64,000 bases of DNA from an uncultured Gemmatimonadales bacterium (GCA_963793305.1 CAWBZV010000014.1:64001-128000); one strand, 5' to 3'. Shown: positions 1-64,000, numbered from the stretch's first letter. Made by a program: numbers and translations. The notes: generated by a model not told the origin, from the letters alone.

Positions 1-1458
1 CGAGACGCGAGGGTGGTCGTATGTCGTGTCCGGCGAGCCGGCCCGAAGCAACCGCACACTGCCAGAGACCAGGTTGACGGACACGAGATCGCACGTGCCA
101 TCGTGGCATCGAACGGCGGCCGCGGTTCGTCCATCCAGAGCAGGATCCGCGTCGCGCACACCCGCGCCGTGCGTGACGCGATGCACGGTCCCTTGTCGCA
201 GCGACCACAGAAAGAGATCGCGTCGAAGCGCCCCGTCGGCACGAGGCTCCAGACGAGATACCAAGATCGACGGGACACTGTCATGGCCAATAAAACGCGG
301 CTCGTCGAATCCACGATTGTGGGCCGACGTGAGCTGTGCGATCGTGCGACGGTGGGGCGGACCAACGTCGATCGCCGGCACGTCTTTCGGATCGCGCTGG
401 AGCAACTCGCGGCGTTGGCGCGCGATCGCCGTGTCCGCGCCGGACCAGGGGGCGGTCGTTGAGACGACGATGCGCGTCGACTTCCCGCGCGCCCGGATCG
501 GGATTGCCAGCAGGCGCCCGTTCGCCGACACGGCGGGGGCGCCCGTGTACCAGGTGGTGCGTTCGACAGTCTCGCCCGTGTCGATGCCGGACGCGACCAG
601 CAGGGATTGCGCGGCGAGTGCCTTGCGGGTGAGCTCGACGGTGAAGCGGCCATAGAGCTCATCGCTCGAGGCGCCGAACACGCCCATGAATGCCTCGTCG
701 AACGTGCGCTCGCGGCGGGCGGTCATGCGGCGCCACAAGTGTGGGAGCGACGAGTCGCCGTGATTGGCAGACAACCATTCCAAGTACGCCGAACCAGCGA
801 GATACGCGAGCTCACCGCCCTCGAATCGTGGGGAGCCGTCGAGTGCGCCGTACGTCGGGAGATGCCCTTCGAGGGCGAGAACGCGGAGCACCGCCGCGCG
901 GGCCGCGCCGTGTGGCCGGCCGTCCCCGGTTAAGCGGCCCTCGACGAGCGTGGCGTATCCCTCGATCACCCAGCGTGGCGATTGTGCGGCAATCGGGCTG
1001 ATTTCGGCCGGTGCGAGCTGGGCGAGGAGCCGTTCCCACGGATTGCGCGACGGAATCGTCAGGTGCGCAATGTGCGTGTACTCGTGCGTGATCAGCGTCT
1101 GGCCCCAATCGCGATAGTTGCCGATGTCGTCCGAGGGCTCGGGCGCCGCGGCGAACAGCACGATCGTGGGCGCGTCGAGAAACGGGAGCGCGAATCCGTT
1201 GGCGCTGTTATAGGGGTCGTCAATCAAAATAGTGACGCGGTGTGTCGGGCCACCGCCGACGATGGAGTCGACCGACGCGCGAACGGATTCGAGCCGGCGA
1301 GCTATATCGAGAGACCACGCGCGGGTCGACGCGGGGAAGTCGACCGTGAAGTGCGGCGTGCGGACGGTTTCCCAGTGCTGAGCGGGACGCAAGACCGATT
1401 GGGCCGTGAGTGCGGCCGGAACGATCCATGACAACGTGGCGAGGGCCCGGTGCGACAT
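1..1458 (-). CDS. Secreted HEXXH (gluzincin-like) domain + TolB-like beta-propeller protein, runs off the left edge of the window
   Basis: Not in the ORF track because it has no stop in the window. Manual translation from ATG at 1458 gives MSHRALATLSWIVPAALTAQS (signal-peptide-like), then HWETVRTPHFTVDF, THEYAHIAHL, WVIEGYAT, and propeller-like segments (PAVSANGRLLA, DADPALDGRTAA). The frame is open to base 1. Confidence 0.75.
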   Translation of the reverse strand, partial: MSHRALATLSWIVPAALTAQSVLRPAQHWETVRTPHFTVDFPASTRAWSLDIARRLESVRASVDSIVGGGPTHRVTILIDDPYNSANGFALPFLDAPTIVLFAAAPEPSDDIGNYRDWGQTLITHEYTHIAHLTIPSRNPWERLLAQLAPAEISPIAAQSPRWVIEGYATLVEGRLTGDGRPHGAARAAVLRVLALEGHLPTYGALDGSPRFEGGELAYLAGSAYLEWLSANHGDSSLPHLWRRMTARRERTFDEAFMGVFGASSDELYGRFTVELTRKALAAQSLLVASGIDTGETVERTTWYTGAPAVSANGRLLAIPIRARGKSTRIVVSTTAPWSGADTAIARQRRELLQRDPKDVPAIDVGPPHRRTIAQLTSAHNRGFDEPRFIGHDSVPSILVSRLEPRADGALRRDLFLWSLRQGTVHRVTHGAGVRDADPALDGRTAAAVRCHDGTCDLVSVNLVSGSVRLLRAGSPDTTYDHPRVS

Positions 1459-1485
1459 CGGCACAAAACTAGTAGATCTGGGTCT

Positions 1486-2154
1486 ATGGTGATCGGCGTC
1501 GTCGGGGATTCCGGGTCCGGGAAGACCACGTTGTCCGCCGCCATCGCCGCCGAGATCGGGCATGCGCGCGTGACATTGATCTGTCTCGACGACTATCACC
1601 GATACGATCGCGCGGATCGCTCCCGCCTCGATCTCACCGCACTGACCCCCGAGTGCAATCGCCTTGATCTCATGGCCGAGCATCTCCAGGCGCTCAAACG
1701 GGGCTCGACCGTCGTCAAACCCGTGTATAACCACGAGCATGGCACGTTCGATCCCGACGAGCAGGTGACGCCGGGGGACATCGTGATCGCGCGTGGGTTG
1801 CTCGGTCTACATACGCCCGAGTTACGGGCCGCGTTTGATCTCACGGTATTCCTGGACCCGGACGCAGCGCTTCGCATTCGCTGGAAGATCGCGCGGGACA
1901 CCGCCAAGCGTGGTTACACGGCCGAGCAGGTTCTTCAGCATATCCGCCGGAGACAGACCGATTACGAGCGCTACATCGCGCCGCAGCGGTCCCATGCCAA
2001 TGTCGTGATCATGTACTCACCCGCCCCTGACGGAACGCTGACGCTCCGCACCGACGTGCGCACCAAACGTGACGTGTCAATTGTGCTGGCCGCGGCGGAA
2101 CGCGCGCGGTGTCAGGCGGGGACCGCGGCGTCTTTGCCTGTCGAAGCCCGGTAG
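1486..2154 (+). CDS. Phosphoribulokinase/uridine kinase family P-loop kinase (PRK-like, short)
   Basis: GDSGSGKTT Walker A, ICLDDYH, KPVYNHEHG and WKIARDTAKRGY resemble cyanobacterial/archaeal-type PRK. ATG at 1486 is preferred over 1450. Confidence 0.8.
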   Translation: MVIGVVGDSGSGKTTLSAAIAAEIGHARVTLICLDDYHRYDRADRSRLDLTALTPECNRLDLMAEHLQALKRGSTVVKPVYNHEHGTFDPDEQVTPGDIVIARGLLGLHTPELRAAFDLTVFLDPDAALRIRWKIARDTAKRGYTAEQVLQHIRRRQTDYERYIAPQRSHANVVIMYSPAPDGTLTLRTDVRTKRDVSIVLAAAERARCQAGTAASLPVEAR

Positions 2155-3129
2155 GCCATCGCCTTGAGCCGCGCGACGCGGATGGCCATCGGCGGATGCG
2201 TGGCGAGCAAGTCAGCGATCTTGCCTTCTTTGTTCGATACCGCGCGCCCGAGCGGATCGGCGATGCACAGGTGGGCTGCGCCGCCTTTGATCACGCTCGA
2301 CGGGATGTCGGCGTGATCGATTTTCTCCAGCGCTGACGCGAGCGCGGCCGGGTTGCGCGTATACTGCGCGCCCGAGGCGTCGGCGAGGTACTCGCGATCC
2401 CGGCTGACGGCCATCGCGAGGAGCCGCGTGACCAACGGCGCGAGCATCCAGCTGATGATCCAGATGACGAAGAGGACGGCGACGAGCGCGCCATTCGAGC
2501 CGCCCTCTTCGTCGCGATCTCGTCCGCTGGAGCCCCACGGCATGAAGCGCCAGGCGCCGTTCGCGATGAGCGCCACCACACCGACGAGTGCCGCCAGCGT
2601 CGTCATCAGTCGGACGTTCGAGATTCTTGACATGGCCCATCTCGTGGGCAATCACGCCTTGCAACTCATCGCGGTTGACCAGGCCGAGGAGGCCGGTGGT
2701 GACGGCGATGCTGGCGGTCTTCTCGTCGTGGCCGGTGGCGAATGCGTTCGGATCGGCATCGTCGATCACGTAGACCGCCGGCTTCGGTAGCCCCGAGGCG
2801 ATCGCCATCTCTTCGACGACATTGACGAGTTGCTTTTCTTCCGGCGTCGACGGGGTTTCGAGCTTCCGGGCGCCAGTGGACCAGAGGATGGCCGAGGGGC
2901 CGATCAGCCATGACCAGGCCGTCATCCCCATCGCCAACGCGATCATCGCCAGTCCGACGAACGGAAAGACGTGATGGTGCCCGGGCGGGGCGTTCTTGGT
3001 GGACAGGTACCAGATGAAATCGCCGCCGAAGCCGAGCCAGGCGAAGAACAGCACGAACAGGACTATGACCCACCGTGACTCGCGGCGGTTCTTCTCCTGC
3101 TGCGCGAAAAGGTTCGCCGACTCGGCCAC
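2112..3129 (-). CDS. htpX: HtpX-like M48 zinc metalloprotease (apparent +1 frameshift at ~2617)
   Basis: DPNAFATG and IAHEMGH lie in ORF 2212..3129, and REYLADA and THPP lie in ORF 2112..2651. Removing one base at 2613-2619 restores HVKNLDVRLMTT. Adjacent to lemA. Confidence 0.85.
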
Positions 3130-3144
3130 GTGCTAACCCCTTCC

Positions 3145-3744
3145 TTATTTCTGCGGCGGGGTCATCGAGAGATCGACGTTCACATTCTCGCGCTCGGCCG
3201 CGTCCGTGATTTCCCAGAGCTCGGCCGCCTTGGCGCCAGCCATCCCCGCGACGAGCGACGTCGGGAATTGTTGTTGCTTCGTGTTGTACTCGGTCGCCGT
3301 ATCATTGTAGAGCTGGCGGGCGAACGCGATCTTGTTCTCGGTCGAGGTGAGCTCTTCCTGCAGTTGGGCCACGTTGCCGGTGGCCTTCAAGTCAGGATAG
3401 GCTTCCACCACCGCGAAGAGTTTCGACAGGGCGCCCGAGAGCTGTCCCTCGGCGGCCGCCGTCTGCCCGACGCTGGGTCCGGTCGGCCCGCCGGCGCTCT
3501 GGACGGCGATCGCTTTGTTCCGGGCGCTGATCACGGCTTCCAGCGTGTCTTTCTCGAACTGCATCGCGCCTTTCACCGTGTTGACCAAGTTCGGGATCAG
3601 ATCGTGCCGCCGCTTGAGCTGCACGTCGATCTGTTTCCAGGCGTTTGCGACTTGGTTCTTGAGCGCAACGAGTCCGTTATACGCGCCGATGACCCAGAAG
3701 GCCAGTGCGGCAGCGACCACCACGAGCACGATCAGGGGTAGCAT
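3145..3744 (-). CDS. lemA: LemA family protein
   Basis: N-terminal TM, IDVQLKRRHDLIPNLV, EAYPDLKA, ENKIAFARQLYN. Confidence 0.93.
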   Translation of the reverse strand: MLPLIVLVVVAAALAFWVIGAYNGLVALKNQVANAWKQIDVQLKRRHDLIPNLVNTVKGAMQFEKDTLEAVISARNKAIAVQSAGGPTGPSVGQTAAAEGQLSGALSKLFAVVEAYPDLKATGNVAQLQEELTSTENKIAFARQLYNDTATEYNTKQQQFPTSLVAGMAGAKAAELWEITDAAERENVNVDLSMTPPQK

Positions 3745-3762
3745 CGAGAAACTCCCGGAGTG

Positions 3763-3927
3763 TCAGGTCCTCTTGCGCGTGATCTTATCGAGGACCTTCG
3801 TGATGGGCATGATGAAGAGAGGGGTCAGCAGGCCGCCGAGCAGTACGTTGACCCACGTGAGGGCGATGAAAAAGCAGCCAATGCCGATGCCGACCCACAG
3901 TGTTCCCAGGGGACCGTGATTCTCCAT
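3763..3927 (-). CDS. 54-aa small membrane protein (below ORF-track cutoff)
   Basis: ATG at 3927 to TGA at 3763: MENHGPLGTLWVGIGIGCFFIALTWVNVLLGGLLTPLFIMPITKVLDKITRKRT. Hydrophobic core with a basic tail, fills the lemA-tilS gap, and is preceded by a TAGACT -10-like box. Confidence 0.65.
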   Translation of the reverse strand: MENHGPLGTLWVGIGIGCFFIALTWVNVLLGGLLTPLFIMPITKVLDKITRKRT

Positions 3928-3941
3928 AGCTTAAAAGTCTA
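3927..3941. promoter_or_regulatory. Candidate bidirectional promoter with symmetric -10-like boxes
   Basis: + strand TAGCTT (3927-3932) lies 8 nt before tilS ATG 3941. - strand TAGACT (3941-3936) lies 8 nt before ATG 3927. Confidence 0.5.
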
Positions 3942-4846
3942 TGGTTGACGAGGCTGTCGCGAAAGCTCTCGCTGGAAAGCCCCGGGTCGTCCTCGCCGTG
4001 TCCGGTGGGACGGATTCTATGGCGTTGCTCGAGGCGGCCGCGCACACCGCCCGCGCTCGTATATCCGCGGTCGCGACGTTCGACCATGGCACGGGGGAGG
4101 CCGCACGCCGCGCGGCGGCGTTAGTAGCGGATCGCACACTCGCGCTCGGACTGAGGATCGTCACGGGGCAATCCGGGGCACCCGGTCGCACGGAGGCCGA
4201 GTGGCGTGCGGCACGGTGGAGCTTTCTGCGCGGCGTAGCCCGAGAGAGTCGAGCCACCGTTGTCACGGCACACACTCGAGATGATCAGGTCGAGACCGTC
4301 GTCATGCGGATCATGCGGGCGGCGGGCGCTCGGGGCCTGGCGGGTCTCTATGCTGATTCCGACGTGCTACGGCCACTGATCGACGTGCCGAGAAGCGAGA
4401 TCGCGACGTACATACGGGAACGCAATATTTCCGTAATCGACGATCCCTCGAACGCCTCGCCTCGGCATCTGCGTAACCGCGTTCGGTTGGATCTGCTCCC
4501 GGCGTTAAGGCGAGTACGACCGAAGGTCGACGAGGAGATCCTCGCGATTGCGCGAAGGGCGGCGGAGTGGCGGAGGGAAGTCGAGCGACTGGTGAAGGGG
4601 TTTTGCCCCGTCGACCGCATGGGCGACCACTTCGCCGTTGCGGTGGCAGATCTCGCGGGGTATGATGCCGCATCTCTCGCCATCATTTGGCCCGCGATCG
4701 CCGCGCGGGCGGGCGTAACGCTCGATTGGCGGGGAACCTCGCGCGTGGTCGCGTTTACGACCGGGGGACGGGTGGGCTCGTCAATACAGTTGTCCGGCGG
4801 CGTCGAGGTCGTGCGCACGCGAGCGCAGTTTGTCATCCGCCCCTGA
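3941..4846 (+). CDS. tilS: tRNA(Ile)-lysidine synthetase (short form)
   Basis: LAVSGGTDS PP-loop, AHTRDDQVET, DPSN, RNRVR. Sits in tilS-hpt-ftsH synteny. Confidence 0.9.
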   Translation: MVDEAVAKALAGKPRVVLAVSGGTDSMALLEAAAHTARARISAVATFDHGTGEAARRAAALVADRTLALGLRIVTGQSGAPGRTEAEWRAARWSFLRGVARESRATVVTAHTRDDQVETVVMRIMRAAGARGLAGLYADSDVLRPLIDVPRSEIATYIRERNISVIDDPSNASPRHLRNRVRLDLLPALRRVRPKVDEEILAIARRAAEWRREVERLVKGFCPVDRMGDHFAVAVADLAGYDAASLAIIWPAIAARAGVTLDWRGTSRVVAFTTGGRVGSSIQLSGGVEVVRTRAQFVIRP

Positions 4847-5375
4847 TCCGCGGCTCGGCGGGCGCTCTCTCGCCCGTATCGTGTACGACGAGACGACGAT
4901 CGCGCGGCGAGTCGGAGAACTCGGGGCCGAGATCACGGATTGGTATGCCGAGGGCGATCTGCTGATCTTGGGTGCGCTTAAGGGAAGCGTAATCTTCTTC
5001 AGCGATCTCATCAGGCGTATCGAACGCCCGCTCCAGGTCGACTTCGTGATCGCTTCCAGCTACGGGAGCGGCCGGGAATCAAGTGGAGCGGTTCATCTGG
5101 TGTATGACCCTGAAACCAGGCTTGAAGGGAAACACTTATTATTAGTAGAGGATATAGTCGATTCCGGTCGAACCTTGAACCGCCTCATGGGCGTGCTGCG
5201 CGAGCGGCGGCCCAGTTCGTTGGAGGTATGCGCCTTGCTCCATAAGCACATTGCCTCGGCGTTGCAGGAGCGGGTCAAGTTCGTCGGTTTTGACGCTCCA
5301 CACGACTTTCTGGTTGGGTACGGGCTGGATCATGCGGAGGATTTCCGCCACCTGCCCTATATCGCGAGCTTATAA
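4830..5375 (+). CDS. hpt: Hypoxanthine phosphoribosyltransferase
   Basis: LLVEDIVDSGRTL PRPP motif, FLVGYGLD. TTG start is uncertain. Confidence 0.93.
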   Translation: MSSAPDPRLGGRSLARIVYDETTIARRVGELGAEITDWYAEGDLLILGALKGSVIFFSDLIRRIERPLQVDFVIASSYGSGRESSGAVHLVYDPETRLEGKHLLLVEDIVDSGRTLNRLMGVLRERRPSSLEVCALLHKHIASALQERVKFVGFDAPHDFLVGYGLDHAEDFRHLPYIASL

Positions 5376-5377
5376 GC

Positions 5378-7372
5378 ATGCCTGTATTGCCTACGCCGCC
5401 GAACAACGGCAACAACAAGAAGAAAGTGAGCTGGGGAAGCATCTCCAAGACGCTCTCTTTTTGGATCCTGATCATCCTGATCCCGATCGTTTTCATTCAA
5501 TTTTCCAGCGCGCGGAATGACCCCGCGCCGCAGATCATATACTCGCAGTACGATCAACAACTGCAGGCCGACAACATCAAGTCGGTTGTCATCCAGGCCG
5601 GACGCATCACCGGCGAGTTCAAGAACAAAGTCGAGTTCCAGGGCCAAGAACGTTCAAAATTCACGGTCAAGCTTCCGGTCGAAAACTCGGACGAGGAACT
5701 GGACCGCCTGCGCTATCACAACGTGCAGATCGAGGCCAAGGGCGATAACCCGGGCATCGGTGTGTACGTGATGAACCTGCTACCCTATCTGTTCATCATT
5801 GGCCTGTGGGTGTTCTTATTCCGTCAGATGCAGGCGGGTGGCGCCAAGGCTTTCTCATTCGGGAAATCCAAGGCGAAGCTGCTGACGGGCGACACGCCCA
5901 AGGTCACCTTCGCGGACGTCGCTGGAGCTGACGAGGCCAAGGTTGAGCTCCAAGAAATCATAGAATTTCTGAAGGATCCGCAGAAATTCACGAAGCTCGG
6001 GGGCCGTCTCCCAAAGGGCGCTCTCCTCGTCGGTCCTCCAGGTACCGGCAAGACTCTGCTGGCCAAGGCGGTCGCTGGTGAGGCCGGAAGACCGTTCTTC
6101 TCGATGTCGGGCTCTGACTTCGTCGAGATGTTCGTTGGTGTCGGCGCGAGCCGCGTGAGAGATCTATTTGAGCAGGGCAAGGCTCACGCCCCCTGTATCA
6201 TCTTCATCGACGAAATCGACGCGGTCGGTCGCCATCGTGGAGCCGGCCTGGGTGGCGGTCACGATGAGCGCGAGCAGACGCTCAATCAGTTGCTCGTCGA
6301 GATGGATGGCTTTGAATCCAACGACGGCGTGATCCTGATCGCGGCGACAAACCGCCCCGACGTCCTCGACCCGGCCTTGCTACGTCCCGGCCGCTTCGAC
6401 CGTCAGATCGTTGTTGACGCCCCGGATCTCCGGGGCCGTGAGGGCATTCTGCGCGTGCATCTGCGCAACAAGCCAGTCGCGGACGACGTGAATGTCACCA
6501 CGCTTGCGCGGGGCACTCCCGGCATGGCCGGCGCGGATTTGGCGAACCTCGTGAACGAGGGCGCCCTGCTCGCGGCCAGGCGGAACCACGAGAAAGTGTT
6601 CATGGCCGATCTCGAGGAGGCCAAGGACAAGGTCATGCTCGGCGCCGAGCGCAAGAGCATGGTCATGAAGGACGAAGAGAAGCGGAATACCGCCTACCAT
6701 GAGGCGGGCCACGCCGTCTGCGCGATGACGGTCGACGGCAACGATCCGTTGCACAAGGTCACGATCGTGCCCCGCGGCCGTTCGCTCGGTCTCGCGTTCA
6801 CGCTGCCCGAGGATGACCGCGTGTCCGTCACGCGCCACCAGCTCGAAGCCCGGCTCGTGATGGCGTACGGTGGTCGCGTCGCCGAGGAGTTGATCTTCGG
6901 CCGGGATCGCGTGACGACCGGCGCGATGAGTGATATCCAGCAGGCCACGGGGATCGCGCGTCGCTACGTGTCCCAGTGGGGGCTCTCGGACGCGATTGGT
7001 CCGGTGCTCGTCGGCGACAACGAGCAAGAGGTCTTCTTGGGTCGCGAGCTGCAGCATCGCCGAGAGGTGTCCGAGAAGACTGCCCAGCTCGTGGACGCCG
7101 AGGTCGCGCGCGTGATCAACGAGGCGTACACTCGCGCGAAGGAGACGCTGACGACGCACAGGGACCTGTTGCACAAGGTCGCGGCGGCGTTGCTCGAGCG
7201 GGAGACGCTGACGAGAGATGACATCGGGTACCTGATGCGCGGCGAGGAATTGCCGCCGCGTCCGCCGGCGCTCCCAACGGTCCCACCCGCGCCGGTCGCG
7301 CCAATTCCAGTCGGCGAGCCCCGCCGGTCCGCGCCTCCGCTGCTCGGGGGTCCGGAGGTCGCGCCCGCCTGA
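5378..7372 (+). CDS. ftsH: ATP-dependent zinc metalloprotease FtsH
   Basis: Two TMs, [19 protein letters not shown] motif, HEAGH. Confidence 0.97.
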
Positions 7373-8217
7373 TCTGGCGCATCCGAGGCGGAGATATCGC
7401 CCTCGACCGACCGATCGTGGTCGGCATTGTAAACGTCACCCCCGACAGCTTCAGCGACGGGGGTGACTTTTTTTCGCCCGACGCGGCCGTGGCGCACGGC
7501 AGGCAGCTCGTCGCCGACGGCGCCGACATCCTGGACATCGGTGGCGAGTCAACGCGGCCGAACGCCTCCCCTGTCTTGATCTCCGAGGAGATCCGACGGG
7601 TTGTTCCCGTTGTGCGCGCGCTTCGCGCTGCGCTCCCAGATACGCCGGTGTCTATCGACACGGTCAAAGCGCCCGTCGCCGAGGCAGCGATCGCGACTGG
7701 CGCGGTCATCGTGAACGACGTGTCGGGACTCCGGCTTGATCCCGATATGGGTCCGCTGTGCGCATCGTCCGGTGTTGGTGTCGTGCTCATGCACTCCCGT
7801 GGCGCCGTCACGGACATGGCCACCTATACGCATGCGCAGTACACCGAAGTCACTCGCGAAGTCGTCGCCGAGTTGCGTTCGCGCGTCAGCGCGGCGCGTG
7901 ATGCTGGGATAGACGACCGCTCGGTTGTCCTCGACCCGGGGATCGGTTTCTCGAAGCGCACCGAACACTCCATTCGGCTGCTGGCCAACCTGCCCGAGAT
8001 CGTAGCGCTGGGACTGCCAGTTCTGGTGGGCGTATCGCGAAAGCGATTTATCGGAGAGATTACCGGCGTGACGACCACCGCGGATCGCGAAGAGGGCACG
8101 ATGGCCGCCAATGTGGTGGCGCTGACGTTGGGCGCTCGACTGTTCCGCGTGCACGATGTCCGTGCGGCCAGACGATCGCTCGACGTGGCGTGGGAGATCA
8201 TGAGGCGGATGCGCTAG
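7369..8217 (+). CDS. folP: Dihydropteroate synthase
   Basis: GIVNVTPDSFSDGG, DIGGESTRP, DPGIGF, GVSRK, RVHDV. The start is probably CTG 7369 (see findings); the alternative is GTG 7417. Confidence 0.93.
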   Translation: MIWRIRGGDIALDRPIVVGIVNVTPDSFSDGGDFFSPDAAVAHGRQLVADGADILDIGGESTRPNASPVLISEEIRRVVPVVRALRAALPDTPVSIDTVKAPVAEAAIATGAVIVNDVSGLRLDPDMGPLCASSGVGVVLMHSRGAVTDMATYTHAQYTEVTREVVAELRSRVSAARDAGIDDRSVVLDPGIGFSKRTEHSIRLLANLPEIVALGLPVLVGVSRKRFIGEITGVTTTADREEGTMAANVVALTLGARLFRVHDVRAARRSLDVAWEIMRRMR

Positions 8218-9008
8218 TGGATTTCCTGGATCAGTTCCGCGGACTCACGTTCGGATGGCGCGATGCGCTCGAGATCGCATTCGTCGCGTACCTTCTCTAC
8301 CGCGGGCTGCTCCTCGTGCGCGGCACGCGAGCCGTGCAGATCCTGAGCGGGATCGTCGTGCTCGTCGTCGTGTATGCGGTCGCCGTCGTGCTCAAGCTGT
8401 CGATGATCACGTACCTGCTCGGCCTCCTCTTCACCTACGGCGTGTTTGCCGGAATCGTGATCTTCCAGCCCGAGGTCCGGCAGGCGTTGGCCCACCTCGG
8501 CTCCTCACGCGTGACGCGGCTCCTGAGGGGGATGGCCGAGTCGGAGGTCGCCGATGCGATCAGCGATGCGCTGGAGCGCCTCAGCCGGTCGGGCATTGGC
8601 GCGATCATCGCGGTCGAGCGGGAGAGCCCACTCGGGGAATACATCCAGTCGGGGACGGAGCTGAACGCGAAGGTATCCTCTGACCTGTTGGCGACGATCT
8701 TTACGCCGTACTCGCCGTTGCACGACGGCGCCGTGATCATTCGCGGCGATACGATCATCGGCGCAGGTTGCATCCTCCCGCTGTCCCAGGCGCCGATCTC
8801 GGATCGGTCCCTCGGCACCCGGCACCGGGCGGCGCTGGGTCTGGCCGAGGAGACGGACGCCTATGTGTTCGTGGTGTCGGAGGAGACAGCGGTGATCTCG
8901 ATGGCCTGTGACGGTCGCTTGACCCGTTCCTTGTCGCCTATCCAGGCCCGGGACCAACTGTCCGGGCGCAGGACCCGGGCCGGCAGCGAGCAGGCGGCGT
9001 TGCCGTGA
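8217..9008 (+). CDS. cdaA: Diadenylate cyclase CdaA/DacA
   Basis: N-terminal TM helices, IFQPEVR, and catalytic LHDGA and GTRHRAA motifs. Confidence 0.9.
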   Translation: MDFLDQFRGLTFGWRDALEIAFVAYLLYRGLLLVRGTRAVQILSGIVVLVVVYAVAVVLKLSMITYLLGLLFTYGVFAGIVIFQPEVRQALAHLGSSRVTRLLRGMAESEVADAISDALERLSRSGIGAIIAVERESPLGEYIQSGTELNAKVSSDLLATIFTPYSPLHDGAVIIRGDTIIGAGCILPLSQAPISDRSLGTRHRAALGLAEETDAYVFVVSEETAVISMACDGRLTRSLSPIQARDQLSGRRTRAGSEQAALP

Positions 9009-9009
9009 C

Positions 9010-9038
9010 TTGCGGCAAGCGCTAACTCCCGATATTTT
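9010..9038 (+). promoter_or_regulatory. Sigma70-like promoter for the yggS-divIVA operon
   Basis: TTGCGG (9010-9015)-N17-TATTTT (9033-9038), 8 nt before ATG 9047. Confidence 0.55.
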
Positions 9039-9046
9039 CACATGTT

Positions 9047-9703
9047 ATGCCGTTTCCTGACTTGGCGGAACGCGTAGCCCAAGTCCGGCGGCGTGTGGGC
9101 GAGGACGTCACGATCATCGCGGTAACGAAGACGTACGGCCCGGACGCCGTCGAGGCGGCGTGGCGTTCGGGCTTGCGAGACGTCGGAGAGAATCGGGTGC
9201 AGGAAGCGGTCGCGAAGATGGCGGCAACCCAGGTACCCGTGCGCTGGCATCTGATCGGGCACGTGCAACGGAACAAGGTGAAGGAAGTCGACGGCTTCGC
9301 GCTCGTGCACTCGGTCGATAGTGCGCGGCTCGCCGATGCGTTGGACGAGCTCGGGGTCGCGCGCGGGCGGGCGGTCGACGTGCTCTTGCAGGTGAATACA
9401 TCGGGCGAACTGTCGAAGTACGGTTGGGCGCCCGAGGCCTTGCGGGCGGAAGCCGAACGGCTCGTGGAGCGTCCTGGTGTGCGGGTGCGGGGTATCATGA
9501 CGATGGCGCCGCTCGATGCGCCTGCCGACGTGTTGCGCGCGACCTTTCGTGGCGCGCGGGAGGCGTTGGCGGTCGTGCGCGACGCTGGGCATCCGGCAAC
9601 GGAACTGTCGATGGGAATGTCGAACGACTTCGAGATCGCGATCGAGGAAGGCGCGACGATGGTGCGATTGGGAACGATTCTCTTTGGAGCGCGCGCACAG
9701 TGA
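9047..9703 (+). CDS. yggS: YggS/PLPBP pyridoxal phosphate homeostasis protein
   Basis: IAVTKT, GENRVQE, WHLIGHVQRNK, LSMGMSNDFEIAIEEGAT. Confidence 0.93.
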   Translation: MPFPDLAERVAQVRRRVGEDVTIIAVTKTYGPDAVEAAWRSGLRDVGENRVQEAVAKMAATQVPVRWHLIGHVQRNKVKEVDGFALVHSVDSARLADALDELGVARGRAVDVLLQVNTSGELSKYGWAPEALRAEAERLVERPGVRVRGIMTMAPLDAPADVLRATFRGAREALAVVRDAGHPATELSMGMSNDFEIAIEEGATMVRLGTILFGARAQ

Positions 9704-10549
9704 TCGATGAGTCATTTCATCTCACCCCGCTGGAACGTCAGGCGCACGGAGTTTCCCGCCGCGCTCCGTGGCTACGATCGCGCGCGCGTCGACGAGTTTC
9801 GCGACCGCGTCGCCAATGAGCTCGAGCGGCTCACGCGGCTCAATCATGAGCTCGAGAACAAGGCCAAGGGGTTCCACGAGCAGCTGCGGGCCTTCCGCGA
9901 GCGCGACAAGGCATTGAACGAGGCGCTCGTCTCGGCCCAGCAACTCCGCGCGGAGACGCGCGAGCAGGCCGAGCGAGAGGCACAACTGTCGCTTCGCGAG
10001 GCGAAGGCGGAAGGGGATCGCCTCGTGGATGCGGCCAAGGCCGAGGTACGGCGCTTGGCGGGAGAGATCGAGGCCCTCGAGCGGTCCCGCCGGGCGTATC
10101 TCGCTCAGCTGCGTTCGATGGTCGCCCGGCAGCTCGCGGAGCTCGAGGCGATCCCTGAGACCAGCGCGAGTTACACGGCGCCTGCGGCGACCGCGACATC
10201 AATGCCACCGGCTGCGGCGACAACAGCGACGGCGACTAGTGGCCAGGGCGAGGCGGCCGCGGGACGCGGTGAACCGGCCACGGGCGGTAAGGGCCGTAAG
10301 GAGCCCACGACTGGCGGGAGCAAGCCGCCGGTGCCAGCTACGACCGGTGCCGCGCAAGGGGCTCCGCCGCCACCACCGCCGGGGGCTTCCCCGCGGACGA
10401 CGACGGTGCCGCTCGCGGCGGTGCCCGCCAATGGGGCTGCGCCGGAGACGGATGAGAAGAAGCCCGAGGACAAGAAAGAGTCAGATGACACGGCGCGTCA
10501 GCACGTGCAGACGCCAGGTTGGCTCAAGGCGGTTCCGAGCGACAAATGA
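9700..10549 (+). CDS. divIVA: DivIVA-domain protein with long low-complexity tail (apparent +1 frameshift at ~9734)
   Basis: GTG at 9700 overlaps the yggS stop. Removing one A restores LTPLDVRRTEF..LRGYDRARVDEF, the DivIVA N-terminus. A coiled coil follows, then a Pro/Ala/Thr-rich tail. Confidence 0.85.
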
Positions 10550-11445
10550 CCTTCCGAACCACGCCGCCCGCGTCTGAAGTCACGCAGGAGCACGCCGCGG
10601 TGATGCCGGATGGCATCCCTCCGTATCTCCACGTCTCGGAGCGGATCAACGCCGCCGCGTCGGTCGTCCGCTCGCAGTTCCGGCACCGCCCCCAGGTCGC
10701 GCTCATCCTCGGCACGGGCCTCGGCGGTCTCGCGCGCGAGATCGACGTCGCGGTGACGATCGAGTACGGGGATATCCCGTACTTCCCGCTCTCGACGGTC
10801 GAGTCGCATGTCGGGCGGCTGCTCTGCGGCACACTCGCGGGCAAGACGGTCATCGCGATGCAGGGAAGATTTCACCGGTACGAGGGGTACACGCTGCAGC
10901 AGGTGACGTTTCCGGTGCGCGTGCTCCGCGCGTTGGGCGCCGAGACCTTGATCGTCTCGAATGCGTGTGGCGGGTTGAGGGGCGATTGGCAGACGGGCGA
11001 TTTGATGCTGATCTCGGATCACATCAATCTGCTCGGCGACAATCCGCTCATTGGTCCGAATGACCCATCGCTCGGGCCCCGGTTCCCTGACATGTCGGAC
11101 CCGTATGATCGGAATCTTCGTGCGTTGGCGCGGACGGTCGGGGAGCTCAAGGGCATCACGCTGCGAGAAGGGGTGTATACCGCGGTGACCGGACCAAGCC
11201 TGGAGACGCGGGCGGAGTATCGCGCGTTGCGGACGGTCGGCGCGGATGTCGTCGGCATGTCGACCGTGCCCGAGGTCATCGTTGCCGTCCACGGCGGCAT
11301 GCGCGTCCTCGGCGTGTCGATCATCACGGATCTCTGTTTACCCGATACTCTGGAGCCGACGGGCATCGAGCAGATCCTCGCGGTCGCGAATCGCAGCGAG
11401 CCTTTTCTGACCGCGCTGGTCTCCGGCGTGGTGGAGCGTCTGTGA
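10546..11445 (+). CDS. punA: Purine-nucleoside phosphorylase (trimeric type)
   Basis: ILGTGLG, MQGRFHRYEG, GPSLETRAE, VGMSTVPEV. Confidence 0.92.
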   Translation: MTFRTTPPASEVTQEHAAVMPDGIPPYLHVSERINAAASVVRSQFRHRPQVALILGTGLGGLAREIDVAVTIEYGDIPYFPLSTVESHVGRLLCGTLAGKTVIAMQGRFHRYEGYTLQQVTFPVRVLRALGAETLIVSNACGGLRGDWQTGDLMLISDHINLLGDNPLIGPNDPSLGPRFPDMSDPYDRNLRALARTVGELKGITLREGVYTAVTGPSLETRAEYRALRTVGADVVGMSTVPEVIVAVHGGMRVLGVSIITDLCLPDTLEPTGIEQILAVANRSEPFLTALVSGVVERL

Positions 11446-14400
11446 CCGCGGTTGATTCACCACGTTCGATGTACCGCCTGCCGCCGTCGCTCCTAGAAGC
11501 CGAGAAGGAAACGCTGGCCCGGTGGACCGACGAGCGACTGTTCGATCAGACGCTCGCGGCCAGCGAAGGCCGGCCCATGTTCGTGTTCTACGAAGGGCCG
11601 CCGACCGCGAATGGGCGGCCCGGCATCCATCACGTGTTCGCGCGAACTATAAAAGATCTCTTCTGTCGCCATAGGGCTATGCGTGGCTTTCATGTACCAC
11701 GTAAGGCCGGTTGGGACACGCACGGGTTGCCCGTCGAGATCGAGATCGAGAAGAAGCTCGGGCTCAAGGGCAAGCCGGACATCGAGACCTTCGGCGTGGT
11801 CGAGTTCAATCGCCTCTCGCGCGAGAGTGTCTGGCAGTATCGGGCCGAGTGGGAAAAGCTCAGCGAGCGCTTTGGATACTGGCTCGACTACGCGCATCCG
11901 TACGTCACGTACTCGAACGAGTATATCGAGAGCGAGTGGTGGGCGTTGGCGGAGTTGTTCCGCCGCGGGCTGTTGTACCAGGGCTTCAAAGTCCTGCCGT
12001 ATTGCCCGCGTTGCGAGACGGCGCTCTCCAGTCACGAAGTAGCGCTTGGCTACGACGACGAGACGGATCCCAGCGTCTATGTGGCGTTGCCACTCGAGGA
12101 CGGGCGCAAGATTCTGGTTTGGACCACGACGCCTTGGACTCTCGTGTCCAACGTCGCGTTGGCCGTGCGGCCCGATCTCGATTACGTCGAGGTCGAGCAC
12201 GATGGGACGATCTTGATTCTCGCCGCTGCGCGGCTCGAACCCGTGTTCGGTGGGGAGTGGGTTGAGCGTCGGCGCTTGAAGGGAACGGATCTGATCGGCC
12301 TTCGCTACAAGCGCCCGCTAGACTGGGTCGCGTATCCCCCCGAGGGCAACCACGAGATCATCGTCGGCGAGGATTTTGTCACCGCCGAAGATGGGAGCGG
12401 GGTCGTCCACATGGCGCCGGCATTCGGCGCCGATGATTTCGCGGCGATGCAGCATCACGGCTTGGCGTTTCTGCAGCCGGTCAACGTGCATGGAGAGTTC
12501 GACGCCAAAGTCCCGGTGGTCGGTGGGTTTGGTGTACGGCAGGCCAATGAGAGCATCATCGCCGAGCTGAAGAAGCTCGGCGTCCTGTTCAAGGCCGAAG
12601 CATTCACGCACTCGTACCCACACTGCTGGCGTTGCTCGACGCCGCTCCTGTACTACGCCCGCACGTCGTACTTCGTCCGTACGACGGCGGTCAAAGACGA
12701 GATGCTGGCCCGGAATGCCAAGATCGATTGGCATCCGCCCGAGGTTGGCACCGGGCGATTTGGTGAATGGCTGGCCGGCAATATCGATTGGGCGATCTCG
12801 CGCGATCGATATTGGGGCACGCCGTTGCCGCTCTGGGTCTGTGACAACGAGCGCGCGCATACGGAGGCGGTTGGGAGCTACGCCGAGCTGGCGCAGAAAA
12901 TCGGGCAACCGTTGCCCGAGGGCTTCGATCCGCACAAACCGGAAATCGACCGGTACACGTGGACCTGCGCGCAGTGCGGCGGGACGATGCGGCGCGTCAA
13001 TGAGGTCATCGACGCCTGGTTCGACTCGGGGTCGATGCCGTTCGCGCAATGGCATTACCCGTTCGAGCATCGGCAGGTCGTCGAGCGCCAGTTCCCCGCC
13101 GATTTCATCGCCGAGGGCGTGGATCAGACGCGCGGGTGGTTCTACTCGATGCTGGCCATTGCGACGACGCTCGGGGACGCGCTTCCCAACAACGACAAAG
13201 GGCGAGCCTCTCCCTACAAGAGCGTCGTCGTGAACGACCTCGTGCTCGACGCACAGGGTCAGAAGATGTCGAAGTCGCGCGGGAATACCGTCGATCCATG
13301 GGGCGTGATCGACCGCCACGGCGCCGACGCGCTGCGGCTCTTTCTGGTGCGCTCGGCGCAAGTGTGGCTGCCGCGGCGGTTCGACGAAGACGCGATCCGG
13401 GACGTCGTCGGCGGGTTTCTCAATGCGCTCGTCAATTCGTACAAGTTCTTCGCCGAGCTCGCGAATCTGACGCCCGAGCCGACGACTGGAGAGCGCACGG
13501 TACTAGACCGGTGGCTGCTTTCCAGGCTGGCGCGGGTCGAGCGCGAGGCGGATCAGTACTTCACGCGGTTCGAGGCGACCGACGCCGCCCGCGTCGTCAT
13601 GGACTTCGTCGAGAACGACGTCTCACGGTGGTATATCCGCCTGTCACGGCCGCGATTCTGGGCCGAGGATCGCTCAGCGTTCGAGACGCTGCGCGAGGCG
13701 CTCGTCGTGTCGTGCCGCCTGATGGCCCCCATCGCGCCGTTCGTGACCGACTGGATACACCGCGAGCTCACCGGATCGTCCGTCCATCTGTCATCGTTCG
13801 TGCGCCAACATCCGGACGCGACGAACGACGAACTGGAGCGGGCCATGGACGATGTGCGGGAGCTCGTCGGCACTGGCCGCACAGCGCGCGAGACGGCGGG
13901 TATTAAGGTCCGGCAGCCGCTGTCGCGGGTCGTTTGTGTGCTGCCTCACGGCAGGTCCCGGAAGGCGGTCGAAGCTTTGACACCGTTGCTGGCCAGCGAG
14001 CTCAACGTCAAGCGCGTGGAGTTTCTCGACGCGGCTGATTCGCTCGTGACCCTGACGGCCAAGGCCAATTTTCGGACGCTCGGAAAGAAGTTCGGGAAAG
14101 GCACGCCGTTGGCCGCCGAAGCGGTGACGAAGTTATCGAGTGCGCAGTTGGCAGCGTTTCAAAGGGGGGAGGCGCCGATCAGTGTGACCGTCGGGGATCA
14201 AACGCATCGCCTCGATCCCGAGGATATCGTGATCACACACGGGACCGCCGGGAACCTGGTGGTCGAAGAGCGGGGCGGATACGTGGCGGCCATTGATCCG
14301 GCGGTAACGCCGGAACTGGAACAGGAGGGACTCGCACGCGAGGTGATCCGTCAGGTCCAGATTCTGCGAAAGGAGTCGGGACTGGTCGTGAGTGACCGCA

Positions 14401-14606
14401 TTCGACTTGCCGTCTGGGGTGACCTAGGCGTCGAGGAGGCAGTCCGCGGTCACCGGGACTGGATCGCCGGAGAGGTGCTCGCCCGAGAGCTGATCATCGG
14501 GGAAGGGAACGTAGTTGTTGCCAATGGCGAATTTGACGCGAAGCGCGGCGTGCAGTTGGACGGACGCACGGTGCACCTCGCCTTGACTAGGGAAGTCGAA
14601 CGATGA
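11442..14606 (+). CDS. ileS: Isoleucine--tRNA ligase, type 2 (long form)
   Basis: EGPPTANG, GWDTHGLPVE, DWAISRDRYWGTP, EGVDQTRGWFY, KMSKS. 1054 aa. Confidence 0.96.
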   Translation: MTAVDSPRSMYRLPPSLLEAEKETLARWTDERLFDQTLAASEGRPMFVFYEGPPTANGRPGIHHVFARTIKDLFCRHRAMRGFHVPRKAGWDTHGLPVEIEIEKKLGLKGKPDIETFGVVEFNRLSRESVWQYRAEWEKLSERFGYWLDYAHPYVTYSNEYIESEWWALAELFRRGLLYQGFKVLPYCPRCETALSSHEVALGYDDETDPSVYVALPLEDGRKILVWTTTPWTLVSNVALAVRPDLDYVEVEHDGTILILAAARLEPVFGGEWVERRRLKGTDLIGLRYKRPLDWVAYPPEGNHEIIVGEDFVTAEDGSGVVHMAPAFGADDFAAMQHHGLAFLQPVNVHGEFDAKVPVVGGFGVRQANESIIAELKKLGVLFKAEAFTHSYPHCWRCSTPLLYYARTSYFVRTTAVKDEMLARNAKIDWHPPEVGTGRFGEWLAGNIDWAISRDRYWGTPLPLWVCDNERAHTEAVGSYAELAQKIGQPLPEGFDPHKPEIDRYTWTCAQCGGTMRRVNEVIDAWFDSGSMPFAQWHYPFEHRQVVERQFPADFIAEGVDQTRGWFYSMLAIATTLGDALPNNDKGRASPYKSVVVNDLVLDAQGQKMSKSRGNTVDPWGVIDRHGADALRLFLVRSAQVWLPRRFDEDAIRDVVGGFLNALVNSYKFFAELANLTPEPTTGERTVLDRWLLSRLARVEREADQYFTRFEATDAARVVMDFVENDVSRWYIRLSRPRFWAEDRSAFETLREALVVSCRLMAPIAPFVTDWIHRELTGSSVHLSSFVRQHPDATNDELERAMDDVRELVGTGRTARETAGIKVRQPLSRVVCVLPHGRSRKAVEALTPLLASELNVKRVEFLDAADSLVTLTAKANFRTLGKKFGKGTPLAAEAVTKLSSAQLAAFQRGEAPISVTVGDQTHRLDPEDIVITHGTAGNLVVEERGGYVAAIDPAVTPELEQEGLAREVIRQVQILRKESGLVVSDRIRLAVWGDLGVEEAVRGHRDWIAGEVLARELIIGEGNVVVANGEFDAKRGVQLDGRTVHLALTREVER

Positions 14607-15016
14607 CATCACCGACCGTGAAGAAAGCCAAGTCGATGTCGAAGAAGCAGCTCGGGCACTTCGAGAAGCGGCTGTTGGAGGAGCGGAAGCGCGTCCTCAA
14701 GGAGCTCGGCAATTACAGCGAAGCTTTCGGCGCGACCATGCAGAATTCCGATGGCGACTTGAGCTCATATTCCTTCCATATGGCGGATCAAGGGACCGAC
14801 GCCATGGAACGCGAGAAGGCGTTTCTGTTCGCGAGCCAAGAGGGGCGCTTTCTGTGGCATATTGATGAGGCGCTTCGTCGCCTGTACCGTTCGCCGGAGA
14901 CGTTCGGCAAATGTCATCAGTGCGGGGAAGAGATAGCGTTCGAGCGGTTGGATGCCCTGCCGCATGCTAGGTTTTGCTTCTCCTGCAAGCAGCGCGAGGA
15001 AGATGGAAAGAAATAG
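14603..15016 (+). CDS. DksA/TraR family C4 zinc-finger protein
   Basis: Coiled coil with HMADQGTDAMERE, plus CHQC...CFSC. Confidence 0.88.
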   Translation: MTSPTVKKAKSMSKKQLGHFEKRLLEERKRVLKELGNYSEAFGATMQNSDGDLSSYSFHMADQGTDAMEREKAFLFASQEGRFLWHIDEALRRLYRSPETFGKCHQCGEEIAFERLDALPHARFCFSCKQREEDGKK

Positions 15017-15534
15017 TACCAACGCCAGAGTCTTCTGGGGCGTCTTGATCACCGTCGTCTTGCTGGACGTGGTGACCAAGCAGATGGCGGTGACCCAGCT
15101 CATGCCGAGACAGCTCCCCCACGAGGTGTTGGGAGACGCGATCCGGTTTACGCTCGTATTCAACGAAGGGGCGGCCTTTGGCCTCAAGTTCGGGCCGCTC
15201 TCGAGGTGGATTTTCCTCGGGGCCACGCTCGTGGCGTTGGTGATACTGGGGCGGCTGTACCGGGCGACCAAGGCCGGGGACGTGCTGCGGACGCTGGCGC
15301 TCGGGCTCGTGTGCGGCGGTGCGGTCGGCAATCTCATTGACCGCATCCGGTCGCCCATGGGCGTCGTGGACTTCATCGAACGTCGGGCTCCGCGAGCACC
15401 GGTGGCCGACGTTCAATGTCGCTGACATGGCCGTGAGCACGGGGGCCATTTTGCTCGCGTGGGTCCTGTGGAGCGAGGACCGTCACCACGCGACTCCGGT
15501 GAGCGCACCGAGCGAGACGCGCGAGGTGTCGTGA
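15003..15534 (+). CDS. lspA: Lipoprotein signal peptidase II (apparent +1 frameshift at ~15379)
   Basis: NEGAAFG and GNLIDR. Removing one A restores VVDFIDVG..WPTFNVAD. Confidence 0.9.
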
Positions 15535-16493
15535 GCGGCGCCGGCGACGCCGGCGCCCGCTACGAGTTTGTCGTCCCACCCGATTCGGCCGCCCGCCTCG
15601 ACCTCGCGATCGTTGCGGCGACCGGGTTGTCCCGCAACCAGGCGGCGACGCTGATCGCCACCGGACAGGTTACCATCGACGGTCGCCGCGAGAGGGCGAG
15701 TTTCCGACCCCTCCCCGGAGCGCGGATCGTGGTCGACCTCCCTCCGGCGCCCGACCACCCGCTGGTGGCCGAGGACATCCCACTCTCGATCGTCTACGAG
15801 GACGAGTCGCTCCTCGTCGTCGATAAGGCCGCGGGGATGGTCGTTCACCCTGCGCCTGGGAATTGGAGCGGCACGCTGGTCAACGCCCTGCTCGGTCGCG
15901 GCGCCGCGCATTTGGTGCATCGCCTCGATAAAGAAACGTCCGGGCTTCTCGTCGTCGCCAAGAGCGAAAAAGTGCAGCGGCAGCTGCAGAGCGCATTGGC
16001 GGCGAGACAGCTGAAACGTTTGTATGCGGCGCTCAGCTGGGGACATCTGACAAGTGACCACATCACGGTCGACAAACCAGTTGGCCGCGATCCCCGAGAC
16101 CGAAAGCGGATGGCGATCGTCACTACAGGTCGACCGGCGAGGACAGACTTCGCCCGGTTGGCGCGCTACGACTCGGTGGACCTCCTCCGAGCCCGGTTGC
16201 ACACGGGACGCACGCATCAAATTCGCGTGCACCTCGCGTCGATTGGGCACCCGGTGGTGGGCGATGACACGTACGGCGGCGGTGGCGGACGGCGCGTGGT
16301 GGCGCTCCCTCCGCATCGACACTTTCTGCACGCCGCGTGGCTTCGCTTCCGTCACCCGATCACGGGCGCCGACATGGACCTGAGATCGCCGCTGCCAGAC
16401 GATCTGCTTCGATCACTGGCCGCCGTTTCGTACGAGGACACCGGGCTGGACGATGTTGGCTTCTACCGAATCGAACCCGACGACAGTCGATGA
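15531..16493 (+). CDS. rluD: RluA/RluD family pseudouridine synthase
   Basis: S4-like N-terminus, VHRLDKETSG, TGRTHQIRVH. Confidence 0.92.
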   Translation: MSGAGDAGARYEFVVPPDSAARLDLAIVAATGLSRNQAATLIATGQVTIDGRRERASFRPLPGARIVVDLPPAPDHPLVAEDIPLSIVYEDESLLVVDKAAGMVVHPAPGNWSGTLVNALLGRGAAHLVHRLDKETSGLLVVAKSEKVQRQLQSALAARQLKRLYAALSWGHLTSDHITVDKPVGRDPRDRKRMAIVTTGRPARTDFARLARYDSVDLLRARLHTGRTHQIRVHLASIGHPVVGDDTYGGGGGRRVVALPPHRHFLHAAWLRFRHPITGADMDLRSPLPDDLLRSLAAVSYEDTGLDDVGFYRIEPDDSR

Positions 16494-16938
16494 GCAGTAC
16501 GCGAGCACCGCGGACGCGCCACGGTTATTGCTGTTCGGCGTGGGCGGGCGACTCTGCGCCTGTGAGCTGGACGCTATTCGCGAAATCGTTCCCTATCGAC
16601 AAGCCACGCGACTGCCCGGCGCGCCGCCGTTCGTCACGGGCCTGATCAATCTGCGGGGATCGATTCTGACGGTGATGGACCTGGGTCTCAGACTCGGGGG
16701 ATCACCCATTGATCCCACGCGGGGATCGATTGTGCTGGCGGAGGCGGGACCGCGCGTCATTGGCCTCGGCGTCGATGAGCTCCGAGACGTGCAACGCGTT
16801 CCGCGAACGCAGATCGAACCGGCCGACGGCGAGATCGGCTCGGGGGTGGTGAGCGGCGTGCTCCAAGTGGGGGAGGACGTCGCGATGTTGCTCGACGTGC
16901 GGGCGATCATCAAGCAAATCTTCGGGGGAAATCTGTGA
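16453..16938 (+). CDS. cheW: CheW adaptor 1
   Basis: TRLPGAPPFVTGLINLRGSI, GLGVDE. Start is uncertain. Confidence 0.88.
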   Translation: MLASTESNPTTVDEQYASTADAPRLLLFGVGGRLCACELDAIREIVPYRQATRLPGAPPFVTGLINLRGSILTVMDLGLRLGGSPIDPTRGSIVLAEAGPRVIGLGVDELRDVQRVPRTQIEPADGEIGSGVVSGVLQVGEDVAMLLDVRAIIKQIFGGNL

Positions 16939-17297
16939 GTCACTCAGTGCTGATCTGCGATGACGCGATCTTCATGCGGACGATGGTCGGCGACATCCTG
17001 ACCCAAGCCGGATTCGAGGTCGTCGGCGAGGCCGAGACGGGCCTGCAGGCGGTCGAGAAGTACAAGCAGCTGCGACCCGACCTCGTCACGATGGACATCG
17101 TGATGCCGGACATGGGTGGGATCGACGCGGTCCGCGAGATCACGAAGTTCGACGCCAACGCCAAGATCCTCATGTGCAGCGCGATGGGCCAGCAAGCGCT
17201 CGTCGTCGAGGCGATCCAGGCGGGCGCGAAAGACTTCGTCGTCAAACCTTTCCAGCCCAGCCGCGTGCTGGAAGCCGTCCAACGCGTCCTCGGCTAG
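16935..17297 (+). CDS. cheY: CheY single-domain response regulator
   Basis: DDAIFMR, DLVTMDIVMP, CSAMGQQ, KDFVVKPF. Resembles Bacillus/Thermotoga-type CheY. Confidence 0.93.
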   Translation: MSHSVLICDDAIFMRTMVGDILTQAGFEVVGEAETGLQAVEKYKQLRPDLVTMDIVMPDMGGIDAVREITKFDANAKILMCSAMGQQALVVEAIQAGAKDFVVKPFQPSRVLEAVQRVLG

Positions 17298-17303
17298 CTC
17301 CTC

Positions 17304-19253
17304 GTGGACACGTCGCGGTACGCCGAGCTCTTTCTCACCGAGAGCCGTGAGCATTTATCAGCCATCAACCACGCGCTGCTCGAAATGGAGCAGAACGGGG
17401 GGACGGCCGATACCGTAGGCGCATTGTTCCGCGCCGTGCACACGGTCAAGGGCATGAGCGCGACGATGGGGTACCACGACGTTGCTGATCTGTCGCACGA
17501 GTTGGAGACCCTGCTCGAGCGGTGTCGCCGGGGCGAGCTCGCGGTGACATCCCCACTGATGGATGTGTTGTTCAAGGCGGCCGACACCCTCGAATCGGCC
17601 ATCGAGAACGCCGTCGCTGACGGGCCTCCAGTCAAGATCGCCAAGATTATCGAGCGGTTGAAATCGATCAGCACCGAGACCACCAACGGTGGCTCGGCTC
17701 CGCGTCGCACGTCCGGCAAGGCCGCGCGCCAGCGCGCCGCGAAGAAGGCTGCGACGCCCTTATCCGTGCCGACGGTCGGCGCCGATCCCGGCACGATCGT
17801 CAAGGTCACGCTCGTCCCCGATACGCCGCTGCCCGGCGTACGCGCGGTGATGGTACTGAACAAGATCCGATCGCTCGGCAAGGTCGTCGCTGTCGATCCC
17901 CCAGAAGACGACTTGGCACACGACGGGTTCAACGGTTGCTTTACGTGCACGATGATCGGGGCGGCGCTCGCGCCCGAGATCGAGGACGCGATTCGCTCCG
18001 TGGGCGACGTTGACACCGTTCAGATCACGGGCGCGCCCGTCCTGGCCGCGCGCCGCGGCACAACGGTCCTCCAAGCCGTGGGCAACGAAGAGACCGGGGT
18101 CAAGCAGCAGCGCCATGTGCGCATCGATCTGCGCCGGCTCGATTCTCTCATGAATCTGATCGGCGAGTTGGTCATCACGCGCGGACGGTTGTTCGAGATC
18201 GGGCGCTCTCTGGCGGATCCGGCGCTCGACGACTCGCTCGCTCAGGCCTCGCGGCTCATCGGCGACCTCCAGGACGAGATCATGACCTGCCGCATGGTCC
18301 CCGTCTGGCAGGTCTTTGACCGGTTCCCACGTCTCGTTCGCGATGCCGCCCGTACGCTCGGAAAGGACGTCACGCTGGAGATCGAGGGCAAAGAGATCGA
18401 GCTCGATCGCTCGATGCTCGACGAGATCGGCGATCCGATCGTGCACTTGCTGCGCAATGCCGTCGATCATGGCATCGAGACGCCCGACGAGCGGGCCAAG
18501 CAGGGCAAGCCGGTCATCGGCCGCCTGACGCTGAGCGCGGCGCGCGATCGCTCGAACGTCCTGATAAGAGTCTCGGACGATGGGCGGGGGATCGATCGCG
18601 GGAAGGTGCTGAGAAAAGCCCAAGAGACGGGACTGATCGACCCGGCGACTGTGGAGCTCACCGACGAAGAGCTGATGCGGCTCATCTCCAAACCGGGATT
18701 CAGCACGGCGGAAGCCGTGACCGAGATCTCCGGACGGGGTGTGGGTATCGACGCGGTGCAGAATCGCGTCCGAGCCCTTGGCGGATCCGTCGATATCAGA
18801 ACCGCGCCGGGGCGCGGGACGACCGTCACGGCCAGGTTGCCCCTCACGCTGGCGATCATGCGAGCCCTGCTCGCGCGCGTCGCCAATGAAGTGTATGCGA
18901 TTCCGATGGCGCACGTGCGCGAGACGATCTCGCTCGACGGCGCAAATGTGTCGACGCTGCAGGGGAAACCCGTGCTGCTGCTGCGCGAGGTCGTCATGCC
19001 ACTCGTACGCCTGCGTGACGTGGTTGGGCTGCCGGGACGAGTGATCGAAGCGGGCGAGGACGCCGAGCAAGCCATCGTCGTCGAGCTGGCTGATAAAGAA
19101 GTCGCGGTCGTTGTCGACCAACTCCCGGGTCAGCAGGAGATCGTGGTGAAGCAGTTCGATGGGGTGCGCGGTGGCCTGAATCTGTTCACCGGTGCGACGA
19201 TCCTCGGCGACGGCGCGCCCGCCTTGATCGTCGATGTGAGCAGTCTTTTCTGA
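17304..19253 (+). CDS. cheA: CheA chemosensory histidine kinase
   Basis: HPt FRAVHTVKG, P2-like domain, LDSLMNLIGEL, HLLRNAVDHG, DDGRG, GFST..GRGVG, C-terminal CheW domain. Confidence 0.96.
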   Translation: MDTSRYAELFLTESREHLSAINHALLEMEQNGGTADTVGALFRAVHTVKGMSATMGYHDVADLSHELETLLERCRRGELAVTSPLMDVLFKAADTLESAIENAVADGPPVKIAKIIERLKSISTETTNGGSAPRRTSGKAARQRAAKKAATPLSVPTVGADPGTIVKVTLVPDTPLPGVRAVMVLNKIRSLGKVVAVDPPEDDLAHDGFNGCFTCTMIGAALAPEIEDAIRSVGDVDTVQITGAPVLAARRGTTVLQAVGNEETGVKQQRHVRIDLRRLDSLMNLIGELVITRGRLFEIGRSLADPALDDSLAQASRLIGDLQDEIMTCRMVPVWQVFDRFPRLVRDAARTLGKDVTLEIEGKEIELDRSMLDEIGDPIVHLLRNAVDHGIETPDERAKQGKPVIGRLTLSAARDRSNVLIRVSDDGRGIDRGKVLRKAQETGLIDPATVELTDEELMRLISKPGFSTAEAVTEISGRGVGIDAVQNRVRALGGSVDIRTAPGRGTTVTARLPLTLAIMRALLARVANEVYAIPMAHVRETISLDGANVSTLQGKPVLLLREVVMPLVRLRDVVGLPGRVIEAGEDAEQAIVVELADKEVAVVVDQLPGQQEIVVKQFDGVRGGLNLFTGATILGDGAPALIVDVSSLF

Positions 19254-19262
19254 GGCCCTGAA

Positions 19263-19883
19263 ATGGAAGACATTCGCTCGTTGAAGGCGATTCAACTCGA
19301 CGCGTTGCGCGAAGTCGCGAACATCGGCGCCGGCCATGCGGCCACCGCCCTGTCGCAGATGACCGGCAACACGATCATGATCAGCGTGCCGACGATCAAT
19401 ATCGCGCGGCTCGAGGACGTGCCACCGCAGATCTCCGGCCCGGAAGAGCCGGTGGCCGCGGTGCTCATGAACATGCTCGGCGACCTCACCGGTCGCACGT
19501 TGTTGGTCTTTCCCCGACCAACGGCGCTCCGGCTGTCCGACCTGATGCTCAATCGACCCGGGAACAACGGCGGCGATCTCGGGGAGTTGGAGCAATCGGC
19601 GATTAAAGAGTGCGGCAACATCCTGAGCGGCGCGTACATGAACGCCCTGAGCGATTTTATGGGCCTCATGCTGCTGCCGTCGCCGCCCAGCCTGGCCGTG
19701 GACATGTCCAGTGCGGTGCTGACGACGGCGTATCTGCAGTTCGGAACCGATCGCGACTACGTGTTCTGCGTCGAGAGCGAATTCCACATGCAGGACTTCA
19801 ACGAACGGCTGCGCGGGTTCTTCCTCCTCCTGCCGGACGTGGCCTCGCTGCATGCCATTCTGCGCGCCGTCAAGGTCGCGTAG
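19263..19883 (+). CDS. cheC: CheC phosphatase
   Basis: Two ExxN motifs: DALREVANIGAG and SAIKECGNIL. Confidence 0.92.
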   Translation: MEDIRSLKAIQLDALREVANIGAGHAATALSQMTGNTIMISVPTINIARLEDVPPQISGPEEPVAAVLMNMLGDLTGRTLLVFPRPTALRLSDLMLNRPGNNGGDLGELEQSAIKECGNILSGAYMNALSDFMGLMLLPSPPSLAVDMSSAVLTTAYLQFGTDRDYVFCVESEFHMQDFNERLRGFFLLLPDVASLHAILRAVKVA

Positions 19884-19891
19884 GCGCGGGT

Positions 19892-22585
19892 ATGGACGTG
19901 GGCGCGCCCCCACTGATGTCCGAGCGGGACCGCGAGGTCCTGCGCTCGTTCGCGCGCCGCATTGATCCCTCGGACGCCGGGGCCCACAACAACCTCGGCG
20001 TTCTCTACTATCACAAAGGCTTGCACGAGGAGGCCGTCGAGGCCTTCACGCGCGCCCTCGAGCTCGACGGGAAAATGCAGGTTGCCCAGCGCAATCTGGA
20101 GATCGCGTACTTCTCGACCGGATACTACGAGCGCCGGGTCGGCGAGCTCCGCGAGCGCCTGCGCGTCACGCCCGCGGACCGCGAGGCGCGGTGGGAGCTG
20201 GGGCGCGCGTATGCGCTGCTCGGCCGCTCGAGCGAGGCGGTCAACGAATTCAACGAGTTGCTGCGCTACCATCCTGACGATCTCGGGGCAGTCGTCCAAC
20301 TCGGACTGGCCGAGAAAGCCTCGGGCGACCTCGAAACGGCGCAACAGTGGTTTGAACGGGCTCGGGACCTCGATCCGGCGAGCTCGGTCATCCATTTCTA
20401 CGTCGGCGAGGTCCTCTACAACCGCGGGCTGAACGACGAAGCCCTGGCGGCGCTCAACAAGGCCATCGAGCGGAATCCCGATAACCCGGACGCCCACTAT
20501 TTGATGGGCTTCGTGCTCGGCGACATGGGCCGACACGACGAGGCGCGCGAGGCGACGAAGCGGGCCATTCGCTTGAACCCGACGCTGTCACGGGCCCAGG
20601 CGAATCTGACACTGGACGGCGGTCCCCGCCGCATCTCGGCGCCGATGGCGGTCGCCGAAGAGGGTCAGCTCGCGCACTATAATTTGGGCTTGGCGTTCCG
20701 GCAGAAGGGGTACTATGTCGAGGCGCTGCGAGAGTACCAGCTGGCGCTCGACCGCGGCGAGGACGCGCCGCTCGTTCAGCAGGCGATGGCGGAAGTCCAC
20801 CTGCTGCGCAAGGACGTCGCGGCGGCGGTCGCCACCTACGACCAGCTGCTGAACCTCCAGCCCGAGAGCCCGAAGCTGTGGAACGAGCGCGGCGTCGCGC
20901 TCCATCAGCACGGGAAGTACACCGAGGCGGCCGAGTGCTATCAAAAAGCGCTCGACGCGGATCCGCGCTACGCGCTGGCCGCGAACAACCTCGGCGTCGC
21001 CCGGTTCCACGGTGGCGAGAACGAGGGGGCCGTCACGGCGTTCGAGACCGCGCTCGACATCGCCCCCACGTTCGTCAAAGCGCGCCTGAATTTCGCGCTG
21101 CTGCTAATGAAGGGGAAGCGCCTGCAGCAGAGTCTCGAAGCCTACCGTCAGGTGCTCCTCCACGCGCCCGAGAACGCCGTCGCCTGGAACGGCGTGGGCC
21201 TGGTGCTCACCGAGTTGCGCAAGTTCGAGGACGCGCGCAATGCCTTTGCGCGGGCGACGCAAAGCCGGCCGAATTACGCCGAGGCGCACTATAACCTGAG
21301 CTTTGCGCTGTCCAATCTCGGCGACTTCGACAGTGCGCTGCGCGAGACGAAGCGGGCCCTGGAGCTCGATCCGTATTACGTGCCGCAGAAGTTCGAGCTG
21401 ACCATCGATCTCCAGTATGAGGATCCGGATCTCTCGATCGTTCCGGATTTGGGGGGAGCACGACAGACCTCGGCACCCATTGAAGAGTTCGCGTTCGATG
21501 CCACCGTGTTGGATTCGCTGTTCACGGAGCTGACGCCACCGGCCGCTGCATTGGCGATGGCCACCGAGGCGCCGTTGGCGAACCCTTACGCGATGGCGGC
21601 CGACTATCTGTCGAAGGGTCTCTATGATAGGGCCACGGCCGAGGTGAGCCGGGCCTTGCTGAGAGGGGGAGATCGGGCCGACGGCATGGCGCTGCTCGGC
21701 GATGTCTTCGTGCATCAAGGACTGCATGGCGAAGCGCTGGAGCGTTACCGGGACGCACGCCGGGTGCAGGGTGTGCATTTGCGGGCCATGATGGGCGAGG
21801 TCAAAGCGCTCCTCGCCTTAGGCCGGACCAAAGATGCCCGACCGGTTGCCGAAGACCTGCTCGGAGCGGCGCCCGAAGATGTCGATACGCTTCTCCTGGC
21901 GGCGACGGCCAGAGCAGCGACCGGAGATCTGGACGCCGCGCTCGCCGCGCTGGCCCTCGCCAGACGGGCCGCCCCGCAACGAGCCGACGTCGCGCAGAAA
22001 ATCGGCGACGTGCGAAAAGTCGCCGGAGACCGAAGCGGCGCCAGAGCGTCGTACTATGAGGCGCTGGCACTCGACGGAGACCTGGCGGTCGTCCGGTTCG
22101 AGCTGGCGAGGTTGCTCGTGGGCGACGGCCATGAGACCGACGCCGAGGCCGAGCTGCTGGCGGCGTTGGACGCGGTGCCGACCTATGTCGACGCCTCGCT
22201 GGAGCTGGCGCAGCTCTGGCGTCGGACGGGGAAAAAGGAAGCCGCCATGCGGGTCGTCATCGAGTTGTTGGAACGCGATATGACGCTGACGCCGGCGCTC
22301 CTGGCGTTGGGCGAGCTCTTGTTCGAGCTGGGGCGACGAAAGGACGCGGCGTTGGCGTTCGCGCGGTTGCGGCGCATGGAACCCGCGCACCCGGCCGCGC
22401 TCTACTACGAGGGGGCGTTGTTCGCCGAGCAGCACCGATTCCGGGAAGCCATCGAGCGCTGGGAGAAAGTCGTGGAGATCGAACCGGATGGCCCGTACGG
22501 CCGGCGCGCGCGTCGCGACGGGCGCACCGCCGCGGACCTGGCCAAGATCTTCACCAACGGCGCGCGCGCCAACGGGAGGCATTAG
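19892..22585 (+). CDS. Large cytoplasmic multi-TPR protein (~900 aa)
   Basis: Many TPRs (AHNNLGVLYY, AHYLMGFVL, AHYNLGLAF, AWNGVG). No signal peptide seen. Start is ATG 19892 or 19916. Confidence 0.88.
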   Translation: MDVGAPPLMSERDREVLRSFARRIDPSDAGAHNNLGVLYYHKGLHEEAVEAFTRALELDGKMQVAQRNLEIAYFSTGYYERRVGELRERLRVTPADREARWELGRAYALLGRSSEAVNEFNELLRYHPDDLGAVVQLGLAEKASGDLETAQQWFERARDLDPASSVIHFYVGEVLYNRGLNDEALAALNKAIERNPDNPDAHYLMGFVLGDMGRHDEAREATKRAIRLNPTLSRAQANLTLDGGPRRISAPMAVAEEGQLAHYNLGLAFRQKGYYVEALREYQLALDRGEDAPLVQQAMAEVHLLRKDVAAAVATYDQLLNLQPESPKLWNERGVALHQHGKYTEAAECYQKALDADPRYALAANNLGVARFHGGENEGAVTAFETALDIAPTFVKARLNFALLLMKGKRLQQSLEAYRQVLLHAPENAVAWNGVGLVLTELRKFEDARNAFARATQSRPNYAEAHYNLSFALSNLGDFDSALRETKRALELDPYYVPQKFELTIDLQYEDPDLSIVPDLGGARQTSAPIEEFAFDATVLDSLFTELTPPAAALAMATEAPLANPYAMAADYLSKGLYDRATAEVSRALLRGGDRADGMALLGDVFVHQGLHGEALERYRDARRVQGVHLRAMMGEVKALLALGRTKDARPVAEDLLGAAPEDVDTLLLAATARAATGDLDAALAALALARRAAPQRADVAQKIGDVRKVAGDRSGARASYYEALALDGDLAVVRFELARLLVGDGHETDAEAELLAALDAVPTYVDASLELAQLWRRTGKKEAAMRVVIELLERDMTLTPALLALGELLFELGRRKDAALAFARLRRMEPAHPAALYYEGALFAEQHRFREAIERWEKVVEIEPDGPYGRRARRDGRTAADLAKIFTNGARANGRH

Positions 22586-22588
22586 GCC

Positions 22589-23741
22589 ATGGCGATCGAA
22601 GGACCGCTGCGCGAGCTGAGCATACACGATGTCTTCCAGCTGCTGGATCTGAGCCGGAAGACCGGCGCGTTGCGCGTCACGTCGGTGCTCCGCGACAACG
22701 AAGGCACGGTGCTGTTCGATCGCGGCCGCGTCATCTCGGCCAGCATCCGGTCGAGCCCGAACCCGCTCGGCGCGGTCCTCGTCCGGGCCGGCCGCATCAC
22801 CGAGCGCGATCTGGAGCGCGCCCGGAAGGTGCAGCAGGAGAATGGCGCGACGAAGCGATTGGGCGAGATCCTGCTCCAGATCGGAGCGATCTCGGCCCGC
22901 GAGCTGGAGCGCCAGGTGCGTTTACAGATCGAGACGGTCGTGTTCGAGCTCATGTCGTGGCGCGAAGGGTTCTTCTCGTTCGAGGAGCGCGATGTCGGCC
23001 ATGCGCAACTCGAGGCGGCGGTCCACGTGTCGACCGAGTCGCTCCTCATGGAGGGGGCGCGCCGCATCGACGAGTGGAGCCGGATCGCCGACAAGGTGCC
23101 GCACCTGGGCGTGATCCCGATCCTCGCGGCGGTGAACGAGTTGCACGCGACGCAGCTCGATCTGCTGCCGAACGAGTGGGAAGTGTTGGCGATCATCGAC
23201 GGTGCGAACGACCTGCACGGCATCGCGGCCGCGCTCGGCCGGTCCGAGTTCGAACGTCGCGAAAGTCGTGTACGGCTTGCTCACGACCGGCGTGGTGGAG
23301 CTGCGCGGCGGCAGGGGCACGCCCGTCGCGGTGCAGGCGACCGCGGCGCCCGACCCGGCGCGGTACCTGACGCTCGCGGAGGCGGCGCTGGCCGACGGGC
23401 TGTACGACGAAGCGCTCAATTCGGCGCGCTCGGCGATCGCCGCCGATCCGCGCGCGCCCGCGGCGCGCCTCATGGCGGCGCGAGCCTTGCGAAAGCTCAA
23501 GCGGCATGCGGAAGCGGCCGACGAGTTGCGTCGGGCGGCCGAGGCCGACCCGAAGCATCCGCATATCCAGCTGGAGCTCGGACTGGCGGCGCTCTGTCAG
23601 GGCGATTTCCGCGGCGCCGTGCACATCTGGCGGCAATACCTGGAGGCCGCCCCCGAGGAGGCCGAAGCGACCGAAGTCCGCGAAGCCGTCGATTCGGCTG
23701 CGCGACTCGATCGATTTGTCGAGAGCTATGTCGGTGTCTGA
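22589..23741 (+). CDS. DUF4388/PatA-N-like + MshEN-like + wHTH-like + TPR protein (apparent +1 frameshift at ~23253)
   Basis: GPLRELSIHDVFQLLDLSRKTGAL, WREGFFSF, ESLLMEGARRIDE. Removing one A restores SEFDVAKVVYGL, which matches paralog 27958 (SEFDVGKALFAL), and joins ORF 23202..23741. Confidence 0.82.
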
Positions 23742-24645
23742 CGATATCCGCCGTTGGAGCGATGAGCTGGCGCGCAGTCCCGCCAGCATGGTCTTCTTGC
23801 CTTTGGGCGAGGCCCTGCGCACGCGCGGGCAGATCGACGTCGCGCTGCGCGTCGCGTTGCGCGGGCTCGAGCGCCATCCGTACGACGCCGACGCGCACGA
23901 CCTGCTCGCGCGCATCTACGCCGATCGCGGCGAGACCGAGCGGGCGCTCGACGAATGGGATGCGGCCATCCGCTGTACGCCCGGGCACGCTGGCGCCCTC
24001 AAGGGCATGGGCTTCGTCTGCTTCAACCAGGGCCGCATCGTGGACGCCGAGCGGTATCTCGCCGAGGCAGCAGCCGCGAGTCCGGAAGACGACGGGCTCG
24101 CGATGGCGCTCGAGCGCGTCCGCGCTGCGGCTACTCCGCCTGACCCTGAGCCCGTGGCTGCACCGGCGCCCGAGCCGGAACCCGAACCCACACCTGTCGC
24201 CAACGGCAACGGCCACGGCCCGACGAATGGCGACGTGCGGGCCGAGCCAACGCTCGCCGAAGGCGACGCGCACTTTGGCGATCCACGACAGCTCTTTGCT
24301 GATCTCATTGGCGTGGCGGACCAAGCCGCGCTGCTGCTGGATGAGGACGGCCTGGTGATGGCGGGCCAGTACGTGGTCTCCGATGGCATGGACGTCGGAG
24401 CCGAAGTGGGCGCTGCCCTGAGCGGCATCAGCGACGAGGCGAGGCGCGCCATGCGGCATCTCCCGCTCGGCGACTGGCGCACGATCATCTTCGAGACGCC
24501 CGCCGCAACCGTCGTGATGACACCGGCCCCGCAGGATGGCCTGGTGCTCGTCGCGGCCGCGCCCGAAGTGCCGTCAGGCCTCGTGCGTCGCGCCCTCGAG
24601 AGCGTATCCCAGCGCGCGAAACGCTGGATGGAGCAGCTCTCATGA
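23728..24645 (+). CDS. TPR + Pro/Glu linker + Roadblock/LC7 domain fusion
   Basis: N-terminal TPRs (FLPLGEALR, AHDLLARIY), PEPEPEP linker, and C-terminal ALLLDEDGLVMAG...VPSGLVRR Roadblock pattern. Confidence 0.78.
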   Translation: MSVSDDIRRWSDELARSPASMVFLPLGEALRTRGQIDVALRVALRGLERHPYDADAHDLLARIYADRGETERALDEWDAAIRCTPGHAGALKGMGFVCFNQGRIVDAERYLAEAAAASPEDDGLAMALERVRAAATPPDPEPVAAPAPEPEPEPTPVANGNGHGPTNGDVRAEPTLAEGDAHFGDPRQLFADLIGVADQAALLLDEDGLVMAGQYVVSDGMDVGAEVGAALSGISDEARRAMRHLPLGDWRTIIFETPAATVVMTPAPQDGLVLVAAAPEVPSGLVRRALESVSQRAKRWMEQLS

Positions 24646-24998
24646 GCTCGAGCTCGCCGTTCATTCCCTCGCTCGAACACCTGACACGCCAGCGCGGCGT
24701 GCTCGGCAGCCTCGTGGTGAGCGAGACCGATGGCATCGTCATCGATGCCGTGGTACAACCGAGCGTCAAGGCACCAGTCGTCGCGGCGCTCGCCGCGTCG
24801 CTCTATCGGCGCGCCCGGCAGTCGGCGCACGCCGCGGGACTCGGGGGTGTGAGGTACTTGGAGCTGGTGGCCGACGGCGGCCGGCTCTGTATGGCCGGGC
24901 GCGATGATCTCGTGGTCGTCCTGGTGACCGATACCCGCGTCGGGGTGGGACTGCTGCGCGTCGAGTTACTTCGAACCGCCGCGGAGTTGCCCGAGTGA
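24642..24998 (+). CDS. Roadblock/LC7 domain protein (MglB/MglC-like)
   Basis: 118 aa: GVLGSLVVSETDGIVI, AALAASL, VGVGLLRVEL. Confidence 0.82.
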   Translation: MSSSSPFIPSLEHLTRQRGVLGSLVVSETDGIVIDAVVQPSVKAPVVAALAASLYRRARQSAHAAGLGGVRYLELVADGGRLCMAGRDDLVVVLVTDTRVGVGLLRVELLRTAAELPE

Positions 24999-25465
24999 GC
25001 CTCGCCGTCGTCGAGCGCTGGGTCGAGGCGCCGCTCAGGCGATTCGTCGAGGACGCGCAAGCCGTGCTCGCGCTCTTGCTGACGCCCAGTGGTCAGGTGC
25101 TGGCCCAGCACGGGTTCACGCGCGCGGTCGACGTCATGTCGGCGTGCGCGCTGGCGGCGGCCATCCATGCATCGTCGACCGAGCTCGGACGACAGTTGCA
25201 GGGCCGGCCCTTCGCGGGCCTGCATCACGCGGGCCGCCGGCGGCAGCTCTTCCTGGCGCGCGCGGATACCCCGCGCGGGCCGTACGTGTTCTTGACCGTG
25301 TTCGACCAGGCGAGCTCGCTCGGCCTGGTGCAACTCTACTACGATGAGTTCACGGCGCGCTTGGGCGATGCCGCGCCACCGAAATCGAATGATACGACCG
25401 AGATCCTGGCGGAGAACTTCGAGTCGGAGTTGGATCGCAACCTGAAGCTCTTGTTTAGCCGATAA
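24995..25465 (+). CDS. mglB: MglB-like Roadblock protein (putative GAP)
   Basis: LLLTPSGQVLAQHG, VFDQASSLGLV, acidic C-terminal helix. Immediately upstream of mglA. Confidence 0.8.
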   Translation: MSLAVVERWVEAPLRRFVEDAQAVLALLLTPSGQVLAQHGFTRAVDVMSACALAAAIHASSTELGRQLQGRPFAGLHHAGRRRQLFLARADTPRGPYVFLTVFDQASSLGLVQLYYDEFTARLGDAAPPKSNDTTEILAENFESELDRNLKLLFSR

Positions 25466-26070
25466 TGTCGCTCGTCAACTATTCCACCCGCGAGATCACG
25501 TGCAAGATCGTCTACTACGGCCCAGGGCGGTCGGGGAAGACGTTGAATTTGCACTACATCTACGGGCAGGTGCCGAGCGATCGCAAAGGCAAGATGGTCT
25601 CGTTGGCGACCCAAACCGACCGCACCCTGTTCTTCGATTTCCTGCCATTGGACCTGGGCTCGATCTCCGGGTTCACCACCAAGATCCAGCTCTATACGGT
25701 CCCTGGGCAGATCTACTATCAGACCACCCGCCGGCTCGTGCTCCAGGGCGCCGATGGCGTCGTCTTCGTCGCCGACAGCCAGAGTCGGCAACTGGAAGAG
25801 AACATCGAGAGCTTGCAGGACCTGCACGCGAATCTGGAAGAACAAGGGGTCGACCCCCGCGGCGTTCCGCTGGTGCTGCAGTACAACAAGCAGGACTTGC
25901 CGCGCGATCTGATTCTGGACGAAGCCACGCTCGATGACGCGCTGAACTTCAGGGGCGTTCCCCATTTTGCCGCCGATGCGCTGCATGGCGCCGGCGTATT
26001 CGAAACCCTCCGTGGCATCTCGGAGCTGGTGCTCAAGCGATTGAGCTCGCCCAACGGGGCGCGACGCTGA
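25465..26070 (+). CDS. mglA: MglA small Ras-like GTPase
   Basis: REITCKIVYYGPGRSGKT, DRTLFFDFLP, YTVPGQ, GADGVVFVADS, YNKQD. Confidence 0.95.
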   Translation: MSLVNYSTREITCKIVYYGPGRSGKTLNLHYIYGQVPSDRKGKMVSLATQTDRTLFFDFLPLDLGSISGFTTKIQLYTVPGQIYYQTTRRLVLQGADGVVFVADSQSRQLEENIESLQDLHANLEEQGVDPRGVPLVLQYNKQDLPRDLILDEATLDDALNFRGVPHFAADALHGAGVFETLRGISELVLKRLSSPNGARR

Positions 26071-26071
26071 A

Positions 26072-27956
26072 ATGGCGAACAATCGCTATCGGTTCGACAA
26101 CTTCATCGTCGGCTCGGCCAATCGCTTAGCCGTGGCGGCCGCGCGCGCGGTCGCCGAGTCGCCCGGGAGTGCCTACAACCCCCTGTTCATCTATGCCGGA
26201 TCAGGGCTCGGCAAGACGCATCTCATGGGCGCGATCGCCCATCACGCCGCGTCAGTCCAACCGGCACTTAAACTCGATTACCTGTCGCTCGACGAGTTCG
26301 TGCGCCAGTTGCATGCGGCGGTATCGATAGGACAGGCCGAGAATTTTCGGCAACGATATCAGCATGTCGACCTGCTGCTCCTCGATGACGTGCAGTTTTT
26401 GACCGGACGCCGAGAGACGCAGAGCGAGATGCTGCGCCTGTTCAACGCCCTGCAGGGCGCCGGCCGCCAGATCGTCATGACGAGCGACCGGCCGCCGTCC
26501 GACATCGCCGATGTCGACGAACGGCTGCTCAACCGGCTGGCGGGTGGCCTCATTGTCGACATCGGCGCGCCCGACTACGAGACGCGGGTCGCGATCCTCA
26601 GGAGCAAATGCGAGGAGCGCGAGGTGCGATTCGCGACCGGCGTCATCGAAGCGCTGGCCAAGATGACGTTCGGGAATGTCCGTGAGCTGCAAGGCGCGCT
26701 CAATCGCCTGATCGCCCATCAGACGCTGGAGGAAGGCGATCTCACCGCCGACGATGTCGCGATGCTGCTCGGTGGCACGACCGCGACCCGGAGCACCGTC
26801 GAACGCGATAACAGCGGCGAATACCTGGCCTTTCTCACTGGCGTGCAGCGCGTCGTCTCCGAGAACGCGTGGCGGGTCCGGCTCGGCGAAGGCATCGCGT
26901 ACTGGCGCGGCGAAGGCTACCGCACGGGTCCACTCGATCGGCTCTTCGAGGGGCGTGTCGAGCCGGACGTTCGAGCGCGTCCTCACGGACTTCTCGACAT
27001 TGATCGACCGGTTGCGGGCACTGGAGGCCGAAGCGACCACCGTCGACGCATCGCTCGGCGGCGCTGATGTGTTCCGCGATCCGGATCGCCTGTCTCAGGC
27101 CGAGGCGCTGGTGGTGAAGGCGCAAGCGGGCGAGGTCGCACCGGACGGGCCGTCGCCCGCGTTTACGCGTGACGAGTACGAGGTCGGCGCCGCGAACCAG
27201 CTCGCGGTGCGCGCGGCCGATGCCATCATCGCCGATCCCGGGCGGCGCTACAACCCCTACTTCATCCATGGGCCGAGTGGCGTCGGCAAGACCCACTTGA
27301 TGCACGCGATCGGGAATGGGATTGCGGGATCGACGTGCCTCGGGGCGCAGCAGTTCGTGGACAGCCTGATCGCTGCGCTGCAAGAAGGCACGGTCGAACG
27401 CTGGCGTGCCCGGTTCCGCGCTGCCGGCGCATTGCTCATCGATGACGTGCACTTTCTCGCCGGCAAAGAGCGGACGCAAGAAGAATTGTTTCACGTGTTC
27501 AACGACATGTACGACCAAGGCAAACAAGTCGTGCTGTCGAGCGACCGTCCGCCGAAAGAATTGGAGGACCTGGAAGAGCGTTTGCGATCCCGGTTCGAGG
27601 GCGGATTGGTCGTCGCCATTCAGCCGCCCGATCGTGGCCTCCGTGAGAAGTTGTACGCTCGTTTCCTGGCGAGGGCCGATATCGAGCCGGAGCCGGCGCT
27701 CGTCATGTATCTCGCGGACCGCCCCGTGGCGAGCGTGCGAGAGATTGCCGGAACGATTCAGCGGCTCATGGCGACGGCCGAAGTCGCCGGTGCGGCGGTG
27801 TCCCTCGATCTCGCGCAAAACGAGCTCGATGGCCCGGGCTCCGCGCGCGTGCCGGCGCCGAAGGAGATGGCGGTCGACGCGTTCTTCCTCGATGACGAGA
27901 AAGTCATCTGGGACTGGCCGGAGATGAGCGGCCGCGTCATCGAGGAGTGGCGCTAA
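26072..27956 (+). CDS. Tandem DnaA/Hda-type AAA+ protein lacking DnaA domains I and IV (apparent +1 frameshift at ~26970)
   Basis: Module 1: YNPLFIYAGSGLGKT, LLLLDD, SDRPP, NRLAGG, NVRELQGAL. Module 2: YNPYFIHGPSGVGKT, LLIDD, SDRPP, SRFEGG, SVREIAG. Removing one T restores EPDVERVL and fuses the two ORFs (~627 aa). Confidence 0.82.
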
Positions 27957-27957
27957 G

Positions 27958-29574
27958 ATGGCCATCAAAGGCAGCCTCAAAGAGGCCAGTCTGCCGGACG
28001 TGCTCCAGCTGCTTGCCATGGGCAAGAAGACGGGGTGCCTCAGCGTCACGCATCGGAACAACTTCGGCTACATCTACTTCGAGAAAGGGCGCATTGCGTA
28101 TGCGTCCATTGTCAATCGGCGCGACCGCCTCGGCGATCTGCTGATCAAGGCCGGTTTGATCACCCGTGACCAGGTGGACGAAGCGATCGGATCCCAGCCC
28201 GGCTACAAAGACAAGCGTCTCGGCGACATTCTCGTGGCCCAGGGCCTGGTCTCGCGCGACGAGCTGCACGCGCAGATACGGGTGCAGATTCAGGAAGCCG
28301 TCTATTTCCTGTTCACGTGGTCGCAAGGCTCGTTCAACTTCGAGGCGGACATCCGCCCCGAAGAGCTGGACTTTGTGGTGTCGATCAACCCCGAATCCCT
28401 GCTCCTGGAAGGCGCGCGGCGGGTCGACGAGTGGGGATTGATCAGCAAGAAGATTCCGAGCTTCGATCTCGTGTTCGAGATCGATCGCGATCGACTCAAG
28501 CAGAGTGACGTCACGCTCACGCACCAGCAGGAAGTGCTGCTCGATTCCATCGACGGCAAGCACGACGTGACCGCGCTGGTCGATGCGAGCGGACTCAGTG
28601 AATTCGACGTTGGCAAGGCGTTGTTCGCGCTCCTGTCGGCGGGCTTCCTGCATCGCGTGGGGACCAGCAAGGCCGAGCCGATGGTCTCCGACGCGCGCGT
28701 CGAAGAGCACCGGAACCTCGGCATCGCGTTCTACAAAACCGGCATGTTCGAAGAGGCCGTCCGCGAGTTTCGGCGGGTCTCCGAGTGTCGGCCCGCCGAT
28801 CAGGGCGCGCCGTTCTATCTCGGTCTGGTCCTGATGCGCCAGGGGAAATGGCCGGCGGCCGCCGACGTCTACCGCGGCGCCGCGCAGACCCTTGGGGCCA
28901 AGCCGGCGGTGTTTTGCAACCTGGCGTACATCCTGGAGCGTCTCGGTGAGTACGACGAGGCGCGCGCGGCACTCGACGAGGCCGTCAAACGCGGCGCGGG
29001 GAATTTGCCGCAAGTGCGCACCTCGTACGGCGCCCTGGCGCTCCGTGGCGGAGATATCGCGGAGGCGGACGCGGTCCTCTCTGCCGCTCGCCCGCTGTGG
29101 GGCAAGAGGCCACCACCACCCGCGTGGTTCCACTACGCCGGATTGGCGGCGGCGTTGGCGGGAGATCTCGACCGGGCCACGGAGCTCCTGACCGAAGGAA
29201 CGGCGCTGCACCCGCATGCCGCGGCGCTGTTCAATAATCTGGCCGCGGTCGCGGAACGACGCGGGGGCTGGGCCGACGCCGCGATGTTCATTGAGCGCGG
29301 CACGGCCGAGGATCCGGCGTTGCCGCAGCTGCACAAGAACTCAGGCGACTATGCGTACCGCTCGGGACAGTATGACGAAGCGCTCGACGCGTATCAGCGT
29401 GCGACGCGACTCAACCCCGCGCTGGGCGACGATGTCTTCTTCAAGATCGGCAATATTCGCTATCGACGACGCGAGACGGCCGAGGCCGTGAAGTGTTGGG
29501 AACGCGCGCTGGAGCTCGAGCCGGCGAATGCGATCATACGGAGTAATCTGGACGCGGTCCGGCGGGCGGGATGA
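27958..29574 (+). CDS. DUF4388/PatA-N-like + MshEN + wHTH-like + TPR protein
   Basis: GSLKEASLPDVLQLLAMGKKTGCL, tandem RLGxxLxxxGLI/V motifs, ESLLLEGARRVDE, C-terminal TPRs. Paralog of 22589. Confidence 0.85.
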   Translation: MAIKGSLKEASLPDVLQLLAMGKKTGCLSVTHRNNFGYIYFEKGRIAYASIVNRRDRLGDLLIKAGLITRDQVDEAIGSQPGYKDKRLGDILVAQGLVSRDELHAQIRVQIQEAVYFLFTWSQGSFNFEADIRPEELDFVVSINPESLLLEGARRVDEWGLISKKIPSFDLVFEIDRDRLKQSDVTLTHQQEVLLDSIDGKHDVTALVDASGLSEFDVGKALFALLSAGFLHRVGTSKAEPMVSDARVEEHRNLGIAFYKTGMFEEAVREFRRVSECRPADQGAPFYLGLVLMRQGKWPAAADVYRGAAQTLGAKPAVFCNLAYILERLGEYDEARAALDEAVKRGAGNLPQVRTSYGALALRGGDIAEADAVLSAARPLWGKRPPPPAWFHYAGLAAALAGDLDRATELLTEGTALHPHAAALFNNLAAVAERRGGWADAAMFIERGTAEDPALPQLHKNSGDYAYRSGQYDEALDAYQRATRLNPALGDDVFFKIGNIRYRRRETAEAVKCWERALELEPANAIIRSNLDAVRRAG

Positions 29575-30374
29575 GCGACGAAGGCGAATTTCAGCAGCTG
29601 CTGTCGAAGATCGCGACCGAGCGCCAGTTCCACTGCCAGCACTACAAAGAGAAGTGCTTGCGGCGGCGCATCGGCGTCCGTCTGCGCGCGCGCGGCCTGC
29701 ACAGCTACTCGGATTACGCGCGGCTCCTGGACGGGGACGCGCGGGAGTACGAGAAGCTGCTCGATACGCTGACCATCAACGTCACCAAGCTCTTTCGGAA
29801 TTGGGAGACGTGGGAGGCGATGGCGGCCCACGTGGTTCCGGCGATCTGGGGGGAGCCTCGCAATGTGCACATCTGGAGCGCCGGGTGCTCATCGGGCGAA
29901 GAGGCGTATTCGCTGGCCGTCCTCATGCATCGCCACGCCAGCGCGATGCACGAATCACATCGGTTGAATCGCGTGGATATTCTGGGGACCGACATCGACC
30001 GCGAGAGTTTGACGGCCGCCGCGAAGGGGCTGTTCGATGACGATGCCTTCACCGATACGCCGGCCGAGATCAGAACCGCCTATTTCAGTCCGACGCAGCC
30101 GGCGACCGTGCGAGCCGACGCGAAACAGCTCGTCCGGTTTGAAAAGCGAGACCTGATCCGCGGCGACGCGCCCAAGGGCCTGCACCTGATCGCGTGCCGC
30201 AACGTGATCATCTATTTCGATCGCGTCACGCAGGAGCAGTTGTTCGTCCGGTTCCACGACGCGCTCGAGCCCGGCGGCTTTCTCGTGCTGGGCAAAGTCG
30301 AAACCCTGCTCGGCGCCACGCGCTCGTTGTTCGAGCCAGTGGACGCGCGCGAGCGCATCTTCCGCCGCCGGTGA
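29571..30374 (+). CDS. cheR: CheR methyltransferase
   Basis: LTINVTKLFRN, IWSAGCSSGEEAYS, CRNVIIYFD. Confidence 0.94.
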   Translation: MSDEGEFQQLLSKIATERQFHCQHYKEKCLRRRIGVRLRARGLHSYSDYARLLDGDAREYEKLLDTLTINVTKLFRNWETWEAMAAHVVPAIWGEPRNVHIWSAGCSSGEEAYSLAVLMHRHASAMHESHRLNRVDILGTDIDRESLTAAAKGLFDDDAFTDTPAEIRTAYFSPTQPATVRADAKQLVRFEKRDLIRGDAPKGLHLIACRNVIIYFDRVTQEQLFVRFHDALEPGGFLVLGKVETLLGATRSLFEPVDARERIFRRR

Positions 30375-30853
30375 ACGAGCACATTCGCGTCAAGGTCGCC
30401 GACTACGCCGTGGCCCGCGGCGATGCGATCATCGCCACCATCGGCCTCGGGTCGTGCGTCGCGATCACGGTCTACGACAACACCGCGCGCGTCGGTGGAT
30501 TGGCGCACATCCTGTTGCCGACCGAAGGCATGTCGCGCGATACACACAATCGCGCCAAGTTCCCGGGCTCGGCCGTCCCGCTCCTGCTCGAGGAGATGCG
30601 GAAGCTCGGCGCGAAAGGGCCCTTTCAGGCCAAGCTCGTCGGTGGGTCGAGCATGTTCGCGTCCCTCTTGCCACAGGGCGGCGTGAATATGGGTGACCGC
30701 AATGTCGATGCGTGCCGGCGCGCGCTGGGTCAAGCACAGATCTCGTTGATCGCGCAGGACACCGGTGGCACGTACGGCCGCAGCGTGTTCCTGCACATCC
30801 GCGATGGTCGCGTCATCGTTCGCTCGCTGGCGCACGGCGAGAAGATATTGTGA
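30371..30853 (+). CDS. cheD: CheD deamidase
   Basis: TIGLGSCVAI, GGLAHILLP, AKLVGG, DTGGTYGR. Confidence 0.92.
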   Translation: MNEHIRVKVADYAVARGDAIIATIGLGSCVAITVYDNTARVGGLAHILLPTEGMSRDTHNRAKFPGSAVPLLLEEMRKLGAKGPFQAKLVGGSSMFASLLPQGGVNMGDRNVDACRRALGQAQISLIAQDTGGTYGRSVFLHIRDGRVIVRSLAHGEKIL

Positions 30854-31917
30854 GCAACGTGAAGAGCGTCCTCGTAGTCGATGACAGCGCGTTCATGAGA
30901 AAAGTGGTCAGCGAGCTCGTGTCCGCGTCCAACGAGTTTCGCGTCATCGGGACGGCGCGCAACGGCTATGACGCGCTGAAGCAGATTCACACGCTCGAGC
31001 CGGACATCGTCACGATGGACATCGAGATGCCGGAGCTCGATGGCATCCAAGCGCTCGGATATATCATGTCCGAGACGCCGCGGCCGGTCGTGATGCTGAG
31101 CGGGGCCGAGACCGACGACTCGCGCGACCACACCATTCGCGCGTTGGAGCTCGGCGCCGTTGACTTTGTGCGCAAACCGTCCGGTCCCGTGTCGCTCGAC
31201 TTGCCGACCGTACGGGAACAGTTGTTGGCCGCGTTGCGCGCCGCCGCGTGCGTCAATTTGCGCGGTGTCGATGTCCTCGCACGCCCACGACAGTCGGGCA
31301 CGTGGCGGGTACCCGAACGAACGGGCGGAGCGACGAGGGTGGTTGTCATTGCCGCATCGACCGGGGGGCCCCGAGCGCTGGCCGAGGTCATCCCAAATTT
31401 GACCCCCACGATCGATGCCGCCGTACTGGTCGTGCAGCACATGCCCGGTGGATTTACGGCGAGCCTTGCCCAGAGACTCAACGACATGAGCCCCCTCAGG
31501 GTCGTCGAGGCCAAGGACGGGGATCGAATTGTCCACAATCGTGTGTATTTAGCCCCGGGGGGGTATCACATGCGCGTAGCGATACGGGACGGGTTGCCTA
31601 CGCTCACGTTAGATACCGCCGCCCCGATTTGGGGGGTGCGACCGGCGGCTGACCCGTTGTTTCGGTCGGCGGCCCAGATTTTCGGGCCATCCGTGGTTGG
31701 CGTCGTCCTGACTGGCATGGGGCGCGACGGCGCCGAAGGGCTCCGGACGATCCGAGACGCCGGGGGGCAGGGCGTCGTCCAAGATCAGATGACCTCTACG
31801 ATCTACGGTATGCCCCAGGCGGCGCTGGTGACCGCTGGAGCGGACCGTGTGGCGTCGCTTGTCGACGTGGCGCCCGCGGTCGCTGATCTCCTGGCCGCAG
31901 GCGGACGGGCGTCGTGA
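30850..31917 (+). CDS. cheB: CheB methylesterase with receiver domain
   Basis: VVDDSAFMR, DIVTMDIEMP, ASTGGP, VQHMP, LTGMGRDG. Confidence 0.95.
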   Translation: MSNVKSVLVVDDSAFMRKVVSELVSASNEFRVIGTARNGYDALKQIHTLEPDIVTMDIEMPELDGIQALGYIMSETPRPVVMLSGAETDDSRDHTIRALELGAVDFVRKPSGPVSLDLPTVREQLLAALRAAACVNLRGVDVLARPRQSGTWRVPERTGGATRVVVIAASTGGPRALAEVIPNLTPTIDAAVLVVQHMPGGFTASLAQRLNDMSPLRVVEAKDGDRIVHNRVYLAPGGYHMRVAIRDGLPTLTLDTAAPIWGVRPAADPLFRSAAQIFGPSVVGVVLTGMGRDGAEGLRTIRDAGGQGVVQDQMTSTIYGMPQAALVTAGADRVASLVDVAPAVADLLAAGGRAS

Positions 31918-32417
31918 GCGCGACGCTGGTGCCGACGACCGCGTATCAGCTCGCCGATGCGCAAGGCGTGCGCGAAGCCGCACGCCGGCGCGTGGGCGTC
32001 GTCGACCTGCTCGTGTTTCGAGCCGGCGGCGAGCGATTCGCCGTGGGTCTGGCGGCGGTCGACGAGGTCATCGACACCGGAATCATCACGGCATTCCCCC
32101 AGAGTCCGACGACGATGCTCGGCGTGTCCGAGATCCGCGGCGCGCTCGTTCCCGTGTACACGCCCGGCCCGGCGCTCGGCGTGGACATCGTGGACCGCAA
32201 GAAGATCGTCGTGGCCCGTGGTCGCGATGGACGCCGCGTCGGTCTCGCGGTCGACGACGCCGAAGGCGTGATGGCGTTCGACTTCGAGACGCTGAATACG
32301 GCGGCGGCTCAGGGGATGCTGCTCGGGATATCTCCACGCGGGAGTCTCTTAGCTGTCGTCGATATCGAGGCGCTGGTCGCCGCGTGCACTACCGATCGGG
32401 TCGAGGAGACCTCATGA
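31914..32417 (+). CDS. cheW: CheW-like adaptor 2 (divergent)
   Basis: LLVFRAGGERFAV, MLGVSEIRG, VGLAVDD. Confidence 0.78.
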   Translation: MSATLVPTTAYQLADAQGVREAARRRVGVVDLLVFRAGGERFAVGLAAVDEVIDTGIITAFPQSPTTMLGVSEIRGALVPVYTPGPALGVDIVDRKKIVVARGRDGRRVGLAVDDAEGVMAFDFETLNTAAAQGMLLGISPRGSLLAVVDIEALVAACTTDRVEETS

Positions 32418-32881
32418 GCACCACCAACGGGCACGTTCAAATCGTCACGTTCCGCTTGGCAGGCGATCTGTTCGCCGCTGACATTCACGGCGTCGAGCGC
32501 GTGCTGCGTCGTCAGGAGACCACACCGGTGCCGAACGTACCGGATTGGATCACCGGCGTGATCGAGTATCAAAAGCGCGTGGTGCCGGTGATCGATCTCC
32601 GGGCGCGGTTCGAGATGGAAGTCGCCGAGGCGACGAACGAGACGCGCGTGTTGGTCTTTAACGCCGCGGATCAGTGGATCGCCGGCGTCGTGGATGCGGT
32701 CCTCGATGTGGCCGCCGTCGACAAGTCGGCCGTGCAGCCGCCGCCCGAGCTGTTTCGCGGGCTGGCGGGCGAGTACCTGAAAGGCATCGTGCGCCGCGAG
32801 AACAAGCTTGTCATGCTCCTCGACGTCACCAAGCTGTTGACCGCGACCGAGCGGTTGGCGCTGGAGCTGGTCGATGCCTGA
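32414..32881 (+). CDS. cheW: CheW adaptor 3
   Basis: IVTFRLAG, TPVPNVPDWITGVI, VPVIDLRARF. Confidence 0.88.
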   Translation: MSTTNGHVQIVTFRLAGDLFAADIHGVERVLRRQETTPVPNVPDWITGVIEYQKRVVPVIDLRARFEMEVAEATNETRVLVFNAADQWIAGVVDAVLDVAAVDKSAVQPPPELFRGLAGEYLKGIVRRENKLVMLLDVTKLLTATERLALELVDA

Positions 32882-33740
32882 CGAGTTGGTCGACCTGCGA
32901 ACCGCGTATCAGGCCATCGACGCGCGACTCGCCGGGCCGGAAGCACAGAACGGCGCTCGGGATCAGCTCAAGGGGGAGATCATCGCCCTCTATAAGCGCG
33001 TGGAGCAGCGCGTGACCGAGCTGTCCGCGCTCAAGGACGACATCAAGAAGCTCGTCGACAAGTGGAAGACGATGCAGCAGCAGGCCGCGCCCTCCGTCGC
33101 GCCGCAATTTACCGGCGAACGGCCGACGGTGCATGCGGACCACATCGGCGCCTCGACCTTTATTGAAAAAGGCTGGAGCCGGATTTCCCTGGGCGACTAC
33201 GAAGGGGCCGAGGCGGCGTTGACCAAGGCGCTCGAGCTCTCGCCGAACGATCCGCAATCGGAGTCACTGCTCGGCTGGGCGCAGATGCTGCAAGAGAAGT
33301 ACGACGACGCACTGTTGAACTTCCAACGCGTGCTGATGCGCCAGCCCTCGAACGCGCTCGCGCGCATCAACGTCGGCTACATCTGCCTCAAGAAGCGCAT
33401 CTTCGGCGAGGCCATCGAGCATTTGTCGAAGGCCATTCGGCTCGATAACGACAAAAAAGCCACGCTCTACGCGCACTTCTATCTCGGCCTCGTGTATCTC
33501 GAGCGCGAGATGTACGAGGACGCGCAGACGTTCTTCGAGAAGACGCTCGCACTCGGCCCCAACCTCATCGAGGCCTACTACGAGCTCGGCCGCGCGCGTT
33601 GGTTCGGCGGGCTGGCGGAGCACGCGCTCGAGGCGTGGCGCGCGGGACACGCGGCGAACAAGTTCAATCCATGGGGGAAGCGCTGCGCCGAGGTGCTGGA
33701 GGCGGTCGCCGCCGGCGGCGAACCCCCGCACGCTCCATAG
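32874..33740 (+). CDS. Coiled-coil + TPR protein
   Basis: N-terminal coiled coil followed by about five TPRs (AHFYLGLVYL, AYYELGRA). Confidence 0.82.
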   Translation: MPDELVDLRTAYQAIDARLAGPEAQNGARDQLKGEIIALYKRVEQRVTELSALKDDIKKLVDKWKTMQQQAAPSVAPQFTGERPTVHADHIGASTFIEKGWSRISLGDYEGAEAALTKALELSPNDPQSESLLGWAQMLQEKYDDALLNFQRVLMRQPSNALARINVGYICLKKRIFGEAIEHLSKAIRLDNDKKATLYAHFYLGLVYLEREMYEDAQTFFEKTLALGPNLIEAYYELGRARWFGGLAEHALEAWRAGHAANKFNPWGKRCAEVLEAVAAGGEPPHAP

Positions 33741-34747
33741 GGCTCACGCTAGCGCTACTGGCGTCCACGGCCGCCGCGACCATTCCGGCTACCCAGGGCA
33801 GCCCAGCCACTGAGACTCCTGAGAGCCGAGGCGACGAGCGCGAAGCGCGAGGAGAAATAGCGACGCGGATCGATGTCGGCCGCTTTACGGCGATCGCCTT
33901 CGCTGCCGACACGGTGCTGGCAAGGCACCTGTTGCAGCAGGCGGTTCGGATCGACACGTTCCCGGGCCTGCCAAGACCAACCGAGCATGTCCTGATCGCG
34001 ATCGCGCCTGACCGGGCGCGGTTTAAGGCATGGGCGGGGCCCGCGGCGCCGGAGTGGGGCGCCGGCCTGGCGTTTCCCGAGTCGCACAAGATCCTGCTCC
34101 AGGGCCACACGGCGTCGTCCGCCGCCGGGAACCCGACCGTGACGCTCCGGCACGAGCTGGCCCACCTGGCGCTCCATGAGTTTTTCGGCGACGCGGGCGA
34201 CGGAATCCCGCGGTGGTTCGACGAGGGATACGCCTGTTACGCCGCCGGCGAAGTCGGTCGCGACGACGCGCTGGCGGCGAACGTCGCACTGGCGTTCCGA
34301 GGGACGCCGACCCTGGCGCAGGTTGACAGCGGGTTGACCGGAACCGCCTTGGAGGCCGATGCGAGCTACGCCCTGGCGTATCGGGCGGTCGCGGATCTGG
34401 CGGCGAGGGATCCCCAGCGTGGGCTGGCGCTGCTCTTCGCCGACTGGCGGGATACCGGGTCTCTCGAGCGCGCCGTGCGCCGAGCCTATGGCGTCACGAT
34501 CGAGGGGTTCGAGACGGATTGGCGCTCGCGCGTCCGCCGCCGCTACGGCGTCTTGGCGCTCGTGACGGATATCAGCGTCGCGTCGCTGCTGCTTCTCGTG
34601 TTTCTGACGCCGCTCTACATCGCCCGGCGCCGGCGCGACCGGGAGCGGATGGCGGCGCTGCGCGCTGCCGAGGAGGCAGCCGAGGAGCGAGAGCGGCGCG
34701 ACGCGATCGACGCGCTACTCGCCACGTTGCCGAGGGGATCGGCGTAA
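33671..34747 (+). CDS. Exported peptidase MA/gluzincin-like protein with C-terminal TM anchor
   Basis: Signal-like N-terminus, HELAH, PRWFDEGYA, TM (VASLLLLVFLTPLYIA) followed by RRRR. Start is uncertain. Confidence 0.75.
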   Translation: MGEALRRGAGGGRRRRRTPARSIGLTLALLASTAAATIPATQGSPATETPESRGDEREARGEIATRIDVGRFTAIAFAADTVLARHLLQQAVRIDTFPGLPRPTEHVLIAIAPDRARFKAWAGPAAPEWGAGLAFPESHKILLQGHTASSAAGNPTVTLRHELAHLALHEFFGDAGDGIPRWFDEGYACYAAGEVGRDDALAANVALAFRGTPTLAQVDSGLTGTALEADASYALAYRAVADLAARDPQRGLALLFADWRDTGSLERAVRRAYGVTIEGFETDWRSRVRRRYGVLALVTDISVASLLLLVFLTPLYIARRRRDRERMAALRAAEEAAEERERRDAIDALLATLPRGSA

Positions 34748-34768
34748 TGACACTGGGATGAACTTCTA

Positions 34769-34797
34769 TTGACACTGTTTTCGACTGGTTCTACTCT
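34769..34797 (+). promoter_or_regulatory. Near-consensus sigma70 promoter
   Basis: TTGACA (34769-34774)-N17-TACTCT (34792-34797), 6 nt before ATG 34804. Confidence 0.75.
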
Positions 34798-34803
34798 TTT
34801 AAA

Positions 34804-34992
34804 ATGGCATCGAACACGACGAACTCACCGGCAGCGGCGAATTTATGGCGCCGTCGAGCCTTGTTTTGGGCGCTGGCGGCGGTCGTGATCATCCTCGGGT
34901 TTGCCGATCTGGCGCGGGGCGGGGAAACGTTGGCCCCCGTGCTCCTCGTCATCGGCTACTGTGTGTTGGTGCCGATCGCCATACTCCAGTAG
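34804..34992 (+). CDS. 62-aa small protein with two hydrophobic segments
   Basis: ALFWALAAVVIILGF and LAPVLLVIGYCVLVPIAIL. The ATG sits at the predicted +1 of a strong promoter. Confidence 0.65.
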   Translation: MASNTTNSPAAANLWRRRALFWALAAVVIILGFADLARGGETLAPVLLVIGYCVLVPIAILQ

Positions 34993-35038
34993 CCCGGTCG
35001 TTCCAATCTGGTCCTCGGCATCCTACCGTACTCCCAGC

Positions 35039-35112
35039 GGGCGAATAGCTCAGTTGGTTAGAGCGCCTGCCTTACACGCAGGATGTCGGGGGTTCGAGTC
35101 CCTCTTCGCCCA
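35039..35112 (+). tRNA. tRNA-Val(TAC), 3' CCA not encoded
   Basis: Acceptor stem GGGCGAA/TTCGCCC, D arm AGCTCAGTTGGTTAGAGC, anticodon arm CCTGC-CTTACAC-GCAGG, T loop GGTTCGAGTCC. Discriminator A is followed by TAT. Confidence 0.96.
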
Positions 35113-35140
35113 TATGAGTAAACGTTTGGAGGTTGGTCAC

Positions 35141-36841
35141 GTGACGGTTCGTTCTTGGTTGGGACTCGCACTGGTGTTCTGCGCAAGTATTGCCGGCGCG
35201 CAATCTCCGCCCAGGCAGCACGATGCGGACGCGCTGAAGCTGCTTGTCGTACCGGCCTTCAACGGCGACAAGACCATCGCCTGCAAAACGGCGATGGAAG
35301 TGCGCGACAAAATCGAGGATGACCTCGACGGCCGTCACCTCTGGGTCGTTTCTCGCACCAATATCGAGGAAACGCTCAAGGCGTCCGGTTTCCCGGTCTG
35401 CGACCCCATCACCCCGTCCGACGCCAAGCAGCTCTCCAGCCAGCTACGGGCCGACGCATACGTCGACGGCACGATCTCGAAGGTCGCGGCATTGCCCGCA
35501 CCCGCGAACGGACCAGGCATCCACCTCGAGGCCAAGCTCGTCCTCGCGCGCGGCCCCGAGTTCTCGCAGCCACTGCCGCCGGCCGAGGGCAGGGATGCCG
35601 GCGCCGTCGCGAAGCAGGTATCGAAGTCGCTCGACGCCGCGCTCAAGCAGATTCCGGGCGAAGACAAGTGCTATAAGGCCGCCGGTCAGCAGCAATACCC
35701 AGCGGCACTGGCGGCTGCGCAGACGGCGATCACCGCCTATCCGCAGTCGACGTTGGCTCGTTTGTGCATCGCCAATGTGTACGCGGCCGAGAAGCTTCCG
35801 GCCGACTCGATCATCTCGGCGACCAAACCGATCCTGGCGCTCGATCCGCACAACCGCCGGTCGTTGGAGCTCGTCGCCCAGGCGTATTACGACAAGAAGG
35901 ACTTCGACAACGCGGTCAAGGCGTGGACGGAGCTGATTGCCGGCGATCCATCGAACTCCGAGTTGATCGAGGGCATTATCACGAAGATCGTGCAGAGCGG
36001 TCACGCGGAAGCGGCCCTGCCGATCATGAAGCAGGTCGTCGAGCAGAACCAGGGTGATCCCAAGCTCCTCGAGCTCTACTATCGCCTCTTGATCGTCACG
36101 AGGCACTTCAAGGAAGCGATTCCGATCGGCGAAGAAGTCGTCAAGGAAGACACCGCGTTCGCCGACACACTGTACTTCGTGCGTCAGACGCGGGCGTACG
36201 CGGGCGACAGCCAGTTCACGAAGGCGGCGGAGACGGCCCAAAAGGGCTTGGCGAAGTTTCCGACCAACGAAGCGCTGATGTTGCTCGAGGCACAGGAGCT
36301 GAGAGACGGCGGCCAGATCGCGCAGGCGAAGACCTTGCTGCTCCAGATTCTGCAGAAGGATCCGAAGAACGCGGACGCGGCGCAGATGCTTGTGACGATC
36401 TACGCGCAGGCGGGGAATACCGACAGTACGTTGTGGGCGCTTCATCAGGCGATCGCCGCCGGCGTTCCGCCATCGAACATAGCCGCCATCGCGCTCAGTC
36501 AAGGCAACATCATGTATCGCAAGGGGAACCCGACCAAGAACAAGGACACGCTGGACATCGCGATCAAGTTCTTCGCGTACTCCGATAGTCTGGTGCCGGA
36601 CACAAAGCCGAAGTTCTTGATGGGCGCGTCGGCGTTCGTGATCGGGTATGCGCTGGCCCAGGAAGCATCGAAGGAAAAGAGTTGCCCGCTCGCGAAATCG
36701 GCGGGGGAGTACTTCACGATCACGCAGACCGAGGCGCCGGCGGGGTTGCAGGACTTCCCTGAGCCCGCGAAGCAGATTCTGTCGGGGCTCCAGCAGCTCA
36801 ATCCATTCGTTCAGAAAGAAGTCAAAGCCTTCTGCAAGTAG
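35141..36841 (+). CDS. Exported TPR protein with an N-terminal TolB-N/CsgG-like segment
   Basis: GGAGG (35128-35132) 8 nt before GTG 35141. Signal peptide ends SIAGA-Q, followed by LLVVPAF...YVDGTI and helical TPR repeats. Confidence 0.78.
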   Translation: MTVRSWLGLALVFCASIAGAQSPPRQHDADALKLLVVPAFNGDKTIACKTAMEVRDKIEDDLDGRHLWVVSRTNIEETLKASGFPVCDPITPSDAKQLSSQLRADAYVDGTISKVAALPAPANGPGIHLEAKLVLARGPEFSQPLPPAEGRDAGAVAKQVSKSLDAALKQIPGEDKCYKAAGQQQYPAALAAAQTAITAYPQSTLARLCIANVYAAEKLPADSIISATKPILALDPHNRRSLELVAQAYYDKKDFDNAVKAWTELIAGDPSNSELIEGIITKIVQSGHAEAALPIMKQVVEQNQGDPKLLELYYRLLIVTRHFKEAIPIGEEVVKEDTAFADTLYFVRQTRAYAGDSQFTKAAETAQKGLAKFPTNEALMLLEAQELRDGGQIAQAKTLLLQILQKDPKNADAAQMLVTIYAQAGNTDSTLWALHQAIAAGVPPSNIAAIALSQGNIMYRKGNPTKNKDTLDIAIKFFAYSDSLVPDTKPKFLMGASAFVIGYALAQEASKEKSCPLAKSAGEYFTITQTEAPAGLQDFPEPAKQILSGLQQLNPFVQKEVKAFCK

Positions 36842-36851
36842 CGGCGACGAC

Positions 36852-37780
36852 ATGACGGACGAGGGGGCGCGGTGGGATTCTCCCTACCACGCCCCCGTCA
36901 TGGTCGACTCCGTGGTCGGCCATCTCCGCGGGGCCGCGCGTGTGCTCGACGGGACCCTCGGCGGCGGTGGGCACGCTACGGCGCTCCTGTCCGCTGGCTC
37001 CGCGGTCGACGGCATCGACCTGGATCTCAATGCGCTCGCCGCCGCGCGGCGGCGCCTGGCCGGCTTCGAGCACTTTCGCGCCGTCCACGGGAATTACGCC
37101 GACGTGGATCGCATTCCGGAGTTGGCCGGGGCGCGGTACGACGGCATCTTGCTGGACCTCGGGATCTCGTCTCATCAAATTGACGATCCAGCACGTGGCT
37201 TCTCGTTTCGTCCCGGTGTCCCGCTCGACATGCGTATGCATCAGGGCGACGCGACTGACGCACGGTCCTGCTGAATGACAGTGACGAGGCGACGCTCACC
37301 ACATCTTTCGATCGTATGGCGACGAACCACGGGCGGCGCGATTGGCGCGCGAGATCGTGCGTCGTCGACGTACACGTCACTTCGCCACCGCGCGACGATC
37401 TGGTGGGCGCCATTCGTGGCGCATTGGGCCCGCGAAGCGGACCGGGTGATTTTGCGCGGCTCTTCCAGGCGATACGGATCGCGGTCAATGGGGAGCTCGA
37501 GCGACTGCCGGAGGCGCTCGTGACGCTGCGAGACCGCCTCAACCCGGGTGGGCGGTTCGTCGTGATCGCCTACCATTCGGGCGAAGATCGTATCGTGAAA
37601 AATGCATTTCGCGATTGGAGCGTCGCCTGCATCTGCCCACCGCTCGCGCCGCGCTGTACCTGTGGCGCCACCGCACGCGGTCGCCTCGTGACGAAGAAGG
37701 CCGAGCGGCCTTCGGCCGAGGAGACCGAGCGGAATGGCAGGGCGCGCAGCGCGCGACTGCGCGTCTGGGCCGCCGCGTGA
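36852..37780 (+). CDS. rsmH: 16S rRNA C1402 methyltransferase (three apparent indels at 37260-37395)
   Basis: HAPVMV, DGTLGGGGH, DLGISSHQID, PLDMRM, YGDEP, FQAIRIAVNGE, YHSGEDR, ARSARLR, spread over three frames. Confidence 0.9.
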
Positions 37781-38082
37781 TGGCGAAGCGACGCGGGGGG
37801 CGGGGACCTCGCGGGCGCACCGTGGTCGCACTCGGCCTAGTCGCGTTCGTACTGGTCGCTTCGGCCGTGGTCTGGCGACGGTCGGTGGGACTGCGCGAGG
37901 CGGCTAACGTCAGAAAGCTCGACATTCAACGCGCGGCGCTCGACGGCGAGGTCACGAAGCTCGAGACGACGATTCGGTCGTTATCCAGCCGCGAGCACCT
38001 GGGTGCGGTTGCCGAGCAGCGCTTGCACATGCGCGTGCCCGACGACAGCCAGGTCATCGTACTTCCTAATGCGCCGCATTAG
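37780..38082 (+). CDS. ftsL: FtsL-like cell division protein
   Basis: Basic N-terminus, one TM, coiled coil. Lies between rsmH and ftsI. Confidence 0.7.
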   Translation: MAKRRGGRGPRGRTVVALGLVAFVLVASAVVWRRSVGLREAANVRKLDIQRAALDGEVTKLETTIRSLSSREHLGAVAEQRLHMRVPDDSQVIVLPNAPH

Positions 38083-39991
38083 TCGCATCGGGATGCTCCA
38101 GGCGGCGCTGATCGCCTTCATGGTCGCGCTGATCGGGAAGGCGGCACAGGTGCAGCTCTGGCAAGGGCGGGAGTGGGCCGCGAAAGCCCAGCGCCAGCAG
38201 GTGGAGCGCGCGCCGCTGCTCGTGCCGCGCGGGCCCATTCTCGACGCGACCGGGGCGGTGCTCGTCGAGAGCCGCAATGTCGTGCGCCTCCGCGTGGCGC
38301 CGCGCGAGGTCAAGAATCGCCGCGCGTTGGCCGTCGCGTTGACGCACTTGGGGCTCGGCGGAGATTGGGTCCGGCGGGCGACCGATACGACCGAGAAATG
38401 GGTCGAGATTCCCGGACGTTATCTCGCCACGGACGTCCAGAGCATTCTGGCGACGCCGGGTGTTCATCCGGAGATGCTGGTGGACCGGGTACCGATCGCG
38501 TCCGAAGGGTTACGCCGGGTGATCGGACGACCACCTGATGAGGGCCTGGAGTCCACGCTCGACAGCGTGCTGCGCGGCGTCGCTTTCCAGGAGACCCTGT
38601 TACGCGACGCGCGCGGCACCCAGTTCGAGGCGCCCGGAGGCGATGCGCCGACGCCGAAAGACGGCGACACCGTCGTGCTGACGATCAATAATGCGCTGCA
38701 GGAGATCTGCGAGCGCGCGTTGGCCGGCGAGGTGGCGGCCGAGGGCGCGAGCGGCGGCGATATCGTGGTGATCGATCCGCGCGACGGCTCGATCTTGGCA
38801 ATGGCGTCGAGCCGGCGCGATCCGCGGTCGATCGAGGCGACGGCGCTGACGGAGCCGTTCGAGCCGGGTTCGACGATCAAGCCTTTTATTGCCGCGTCAC
38901 TGCTCGCGCGTGGCAAGGCGACTCCGGACGAAACGGTCGATACCCATGGTGGCACGTTCGAGTTGAACGGCCGCACGTTGACCAATGAGCACAAGGCCGA
39001 CCGGCTGGCGCTCCGCGATGTGATCCGGTTGTCGAGCAATATCGGGATCGCCGAGTTCGCCGAGCGATTGACCGAGGGCGAGGAGTACGAGACACTGCGG
39101 GACCTCGGGTTCGGGATGCCGACCGGCGTGCCATACCCCGCCGAGTCACCGGGGACGCTCCGCCGGCCGATCGATTGGTCGAAGCAATCACCGGCGTCCC
39201 TTGCCATCGGATACGAGCTCGCCGTCACGCCACTGCAGTTGGCGATGGCGTACGCTAGTATCGCGAACGGGGGTGAATTACTGGAGCCGGGACTCGTACG
39301 GGAGGTCAGGCGATCCGACGGCACCGTGCTGTACCGGCATGTACGCCGTGCCATTCGACGTGTGATGCCCGTCACAGTCGCGGACACCGTGCGGGCCATG
39401 TTGGTCGAGACCGTGGCGCATGGGACGGGATCGAAGGCCGATTTGTCGACCTTTTCCGTCGCCGGGAAAACGGGGACCGCGCGCCGCACGGAGCGAAATC
39501 GGGGATATGTGGCCGGAGCATATACCGCGACGTTCGTCGGACTCTTCCCGGCGGCCAATCCACAGTACGTTATTCTCGTGAAGATCAACGATCCACCCGC
39601 GCGAGGTGAGAGTTACTTCGCGGCGAAGGCCGCCGCGCCGGTGGCGAGGACCGTGCTCGAGGCGGCGGTCGCCGCCCGCGACGCATCGCTCGATCGTGGT
39701 GCGCTGGCCGCGCGGAAGGCAGCGCCGGCCGAAACCACGGTGGTTGCCGCCGCGGCGGATATCGCGAGCAGCGTCACGGTCGATCTTCCCCTTCGTCCCG
39801 CGCATTCGGGTCCCACGGGCGCGCCACGCGCCGTGCCCGACGTCCACGGGATGTCGCTGCGCGCCGCGGTCCATGCGCTGCATCGCGCGGGGTTAAAAGT
39901 GGAGCTCATCGAGTCCGCGCCTGGGGTGACGATACCCGTTGCCGGGACAGTCGTCCCCGAAGGGGCCATCGTGAAATTGGGTCGGTTGTGA
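38069..39991 (+). CDS. ftsI: Class B penicillin-binding protein with PASTA domain
   Basis: EPGSTIK (SxxK), SSN, GKTGT, C-terminal VPDVHGMSLR. Confidence 0.9.
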   Translation: MRRISRIGMLQAALIAFMVALIGKAAQVQLWQGREWAAKAQRQQVERAPLLVPRGPILDATGAVLVESRNVVRLRVAPREVKNRRALAVALTHLGLGGDWVRRATDTTEKWVEIPGRYLATDVQSILATPGVHPEMLVDRVPIASEGLRRVIGRPPDEGLESTLDSVLRGVAFQETLLRDARGTQFEAPGGDAPTPKDGDTVVLTINNALQEICERALAGEVAAEGASGGDIVVIDPRDGSILAMASSRRDPRSIEATALTEPFEPGSTIKPFIAASLLARGKATPDETVDTHGGTFELNGRTLTNEHKADRLALRDVIRLSSNIGIAEFAERLTEGEEYETLRDLGFGMPTGVPYPAESPGTLRRPIDWSKQSPASLAIGYELAVTPLQLAMAYASIANGGELLEPGLVREVRRSDGTVLYRHVRRAIRRVMPVTVADTVRAMLVETVAHGTGSKADLSTFSVAGKTGTARRTERNRGYVAGAYTATFVGLFPAANPQYVILVKINDPPARGESYFAAKAAAPVARTVLEAAVAARDASLDRGALAARKAAPAETTVVAAAADIASSVTVDLPLRPAHSGPTGAPRAVPDVHGMSLRAAVHALHRAGLKVELIESAPGVTIPVAGTVVPEGAIVKLGRL

Positions 39992-41419
39992 TCTCCGGCG
40001 CGATCATCGCTCGCGCATTGGCCGAAGCGGGTTTGCTCGTCTCGGCGTCGCCGGCCATGCCCAGTGAGTTCAGTGGAATCACCGACGACAGTCGTGCCGC
40101 GGAGCCGGGCACGTTGTTCATGGCCGTGCGCGGGAGCACGCGCAATGGCCACGAGTTCTTGGCGGCCGCCGCCAGCGCTGGTGCGACGGCGGCGGTCGTC
40201 GATGATCCGGCCCGATCAACACTGCCCGTGTTCGTCGTCAGCGATACACGAGCGGCGGTCGCCACGGTGGCGTCCGCGGCGTATGACTACCCTGCGCGAG
40301 CGCTCCACGCTGTTGGCGTGACGGGCACCAACGGCAAGAGCACCACGGTGGCGCTCGTGCGGCACCTGCTCGACCAACCGGCAGCCTCTCTCGGCACCAT
40401 AGGCGTTTTCGTGGGCGACACGCCGTTCGGCGAGACCGGCCTCACCACGCCCGGGCCGATTGAGCTGCAGCGCGTGTTGCGTCTCCTGGTCGATCGGGGC
40501 GTGCGGTCGTTGGCGATGGAGGCTTCGTCGCATAGCCTCGATCAGCATCGCATCGATGGCATGCAGTTCGAGGCCGCGGTGTTCACGAACCTGACCCGCG
40601 ATCATCTCGATTATCACGGCACCATGGAAGCCTACTTCGCGGCGAAGGCCCGGCTGATCTCATATCTCACGCCGACTGGCACCGCCGTGGTCAACGCCGA
40701 CGATCCCGTCTGGCAGAATCTTCCCCCGGCTCCCCGCCGTCTCACGTTCTCGGCCACCAATCGGCCCGCGGATCTCAGGGCGACCAACGTGCGGTACACG
40801 CCTCGGGGCAGTGAGTGGCGCCTCAATGACCATGTTGTCCACCTCCCGCTGATCGGTGCGTTCAATATCGAGAACGCGCTGGGAGCGGCCGGTGCGGCGC
40901 AGGCCCTGGGAGTGGAACTGAAGACGGTCGCCCAGCGACTGGAAACCGTTCCCCAGGTGCCGGGCCGGCTCGAGGTCCTGCACGATCACCCGACGGTGCT
41001 GCGCGATTACGCGCACACGCCCGAATGCGATCGAGCGGGCCCTCGAGGCCGTGCGACCGTTTACCCGTGGCCGGCTGATCATTGTCTTTGGAGCCGGAGG
41101 AGATCGGGATCGAGGCAAACGACCGGCAATGGGCTCGGTCAGCGAGCGCCTCGCGGATACCGTGATCATCACCAGCGACAACCCGAGAACCGAAGACCCC
41201 GAGCGCATCCTCGACGAGATCGAGACGGGGATGACGCGGCCGCACGAGCGCATTGAGGACCGGGAGCGCGCGATCGCGCGAGCCATCGCGCTCGCCGGGG
41301 ACGATGATGTCGTGCTGCTCGCCGGCAAAGGACACGAGACGTACCAGGTGCGTGGGACGACGAACTATCCGTTCGACGAGCGGGTGATCGTGCGGACGTT
41401 GCTCAGCTCCGCCGCGTGA
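39988..41419 (+). CDS. murE: MurE ligase (apparent +1 frameshift at ~41024)
   Basis: GVTGTNGKST, TNLTRDHLDYHG, DYAHTPD(A) after repair, DNPR (meso-DAP-type motif), LAGKGHE. Confidence 0.92.
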
Positions 41420-42753
41420 CGTTCTGGACGCTCGACCGCGTGGCGCAGGCCCTGGGCACCGGGCCTCGCGGGAGCCAAGCGCTGGCCGCGGTATCCACGG
41501 ACACCCGGACGGCCGGGCCGGACGATCTCCTCGTGGCGCTCGCCGGCCCACGATACGACGCGCATGACTTCCTCGGCGCCGCAATCGAGCGCGGATGCGC
41601 CGCGCTCGTCGTCTCCCGCCTCCCACGCGAGCGGTTCGGCGTGCCGATATATCACGTTCCCGACACCCTGGCCGCCCTCGGGTCGCTGGCTCGCTACCGT
41701 CGCCGGGCTTGGGGCAAGACTGTGATCGCCATCGCCGGGTCCAACGGAAAAACGTCGACCAAGGATCTCGTACGATCGGCCCTCGGATCGGTCCTCGAGG
41801 TTCATGCCACAACCGGTAATCTGAATAACCAGATCGGCGTGCCGCTGACCCTCCTAGGCGTGCCCGACTCGGCGGACATTGCGGTCATCGAAATGGGTAC
41901 GAACTATCCCGGCGAGATCCCGATCCTCCGCTCAATCGTCGAGCCGGACCTGGCCATTGTGACGTCTATTGGTGAGGAGCATCTGGAAGGCTTTCACGAC
42001 CTGGCCGGCGTTCTCGCTGAGGAAGGCTCGGTCTTTGACGGCGTACCCATCGGTATTGTTCCCGCCGCCGAGCCGGAGCTTGTCGCGTTGGCGCGCCGCA
42101 AGGCGCGTCACGTGCTCACGGCCGGACTGGACGAGGGCGACGTGCATGCCGATTCCTGGGATGTGGGCGCTGGCACTATCCGATTCCGTAACGTGGACGT
42201 GACTGTCCCTCTGCGCGGCGCGCACAACCTGCGCAATGCCATGCTAGCACTGGCCGCCGCCGATGCGTGTGGGGTACTGCCCGAGCGAGCGGCAGTCGGC
42301 ATCGCCGCGACCCCGGCGCCGGCAATGCGATCGGCCGTCACGCCGCTCGGCGGGCGCGGAGCAACGTTGATCAACGATGCCTACAACGCGAACCCGGCGT
42401 CGATGCGCGCCGCGCTGGACATGCTGGCGGGTATGGGTGTCGGGCGGCAGCGGGTAGTCGTCCTGGGGACGATGCGCGAGCTCGGCCCGAATTCGCCCGC
42501 TCTCCACGCCGACACCGCTCGGGCGGCTCTCGCTGGACCTTTCGACGTTGTCGCCGGGATCGGGGATCTCGGCGCCGCGCTGCGCGCGGTCGCCCCGGCC
42601 GATGCGCGTGTGGTGACGGCGACTGACGTCGACGATCTCTGGCCATGTTTGCGACCGAAGCTCGCCCATGACGCCATCATTCTGATCAAAGCATCCCGTG
42701 GGGTGCGACTCGAACGTTTGGTTCCCTATCTCACCGACTGGGCGACGACGTAG
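41416..42753 (+). CDS. murF: MurF ligase
   Basis: AGSNGKTSTK, NNQIGVP, NDAYNANP, KASRG. Confidence 0.94.
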   Translation: MTFWTLDRVAQALGTGPRGSQALAAVSTDTRTAGPDDLLVALAGPRYDAHDFLGAAIERGCAALVVSRLPRERFGVPIYHVPDTLAALGSLARYRRRAWGKTVIAIAGSNGKTSTKDLVRSALGSVLEVHATTGNLNNQIGVPLTLLGVPDSADIAVIEMGTNYPGEIPILRSIVEPDLAIVTSIGEEHLEGFHDLAGVLAEEGSVFDGVPIGIVPAAEPELVALARRKARHVLTAGLDEGDVHADSWDVGAGTIRFRNVDVTVPLRGAHNLRNAMLALAAADACGVLPERAAVGIAATPAPAMRSAVTPLGGRGATLINDAYNANPASMRAALDMLAGMGVGRQRVVVLGTMRELGPNSPALHADTARAALAGPFDVVAGIGDLGAALRAVAPADARVVTATDVDDLWPCLRPKLAHDAIILIKASRGVRLERLVPYLTDWATT

Positions 42754-43895
42754 TGCTCTACCACTTTCTGGCGCCGCTGTCGCGCACGATCAAGCTGTTC
42801 AATCTGTTCAACTATATCACGTTCCGCGCGGCCGGCGCGTTCGTGACATCGTTGCTCGTCGCGTTCTTGATTGGACCGGCCATTATTGCCAGGCTCCGGG
42901 CCATGTCCGTCAACCAGGTCGTGCGCGAGGGCACGCCGGAGACCCACGCGAAGAAAAAGAACACGCCCACGATGGGTGGTCTCATCATCCTGTGTGCGAC
43001 GCTCGTGCCGACACTCCTGTGGGCGAAGCTCGACAATCGCTACGTCGTGTTGGCGTTGATCGTGATGGCGTGGATGGGCCTGATCGGTTTTCTGGATGAT
43101 TATCTCAAGTTGTTGCAAAAAAGACGGGGAGTAAAAAACGAGGGCCTCGTCGAGAAATACAAACTGGCCGGACAGATCGCGATCGGGCTCGCGCTCGGCA
43201 TCTACCTGTGGAAATACCCGATCTCGACACTGCCCGGGGCGTCGACGACGCTGCCGTTCTTCAAGTACGTGCTCGTCGTTCCCGCCGCCGCGTGGCTGGG
43301 GTGGGTGTATGTTGGGTTCACGACGTTTGTGCTGACCGGGACATCGAACGCCGTGAACTTCACTGATGGGCTCGATGGGTTGGCCGCGGGACTCTGCGCG
43401 ATCGCGGCGCTGACGTTCGCGCTGTTCGCATATGTGATCGGCCGTGTCGATACGAGCGCGTATCTCCAGATCTATTATCTCCGCGGCGCTGGTGAGCTCA
43501 CGGTGTTTTGTACCGCCATCTTTGGGGCGACGATTGGATTCTTGTGGTACAACGCGTATCCGGCCGAGGTGTTCATGGGGGATACGGGATCGCTCGCCTT
43601 GGGCGGGGCGCTGGGGGCGATCGCTATCTTGCTGAAAAGTGAGTTCTTGTTACTGCTCATCGGCGGGGTGTTCGTGGCCGAGAGCGTATCGGTAATCATC
43701 CAACGATCGGTGTTCAAGTATCGCAAGATGCGATTCGGCCTCGAGTACGCGCAGGCGCACCGCGTATTCAAGCGCGCCCCCATCCATCACCACTTCGAGC
43801 TGCTGGGCTGGCCCGAGCCGCAGATCGTCGTGCGATTCTGGATCATCGGCATCCTGTTCGCGACCCTCGCGTTGTCCACGCTCAAGCTGCGGTGA
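42753..43895 (+). CDS. mraY: Phospho-N-acetylmuramoyl-pentapeptide transferase
   Basis: TPTMGG, DDYLK, NFTDGLDGL, FMGDTGS, APIHHHFE. Confidence 0.96.
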   Translation: MLYHFLAPLSRTIKLFNLFNYITFRAAGAFVTSLLVAFLIGPAIIARLRAMSVNQVVREGTPETHAKKKNTPTMGGLIILCATLVPTLLWAKLDNRYVVLALIVMAWMGLIGFLDDYLKLLQKRRGVKNEGLVEKYKLAGQIAIGLALGIYLWKYPISTLPGASTTLPFFKYVLVVPAAAWLGWVYVGFTTFVLTGTSNAVNFTDGLDGLAAGLCAIAALTFALFAYVIGRVDTSAYLQIYYLRGAGELTVFCTAIFGATIGFLWYNAYPAEVFMGDTGSLALGGALGAIAILLKSEFLLLLIGGVFVAESVSVIIQRSVFKYRKMRFGLEYAQAHRVFKRAPIHHHFELLGWPEPQIVVRFWIIGILFATLALSTLKLR

Positions 43896-45217
43896 CCGGC
43901 GAAGTCGCGGTACTCGGCCTCGGCAAGAGCGGTCGCTCGGCGGCCCTCTTGCTGGCCCGCGAGGGTCGCCAGGTCTACCTGTCGGACGCCGATGCCAATG
44001 CGTCGTGGTCCGCTCCCGATGGGATCGCGGTCGAAGCCGGACGCCATGATCTGGCCCGCATCGGCGCGGCATCACTCGTCGTCACGAGCCCCGGGATTCC
44101 TCCCACGGCGCCACCCTTGGCCGCCGCTCGTGCAGCGGGCGTCCCGGTCATCTCGGAAGTCGAGCTCGCGCTACGGGCCATGCCGGGGTTGCGGTATATC
44201 GCCGTCACCGGGACGAACGGCAAGACGACCACCACGGCGCTCATCGGCCATCTCCTGCGCGGTCTGGGCTACACGGCCATCGACGCGGGCAACATCGGCT
44301 TGCCATTGGCCGAGGTCGCGTTGGAGTCGCCAAAGGTCGATTGGATCACGCTCGAGCTCTCGTCGTTCCAACTGCACGATACGCCATCGGTCGACCCCAC
44401 CGTCGGGGTCCTCACGAATCTGAGTCCCGATCATCTCGATCGGTACGCGACCGTCGAGGACTATTATGCCGATAAGCGGCGGTTGTTCGCCAATGCGCGC
44501 GGAACGTCGCGGCTCATCGTCAATGCCAATGACCCCGCGTCGTTGGGATTGGTGGCGGGCGTGCTGGGGACGCACTATCACTTCACGGTGGCTGGGCATC
44601 CGGCTGACGCATCACTCCGAGCGGATACCCTGACGCTTGGCAACGACGTATTGATCAGCCGTGACGATTTGCATCTCCTCGGCAACCATAATGTCGCCAA
44701 TGCGCTGGCGGCGGTCTTGGCGGTCACGGCAGCCGATCCCGATCACCGCTCGCCGATGGTCCGCGAGCGCCTCGCCGAGGCCCTGCGGACGTTTCATGCA
44801 TTGCCGCATCGCCTCCAGCTCGTTGGCGAATACCTCGGCGTGCAGTGGATCAACGATTCCAAGGCGACGAACGTGAGCTCGGCGCTCGTCGCGCTCGAAA
44901 GCATGACGCGGCCGACGATCCTGCTCGCGGGCGGCGTGCACAAAGGCGAGCCATATACCGCCCTGGCTGCCCCGTTGGCACGCATTGGCAAAGCGGTCCT
45001 TGCCTATGGCGAGGCGGCACCGCTCATCGTAGCGGATCTCGCCGGGAAAGTTCCAGTGGAGCGGCTCGGCAATAACTTCAACGAGGTCATTGCTCGTGCC
45101 CGGGCCCTCGCAACACCTGGCGACGCAATCCTGTTGGCGCCCGCGTGCTCCAGCTTCGACATGTTCCACAACTATGCTGAGCGGGGCGAGACGTTCGCGC
45201 GTTTGGCGCCGACATGA
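43892..45217 (+). CDS. murD: MurD ligase
   Basis: GTNGKTTT, ELSSFQL, DHLDRY, NDSKATN, PACSSFD. Confidence 0.95.
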   Translation: MTGEVAVLGLGKSGRSAALLLAREGRQVYLSDADANASWSAPDGIAVEAGRHDLARIGAASLVVTSPGIPPTAPPLAAARAAGVPVISEVELALRAMPGLRYIAVTGTNGKTTTTALIGHLLRGLGYTAIDAGNIGLPLAEVALESPKVDWITLELSSFQLHDTPSVDPTVGVLTNLSPDHLDRYATVEDYYADKRRLFANARGTSRLIVNANDPASLGLVAGVLGTHYHFTVAGHPADASLRADTLTLGNDVLISRDDLHLLGNHNVANALAAVLAVTAADPDHRSPMVRERLAEALRTFHALPHRLQLVGEYLGVQWINDSKATNVSSALVALESMTRPTILLAGGVHKGEPYTALAAPLARIGKAVLAYGEAAPLIVADLAGKVPVERLGNNFNEVIARARALATPGDAILLAPACSSFDMFHNYAERGETFARLAPT

Positions 45218-46359
45218 AAGAGCGATTCCGTTGGCGAATCGGCGTCGAGGCCCGCGCGCTCGTCGTGCTGACGGCCGCGATGTTGGCGTTTGGCCTGGCG
45301 GTACTCTATAGCGCCAGCTCGATGTCGGCGATTCAAGAGCACCGGTCGAACGCCTTTTATCTCTTACGGCAGCTTTCGGGCGTCGCCATCGGGGTTATTG
45401 CATTCGCCATCGCGGCGAAGATGGACGCCGAGCGATGGTATAAGTGGGCATGGCCGCTCATGCTCGTCACGCTCGTACTGATGCTGGTAACGATCCTGCC
45501 ATTCACGCGCTCGATCGCACCAGTCATCCACGGTTCGCGCCGTTTCTTGATCGGCTCGTCAATTCAACCGTCCGAGATCGGCCGGTTCGCGGTCGTCATT
45601 TGGTCTGCCATGCTGGTCGTCAAAAAAGGCCCGCAGCTGCACCGGCTCACGAAGGGTTTCCTGCCATTTCTCGTCGTTGTCGGCGCGCTCGACGTATTGG
45701 TGGTATTGGAGCCCGACCTGTCGACGGCGCTCCTGTATACGCTCCTCATGACCGTCGTGCTCTTCGCCGGCGGCGTGCGCATCGGATTTCTGCTCGTGAT
45801 GTTGGTGATCGGCGCGCCGGTGCTGTGGCACGAGGCACAGCATCTGCAATACGTATTCGCGCGAATCGTGTCCTTCGCGAACGCGGGACCGAATGTCACC
45901 GCGATCAATTATCAGCTCCGGCAATCGTTGATCGCGGTGGGATCGGGACGGTTGCTCGGCGTCGGCTTCGGGCACGGGCATCAGCAAGGTGGGTTCGTGC
46001 CATTCCCGTACGACGACTTTATCGGGAGCACCATTGGCGAGGAGTGGGGGTTCGTCGGCATCCTCTTCATCGCGCTCGCGTTTGGCGCGTGGGCCTGGCT
46101 CGGCATTCGGGTGGCGAGAGAGGCGCGCAACCAGTTCCTCCAGCTCGTGGCGATCGGCATCACCTTCTCTGTGACCGTGACGGCGTTTCTGCATCTCGGC
46201 GTCGTGATCGGCCTCCTGCCGACAACCGGCCTGACCTTGCCATTCGTCTCATACGGCCGATCTGATCTCATCCTCTCGTTGTTCCTGACTGGCCTCCTCG
46301 TGAACATCGGGAGCGTGCGCGAGCGGGTGATCGTCAATACGGCGACAGATCCGCCATGA
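45214..46359 (+). CDS. ftsW: SEDS family peptidoglycan polymerase FtsW
   Basis: Multi-TM, IQPSE, EPDL, GEEWG, TGLTLPFVSYG. Confidence 0.92.
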   Translation: MKERFRWRIGVEARALVVLTAAMLAFGLAVLYSASSMSAIQEHRSNAFYLLRQLSGVAIGVIAFAIAAKMDAERWYKWAWPLMLVTLVLMLVTILPFTRSIAPVIHGSRRFLIGSSIQPSEIGRFAVVIWSAMLVVKKGPQLHRLTKGFLPFLVVVGALDVLVVLEPDLSTALLYTLLMTVVLFAGGVRIGFLLVMLVIGAPVLWHEAQHLQYVFARIVSFANAGPNVTAINYQLRQSLIAVGSGRLLGVGFGHGHQQGGFVPFPYDDFIGSTIGEEWGFVGILFIALAFGAWAWLGIRVAREARNQFLQLVAIGITFSVTVTAFLHLGVVIGLLPTTGLTLPFVSYGRSDLILSLFLTGLLVNIGSVRERVIVNTATDPP

Positions 46360-47438
46360 TCGTTTGGTTCGCCGGTGGAGGCACGGGCGGGCACCTGTAT
46401 CCGGGGCTGGCGATCGCGCGCGCACTGACCCGTCTCGCCCCGTCGGTGCAACCGTTCTTCATCGGCGCCCGACGAGGTATCGAGCGCGAAGTGCTCCCGC
46501 GCGAGGGCTTCCCGTTCGAGTTGCTCGATCTGCACCCGTTATATCGGCCACGGATCTGGCTCAACTGGCGCACGTTGCGCGGCGCCGTCGGTGCATGGCG
46601 GCGGCTCTCGGCGTTGGAACGCCCGACGCTCGTTGTTGGCACCGGTGGCTATGCGTCCGCTCTGGCGCTGGCCTTTGCCGAAATGCACCGGATCCCATTC
46701 GTCGAGCAAGTCGCGGACAGTCATCCGGGGTTGACCGCGCGCGCATTCAGCCGTGGCGCGCGCGAAGTCTATCTCGGCTATCCTGAAGCCGAGCCATATC
46801 TGCCGCGCAAGAGTGGGGAGCCGTTTTTCGACACGGGAAACCCGATCGAGCCGCCCCCCAATCCTCGCCCGTCGCGGACCGCCGCACGGGTCGCGTGGGG
46901 CTTTCCGCCCGAAGGCGGTACGGTGCTCCTCGTCTTCGGCGGCAGCCAGGGTGCCCGGGCGCTGAATTCCGTCGTTGATACCTGGCTCAGTCGCGGCATA
47001 CCGGACTCGCTCCATGTGATCTGGGGTACGGGCAAAGCCCATTTCGATGCGCACCGTGCGCGCGCCAGCGCGCGGGTATGCGTGCGGCCGTACTTGTCGC
47101 CAATCGCCGATGCCTATGCGGCGAGTGATGTCGTGCTCGCGCGAGCGGGCGCCATGACGACGGCCGAGTTGTGCGCCTGGGGTCTTCCCATGATCCTCGT
47201 GCCGCTGCCAACGGCGGCCGCTGATCACCAGACCGCCAACGCGCGCGCGCTGGCTGCCGCCGGCGCGGCAGTGCACGTCCCACAGGCCGAGCTGACGCCT
47301 GAGCGGCTGGAGCAGGTTGTTCGGGACGTTGTCCTCAACACCGAGCGACGGAATCTACTCGCGACGGCGGCTCGTGCGCGTGGGCGGCCCGACGCCGCCA
47401 ACCACATCGCGGGACGGATACTTGCCCTGCTAGATTAG
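46356..47438 (+). CDS. murG: MurG glycosyltransferase
   Basis: GGGTGGHLYP, GGSQGA, RAGAMT, DHQTANA. Confidence 0.95.
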   Translation: MIVWFAGGGTGGHLYPGLAIARALTRLAPSVQPFFIGARRGIEREVLPREGFPFELLDLHPLYRPRIWLNWRTLRGAVGAWRRLSALERPTLVVGTGGYASALALAFAEMHRIPFVEQVADSHPGLTARAFSRGAREVYLGYPEAEPYLPRKSGEPFFDTGNPIEPPPNPRPSRTAARVAWGFPPEGGTVLLVFGGSQGARALNSVVDTWLSRGIPDSLHVIWGTGKAHFDAHRARASARVCVRPYLSPIADAYAASDVVLARAGAMTTAELCAWGLPMILVPLPTAAADHQTANARALAAAGAAVHVPQAELTPERLEQVVRDVVLNTERRNLLATAARARGRPDAANHIAGRILALLD

Positions 47439-47445
47439 CGTCGTC

Positions 47446-48792
47446 ATGCCCCTTCTCGACCCGGCGGATAGCCGCCCCATTCACTTCATCGGGATCGCCG
47501 GCGCGGGAATGAGCGCATTGGCCGACTTGTTCGCCCGACGGGGCGCGCGGGTCACGGGATGCGACGCATCCACGGGTGGCCATGATCCAGCGCACCTGCA
47601 GGGTGTTCGTGCCGTTGTCGTATCCTCGGCGATTCGGCACGACCAGCCCGAGATTGTCGCCGCGCATCAGGCCGGACTGCCAGTGATCCGTCGCGCGGAG
47701 GCGCTGGCCGAGGCGGTGGCGGGTGGTACCGTCATCGGCATCGCGGGAACACATGGGAAGACCACGACAACCGTCATGACGACCGAGGCGCTGACCGCTG
47801 CCGGCAAGGCGCCCACTGGCGTTGTCGGCGGGCGCGTCGCCGAGTGGGGAGGCAATCTGCGATTTGGCGGTCTCGATCTGTTCGTCGTCGAGGCCGACGA
47901 GTACGACCGCTCATTCCTCGCGTTGACGCCGACGATCGCTGTCGTGACGAACGTCGAGGCCGATCATCTCGACATCTATCGCGATCTCGACGATATCCGA
48001 TCGGCGTTCGCGACGTTCGTGCGCCCGGCGCGCTGGATCATTCTGTGCGCCGACGATCCCGGCGCCAATACGCTCCCGACGCCAAATACCGCGGAGATTC
48101 TGCGCTACGGCGTGACGTCCCCTGACGCACGTCTCGCTGCGCTCGACGTAACGCTCACGTCCACCGGGTCGACGTTCGCGGTCGCGTATGATGGTGACCG
48201 CCTCGGCGTCGTGGAGCTCCACGTTCCGGGTGTACACAACGTGCGCAACGCGCTCGCGGCCATCGCGTGCGGGATCGCCGAAGGCGTGCCGCTCGATGCG
48301 ATGCGACCGGGACTCGCGGCGTTCCATGGAGTGGAGCGGCGGTTCCAGCGCTTGGGTGAAGCGCGTGGAGTCACGGTGGTCGATGACTATGCGCACCACC
48401 CAACCGAGATCCGCGCCACGCTCGATGCCGCGCGCGCGGCGTTCCCAACCAAACGCATTATCGTCGCGTTTCAGCCGCACCTCTACTCGCGCACGCGAGA
48501 TTTCGCCGCCGATTTTGGGCGCGCGTTGGCGCGTGCGGACGCCGTGTATTTGACCGAGATATACCCCGCGCGCGAGCAGCCGTTGCCCGGAGTCACCTCT
48601 GAGCTCATCGCGAAGGCCGCTGCCGACGCCGGGCGGCCTGTCGCGTGGCGTGGAAACCGGGGAGATCTTGCCGGGGCGCTGGCCGCCGCGGTAAGACCCG
48701 GTGATGTCGTGCTGACGCTCGGCGCGGGCGATATCACGCGGACCGGACCCGAGCTCCTCGCGGCGTTGCGGCCTAACGGGGCTGCGGCGTGA
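47446..48792 (+). CDS. murC: MurC ligase
   Basis: GIAGAGMS, GTHGKTTTT, EADEYD, DDYAHHPTE, FQPHLYSRT. Confidence 0.96.
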   Translation: MPLLDPADSRPIHFIGIAGAGMSALADLFARRGARVTGCDASTGGHDPAHLQGVRAVVVSSAIRHDQPEIVAAHQAGLPVIRRAEALAEAVAGGTVIGIAGTHGKTTTTVMTTEALTAAGKAPTGVVGGRVAEWGGNLRFGGLDLFVVEADEYDRSFLALTPTIAVVTNVEADHLDIYRDLDDIRSAFATFVRPARWIILCADDPGANTLPTPNTAEILRYGVTSPDARLAALDVTLTSTGSTFAVAYDGDRLGVVELHVPGVHNVRNALAAIACGIAEGVPLDAMRPGLAAFHGVERRFQRLGEARGVTVVDDYAHHPTEIRATLDAARAAFPTKRIIVAFQPHLYSRTRDFAADFGRALARADAVYLTEIYPAREQPLPGVTSELIAKAAADAGRPVAWRGNRGDLAGALAAAVRPGDVVLTLGAGDITRTGPELLAALRPNGAAA

Positions 48793-49463
48793 CCCGCACC
48801 CGCCTGGCCCTCCTCGGCGTGCTCGGCATCGTGCTCGTCGCCGCGCCGTGGTGGGGACGCCGCGCGCTGCGCGCGCTCGCGTATTTTCATGTGCGGTCGG
48901 TGCAGGTCGTCGGCGCCCACTATCTGGCACCCCGAGATGTCGTCGCCGCGATGCGAGTCGATACCAATGCGTCCACATGGGACGATCTCAGGCCGTATGC
49001 TTCGCGCGTGAATACGTTGGCATTGGTGCGACACGCGGACGTGGAGCGGGAGCTGCCCGGTACTCTCGTCGTGCACGTGACCGAGACTGCGCCAGTCGCG
49101 ATGGTGCCGGGCGCGGGTGGGCTCCGCGTCTACGATGCGCGGGCCCGGGTGCTGCCGATCGACCCGGCGAGAGCCGATGTCGACGTGCCGGTCATCGATC
49201 GGCCGGACGCCGTCGTCACCCGCTTGCTCGCTGGCGTCGAGGTGATGAGCCCCCGCATGTTCGCGCGGATCAGCTCCGTGAGTCGCTCTGGTGAGCAGAT
49301 CATCGTGCAACTGGATCGAGGCGTGGTCAGGGCGGGAATCGACGTCACGCCCGAGCGCCTCGCGGGAGCGGGGCTCGTGGCCGCGGATCTCGATCGGCGC
49401 GGGCAGCATTACACGGAGCTCGATCTCCGCTATCGCGATCAAATCGTGGCGAGGCTCCAGTAA
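48789..49463 (+). CDS. ftsQ: FtsQ/DivIB POTRA-domain protein
   Basis: TM, POTRA (VERELPGTLVVHVTE), C-terminal ELDLRYRDQIV. Confidence 0.82.
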   Translation: MTRTRLALLGVLGIVLVAAPWWGRRALRALAYFHVRSVQVVGAHYLAPRDVVAAMRVDTNASTWDDLRPYASRVNTLALVRHADVERELPGTLVVHVTETAPVAMVPGAGGLRVYDARARVLPIDPARADVDVPVIDRPDAVVTRLLAGVEVMSPRMFARISSVSRSGEQIIVQLDRGVVRAGIDVTPERLAGAGLVAADLDRRGQHYTELDLRYRDQIVARLQ

Positions 49464-50716
49464 TGGCGACCGCCGAGCGGTTGATCGCGGGGCTCGATAT
49501 CGGGTCGGCGAAGACGACGGCGCTCATCGCCGAGGTCGTCGGTGACCTGCCGCGCAGTCCACAGATCAAGGTGCTGGGGGTGGGTCGGGCACGCACGACC
49601 GGCCTTCGGCGCGGCGTGGTCGCCGACATTGAGGAGACCACGCGCTCGATCCGTAAGGCCATGGAAGACGCCGAGCGGATGGCCGGGCAGCATGTGACCG
49701 AGGTGTATGTCGGCATCGCCGGGGAGCACGTGCGGGCCATGACGTCGACAGGCGTCGTCGCCGTGAACGGCGAGGAGATCACGAAGCAGGACGTCGAGCG
49801 CGCGAATGATGTGGCGCGCGCGCAGGCGGTGCCGACCGATCGCGAGTTGCTGCACGCGATCCCGCAGGAGTACACGGTCGACAAGAACCAGGGGATTCGC
49901 GACCCCGTCGGGATGATCGGGACGCGACTCGAGACCGAGATGTACCTGGTGACGATCGGAGCGTCGCCGGCCATGAACCTGCGCAAGGCCGTGGAGCGGG
50001 CCGGGTACAAAGTGCGCGAACTGGTACTGGAGCCGCTCGCGTCAGCCCTCAGTGTGCTGACGGAGGACGAGAAGGAGCTTGGCGTCGCGCTCGTCGAGAT
50101 GGGCGCTGGATCCACCGACCTGGCGATCTTTCACGAAGGCAAGATTCGTCACCTGGGCACGATCGCATTCGGCGGCAATAGCGTCACGAATGACATTGTG
50201 CTCGGGCTCAAGGTGACGCCGGACGACGCCGAGCGCTTGAAGGAACGCTACGGCTGCGCCTATGAGTCCGCGTCGGATCCAAATCTGGTCATCCCGCTTC
50301 CTGGAACTGCCGCGCAGGGTGAGCGTGCGATCGATCACGGGTCGCTGACGCACATTATTCATCAGCGCGTCGACGAGATCTTCGATCTGGTCCAGCGCGA
50401 TATCACAAATGCGGGCTACGCGCGCCGGTTGAGCTCCGGAGTAGTGCTGACCGGCGGAGCGGCAGCGCTTCCTGGCATTGGCGACCTGGCGACCGACGTT
50501 TTCGGTATTGGTGTCCGAGTCGGCGCACCCGGTTCATCCCTGACCGGACTCACCGATTCAGTGGACGCGCCACGGTTTTCGACGGTGACCGGCCTGGCCC
50601 TCTACGGGGCTCATCGCATGGCGCTCGGCGGCGAGACCCGTCGGCAGGGCATTGGGGCACCCGGGGTCGATAAGCTCATCGAGCGCGTCCGGGTCTGGCT
50701 CCAAGATTTTTTCTGA
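49463..50716 (+). CDS. ftsA: Cell division protein FtsA
   Basis: GLDIGSAK, EMGAGSTD, VVLTGG, C-terminal amphipathic helix WLQDFF. Confidence 0.95.
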   Translation: MATAERLIAGLDIGSAKTTALIAEVVGDLPRSPQIKVLGVGRARTTGLRRGVVADIEETTRSIRKAMEDAERMAGQHVTEVYVGIAGEHVRAMTSTGVVAVNGEEITKQDVERANDVARAQAVPTDRELLHAIPQEYTVDKNQGIRDPVGMIGTRLETEMYLVTIGASPAMNLRKAVERAGYKVRELVLEPLASALSVLTEDEKELGVALVEMGAGSTDLAIFHEGKIRHLGTIAFGGNSVTNDIVLGLKVTPDDAERLKERYGCAYESASDPNLVIPLPGTAAQGERAIDHGSLTHIIHQRVDEIFDLVQRDITNAGYARRLSSGVVLTGGAAALPGIGDLATDVFGIGVRVGAPGSSLTGLTDSVDAPRFSTVTGLALYGAHRMALGGETRRQGIGAPGVDKLIERVRVWLQDFF

Positions 50717-50724
50717 CTTCTGAT

Positions 50725-50830
50725 TGTGGATAACTTGCGGGTAACCGGCGGCTCGCTAATTCGTCATCACGCTGGCAGAAATCTTGTTATATTGCCGCGG
50801 CCCAACGGGGACCGCCCGAAGTTATCCACA
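50725..50830. promoter_or_regulatory. DnaA boxes flanking an extended -10 promoter upstream of ftsZ
   Basis: TGTGGATAA 50725-50733 (perfect), TGCGGGTAA 50736-50744 (2 mismatches), TTATCCACA 50822-50830 (perfect), TGtTATATT 50785-50793. Confidence 0.75.
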
Positions 50831-50847
50831 TTAGCTTGGCACTCGCG

Positions 50848-52005
50848 ATGATCTTCGAGTTCGAGGAGAGCGCGTCACAGAACGCCCGGATGAAGGTGGT
50901 GGGCGTGGGCGGCGGAGGCGGCAACGCCGTCAACCGCATGATCGAGGAGCACCTGGAAGGCGTCGAGTTCATTCTCGGTGAACACCGACGCACAGGCGCT
51001 GCTGAACTCGAAGTCCGACGTCAAGATCCAGATCGGCAAGAAGCTCACCCGAGGCCTTGGCGCGGGCGCGCGTCCCGAAATTGGGCGCCAAGCCATTGAA
51101 GAAAGCAAAGAAGACGTGCAACGCTCGCTCGTCGGCGCCGATCTCGTGTTCATCACCTGCGGTATGGGCGGTGGGACGGGAACTGGCGCGGCGCCCGTCA
51201 TTCTGTGAGCTCGCCCGGCAGGCTGGCGCGCTGACGGTCGGCATCGTGACCCGGCCCTTCTTGTTTGAAGGCAAGAAGCGCATGCGTCAGGCCGATAGCG
51301 GCATCAACGAGATGCGCAGTAACGTCGACACGATGATCGTCGTGCCGAATGAGCGGCTGCTCGCGGTGGTTGGAAAGGGCATTCCGTTTCAGGACGCGCT
51401 CAAGAAGGCCGACGAAGTCCTGCTGCACGCCACGCAGGGCATCTCCTCGCTGATCAGCGTCACCGGTCTCGTCAACGTCGACTTCGCCGACGTGAGGACC
51501 GTCATGCAGGCCGGCGGGAGCGCCCTCATGGGGACCGGCATCGGGAAGGGAGAGAATCGGGCGATGGAGGCGGCGCAGCAGGCCATCTCGTCGCCGTTGC
51601 TCGACAACATTCTCGATCTCCGGCGCGACCGGCGTGCTCGTGAACATCACGGGTGGGGCGGATCTCACGCTCGGTGAAGTGCACCAGATCAACGAAATTA
51701 TTCACGATGCGGTCGGCGATGACGCCGAGATCATATTCGGCGCGGTGCACGAGCCGGCCATGCAGGGTGAGATCCGGGTGACCGTCATCGCGACCGGGTT
51801 CGACGGGATTCGGGCGGCCGGCGTGCCGCAGATTCAGAAGAGCCCTCCGGTGCTGCCGTTCCCGACCCAGCGGCAGCAACAGGTTCCCCGCGCATCGCGG
51901 CCGGCGATCGCCGAAATTCCGCGGCGCGCGAGTGAGCCGCGCACGAGCGATCAGGATCTCTCGGATATGGAGATTCCGACGTTCATCCGGAGGCAGATGG
52001 ATTGA
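50848..52005 (+). CDS. ftsZ: Cell division protein FtsZ (three apparent +1 frameshifts at ~50972, ~51201, ~51610)
   Basis: [46 protein letters not shown]. Each break is repaired by removing one T from CATTC. Confidence 0.95.
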
Positions 52006-53231
52006 GAGCGATCGGCGCGCGCGCGATCACATACTCCGTGGTCGCGCTCCTCGCCGCGGCGGCGTTCGTCTTCACACCGCCGATCCACGGCCGGCAAATA
52101 ACGCCGGCCGTTTCTGTCGTTGCGCATCCCGCGGTCCCGGATACGCAAAGCATTATCGATACCCTGCGGTCGGGCGAAACCCTGTCCCAACTTTTCGCCC
52201 GCGCTGGTGTCACGCCCATCACAGCCGCGGCTGCGCTAAAATCCGCCCCGTTTGTCGATGAACGCAGGGTGATCGCCGGCACCGTCGTGACGGTCAAACA
52301 CGTGGCCGACAGCGCGCCAAGCGAAATTGCACTTCAGCCGGCGATAGACCACATCGTGCATCTCCGGCGCACGGGCGACCAGTGGTCGGCGCAAGATGAA
52401 AAACTGCCGTGGACCAGCGACACGATCGTCGTGTCGGGAACGATCCACACCAATCTGTACGCGGCGATGGATGCCGGAGCGCCGACGCTCCCAAAGCACG
52501 CGAGGGAAGAACTCGCGTGGGCGCTGGCCGATATCCTGGACTATCGCGTCGACATGAGTCGCGACCTTCAGGACGGCGACACGTTCAAGGCGTTGTTCGA
52601 GCGCCAGACGGGCCCCGAAGGAGTCGTTCGTGTTGGGAAGGTGATGGCGACGACATTCGTGTTGTCGCGCGACACGACCGAGGCGGTGTGGTTCAAAAAC
52701 GGGTACTACGACAAGTCTGCGAAGTCGCTCAGAAATGCCTTCCTGAGAGCGCCGCTCGAGTTTCGCCGCATATCGAGCGTCTTCGGCATGCGCAAGCATC
52801 CGATTCTCGGCATCTGGCGGCAGCACAAAGGAACCGACTATGTCGCCGCACAGGGGACACCCGTGCGAGCTATCGGGGATGCCGTCGTGATCTTTGCGGG
52901 GCAGAAGCACGGCTATGGCAACGTGCTCGACCTACGACATCGCAACGGCTACGTGACCAGGTACGGACATCTGCTCCGGTTTGCGTCCGGGATACATGTG
53001 GGTGCCAGAGTCGAACAGGGTCGAACCATTGCGTATGTCGGGATGACGGGCCTGGCGACCGCCCCGCATCTCCACTTCGAGGTGCTGGTCAACGGGGTGC
53101 AGCGCGATCCCCGTGTCGCCCTCAAGTCCACGGGCGGCGAGCCGCTCATGGCCGCCGACCGCCCCGCGTTCGAGGCGGTGCGCGAACGATGCCTGGCCGC
53201 CATGCAGTCAAAGGAGTTGGCGCTGAAGTAG
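52002..53231 (+). CDS. M23 (LytM/MepM-like) peptidoglycan endopeptidase
   Basis: N-terminal hydrophobic segment, LysM/OapA-like region, HKGTD and HLH zinc motifs. TTG start overlaps the ftsZ stop. Confidence 0.88.
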   Translation: MRAIGARAITYSVVALLAAAAFVFTPPIHGRQITPAVSVVAHPAVPDTQSIIDTLRSGETLSQLFARAGVTPITAAAALKSAPFVDERRVIAGTVVTVKHVADSAPSEIALQPAIDHIVHLRRTGDQWSAQDEKLPWTSDTIVVSGTIHTNLYAAMDAGAPTLPKHAREELAWALADILDYRVDMSRDLQDGDTFKALFERQTGPEGVVRVGKVMATTFVLSRDTTEAVWFKNGYYDKSAKSLRNAFLRAPLEFRRISSVFGMRKHPILGIWRQHKGTDYVAAQGTPVRAIGDAVVIFAGQKHGYGNVLDLRHRNGYVTRYGHLLRFASGIHVGARVEQGRTIAYVGMTGLATAPHLHFEVLVNGVQRDPRVALKSTGGEPLMAADRPAFEAVRERCLAAMQSKELALK

Positions 53232-53241
53232 CTTTCGGGCC

Positions 53242-55044
53242 ATGATGCCTTGGCTGCTCGCGGCCGCGGTCGGCTTCGGAGTCGCGGCCGTGCAGTACGG
53301 CCCGGCCGGAACGCGCCGCGAGCTACCCGCCGCGGTCTTGCGTGGCGTGGCGGTGACGCTGCTGGTCGCGTTGCTGCTCGACGCGCCCGCGGGCGCGACC
53401 AGGGCTGTGCGTCCGATCGCGGTGCTGGACGTCTCGGCTAGCTGGCAGCGCGGCGGCCCGGCGACGTACGACAGCGCCCTCCGACATTTCCGGACGCTCT
53501 CGCGTACCGCCGATTCGAGCTTCCTGTTCGGCGACTCGCTGCGCCATGCCACACCGCCGGGCGTGCCGACGGATTCGCGCACGTCGACGCGCGAGGCCGT
53601 CGATCGCGCGCTCGCCTCGGGCCGACCGCTCCAGATCGTGACCGACGGTGAGCTCGATGATCCGGACGCGCTGGCGAATCTCCCGGCCGGCTCCAGGCTC
53701 GATGTCATCGCGCGACCGGCCGCGAGCGACGCCGCGGTCATCGCCGTCGATGCACCGCGCGCCGTGGTTGGCGCCGATACCGTGCCGATTCAGGTCACCG
53801 TCGCCGCGGGCGCGGCTGGCGCCGGTGCGGGCACCCTCTCCATCGTGTTCGGTGCGCGGACGCTCACGAGTACGCCGCTTCCCGCGCTCGATGCGCTGGC
53901 CGAGCGCGTCGTCCCGTTGCGCATTGTCGTGCCGTCCGAGGAAGGGTCTGGGCTGCTGCGCGCCATCGTCACCGTGCCCGGCGACGCCGAGCCTCGGAAT
54001 GACACGCTGGAGAGACCGCTGGAGATCTCCCCGGCGGCTGGCGCGGTGTTCGTCTCGACTGCGCCCGACTATGACGCGCGCTATGCGCTGGCGGTGTTGC
54101 GCGGCGCGGTATCGCTGCCGACGCGTGGGTTCTTTCGTGTGGCACCCGGCAACTGGCGTGTCGATGGAACGCTGGCGTCGGTCGCCGAAGCCGACGTGCG
54201 CCGCGCGGTCGCCAACGCCCCGCTCGTGGTACTGCACGGCGACACCGCTTTGTTTGGATCGCCGCGCACCGCGACGCGCGGGTCTCTCGTCTTGTTCCCC
54301 GGTCCCAGTGGGGAAGAGACTGGGGAATATTATGCGACGGGTGCGCCGCCATCGCCCATCGCCGCGGCGCTCGGTGCGATGGTGTGGGATAGTCTTCCGC
54401 CCATCGAGTCTCCGGCGATGGTGTATCCCCCCGGACTGTATTGGGAGGGGTTGGAGACCAGGCGCGCGAGGAAGATCGATAGAAGGGTGCCGGTCATTGG
54501 GACGCTCGGCGGGCGTCGCATCGTGATCGTGAACGCGACCGGCCTGTGGCGGTGGCAGTTCCGTGGCGGCGTGGCGGCGGACGCCTATGCGGCGCTGTGG
54601 GGTGGTATCTTTGATTGGTTGTCGGCCGAGCGGCCGGATGTCCGGGTGGCTCTGCCGGTGGAGGGGGCGGTAAGGGCCGGCGAGCCTGTCGAATGGCGCC
54701 GCGGATCGGGCACCGACTCGGTGGTGACGGTGGTGATGGCGCGACGCGGCACGAGTGTCGCGGACACCGTCGCGCTGCACTTCGGCGGCGGGTCGACAGC
54801 CGAATCGGCGCCAATGGCGCGCGGTGTGTATGACGTGCGCACGACCGGCGGCGCGTCGCTCCTCGTGGTCAACCCGTCGCGCGAGTGGGTCCCCAATCGC
54901 GCGCGCGCGAAGGCCGGGGCGATCGGGGGTGGCGCGGTCGCCGGGCTCGCTACGCGAGTGCGGACATTATGGTGGGTCTATTTGGCGCTGGTCGGCGCGC
55001 TCTGTGGAGAGTGGGTCGTTCGCCGGTCGCTGGGACTTCGGTGA
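53242..55044 (+). CDS. Membrane-anchored protein with vWA-like and Ig/CARDB-like segments
   Basis: N-terminal TMs, LDVSAS (DxSxS) and IVTDG, DAEPRND, C-terminal TM ending EWVVRRSLGL. Confidence 0.65.
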   Translation: MMPWLLAAAVGFGVAAVQYGPAGTRRELPAAVLRGVAVTLLVALLLDAPAGATRAVRPIAVLDVSASWQRGGPATYDSALRHFRTLSRTADSSFLFGDSLRHATPPGVPTDSRTSTREAVDRALASGRPLQIVTDGELDDPDALANLPAGSRLDVIARPAASDAAVIAVDAPRAVVGADTVPIQVTVAAGAAGAGAGTLSIVFGARTLTSTPLPALDALAERVVPLRIVVPSEEGSGLLRAIVTVPGDAEPRNDTLERPLEISPAAGAVFVSTAPDYDARYALAVLRGAVSLPTRGFFRVAPGNWRVDGTLASVAEADVRRAVANAPLVVLHGDTALFGSPRTATRGSLVLFPGPSGEETGEYYATGAPPSPIAAALGAMVWDSLPPIESPAMVYPPGLYWEGLETRRARKIDRRVPVIGTLGGRRIVIVNATGLWRWQFRGGVAADAYAALWGGIFDWLSAERPDVRVALPVEGAVRAGEPVEWRRGSGTDSVVTVVMARRGTSVADTVALHFGGGSTAESAPMARGVYDVRTTGGASLLVVNPSREWVPNRARAKAGAIGGGAVAGLATRVRTLWWVYLALVGALCGEWVVRRSLGLR

Positions 55045-55051
55045 CGAGAGC

Positions 55052-55987
55052 ATGACGCGAATTTTTCGGCGTGACGGCGATGTGCCCAAGCGCTCCTTGT
55101 GGCAACGGATCAAAGACATCGCGCTCGCCGACGTCGGCGTCGTCGTGCGCGGTGGGCCCGACCAAGGGTCGCTCGAGCGCCTCGAGGAGGTCTTGCTGGA
55201 CGCGGACTTCGGGGTCGCGACGACGATGCGACTCGTTGCTGACGTTGAGAGTCTCGCGCTCGCCGGGAGTGTGCGCAGCCAACAGGAATTTCGCGTGGCG
55301 CTTCGCGCCGGCGTCGAGCGCGCCCTCGTCACCGGACGTCATGACGCCTCCCTGATTTCTGCACCCCAATCGCCGACAGTAGTGCTGATCATCGGCGTAA
55401 ACGGTGCGGGCAAGACAACGTTTATCGGCAAATTGGCCAACACCCTCCGCGAGGGACGTAAGCGCGTCGTCGTCGCCGCAGGCGACACGTTTCGCGCGGG
55501 CGCAATCGATCAGCTAAAAGTCTGGGCCGAACGAGCGAAAGCAGAATTCGTCGGTGCAACGGTGGGCAGAGACCCCGCAGCGGTTGCGGTGGACGCATTG
55601 GACGTCGCGACGCGAAGCGGAGCGAACGTCCTGATCATAGACACCGCTGGTCGCCTGCACACGAGTGGCAATCTCATGGACGAGCTCAAGAAGATTGTTC
55701 GTGTGCTTGGCAAGAGAAGCCCCGGGGCGCCGCATGAGACGCTCCTCGTGCTGGACGGGACGATTGGCCAGAATGCCATCGTGCAAGCCAAGACGTTCGC
55801 CGCGGCCGTCCCCGTGACCGGGCTCGTGGTCACGAAGGTCGACGGGACCGCGAAAGGCGGCATCGTGGTCGCCGTGCACGAGGCCATCAACGTCCCCGTG
55901 AAGTTCATCGGGACGGGCGAAAGCATCGGCGACCTGGCGACGTTCGACGCCGCCGAGTTCTCGAAGGAGCTCCTCGAAGAGGTATGA
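55052..55987 (+). CDS. ftsY: Signal recognition particle receptor FtsY
   Basis: GVNGAGKTT, DTFRAGA, DTAGR, TKVDGTAKGG. Confidence 0.95.
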   Translation: MTRIFRRDGDVPKRSLWQRIKDIALADVGVVVRGGPDQGSLERLEEVLLDADFGVATTMRLVADVESLALAGSVRSQQEFRVALRAGVERALVTGRHDASLISAPQSPTVVLIIGVNGAGKTTFIGKLANTLREGRKRVVVAAGDTFRAGAIDQLKVWAERAKAEFVGATVGRDPAAVAVDALDVATRSGANVLIIDTAGRLHTSGNLMDELKKIVRVLGKRSPGAPHETLLVLDGTIGQNAIVQAKTFAAAVPVTGLVVTKVDGTAKGGIVVAVHEAINVPVKFIGTGESIGDLATFDAAEFSKELLEEV

Positions 55988-58044
55988 ACCTCGAGACACC
56001 CATCACGTATCTCAAGGGTGTCGGGCCGCACCGTGCCGATCTGTTGCGGCGCTTGGGGATCGTCACGGCGGGAGATCTGCTCTATCACGTCCCGCACCGG
56101 TACGAAGACGCCAGCACGGTCGCGCCGATCGCGTCGCTCGAGCCCGGGATGGATGCGACGATCATCGGCTCGGTGATCTCGAAGGGCGTGCTGCCGACGC
56201 GGAAGGGCCTGCGAATTTTCCAGGCCGTGCTCCGCGACGACTCCGGGATGATCGAAGTGTCGTGGCCCGGGCAACCGTTTCTCGACCGAACGATCCACAA
56301 AGGCGACACGCTGCTGGTGAGTGGGTCGGTGCGATTCTATCACGGGCGGCAGGTCCAGCCGCGGGAGTTCGTCAATCTCGGGGATGATGCCGATGGGACG
56401 CTGGAGGGACGCGTACTCGCGATCTATCCGGCGACCGAGGGGCTATCGGTCAAGCTGATCCGATCGCTGATCGAAACGCACCTGGATGCGCTGCTCCCGC
56501 TCGTGCACGAGTACCTGCCGAGGGCCGCGCTGGCGGGCGTCGAGGTGCCGCCGCTCGGCGATGCCCTGCGGATGGTGCACCGCCCACGCTCGCTGGCGGA
56601 GGCAAACTCGGGTCGTGCACGTCTGGCGTACGAAGAGCTGCTCTTTGTGCAGCTCTTGCACCGGCGCGGCAACGCGATCGCGCGGGACAAGCGGGCCGGC
56701 ATCGTCTTCGTGAACCGTCGGGAGCTGACGACCGCGCTCAAGGCCGCGCTCCCATTTGCGCTCACGGGCGCCCAGACCCGAGTGCTGCGCGAGATCGTCG
56801 CCGATATGGTGAGCCCCGCCCGCATGCATCGGCTGGTGCAGGGTGACGTCGGGAGTGGCAAGACTATCGTCGCGCTGTTCGCGGCGCTCCTCGCCATGGA
56901 AAACGGCTACCAGGCGGCCATCATGGCGCCCACGGAGCTCCTGGCCGAGCAGCACGCTCGCACCATTGGTCGCTTGCTCAGCGCGCTCGGCATCGAGCCC
57001 GTCCTGATCACTGGTGGGCAGGGCGCCGCCGCTCGTCGCGAGGCGGCAACGCGGCTTGCGCAAACGGGGCCCACGATAGCTATCGGCACGCACGCGTTGA
57101 TTCAGGAGGCGACGGAGTTCGCGAAGCTCGGGCTCGCCGTGGTCGACGAGCAGCACCGGTTCGGTGTCGAGCAACGCAAGGCGCTCGGCCAGAAAGGCGA
57201 GAGTCCGGACGTGCTCTTGCTCAGCGCAACGCCAATCCCGCGGTCGCTGGCGCTCACGGTCTACGGAGATCTCGACGTGAGCGTGATCGATGAGCGGCCG
57301 CCTGGGCGGCAGCCGGTCACGACCGTGATGCGCTCCGAATCCTCGCGGGCCCGGGTACTCGAATTCGTCGACCACGAAGTCGAGAAGGGGCGCCAGGCCT
57401 ATATCGTCTATCCCGTCATCGAGGAATCCGAGAAGCTCGATCTCAAGTCGGCGACGGCGATGTACGCCAGTCTCACGGAAGGCGCGTTCGCTCAGCGACG
57501 GGTGGCGCTGATTCATGGGCGCATCCCGGGCCCGGAGCGCGACAAGACCATGCGGGCGTTCCGGGATGGTCAGATCGACATTCTCATCGCCACGACCGTG
57601 ATCGAGGTCGGCATCGATGTCGCCAACGCGACGGTGATGGTGATCGAGCACCCGGAGCGATTCGGGTTGTCGCAGTTGCACCAGCTCCGAGGCCGTGTCG
57701 GTCGTGGAGGCGAAGCGTCTTACTGCGTGCTGTTGGGCGACGTCTCCCCGGAAGCGGGAGCACGGCTTGATGTCTTCGCGCGAACTGATGACGGCTTCGA
57801 GATTGCGCGGGCCGATCTGAGACTACGGGGTATGGGCGATTTGTTCGGCGAGGCGCAGAGCGGCATGTCGACGTTCAAGATCGCCGACCCCCTGCGCGAT
57901 GAGGCGCTCAATGAGAAGGCGCGCGAGATCGCCGATCGTATTCTCGCCGAGGACCCGGAGCTCGAGGCGCCGGCGAACGCCCCGCTCAAACGGGCGCTCG
58001 GCGCTCGCTTCGCTCGCGCCCTCGAATTGTTCAGGGTGGGGTAG
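55984..58044 (+). CDS. recG: ATP-dependent DNA helicase RecG
   Basis: QGDVGSGKT, DEQHRFG, SATPIPR, QLRGRVGRG. Confidence 0.96.
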   Translation: MNLETPITYLKGVGPHRADLLRRLGIVTAGDLLYHVPHRYEDASTVAPIASLEPGMDATIIGSVISKGVLPTRKGLRIFQAVLRDDSGMIEVSWPGQPFLDRTIHKGDTLLVSGSVRFYHGRQVQPREFVNLGDDADGTLEGRVLAIYPATEGLSVKLIRSLIETHLDALLPLVHEYLPRAALAGVEVPPLGDALRMVHRPRSLAEANSGRARLAYEELLFVQLLHRRGNAIARDKRAGIVFVNRRELTTALKAALPFALTGAQTRVLREIVADMVSPARMHRLVQGDVGSGKTIVALFAALLAMENGYQAAIMAPTELLAEQHARTIGRLLSALGIEPVLITGGQGAAARREAATRLAQTGPTIAIGTHALIQEATEFAKLGLAVVDEQHRFGVEQRKALGQKGESPDVLLLSATPIPRSLALTVYGDLDVSVIDERPPGRQPVTTVMRSESSRARVLEFVDHEVEKGRQAYIVYPVIEESEKLDLKSATAMYASLTEGAFAQRRVALIHGRIPGPERDKTMRAFRDGQIDILIATTVIEVGIDVANATVMVIEHPERFGLSQLHQLRGRVGRGGEASYCVLLGDVSPEAGARLDVFARTDDGFEIARADLRLRGMGDLFGEAQSGMSTFKIADPLRDEALNEKAREIADRILAEDPELEAPANAPLKRALGARFARALELFRVG

Positions 58045-58642
58045 CGGTCGACTCAGCGCGCGGGGGCGTGGCGAGTCGCTTTTTGATCCGGTCCAGCTCC
58101 TCTTTCGTGCGATCGAGCTCGGCGCGCGTGCTTTCCAGCTCGGTCCGCAGCCGCGCGATCTCCTCGTCCTTGGAGCGGACCCGGTCGGAGGCCGCGGCGG
58201 CTCGCGACGCGCGCGTGGCCGAGTCGGCCGCGGACGCCGAGTCGCTCTGCGATGCGGCCTGCTCGGCCAGCCGCTGGATGGACCCCACGAGAACGGCCAC
58301 GCGCCGCAAGATGTGCGCTTCGGTCAGGTGCGCGTCGTTGTGCGGCGCCGCGTCATAGGCATCGAGCGCCGTCAGCGCGTCCTTGGGGCTCGCGCTCAGG
58401 TTGGACGGATCGAGGTCCAGCACCGCCCGCCAATACAAGCTCTCGGCGCCTTCGGCCGTTCCGCTGTACTGCGTGCTGAATGTCCCGAGTAACGAGTCGG
58501 CCGCCGCGTACCGGCCGGTGGTGATCAACGACTCGGCCGCGACGCGCGTGGCCGGCCACTGGCGCGCGGGATCGGTCGTGCCGTACCCGTAGCGTCCGGC
58601 GCAACCAGCAATGAGAAATGTGGCGAGTAGAACCCGACGCAT
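58031..58642 (-). CDS. Lipoprotein with TPR-like helices and a C-terminal coiled coil
   Basis: Lipobox IAGC at residues 11-14, helical body, heptad-rich tail. Start overlaps the kinase stop. Confidence 0.78.
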   Translation of the reverse strand: MRRVLLATFLIAGCAGRYGYGTTDPARQWPATRVAAESLITTGRYAAADSLLGTFSTQYSGTAEGAESLYWRAVLDLDPSNLSASPKDALTALDAYDAAPHNDAHLTEAHILRRVAVLVGSIQRLAEQAASQSDSASAADSATRASRAAAASDRVRSKDEEIARLRTELESTRAELDRTKEELDRIKKRLATPPRAESTATPP

Positions 58643-60165
58643 TACGAGAGGGCGCGGGACAGCACGCCCTCGGGATCGTCGGTGGCGAGTGGACTCACTC
58701 GATGGCGGCGCGCGGCGAGCGGGAACGCGATGGGAAGCTCGATCACGAACGTGGTCCCGACACCCGGTGTGCTGTCGACATTGATCGTGCCACTGTGCGC
58801 TTCGACGATGCCCTTGGCGATGGCCAGGCCGAGTCCCGTGCCTTCGGAATCGGCCGAGCCCTGATTATCGGCCTGATAGAACTTGTCGAAGATGCGCGGG
58901 AGTTGCTCCGGCGCAATACCGGCGCCGGTGTCGCGCACGATCATCTGGATTGTTTCCCCCTGGGCCTCCAGCCTGAGTTCCACGCGTCCGCCACGGGGCG
59001 TGAACTTGAACGCGTTGGAGAGGAGGTTGCCGAGGACTTCGTTGATGCGGTCGGGGTCCCAGAGGACGCTCTCGGGCAATCCCGCGGCGCGCATGACCAG
59101 GAAATCCACACCACGTTGCAGGGCAAGCACCTGGAAGGCCGTTTCCAGGTCGTCCAAGAACGGACCCAGGGCAAACCGCCGGACTTCCAGCTTGCCTCCA
59201 CCCGCTTCGAATCGGCTGACGTCCAATAATTGCTTTACCAGGCGGCCCAGCGACATGCACTGTGCTTCGAGCGTCCGGCAGACCTCGAGTTGCCTTTCGG
59301 TCAGCTCGCCGTACACGCCTTCTTGCAAAAGCTGCAGGTAGCCGAGCAGCACGTTCACGGGCGTTTTGAGCTCGTGGGACGCGACCGAGACGAATTCGGC
59401 CTTGAGCTTGTCGAGCTCCGCCAGCTGTCGGGACATCGAGTAGAAGCTCGCCGACAGCCGGCCGAATTCGTCCCGACGGCTTGGCGTGACGGACAGCCGA
59501 TAACTGAATTCGCCGCCGGCCACGGCCTCCATGCCGGTCTCCAGATCGCGCACCGGGCCGCTGACGGATCGGGTGAGCCACAGGGCCAGGACCAGTCCGA
59601 TGACCGCGGCGAACGCCAACAGAAAGATCGCCACTTTTCGCGCTTGCTCGGCCTCGGCCGAGGCGTTCTCGACGCGCATGCGCGTCCGATCGCGCAGCGA
59701 CCGCTCGGCGACCATCGTCGACGTTTCGATGTGCGCGAGCGCGGGTCGCACGCCCTTGGCGGATAGACTGTCGGCGCGCTTCGTCTTGCCCGCGACCGCC
59801 GCGGTGTACTCGTCGGGCGCCAAATGTGCGACTTCGGCGACCGCATTCTTCATGTCAGCCGCCTCGCTGTCGAGCGCGAACCGGGCGAGCGAATCGGCGC
59901 GCGCTTGCAGCGTCGCAACCGCGTGCGACACGCGATCGCGGCTCGCCGCATCGTGCACGAAGAGGAGCGCATCCTCGGCCCGCCGGAGGTCTTCGGTCCC
60001 CACGCGAATTCGGCCGAGCAACAGCGACGCGGCGAAGTCGTAATCGAGCATCTCCGCGGCGTGCTCGTGCAGAGTCTCGAGCGAGCGTAGTGCGACGTAC
60101 AGCGGGATGACGAGCACGAACGCAATCGCCAAAATGCCCAAAAGGAGCCGGGCGCGGAGCGTCAT
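58642..60165 (-). CDS. Membrane sensor histidine kinase (HAMP-HisKA-HATPase)
   Basis: Two TMs, HAMP (RRDEFGRL), ASHELKTP, NLLSNAFKF, DTGAG, GTGLGL. Confidence 0.94.
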   Translation of the reverse strand: MTLRARLLLGILAIAFVLVIPLYVALRSLETLHEHAAEMLDYDFAASLLLGRIRVGTEDLRRAEDALLFVHDAASRDRVSHAVATLQARADSLARFALDSEAADMKNAVAEVAHLAPDEYTAAVAGKTKRADSLSAKGVRPALAHIETSTMVAERSLRDRTRMRVENASAEAEQARKVAIFLLAFAAVIGLVLALWLTRSVSGPVRDLETGMEAVAGGEFSYRLSVTPSRRDEFGRLSASFYSMSRQLAELDKLKAEFVSVASHELKTPVNVLLGYLQLLQEGVYGELTERQLEVCRTLEAQCMSLGRLVKQLLDVSRFEAGGGKLEVRRFALGPFLDDLETAFQVLALQRGVDFLVMRAAGLPESVLWDPDRINEVLGNLLSNAFKFTPRGGRVELRLEAQGETIQMIVRDTGAGIAPEQLPRIFDKFYQADNQGSADSEGTGLGLAIAKGIVEAHSGTINVDSTPGVGTTFVIELPIAFPLAARRHRVSPLATDDPEGVLSRALS

Positions 60166-60273
60166 GTCCGAAGCTTAACGGTTGGGGTCATTCTATGTGA
60201 GGCTGCCGCGTTGACAGTGCGGGGGCACGGAGCCCACTTTTCGCGCCGCACACGACAACCGCCAACTTCTGCA

Positions 60274-61565
<1,292 letters not shown>

Positions 61566-61576
<11 letters not shown>

Positions 61577-62405
61577 CGCGCTGCCGCTTCACTTCCTCCC
61601 AGAGCTCGTCCAGTTCGGCCGGCGAGGAGTCGGCCAACGTGATCCCGCGATCCGTTGCCACGGTCTGTATCGCCGCAACGCGACGCTCGAACTTCGCGTT
61701 GGCCCGGTCGAGCGCCAACGCCGCGTGGACCCCGGCCTTGCGGCACAGGTTGACGCAGGCGAAGAGCAGATCTCCGAGCTCGTCTTCCAGCCGGTCGTGC
61801 GTACGAGGGCCGGCCAACGCGGCTCCGCCGCGCGTCGATGCAGCGCTCGCTGCGCTCACGCCGCTCGACTGGTCGGTTGGCCTGAGCCCGGCTGCGCCGA
61901 GCTCCTGGGTGACTTCCTGCAACTCCTCGGCGACTTTCGCGGCCGGACCGGACGCATCCGGCCAATCGAAGCCCACGCCCGCCGCACGGTCCTGCAGCCG
62001 GTGAGCACGGTGCAGCGCCGGCAGTGTCAACGGGAGGCCGTCGCCGAGTGAGGAGCGCTTTTTCGCCTTCATTTGCTCCCAGGGGATCTTCTCGGCGCCT
62101 TCGTACAAGTGAGGGTGGCGGGAACGCATCTTCGTCACCAGCCCGTGCGCCACATCGTGCATGTCGAATGCGCCGCGTTCCTCGGCCAGGACCGAGTGGA
62201 ACAGGATCTGGAGCAGTAGGTCGCCGAGCTCTTCCCTCAGGGCCCGATCATCGCCCCGGCGAAGCGCATCGTCGACTTCGTGCGATTCCTCGATCAAATA
62301 GGGGCGAAGCGACTCGTGCGTTTGGGCAGCATCCCAGTCGCAACGGACGCGTAAGTCGCGCATTATCGCGAGCGTATCTTCAAGCGATGCTTTGTCTTGC
62401 GTCAT
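61566..62405 (-). CDS. mazG: Nucleoside triphosphate pyrophosphohydrolase MazG
   Basis: [44 protein letters not shown] 62405 is preferred. Confidence 0.92.
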
Positions 62406-62418
62406 TGGCGGAAGTCTA

Positions 62419-63459
62419 ATGGGCGCGTGGCTCGAAATCGACCTCGACGCTCTCGTTCGCAACGCTCAGGCGATTGCTCGTCGCGCTCAGGCGCCGCTGT
62501 TGCCCATGGTCAAGGCGAACGCCTACGGCCTCGGTGTCCTCCCCGTCGTCCGCGCGCTCGAAACGCTCTCCCCGTGGGGCTATGGTGTGGCAACGCTCGA
62601 CGAAGGCATGGCGCTTCGCGCCAACGCAATGCATCGGCCGGTGCTCATCTTCACGCCACTACTGCCCAGGGAGCTGGAAACGGCCCACCAGCATCGATTG
62701 ACGCCAACCCTGGGTACGGCCGAGGCGATTGCCGCGTGGGCGCCGTCAGGCGCCCCGTGGCATTTAGCGATAGACACAGGGATGAACCGCGCGGGGATGC
62801 CATGGGATGCCATTGATACTCAGGGTCAGGTCCCCGAGGGCGCGTTTACGCATTTTCACTCGGCCGAATGCGGCGATGGATCGATGGAGCAGCAGTTGGG
62901 CCGCTTCAGAGAGGCACTGAGCCGTCTACCCGCCCGGCCCCAGCTGCTCCACGCCGAAAACAGCGCCGCGCTCGAGCGGCTCACGGGTCCGTCGGCGTGG
63001 GACATTGTGCGCCCGGGCGTGTTCCTGTACGGGGTCGGCAAAACCGCCGAGCCGGTGGCAACGCTCAAAGCGCACATCGTGGACCTGAGGACGATCGCGG
63101 CCGGAGAATCGGTGAGCTATGGCGCGACATACCGAGCCGCGAGCCCACGACGGATCGCGACGCTCGCGCTCGGCTACGCCGACGGGTATCGCCGCGCATT
63201 TGGGAATCGCGGCCGCGCGATAGTGAATGACCGCGAGGCGCCGGTGGTCGGAAATGTCACGATGGACATGACGATGATCGATGTGACAGATGTACCATGT
63301 GAGATCGGGGACGTTGCAACCGTCCTCGGGCAGGCCGGCGAGCGGGTTCTTGATGTGGTGACGGTCGCCGAGGATGGGGGAGTCTCCCCCTACGAGCTGC
63401 TCGTCGGGCTCGCGCTCCGAGCGAAACGGATCTACACGGGCTCGGGGGGGTACACGTGA
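62419..63459 (+). CDS. alr: Alanine racemase
   Basis: MVKANAYG, DTGMNRAG, VSYG, GYADG, VTMD. Confidence 0.93.
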   Translation: MGAWLEIDLDALVRNAQAIARRAQAPLLPMVKANAYGLGVLPVVRALETLSPWGYGVATLDEGMALRANAMHRPVLIFTPLLPRELETAHQHRLTPTLGTAEAIAAWAPSGAPWHLAIDTGMNRAGMPWDAIDTQGQVPEGAFTHFHSAECGDGSMEQQLGRFREALSRLPARPQLLHAENSAALERLTGPSAWDIVRPGVFLYGVGKTAEPVATLKAHIVDLRTIAAGESVSYGATYRAASPRRIATLALGYADGYRRAFGNRGRAIVNDREAPVVGNVTMDMTMIDVTDVPCEIGDVATVLGQAGERVLDVVTVAEDGGVSPYELLVGLALRAKRIYTGSGGYT

Positions 63460-63878
63460 CGCGCGCTGAGTTGGAGGCGCGAGCCATCGCTGCCGCCCGG
63501 AATGCGCATGAGCGGGCCTATTCGCCGTACTCGGGGCTTCGCGTCGGGGCCGCGTTGTGCGATATCAACGGAGCGATCGCCGTCGGATGCAATGTCGAGA
63601 ACGCCGCTTATGGTTCGACGATGTGCGCGGAGCACGGCGCCGTGATGGCCGCGGTCGTGGGCGGGATGCGCGCACCGGTGCTCCTCGCCATCGTCACGAA
63701 CGGACGCGCGCCGGCTCCTCCATGTGGCACCTGTCGGCAGGTCCTGGTTGAACTGGCACCGGACGTTGAGATTATCAGCCTTGCGGGAGATGGGGCGGAC
63801 CAGCGACAAGAACGGTGGCGCTTGACCGACCTGCTTCCGGACGCATTCTTGCCGTCGTCCCTCGACACTCCGACATGA
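63456..63878 (+). CDS. cdd: Cytidine deaminase
   Basis: AYSPYS, GCNVENAAY, CAE, PCGTCRQ. Confidence 0.93.
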   Translation: MTRAELEARAIAAARNAHERAYSPYSGLRVGAALCDINGAIAVGCNVENAAYGSTMCAEHGAVMAAVVGGMRAPVLLAIVTNGRAPAPPCGTCRQVLVELAPDVEIISLAGDGADQRQERWRLTDLLPDAFLPSSLDTPT

Positions 63879-64000
63879 CCGTTCGTCCCATTGCCGTCAT
63901 TGCCACCATCCTCGGCGCCGCGTTCGCGGCGGCCGCGTGCAGCGAGCATCTGAACGGTGGTGCTGCGTGTGTTGTTCCGGGGTTCTGTCCCGGGCAGAAG
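63875..64000 (+). CDS. Putative lipoprotein, runs off the right edge of the window
   Basis: ATGA overlap with cdd. MTVRPIAVIATILGAAFAAAAC-SEHL, lipobox AAAC. Confidence 0.6.
   Translation, partial: MTVRPIAVIATILGAAFAAAACSEHLNGGAACVVPGFCPGQK

Follow-up and report, generated by a model that had tools for sequence, protein, structure and literature searches.

Why should the ATPase fold of the replication initiator DnaA stand in a string of polarity and chemosensory genes, directly behind a gene for a Ras-like GTPase? What is known of DnaA domain III concerns the control of replication, in DnaA and Hda. The question is raised by a gene at 26072..27956 in a 64,000-nucleotide stretch of DNA from an uncultured Gemmatimonadales bacterium (GCA_963793305.1, CAWBZV010000014.1; hereafter the window, contig C14:64001-128000 of a 5.7 Mb assembly that is 92% complete). 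By the names of its homologs, the genome belongs to Gemmatimonadaceae. The sequence-only reading of this window had taken the gene for a tandem of two DnaA domain III modules placed directly after mglA, and mglA does end at 26070, with the tandem gene starting at 26072. All window features described below lie on the plus strand.

In the assembly the gene is split over two frames, and its ORFs, 26072-27067 and 26754-27956, carry one Bac_DnaA domain apiece (PF00308 matches at 26078-26560 and 27159-27614). Longer relatives of the second half were listed as 120 proteins of 626-713 aa, the best 120 of 2224 hits. The closest among the matches listed, P0001 (627 aa, 98% identical to the window), aligns through residues 1-300 with 26072-26971 and through residues 301-627 with 26973-27953; since it covers both ORFs with one position skipped, there is exactly one surplus base. 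This base is a T at 26970..26971, an assembly error. It is missing in the same-genus genomes G340 and G197, where the 627-aa frame is found, and in contigs of the sequencing runs X1, X2 and X3 (X1 is maybe the source sample and not independent); run X4 has no such gap at this place. The full-length single frame is present in four of the five same-genus genomes and is interrupted by a contig end in the fifth. Because P0001, the same-genus genomes and the run contigs all lack the T, the fusion is real, and the gene is one ORF for one 627-aa protein. The one-base repair at 26966-26972 on which the fusion had been made to depend is thus borne out, and the idea that homologs might be two separate genes finds no example among the 120 listed (best of 2224), all of which are single proteins.

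Other breaks occur in the same assembly. A paralogous PATAN-TPR gene further upstream (22589-23741) is split at 23253 by one surplus base that is absent in contigs of X1, X2 and X4, and this break is likewise an assembly error. The lspA, rsmH and murE-like ORFs also appear frameshifted in the ORF list, so the assembly is indel-prone. One database protein, P0247, a read-through from tail to PATAN, resembles a frameshifted fragment and was set aside.

An HMM scan found both PF00308 matches, in agreement with two DnaA domain III modules. Domain I is missing (PF11638 has no match in P0001, and the Bac_DnaA match begins at residue 3), as is domain IV (no match of PF08299, Bac_DnaA_C, at the locus or in P0001). 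AAA+ module 1 spans residues 3-233 (26078..26770; PF00308, model and alignment) and contains K48, D105/D106, D139-R140, R151, the arginine finger R155 and R204; module 2 spans residues 361-586 (27153..27830; PF00308 and alignment), with K406, D457/D458, D491-R492, R503, R507 and R556. Both modules thus have the residues of Walker A and B, the Asp-Arg pair of sensor I, the two arginines of box VII and the arginine of sensor II; the sequence-only reading had noticed Walker A/B, SDRPP, an arginine-finger region and a sensor II-like VRE motif in each. That reading joined the modules by a single helical linker; in the monomer model, the linker falls into two parts, helix A, which is short and unfolded there (about residues 249-265, 26816..26866), and a helical domain folded with confidence (residues 266-351, 26867..27125). 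Helix A, defined by model and alignment, is acidic and amphipathic, with F254 present in 47/47 rows, and is kept in the ATPase-less micro-proteins described below. The folded linker domain gave no Pfam match, and a search of the ESM Atlas with residues 245-362 no usable one, a result that speaks for neither absence nor novelty; the domain is missing from the micro forms and from some intermediates. The C-terminal tail (residues 603-627, 27879..27953), present as previously described, has near-invariant residues E609, K610, W615, R621 and E624 and is predicted from a complex model and the alignment to dock on TPRs.

The AlphaFold monomer model, built from a 117-row alignment, has a mean pLDDT of 91.3 and a pTM of 0.59, so that its arrangement of the domains is tentative. 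Its pLDDT falls below 50 at residues 236-260 and is 60-68 over the tail, as one would expect if these motifs take up their fold on binding a partner. A Foldseek search with the whole model returned DnaA domain-III structures as top matches, with p97/Rix7-type entries also among the rows shown, and was uninformative on the linker domain.

The gene lies in a string of signalling genes and not next to dnaN, as had been noted. Upstream are cheW, cheY-like, cheA-like and cheC genes, a gene for a large TPR protein and the paralogous PATAN-TPR gene (together 16453..23741; the cheY and cheA labels come from translated sequence, not from the family scan), then three Roadblock/LC7 genes found by family scan (TPR-Roadblock, Roadblock and MglB-like, 23734..25465) and the cluster mglA for a Ras-like GTPase (25465..26070, family scan). 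Directly downstream is a PATAN/DUF4388-MshEN-TPR gene (27958..29574; family scan, profiles and complex model) with an MshEN-type insert at about 28126-28272 and a predicted TPR groove at about 28804-29349. It is followed by cheR-, cheD- and cheB-like genes, two cheW genes and a TPR protein gene (29571..33740; the cheR, cheD, cheB and second cheW labels come from translated sequence). The insert scores 48.5 against a cut-off of 38 with NF053729 over partner residues 57-105 and has two 24-residue RLGxxL motifs; its binding of c-di-GMP is a prediction. In the available part of PMC12943098, MshEN is described as two such 24-residue motifs with a short linker. The chemosensory string (16453-33740) thus holds three cheW genes, cheC and cheD, and no chemoreceptor gene is among its labelled genes. 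It is flanked by ileS-dksA-lspA-rluA (11442-16493) and by the division genes rsmH-ftsL-ftsI (33599-41256), a position kept even in the most reduced clusters seen in relatives.

We compared 50 loci (own genome included, one genome counted twice); they come from related genomes, and the synteny and co-occurrence counts are not independent. The usual string reads cheW-cheY-cheA-cheC, large TPR, PATAN-TPR, three Roadblocks and mglA, then the tandem gene, PATAN-MshEN-TPR, cheR-cheD-cheB-cheW-cheW and TPR. A PATAN-TPR gene is directly downstream in 50/50 loci, and in 20/20 loci with a micro form; the distance from stop to start is -1 to +1 nt in 45/50. The cluster mglA is the usual upstream neighbour (49/50 loci, 15/20 micro loci) and is dispensable: six genomes from three lineages (G070, G072, G313, G343, G050 and G114) keep the family gene and gave no match for the cluster mglA, all six holding another mglA-like gene. 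In lineage g95 the locus consists of mglA, the micro-gene and PATAN-TPR, without che genes, and is the smallest cluster seen, while lineage g10 has che genes, the micro-gene and PATAN-TPR, without the cluster mglA. Common to both are the micro-gene and the PATAN-TPR gene. The tie to mglA and che genes that had been proposed therefore holds as the usual arrangement and fails as an obligatory one. What never varies in these loci is the PATAN-TPR gene downstream, a partner that the sequence-only reading had not singled out. Neither the cluster mglA nor the che genes can be obligatory partners, as each is absent from some loci in which the family gene is present. A like role for the TPR protein at 32874 was rejected as well, with no match in 5/5 tested genomes keeping the family gene (the search had no positive control, and the same query matched other loci elsewhere).

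The second mglA-like gene of the relatives has a peculiarity of its own. In four genomes of different families its match contains one internal TGA (G104:C4:16185-16772, G114:C2:44734-45312, G095:C10:220495-221073 and G047:C96:3894-4472). Recoding may explain it, or else an early stop that the four share, with a homologous read-through tail behind it. Wuichet and Sogaard-Andersen report PATAN genes in the vicinity of some Group 1 mglA genes (PMC4316618, in the part available), and their supplement gives Gemmatimonas aurantiaca GAU_1409 as 'PATAN>MglA>-PATAN>', the gene between being unnamed; the word 'DnaA' is absent from the main text of that paper as available.

We next surveyed 150 sampled genomes of the phylum, 105 of them in the order. 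A family member is present in 101/105 genomes of the order: the own family has 21 tandem, 1 single-module and 6 micro forms and 3 genomes with none, the sister family is represented in 71/72 genomes (67 by score, 4 from fetched loci) and a third family in 2/2. Other families of the class have it in 5/28 genomes, other classes in 0/17 at the same threshold. The four order genomes without a family member also have no PATAN-TPR match. A family-profile search of 33 partner-less phylum genomes found 0/33, a weak negative because the search recovered just 7/10 known positives. Among the best 80 of at least 599 stretches, 12/12 family loci have Gemmatimonadota titles, a scope too narrow to show absence from other phyla.

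The most informative members are the shortest. One-module relatives are found in G047, G082 and G104, and about 85 database proteins near 390 aa belong to the one-module class. In G112, G050, G045, G034, G072 and G070 the gene is a 60-73-aa ORF in which helix 249-265 is joined to tail 603-627. A profile of these micro-proteins (60-80 aa, an acidic helix and the C-terminal tail, without Pfam or NCBIfam match) matched 25/251 family genomes, namely 20 micro-genes in five genera and 5 tails of long proteins; among 1.84 billion representatives it had 81 matches, of which 42 are helix-plus-tail proteins of 53-116 aa. Other deletion forms keep module 1, helix and tail, or helix, module 2 and tail, or both modules without the linker domain (some of these database proteins are possibly fragments). 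In a tree of the partner, a quick tree of 49 chosen rows with a midpoint root and the MshEN columns kept, the micro forms require two origins and the single forms three, all nested among tandem forms; they therefore look derived by loss. Both ATPase modules are dispensable: they were lost at least twice, gene position and tail persisting. This adds a new point, namely that the indispensable part of the protein is the short helix with the predicted docking tail and not the ATPases.

The partner changes as well. Its MshEN insert and both ATPases are lost together in 18/20 micro loci, a joint loss that is one event on the partner tree and hence was not counted as support. The MshEN-less clade comprises four genera (L061-L065, L077, L081, L083-L092 and L094), and genus g18 has lost the ATPases and kept the insert. 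The source of one 70-aa micro-protein (cluster P0213) gives it the name 'DNA-binding ferritin-like protein', but it has no Pfam match; this is likely a mislabel.

How the tail could act is suggested by a complex model. As a stand-in from another genus, we modelled the micro-protein of G070 with its own 438-aa partner, which is 55% identical to the window's partner. The complex scored 0.78, against 0.22 for the best of the unrelated-protein controls; the mark applied to such scores is attained by 116/157 solved and 2/215 mismatched pairs, counts that hold roughly for our own alignments. Runs share at least 94% of contacts, and partner pLDDT is at least 71. The predicted interface lays tail residues 34-59 of the micro-protein on TPR residues 232-414, with the invariant tryptophan on G070 partner residues 339-343, and takes in conserved asparagines (N321, N426, N427 and N461 in the window's partner). 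Against the prediction, groove residues are conserved only marginally better than the remaining TPR region (0.65 vs 0.58, p = 0.06). TPR-peptide complexes are a common type among solved structures, and the score may therefore partly reflect likeness to these. The model thus predicts that the neighbouring PATAN-MshEN-TPR protein receives the tail in its TPR groove. Helix A is predicted to be a second docking motif; it is not among the confident contacts of this complex, which is uninformative either way.

Taken together, we favour, with a probability of roughly 0.55, an adaptor built on two motifs, to which ATP-switch modules are an optional addition and which likely steers type IV pili. As some relatives keep only the helix and the predicted docking tail, a polarity or motility adaptor is likely rather than a replication factor. 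Such a protein would dock its tail in the TPR groove of the PATAN-MshEN-TPR neighbour and helix A on a second partner. If the analogy with DnaA holds, the modules would assemble head to tail through the arginine fingers upon binding ATP; the many tails then displayed would gather the PATAN protein in clusters, for instance at a pole, and ATP hydrolysis would release it. Module 1 would then act as the switch proper and module 2 would in part be a structural rung, and the micro-protein would be the unregulated tether that remains once the switch is lost. The suggestion of an initiator fold put to new use, as an ATPase or scaffold in signalling, fits the fixed place among Che, MglA and PATAN genes, the lack of domains I and IV and the separate clades of the modules. 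On the other side, the ATP-driven oligomers are putative, the pTM of 0.59 does not fix how the domains are arranged, and module 2 keeps ssDNA-binding positions in about two-thirds of rows, which a pure protein adaptor would not need.

The setting would be an MglA/chemosensory pathway likely controlling type IV pili. A flagellar output as the rule was ruled out, FliG being found in just 14/29 cluster-bearing genomes. PilM is found in 28/29 of these and also in 27/33 genomes without the cluster; it does not discriminate and speaks against the pilus part of the adaptor reading to that extent. The own genome, 92% complete, has 12 MCP matches elsewhere, PilM and no FliG_C match. According to the available part of 10.1101/2021.06.11.447907, PATAN domains bind PilB1 and PilC in Synechocystis, and in Myxococcus MglA works via the TPR protein SgmX on PilB (PMC11580455, available part). 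Because of these roles in cyanobacteria and Myxococcus, the output of the pathway is, by analogy, probably type IV pili.

The conserved positions in module 2 are the starting point of the alternative that fares best, unlikely as we consider it to be: a tether engaging nucleic acid, whose module 2 would let it form a DnaA-like filament on ssDNA or the nucleoid; this would hold the PATAN-TPR complex in place or capture DNA that pili bring in. We counted residues over 46 tandem sequences, omitting L043 for its frameshift, L014 for containing N, L037 for having a single module and L045 because it repeats L011. In module 1, the Walker A lysine is conserved in 46/46, Walker B in 46 and 45/46, the sensor I Asp-Arg in 43 and 44/46, the box-VII arginines in 42 and 42 and sensor II in 43; in module 2, Walker A is conserved in 44/46, Walker B in 45 and 41 and the arginines in 44 and 43, and sensor I (15/46) and sensor II (34/46) are weaker. 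I190, K222 and T225 of Bacillus subtilis DnaA are required for ssDNA binding (bioRxiv 2022.03.18.484894, available part). They are matched in module 2 of the window's protein by I433, K465 and T468, and I, K and T are kept at these positions in 32, 31 and 30 of the 46 rows, which together with arginine fingers kept in 42-43 of 46 speaks for a filament on ssDNA. In canonical DnaA, however, position I190 is hydrophobic in 22/22 sequences and position K222 is K or R in 22/22, so that conservation in module 2 is relaxed at these sites. Module 1 has H, R and T or M there, with His first in 33/46 rows (His81 in the window's protein at the position of the ssDNA-binding Ile). Of the two modules, the second decays or disappears first, and the micro forms do without either.

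Somewhat less probable still is a coupler of the Hda-like or DnaA-capping kind, whose modules would join DnaA in an assembly by way of the arginine finger and make initiation depend on the polarity state that MglA reports. The modules are 44% and 40% identical to domain III of the genome's own DnaA, DnaA structures are the top Foldseek matches, and in many loci the cluster is just upstream of the rsmH-ftsL-ftsI division genes. P0001 passes TIGR00362 (527.6 against a cut-off of 343.9), reaching it only by the sum of two domain-III hits, which likely explains the database label 'DnaA'. The canonical dnaA was located elsewhere, at C3:386969-388510 (minus strand), adjoining a dnaN-like ORF (label read from translation), and the domain-IV matches of the genome are on contig C3 only. 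In quick trees, module 1 forms one clade (98-100 SH-aLRT) and module 2 another (99), both outside 69 domain-IV-bearing DnaAs, the support on the DnaA side being just 82-92 (five long-branch modules were dropped; 47/80 loci with a domain-IV motif and one Walker A were used); E. coli Hda groups with neither module save by a weak long-branch join. The phylogeny against DnaA and Hda thus gives each module its own clade. The Hda/HdaA models stay below their cut-offs (TIGR03420, 165.2 vs 194.8; NF005982, 69.5 vs 268; NF051883, 56.6 vs 300). A clamp-binding motif of the Hda type is found in 0/120 listed homologs (best of 2224), with 4 scattered matches of the clamp type in the 50-row loci alignment, and no DnaA box lies within 2 kb of the tandem gene. 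Both modules were lost at least twice while tail and neighbour remained, and the family was not found in 33 phylum genomes with DnaA-type replication, in a search that recovered 7/10 positives. The proposal of a DnaA modulator linking polarity to the cell cycle hence gains little support, and the tandem protein is a conserved DnaA domain III derivative that is a member of neither DnaA nor Hda.

The genome also has a second dnaA with domains III and IV only, of about 336 aa (G000:C3:469445-470386, plus strand; G310 L122; G197 L123), intact in two same-genus genomes and frameshifted in the present assembly. It is flanked by five DnaA-box matches with at most 1 mismatch (background, 0.044 per kb), of which G310 and G197 also have the downstream group conserved. 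At the canonical dnaA, at a distance of about 80 kb, there are only two such matches. An origin beside the truncated dnaA paralog is possible.

A protein that directly regulates MglA or acts as its effector, reading MglA-GTP for example via helix A and relaying it to the PATAN protein, would account for the mglA gene directly upstream in nearly all of the 50 loci and in most micro loci, and for a smallest cluster of mglA, micro-gene and PATAN-TPR. It is compatible with the adaptor if helix A binds MglA. We nevertheless consider it rather improbable as a reading of its own, since helix A is kept in the six genomes without a match to the cluster-type mglA, another mglA-like gene being present there. 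A remodelling ATPase, whose hydrolysis would dismantle or load a complex of PATAN-TPR, Roadblock and MglA proteins with the tail as substrate grip, is very unlikely. The catalytic set of module 1 is complete in most relatives, and the tail is predicted to bind the neighbour, but such a remodeller would serve no purpose once its motor is gone, and a motor-less micro-gene persists at the same place in five genera; the modules, too, are of the initiator type. AAA+ modules of this type are known as switches and filaments, not as pore translocases. That the locus holds two separate genes or decaying dnaA fragments, as the two ORFs of the assembly, a further frameshifted member (G125, L043) and a module 2 degenerate in several relatives might be taken to mean, is refuted for the family by the absence of the T from contigs of three runs and two close genomes, by the single-protein homologs (626-713 aa, best 120 of 2224) and by the standing of each module as its own clade across the class.

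Beyond the adaptor itself, we raise a more speculative thought, that an ATP-polymerising filament derived from DnaA, without a DNA job and displaying docking motifs, represents a new class of bacterial signalling switch. Equally tentative is its possible role in clustering a c-di-GMP-sensing PATAN-TPR effector, by which a Ras-like GTPase and a chemosensory pathway would be joined to the pilus motor. In the open literature, subscription papers being outside the scope, we found no description of the tandem protein. With a conserved, class-wide use of DnaA domain III in a polarity/chemosensory string, the reach of the initiator-clade ATPases would extend to signalling. The functional core is indicated by the ATPase-less 60-80-aa form, which also offers a small reagent for binding tests, and the series of two, one and no modules around a constant core of 60 residues would, if true, amount to a natural dissection of the way in which signalling recruited an initiator. 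Databases often call the tandem protein a 'chromosomal replication initiator', a label that can lead predictions of origins and counts of dnaA astray; as Gemmatimonadota are an abundant soil phylum, the mislabelling has practical weight.

With DnaA (PF00308; PDB 8BV3, 8BTG, 2Z4R, 2HCB and 3R8F) each module shares the domain-III fold and the nucleotide-site residues, the match to 8BV3 having 46% identity and an rmsd of 1.9 A over 233 columns. Unlike DnaA, the tandem protein has two modules per chain, no domains I and IV, a new linker domain, two short motifs and a signalling gene neighbourhood. Like Hda/HdaA, it is a DnaA-domain-III homolog with an arginine finger and without a DNA-binding domain. 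Hda has one module and a clamp-binding motif; unlike it, the present protein has two modules (one or none in some relatives), with Walker A and B DnaA-like. AAA+ adaptors of the IstB/DnaC type, initiator-clade relatives that serve as ATP-switched adaptors, give weak profile matches to the tandem protein, far below the DnaA scores, and no transposase or helicase gene of an IstB/DnaC context is nearby. The invariant partner carries DUF4388, as do the PATAN/DUF4388 output domains PatA, PixE and PixG; it differs from these in having an MshEN-type insert and TPRs in place of a receiver domain. A close parallel for the pathway as a whole is the pilus-polarity network that MglA, SgmX, FrzS and SopA form in Myxococcus xanthus, which likewise combines MglA and Roadblock proteins, a chemosensory pathway and partner-binding TPR scaffolds, and for which the available part of PMC11580455 names no DnaA-type part. 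Unlike that network, the system described here is one gene string, with PATAN-MshEN-TPR proteins and a DnaA-derived protein.
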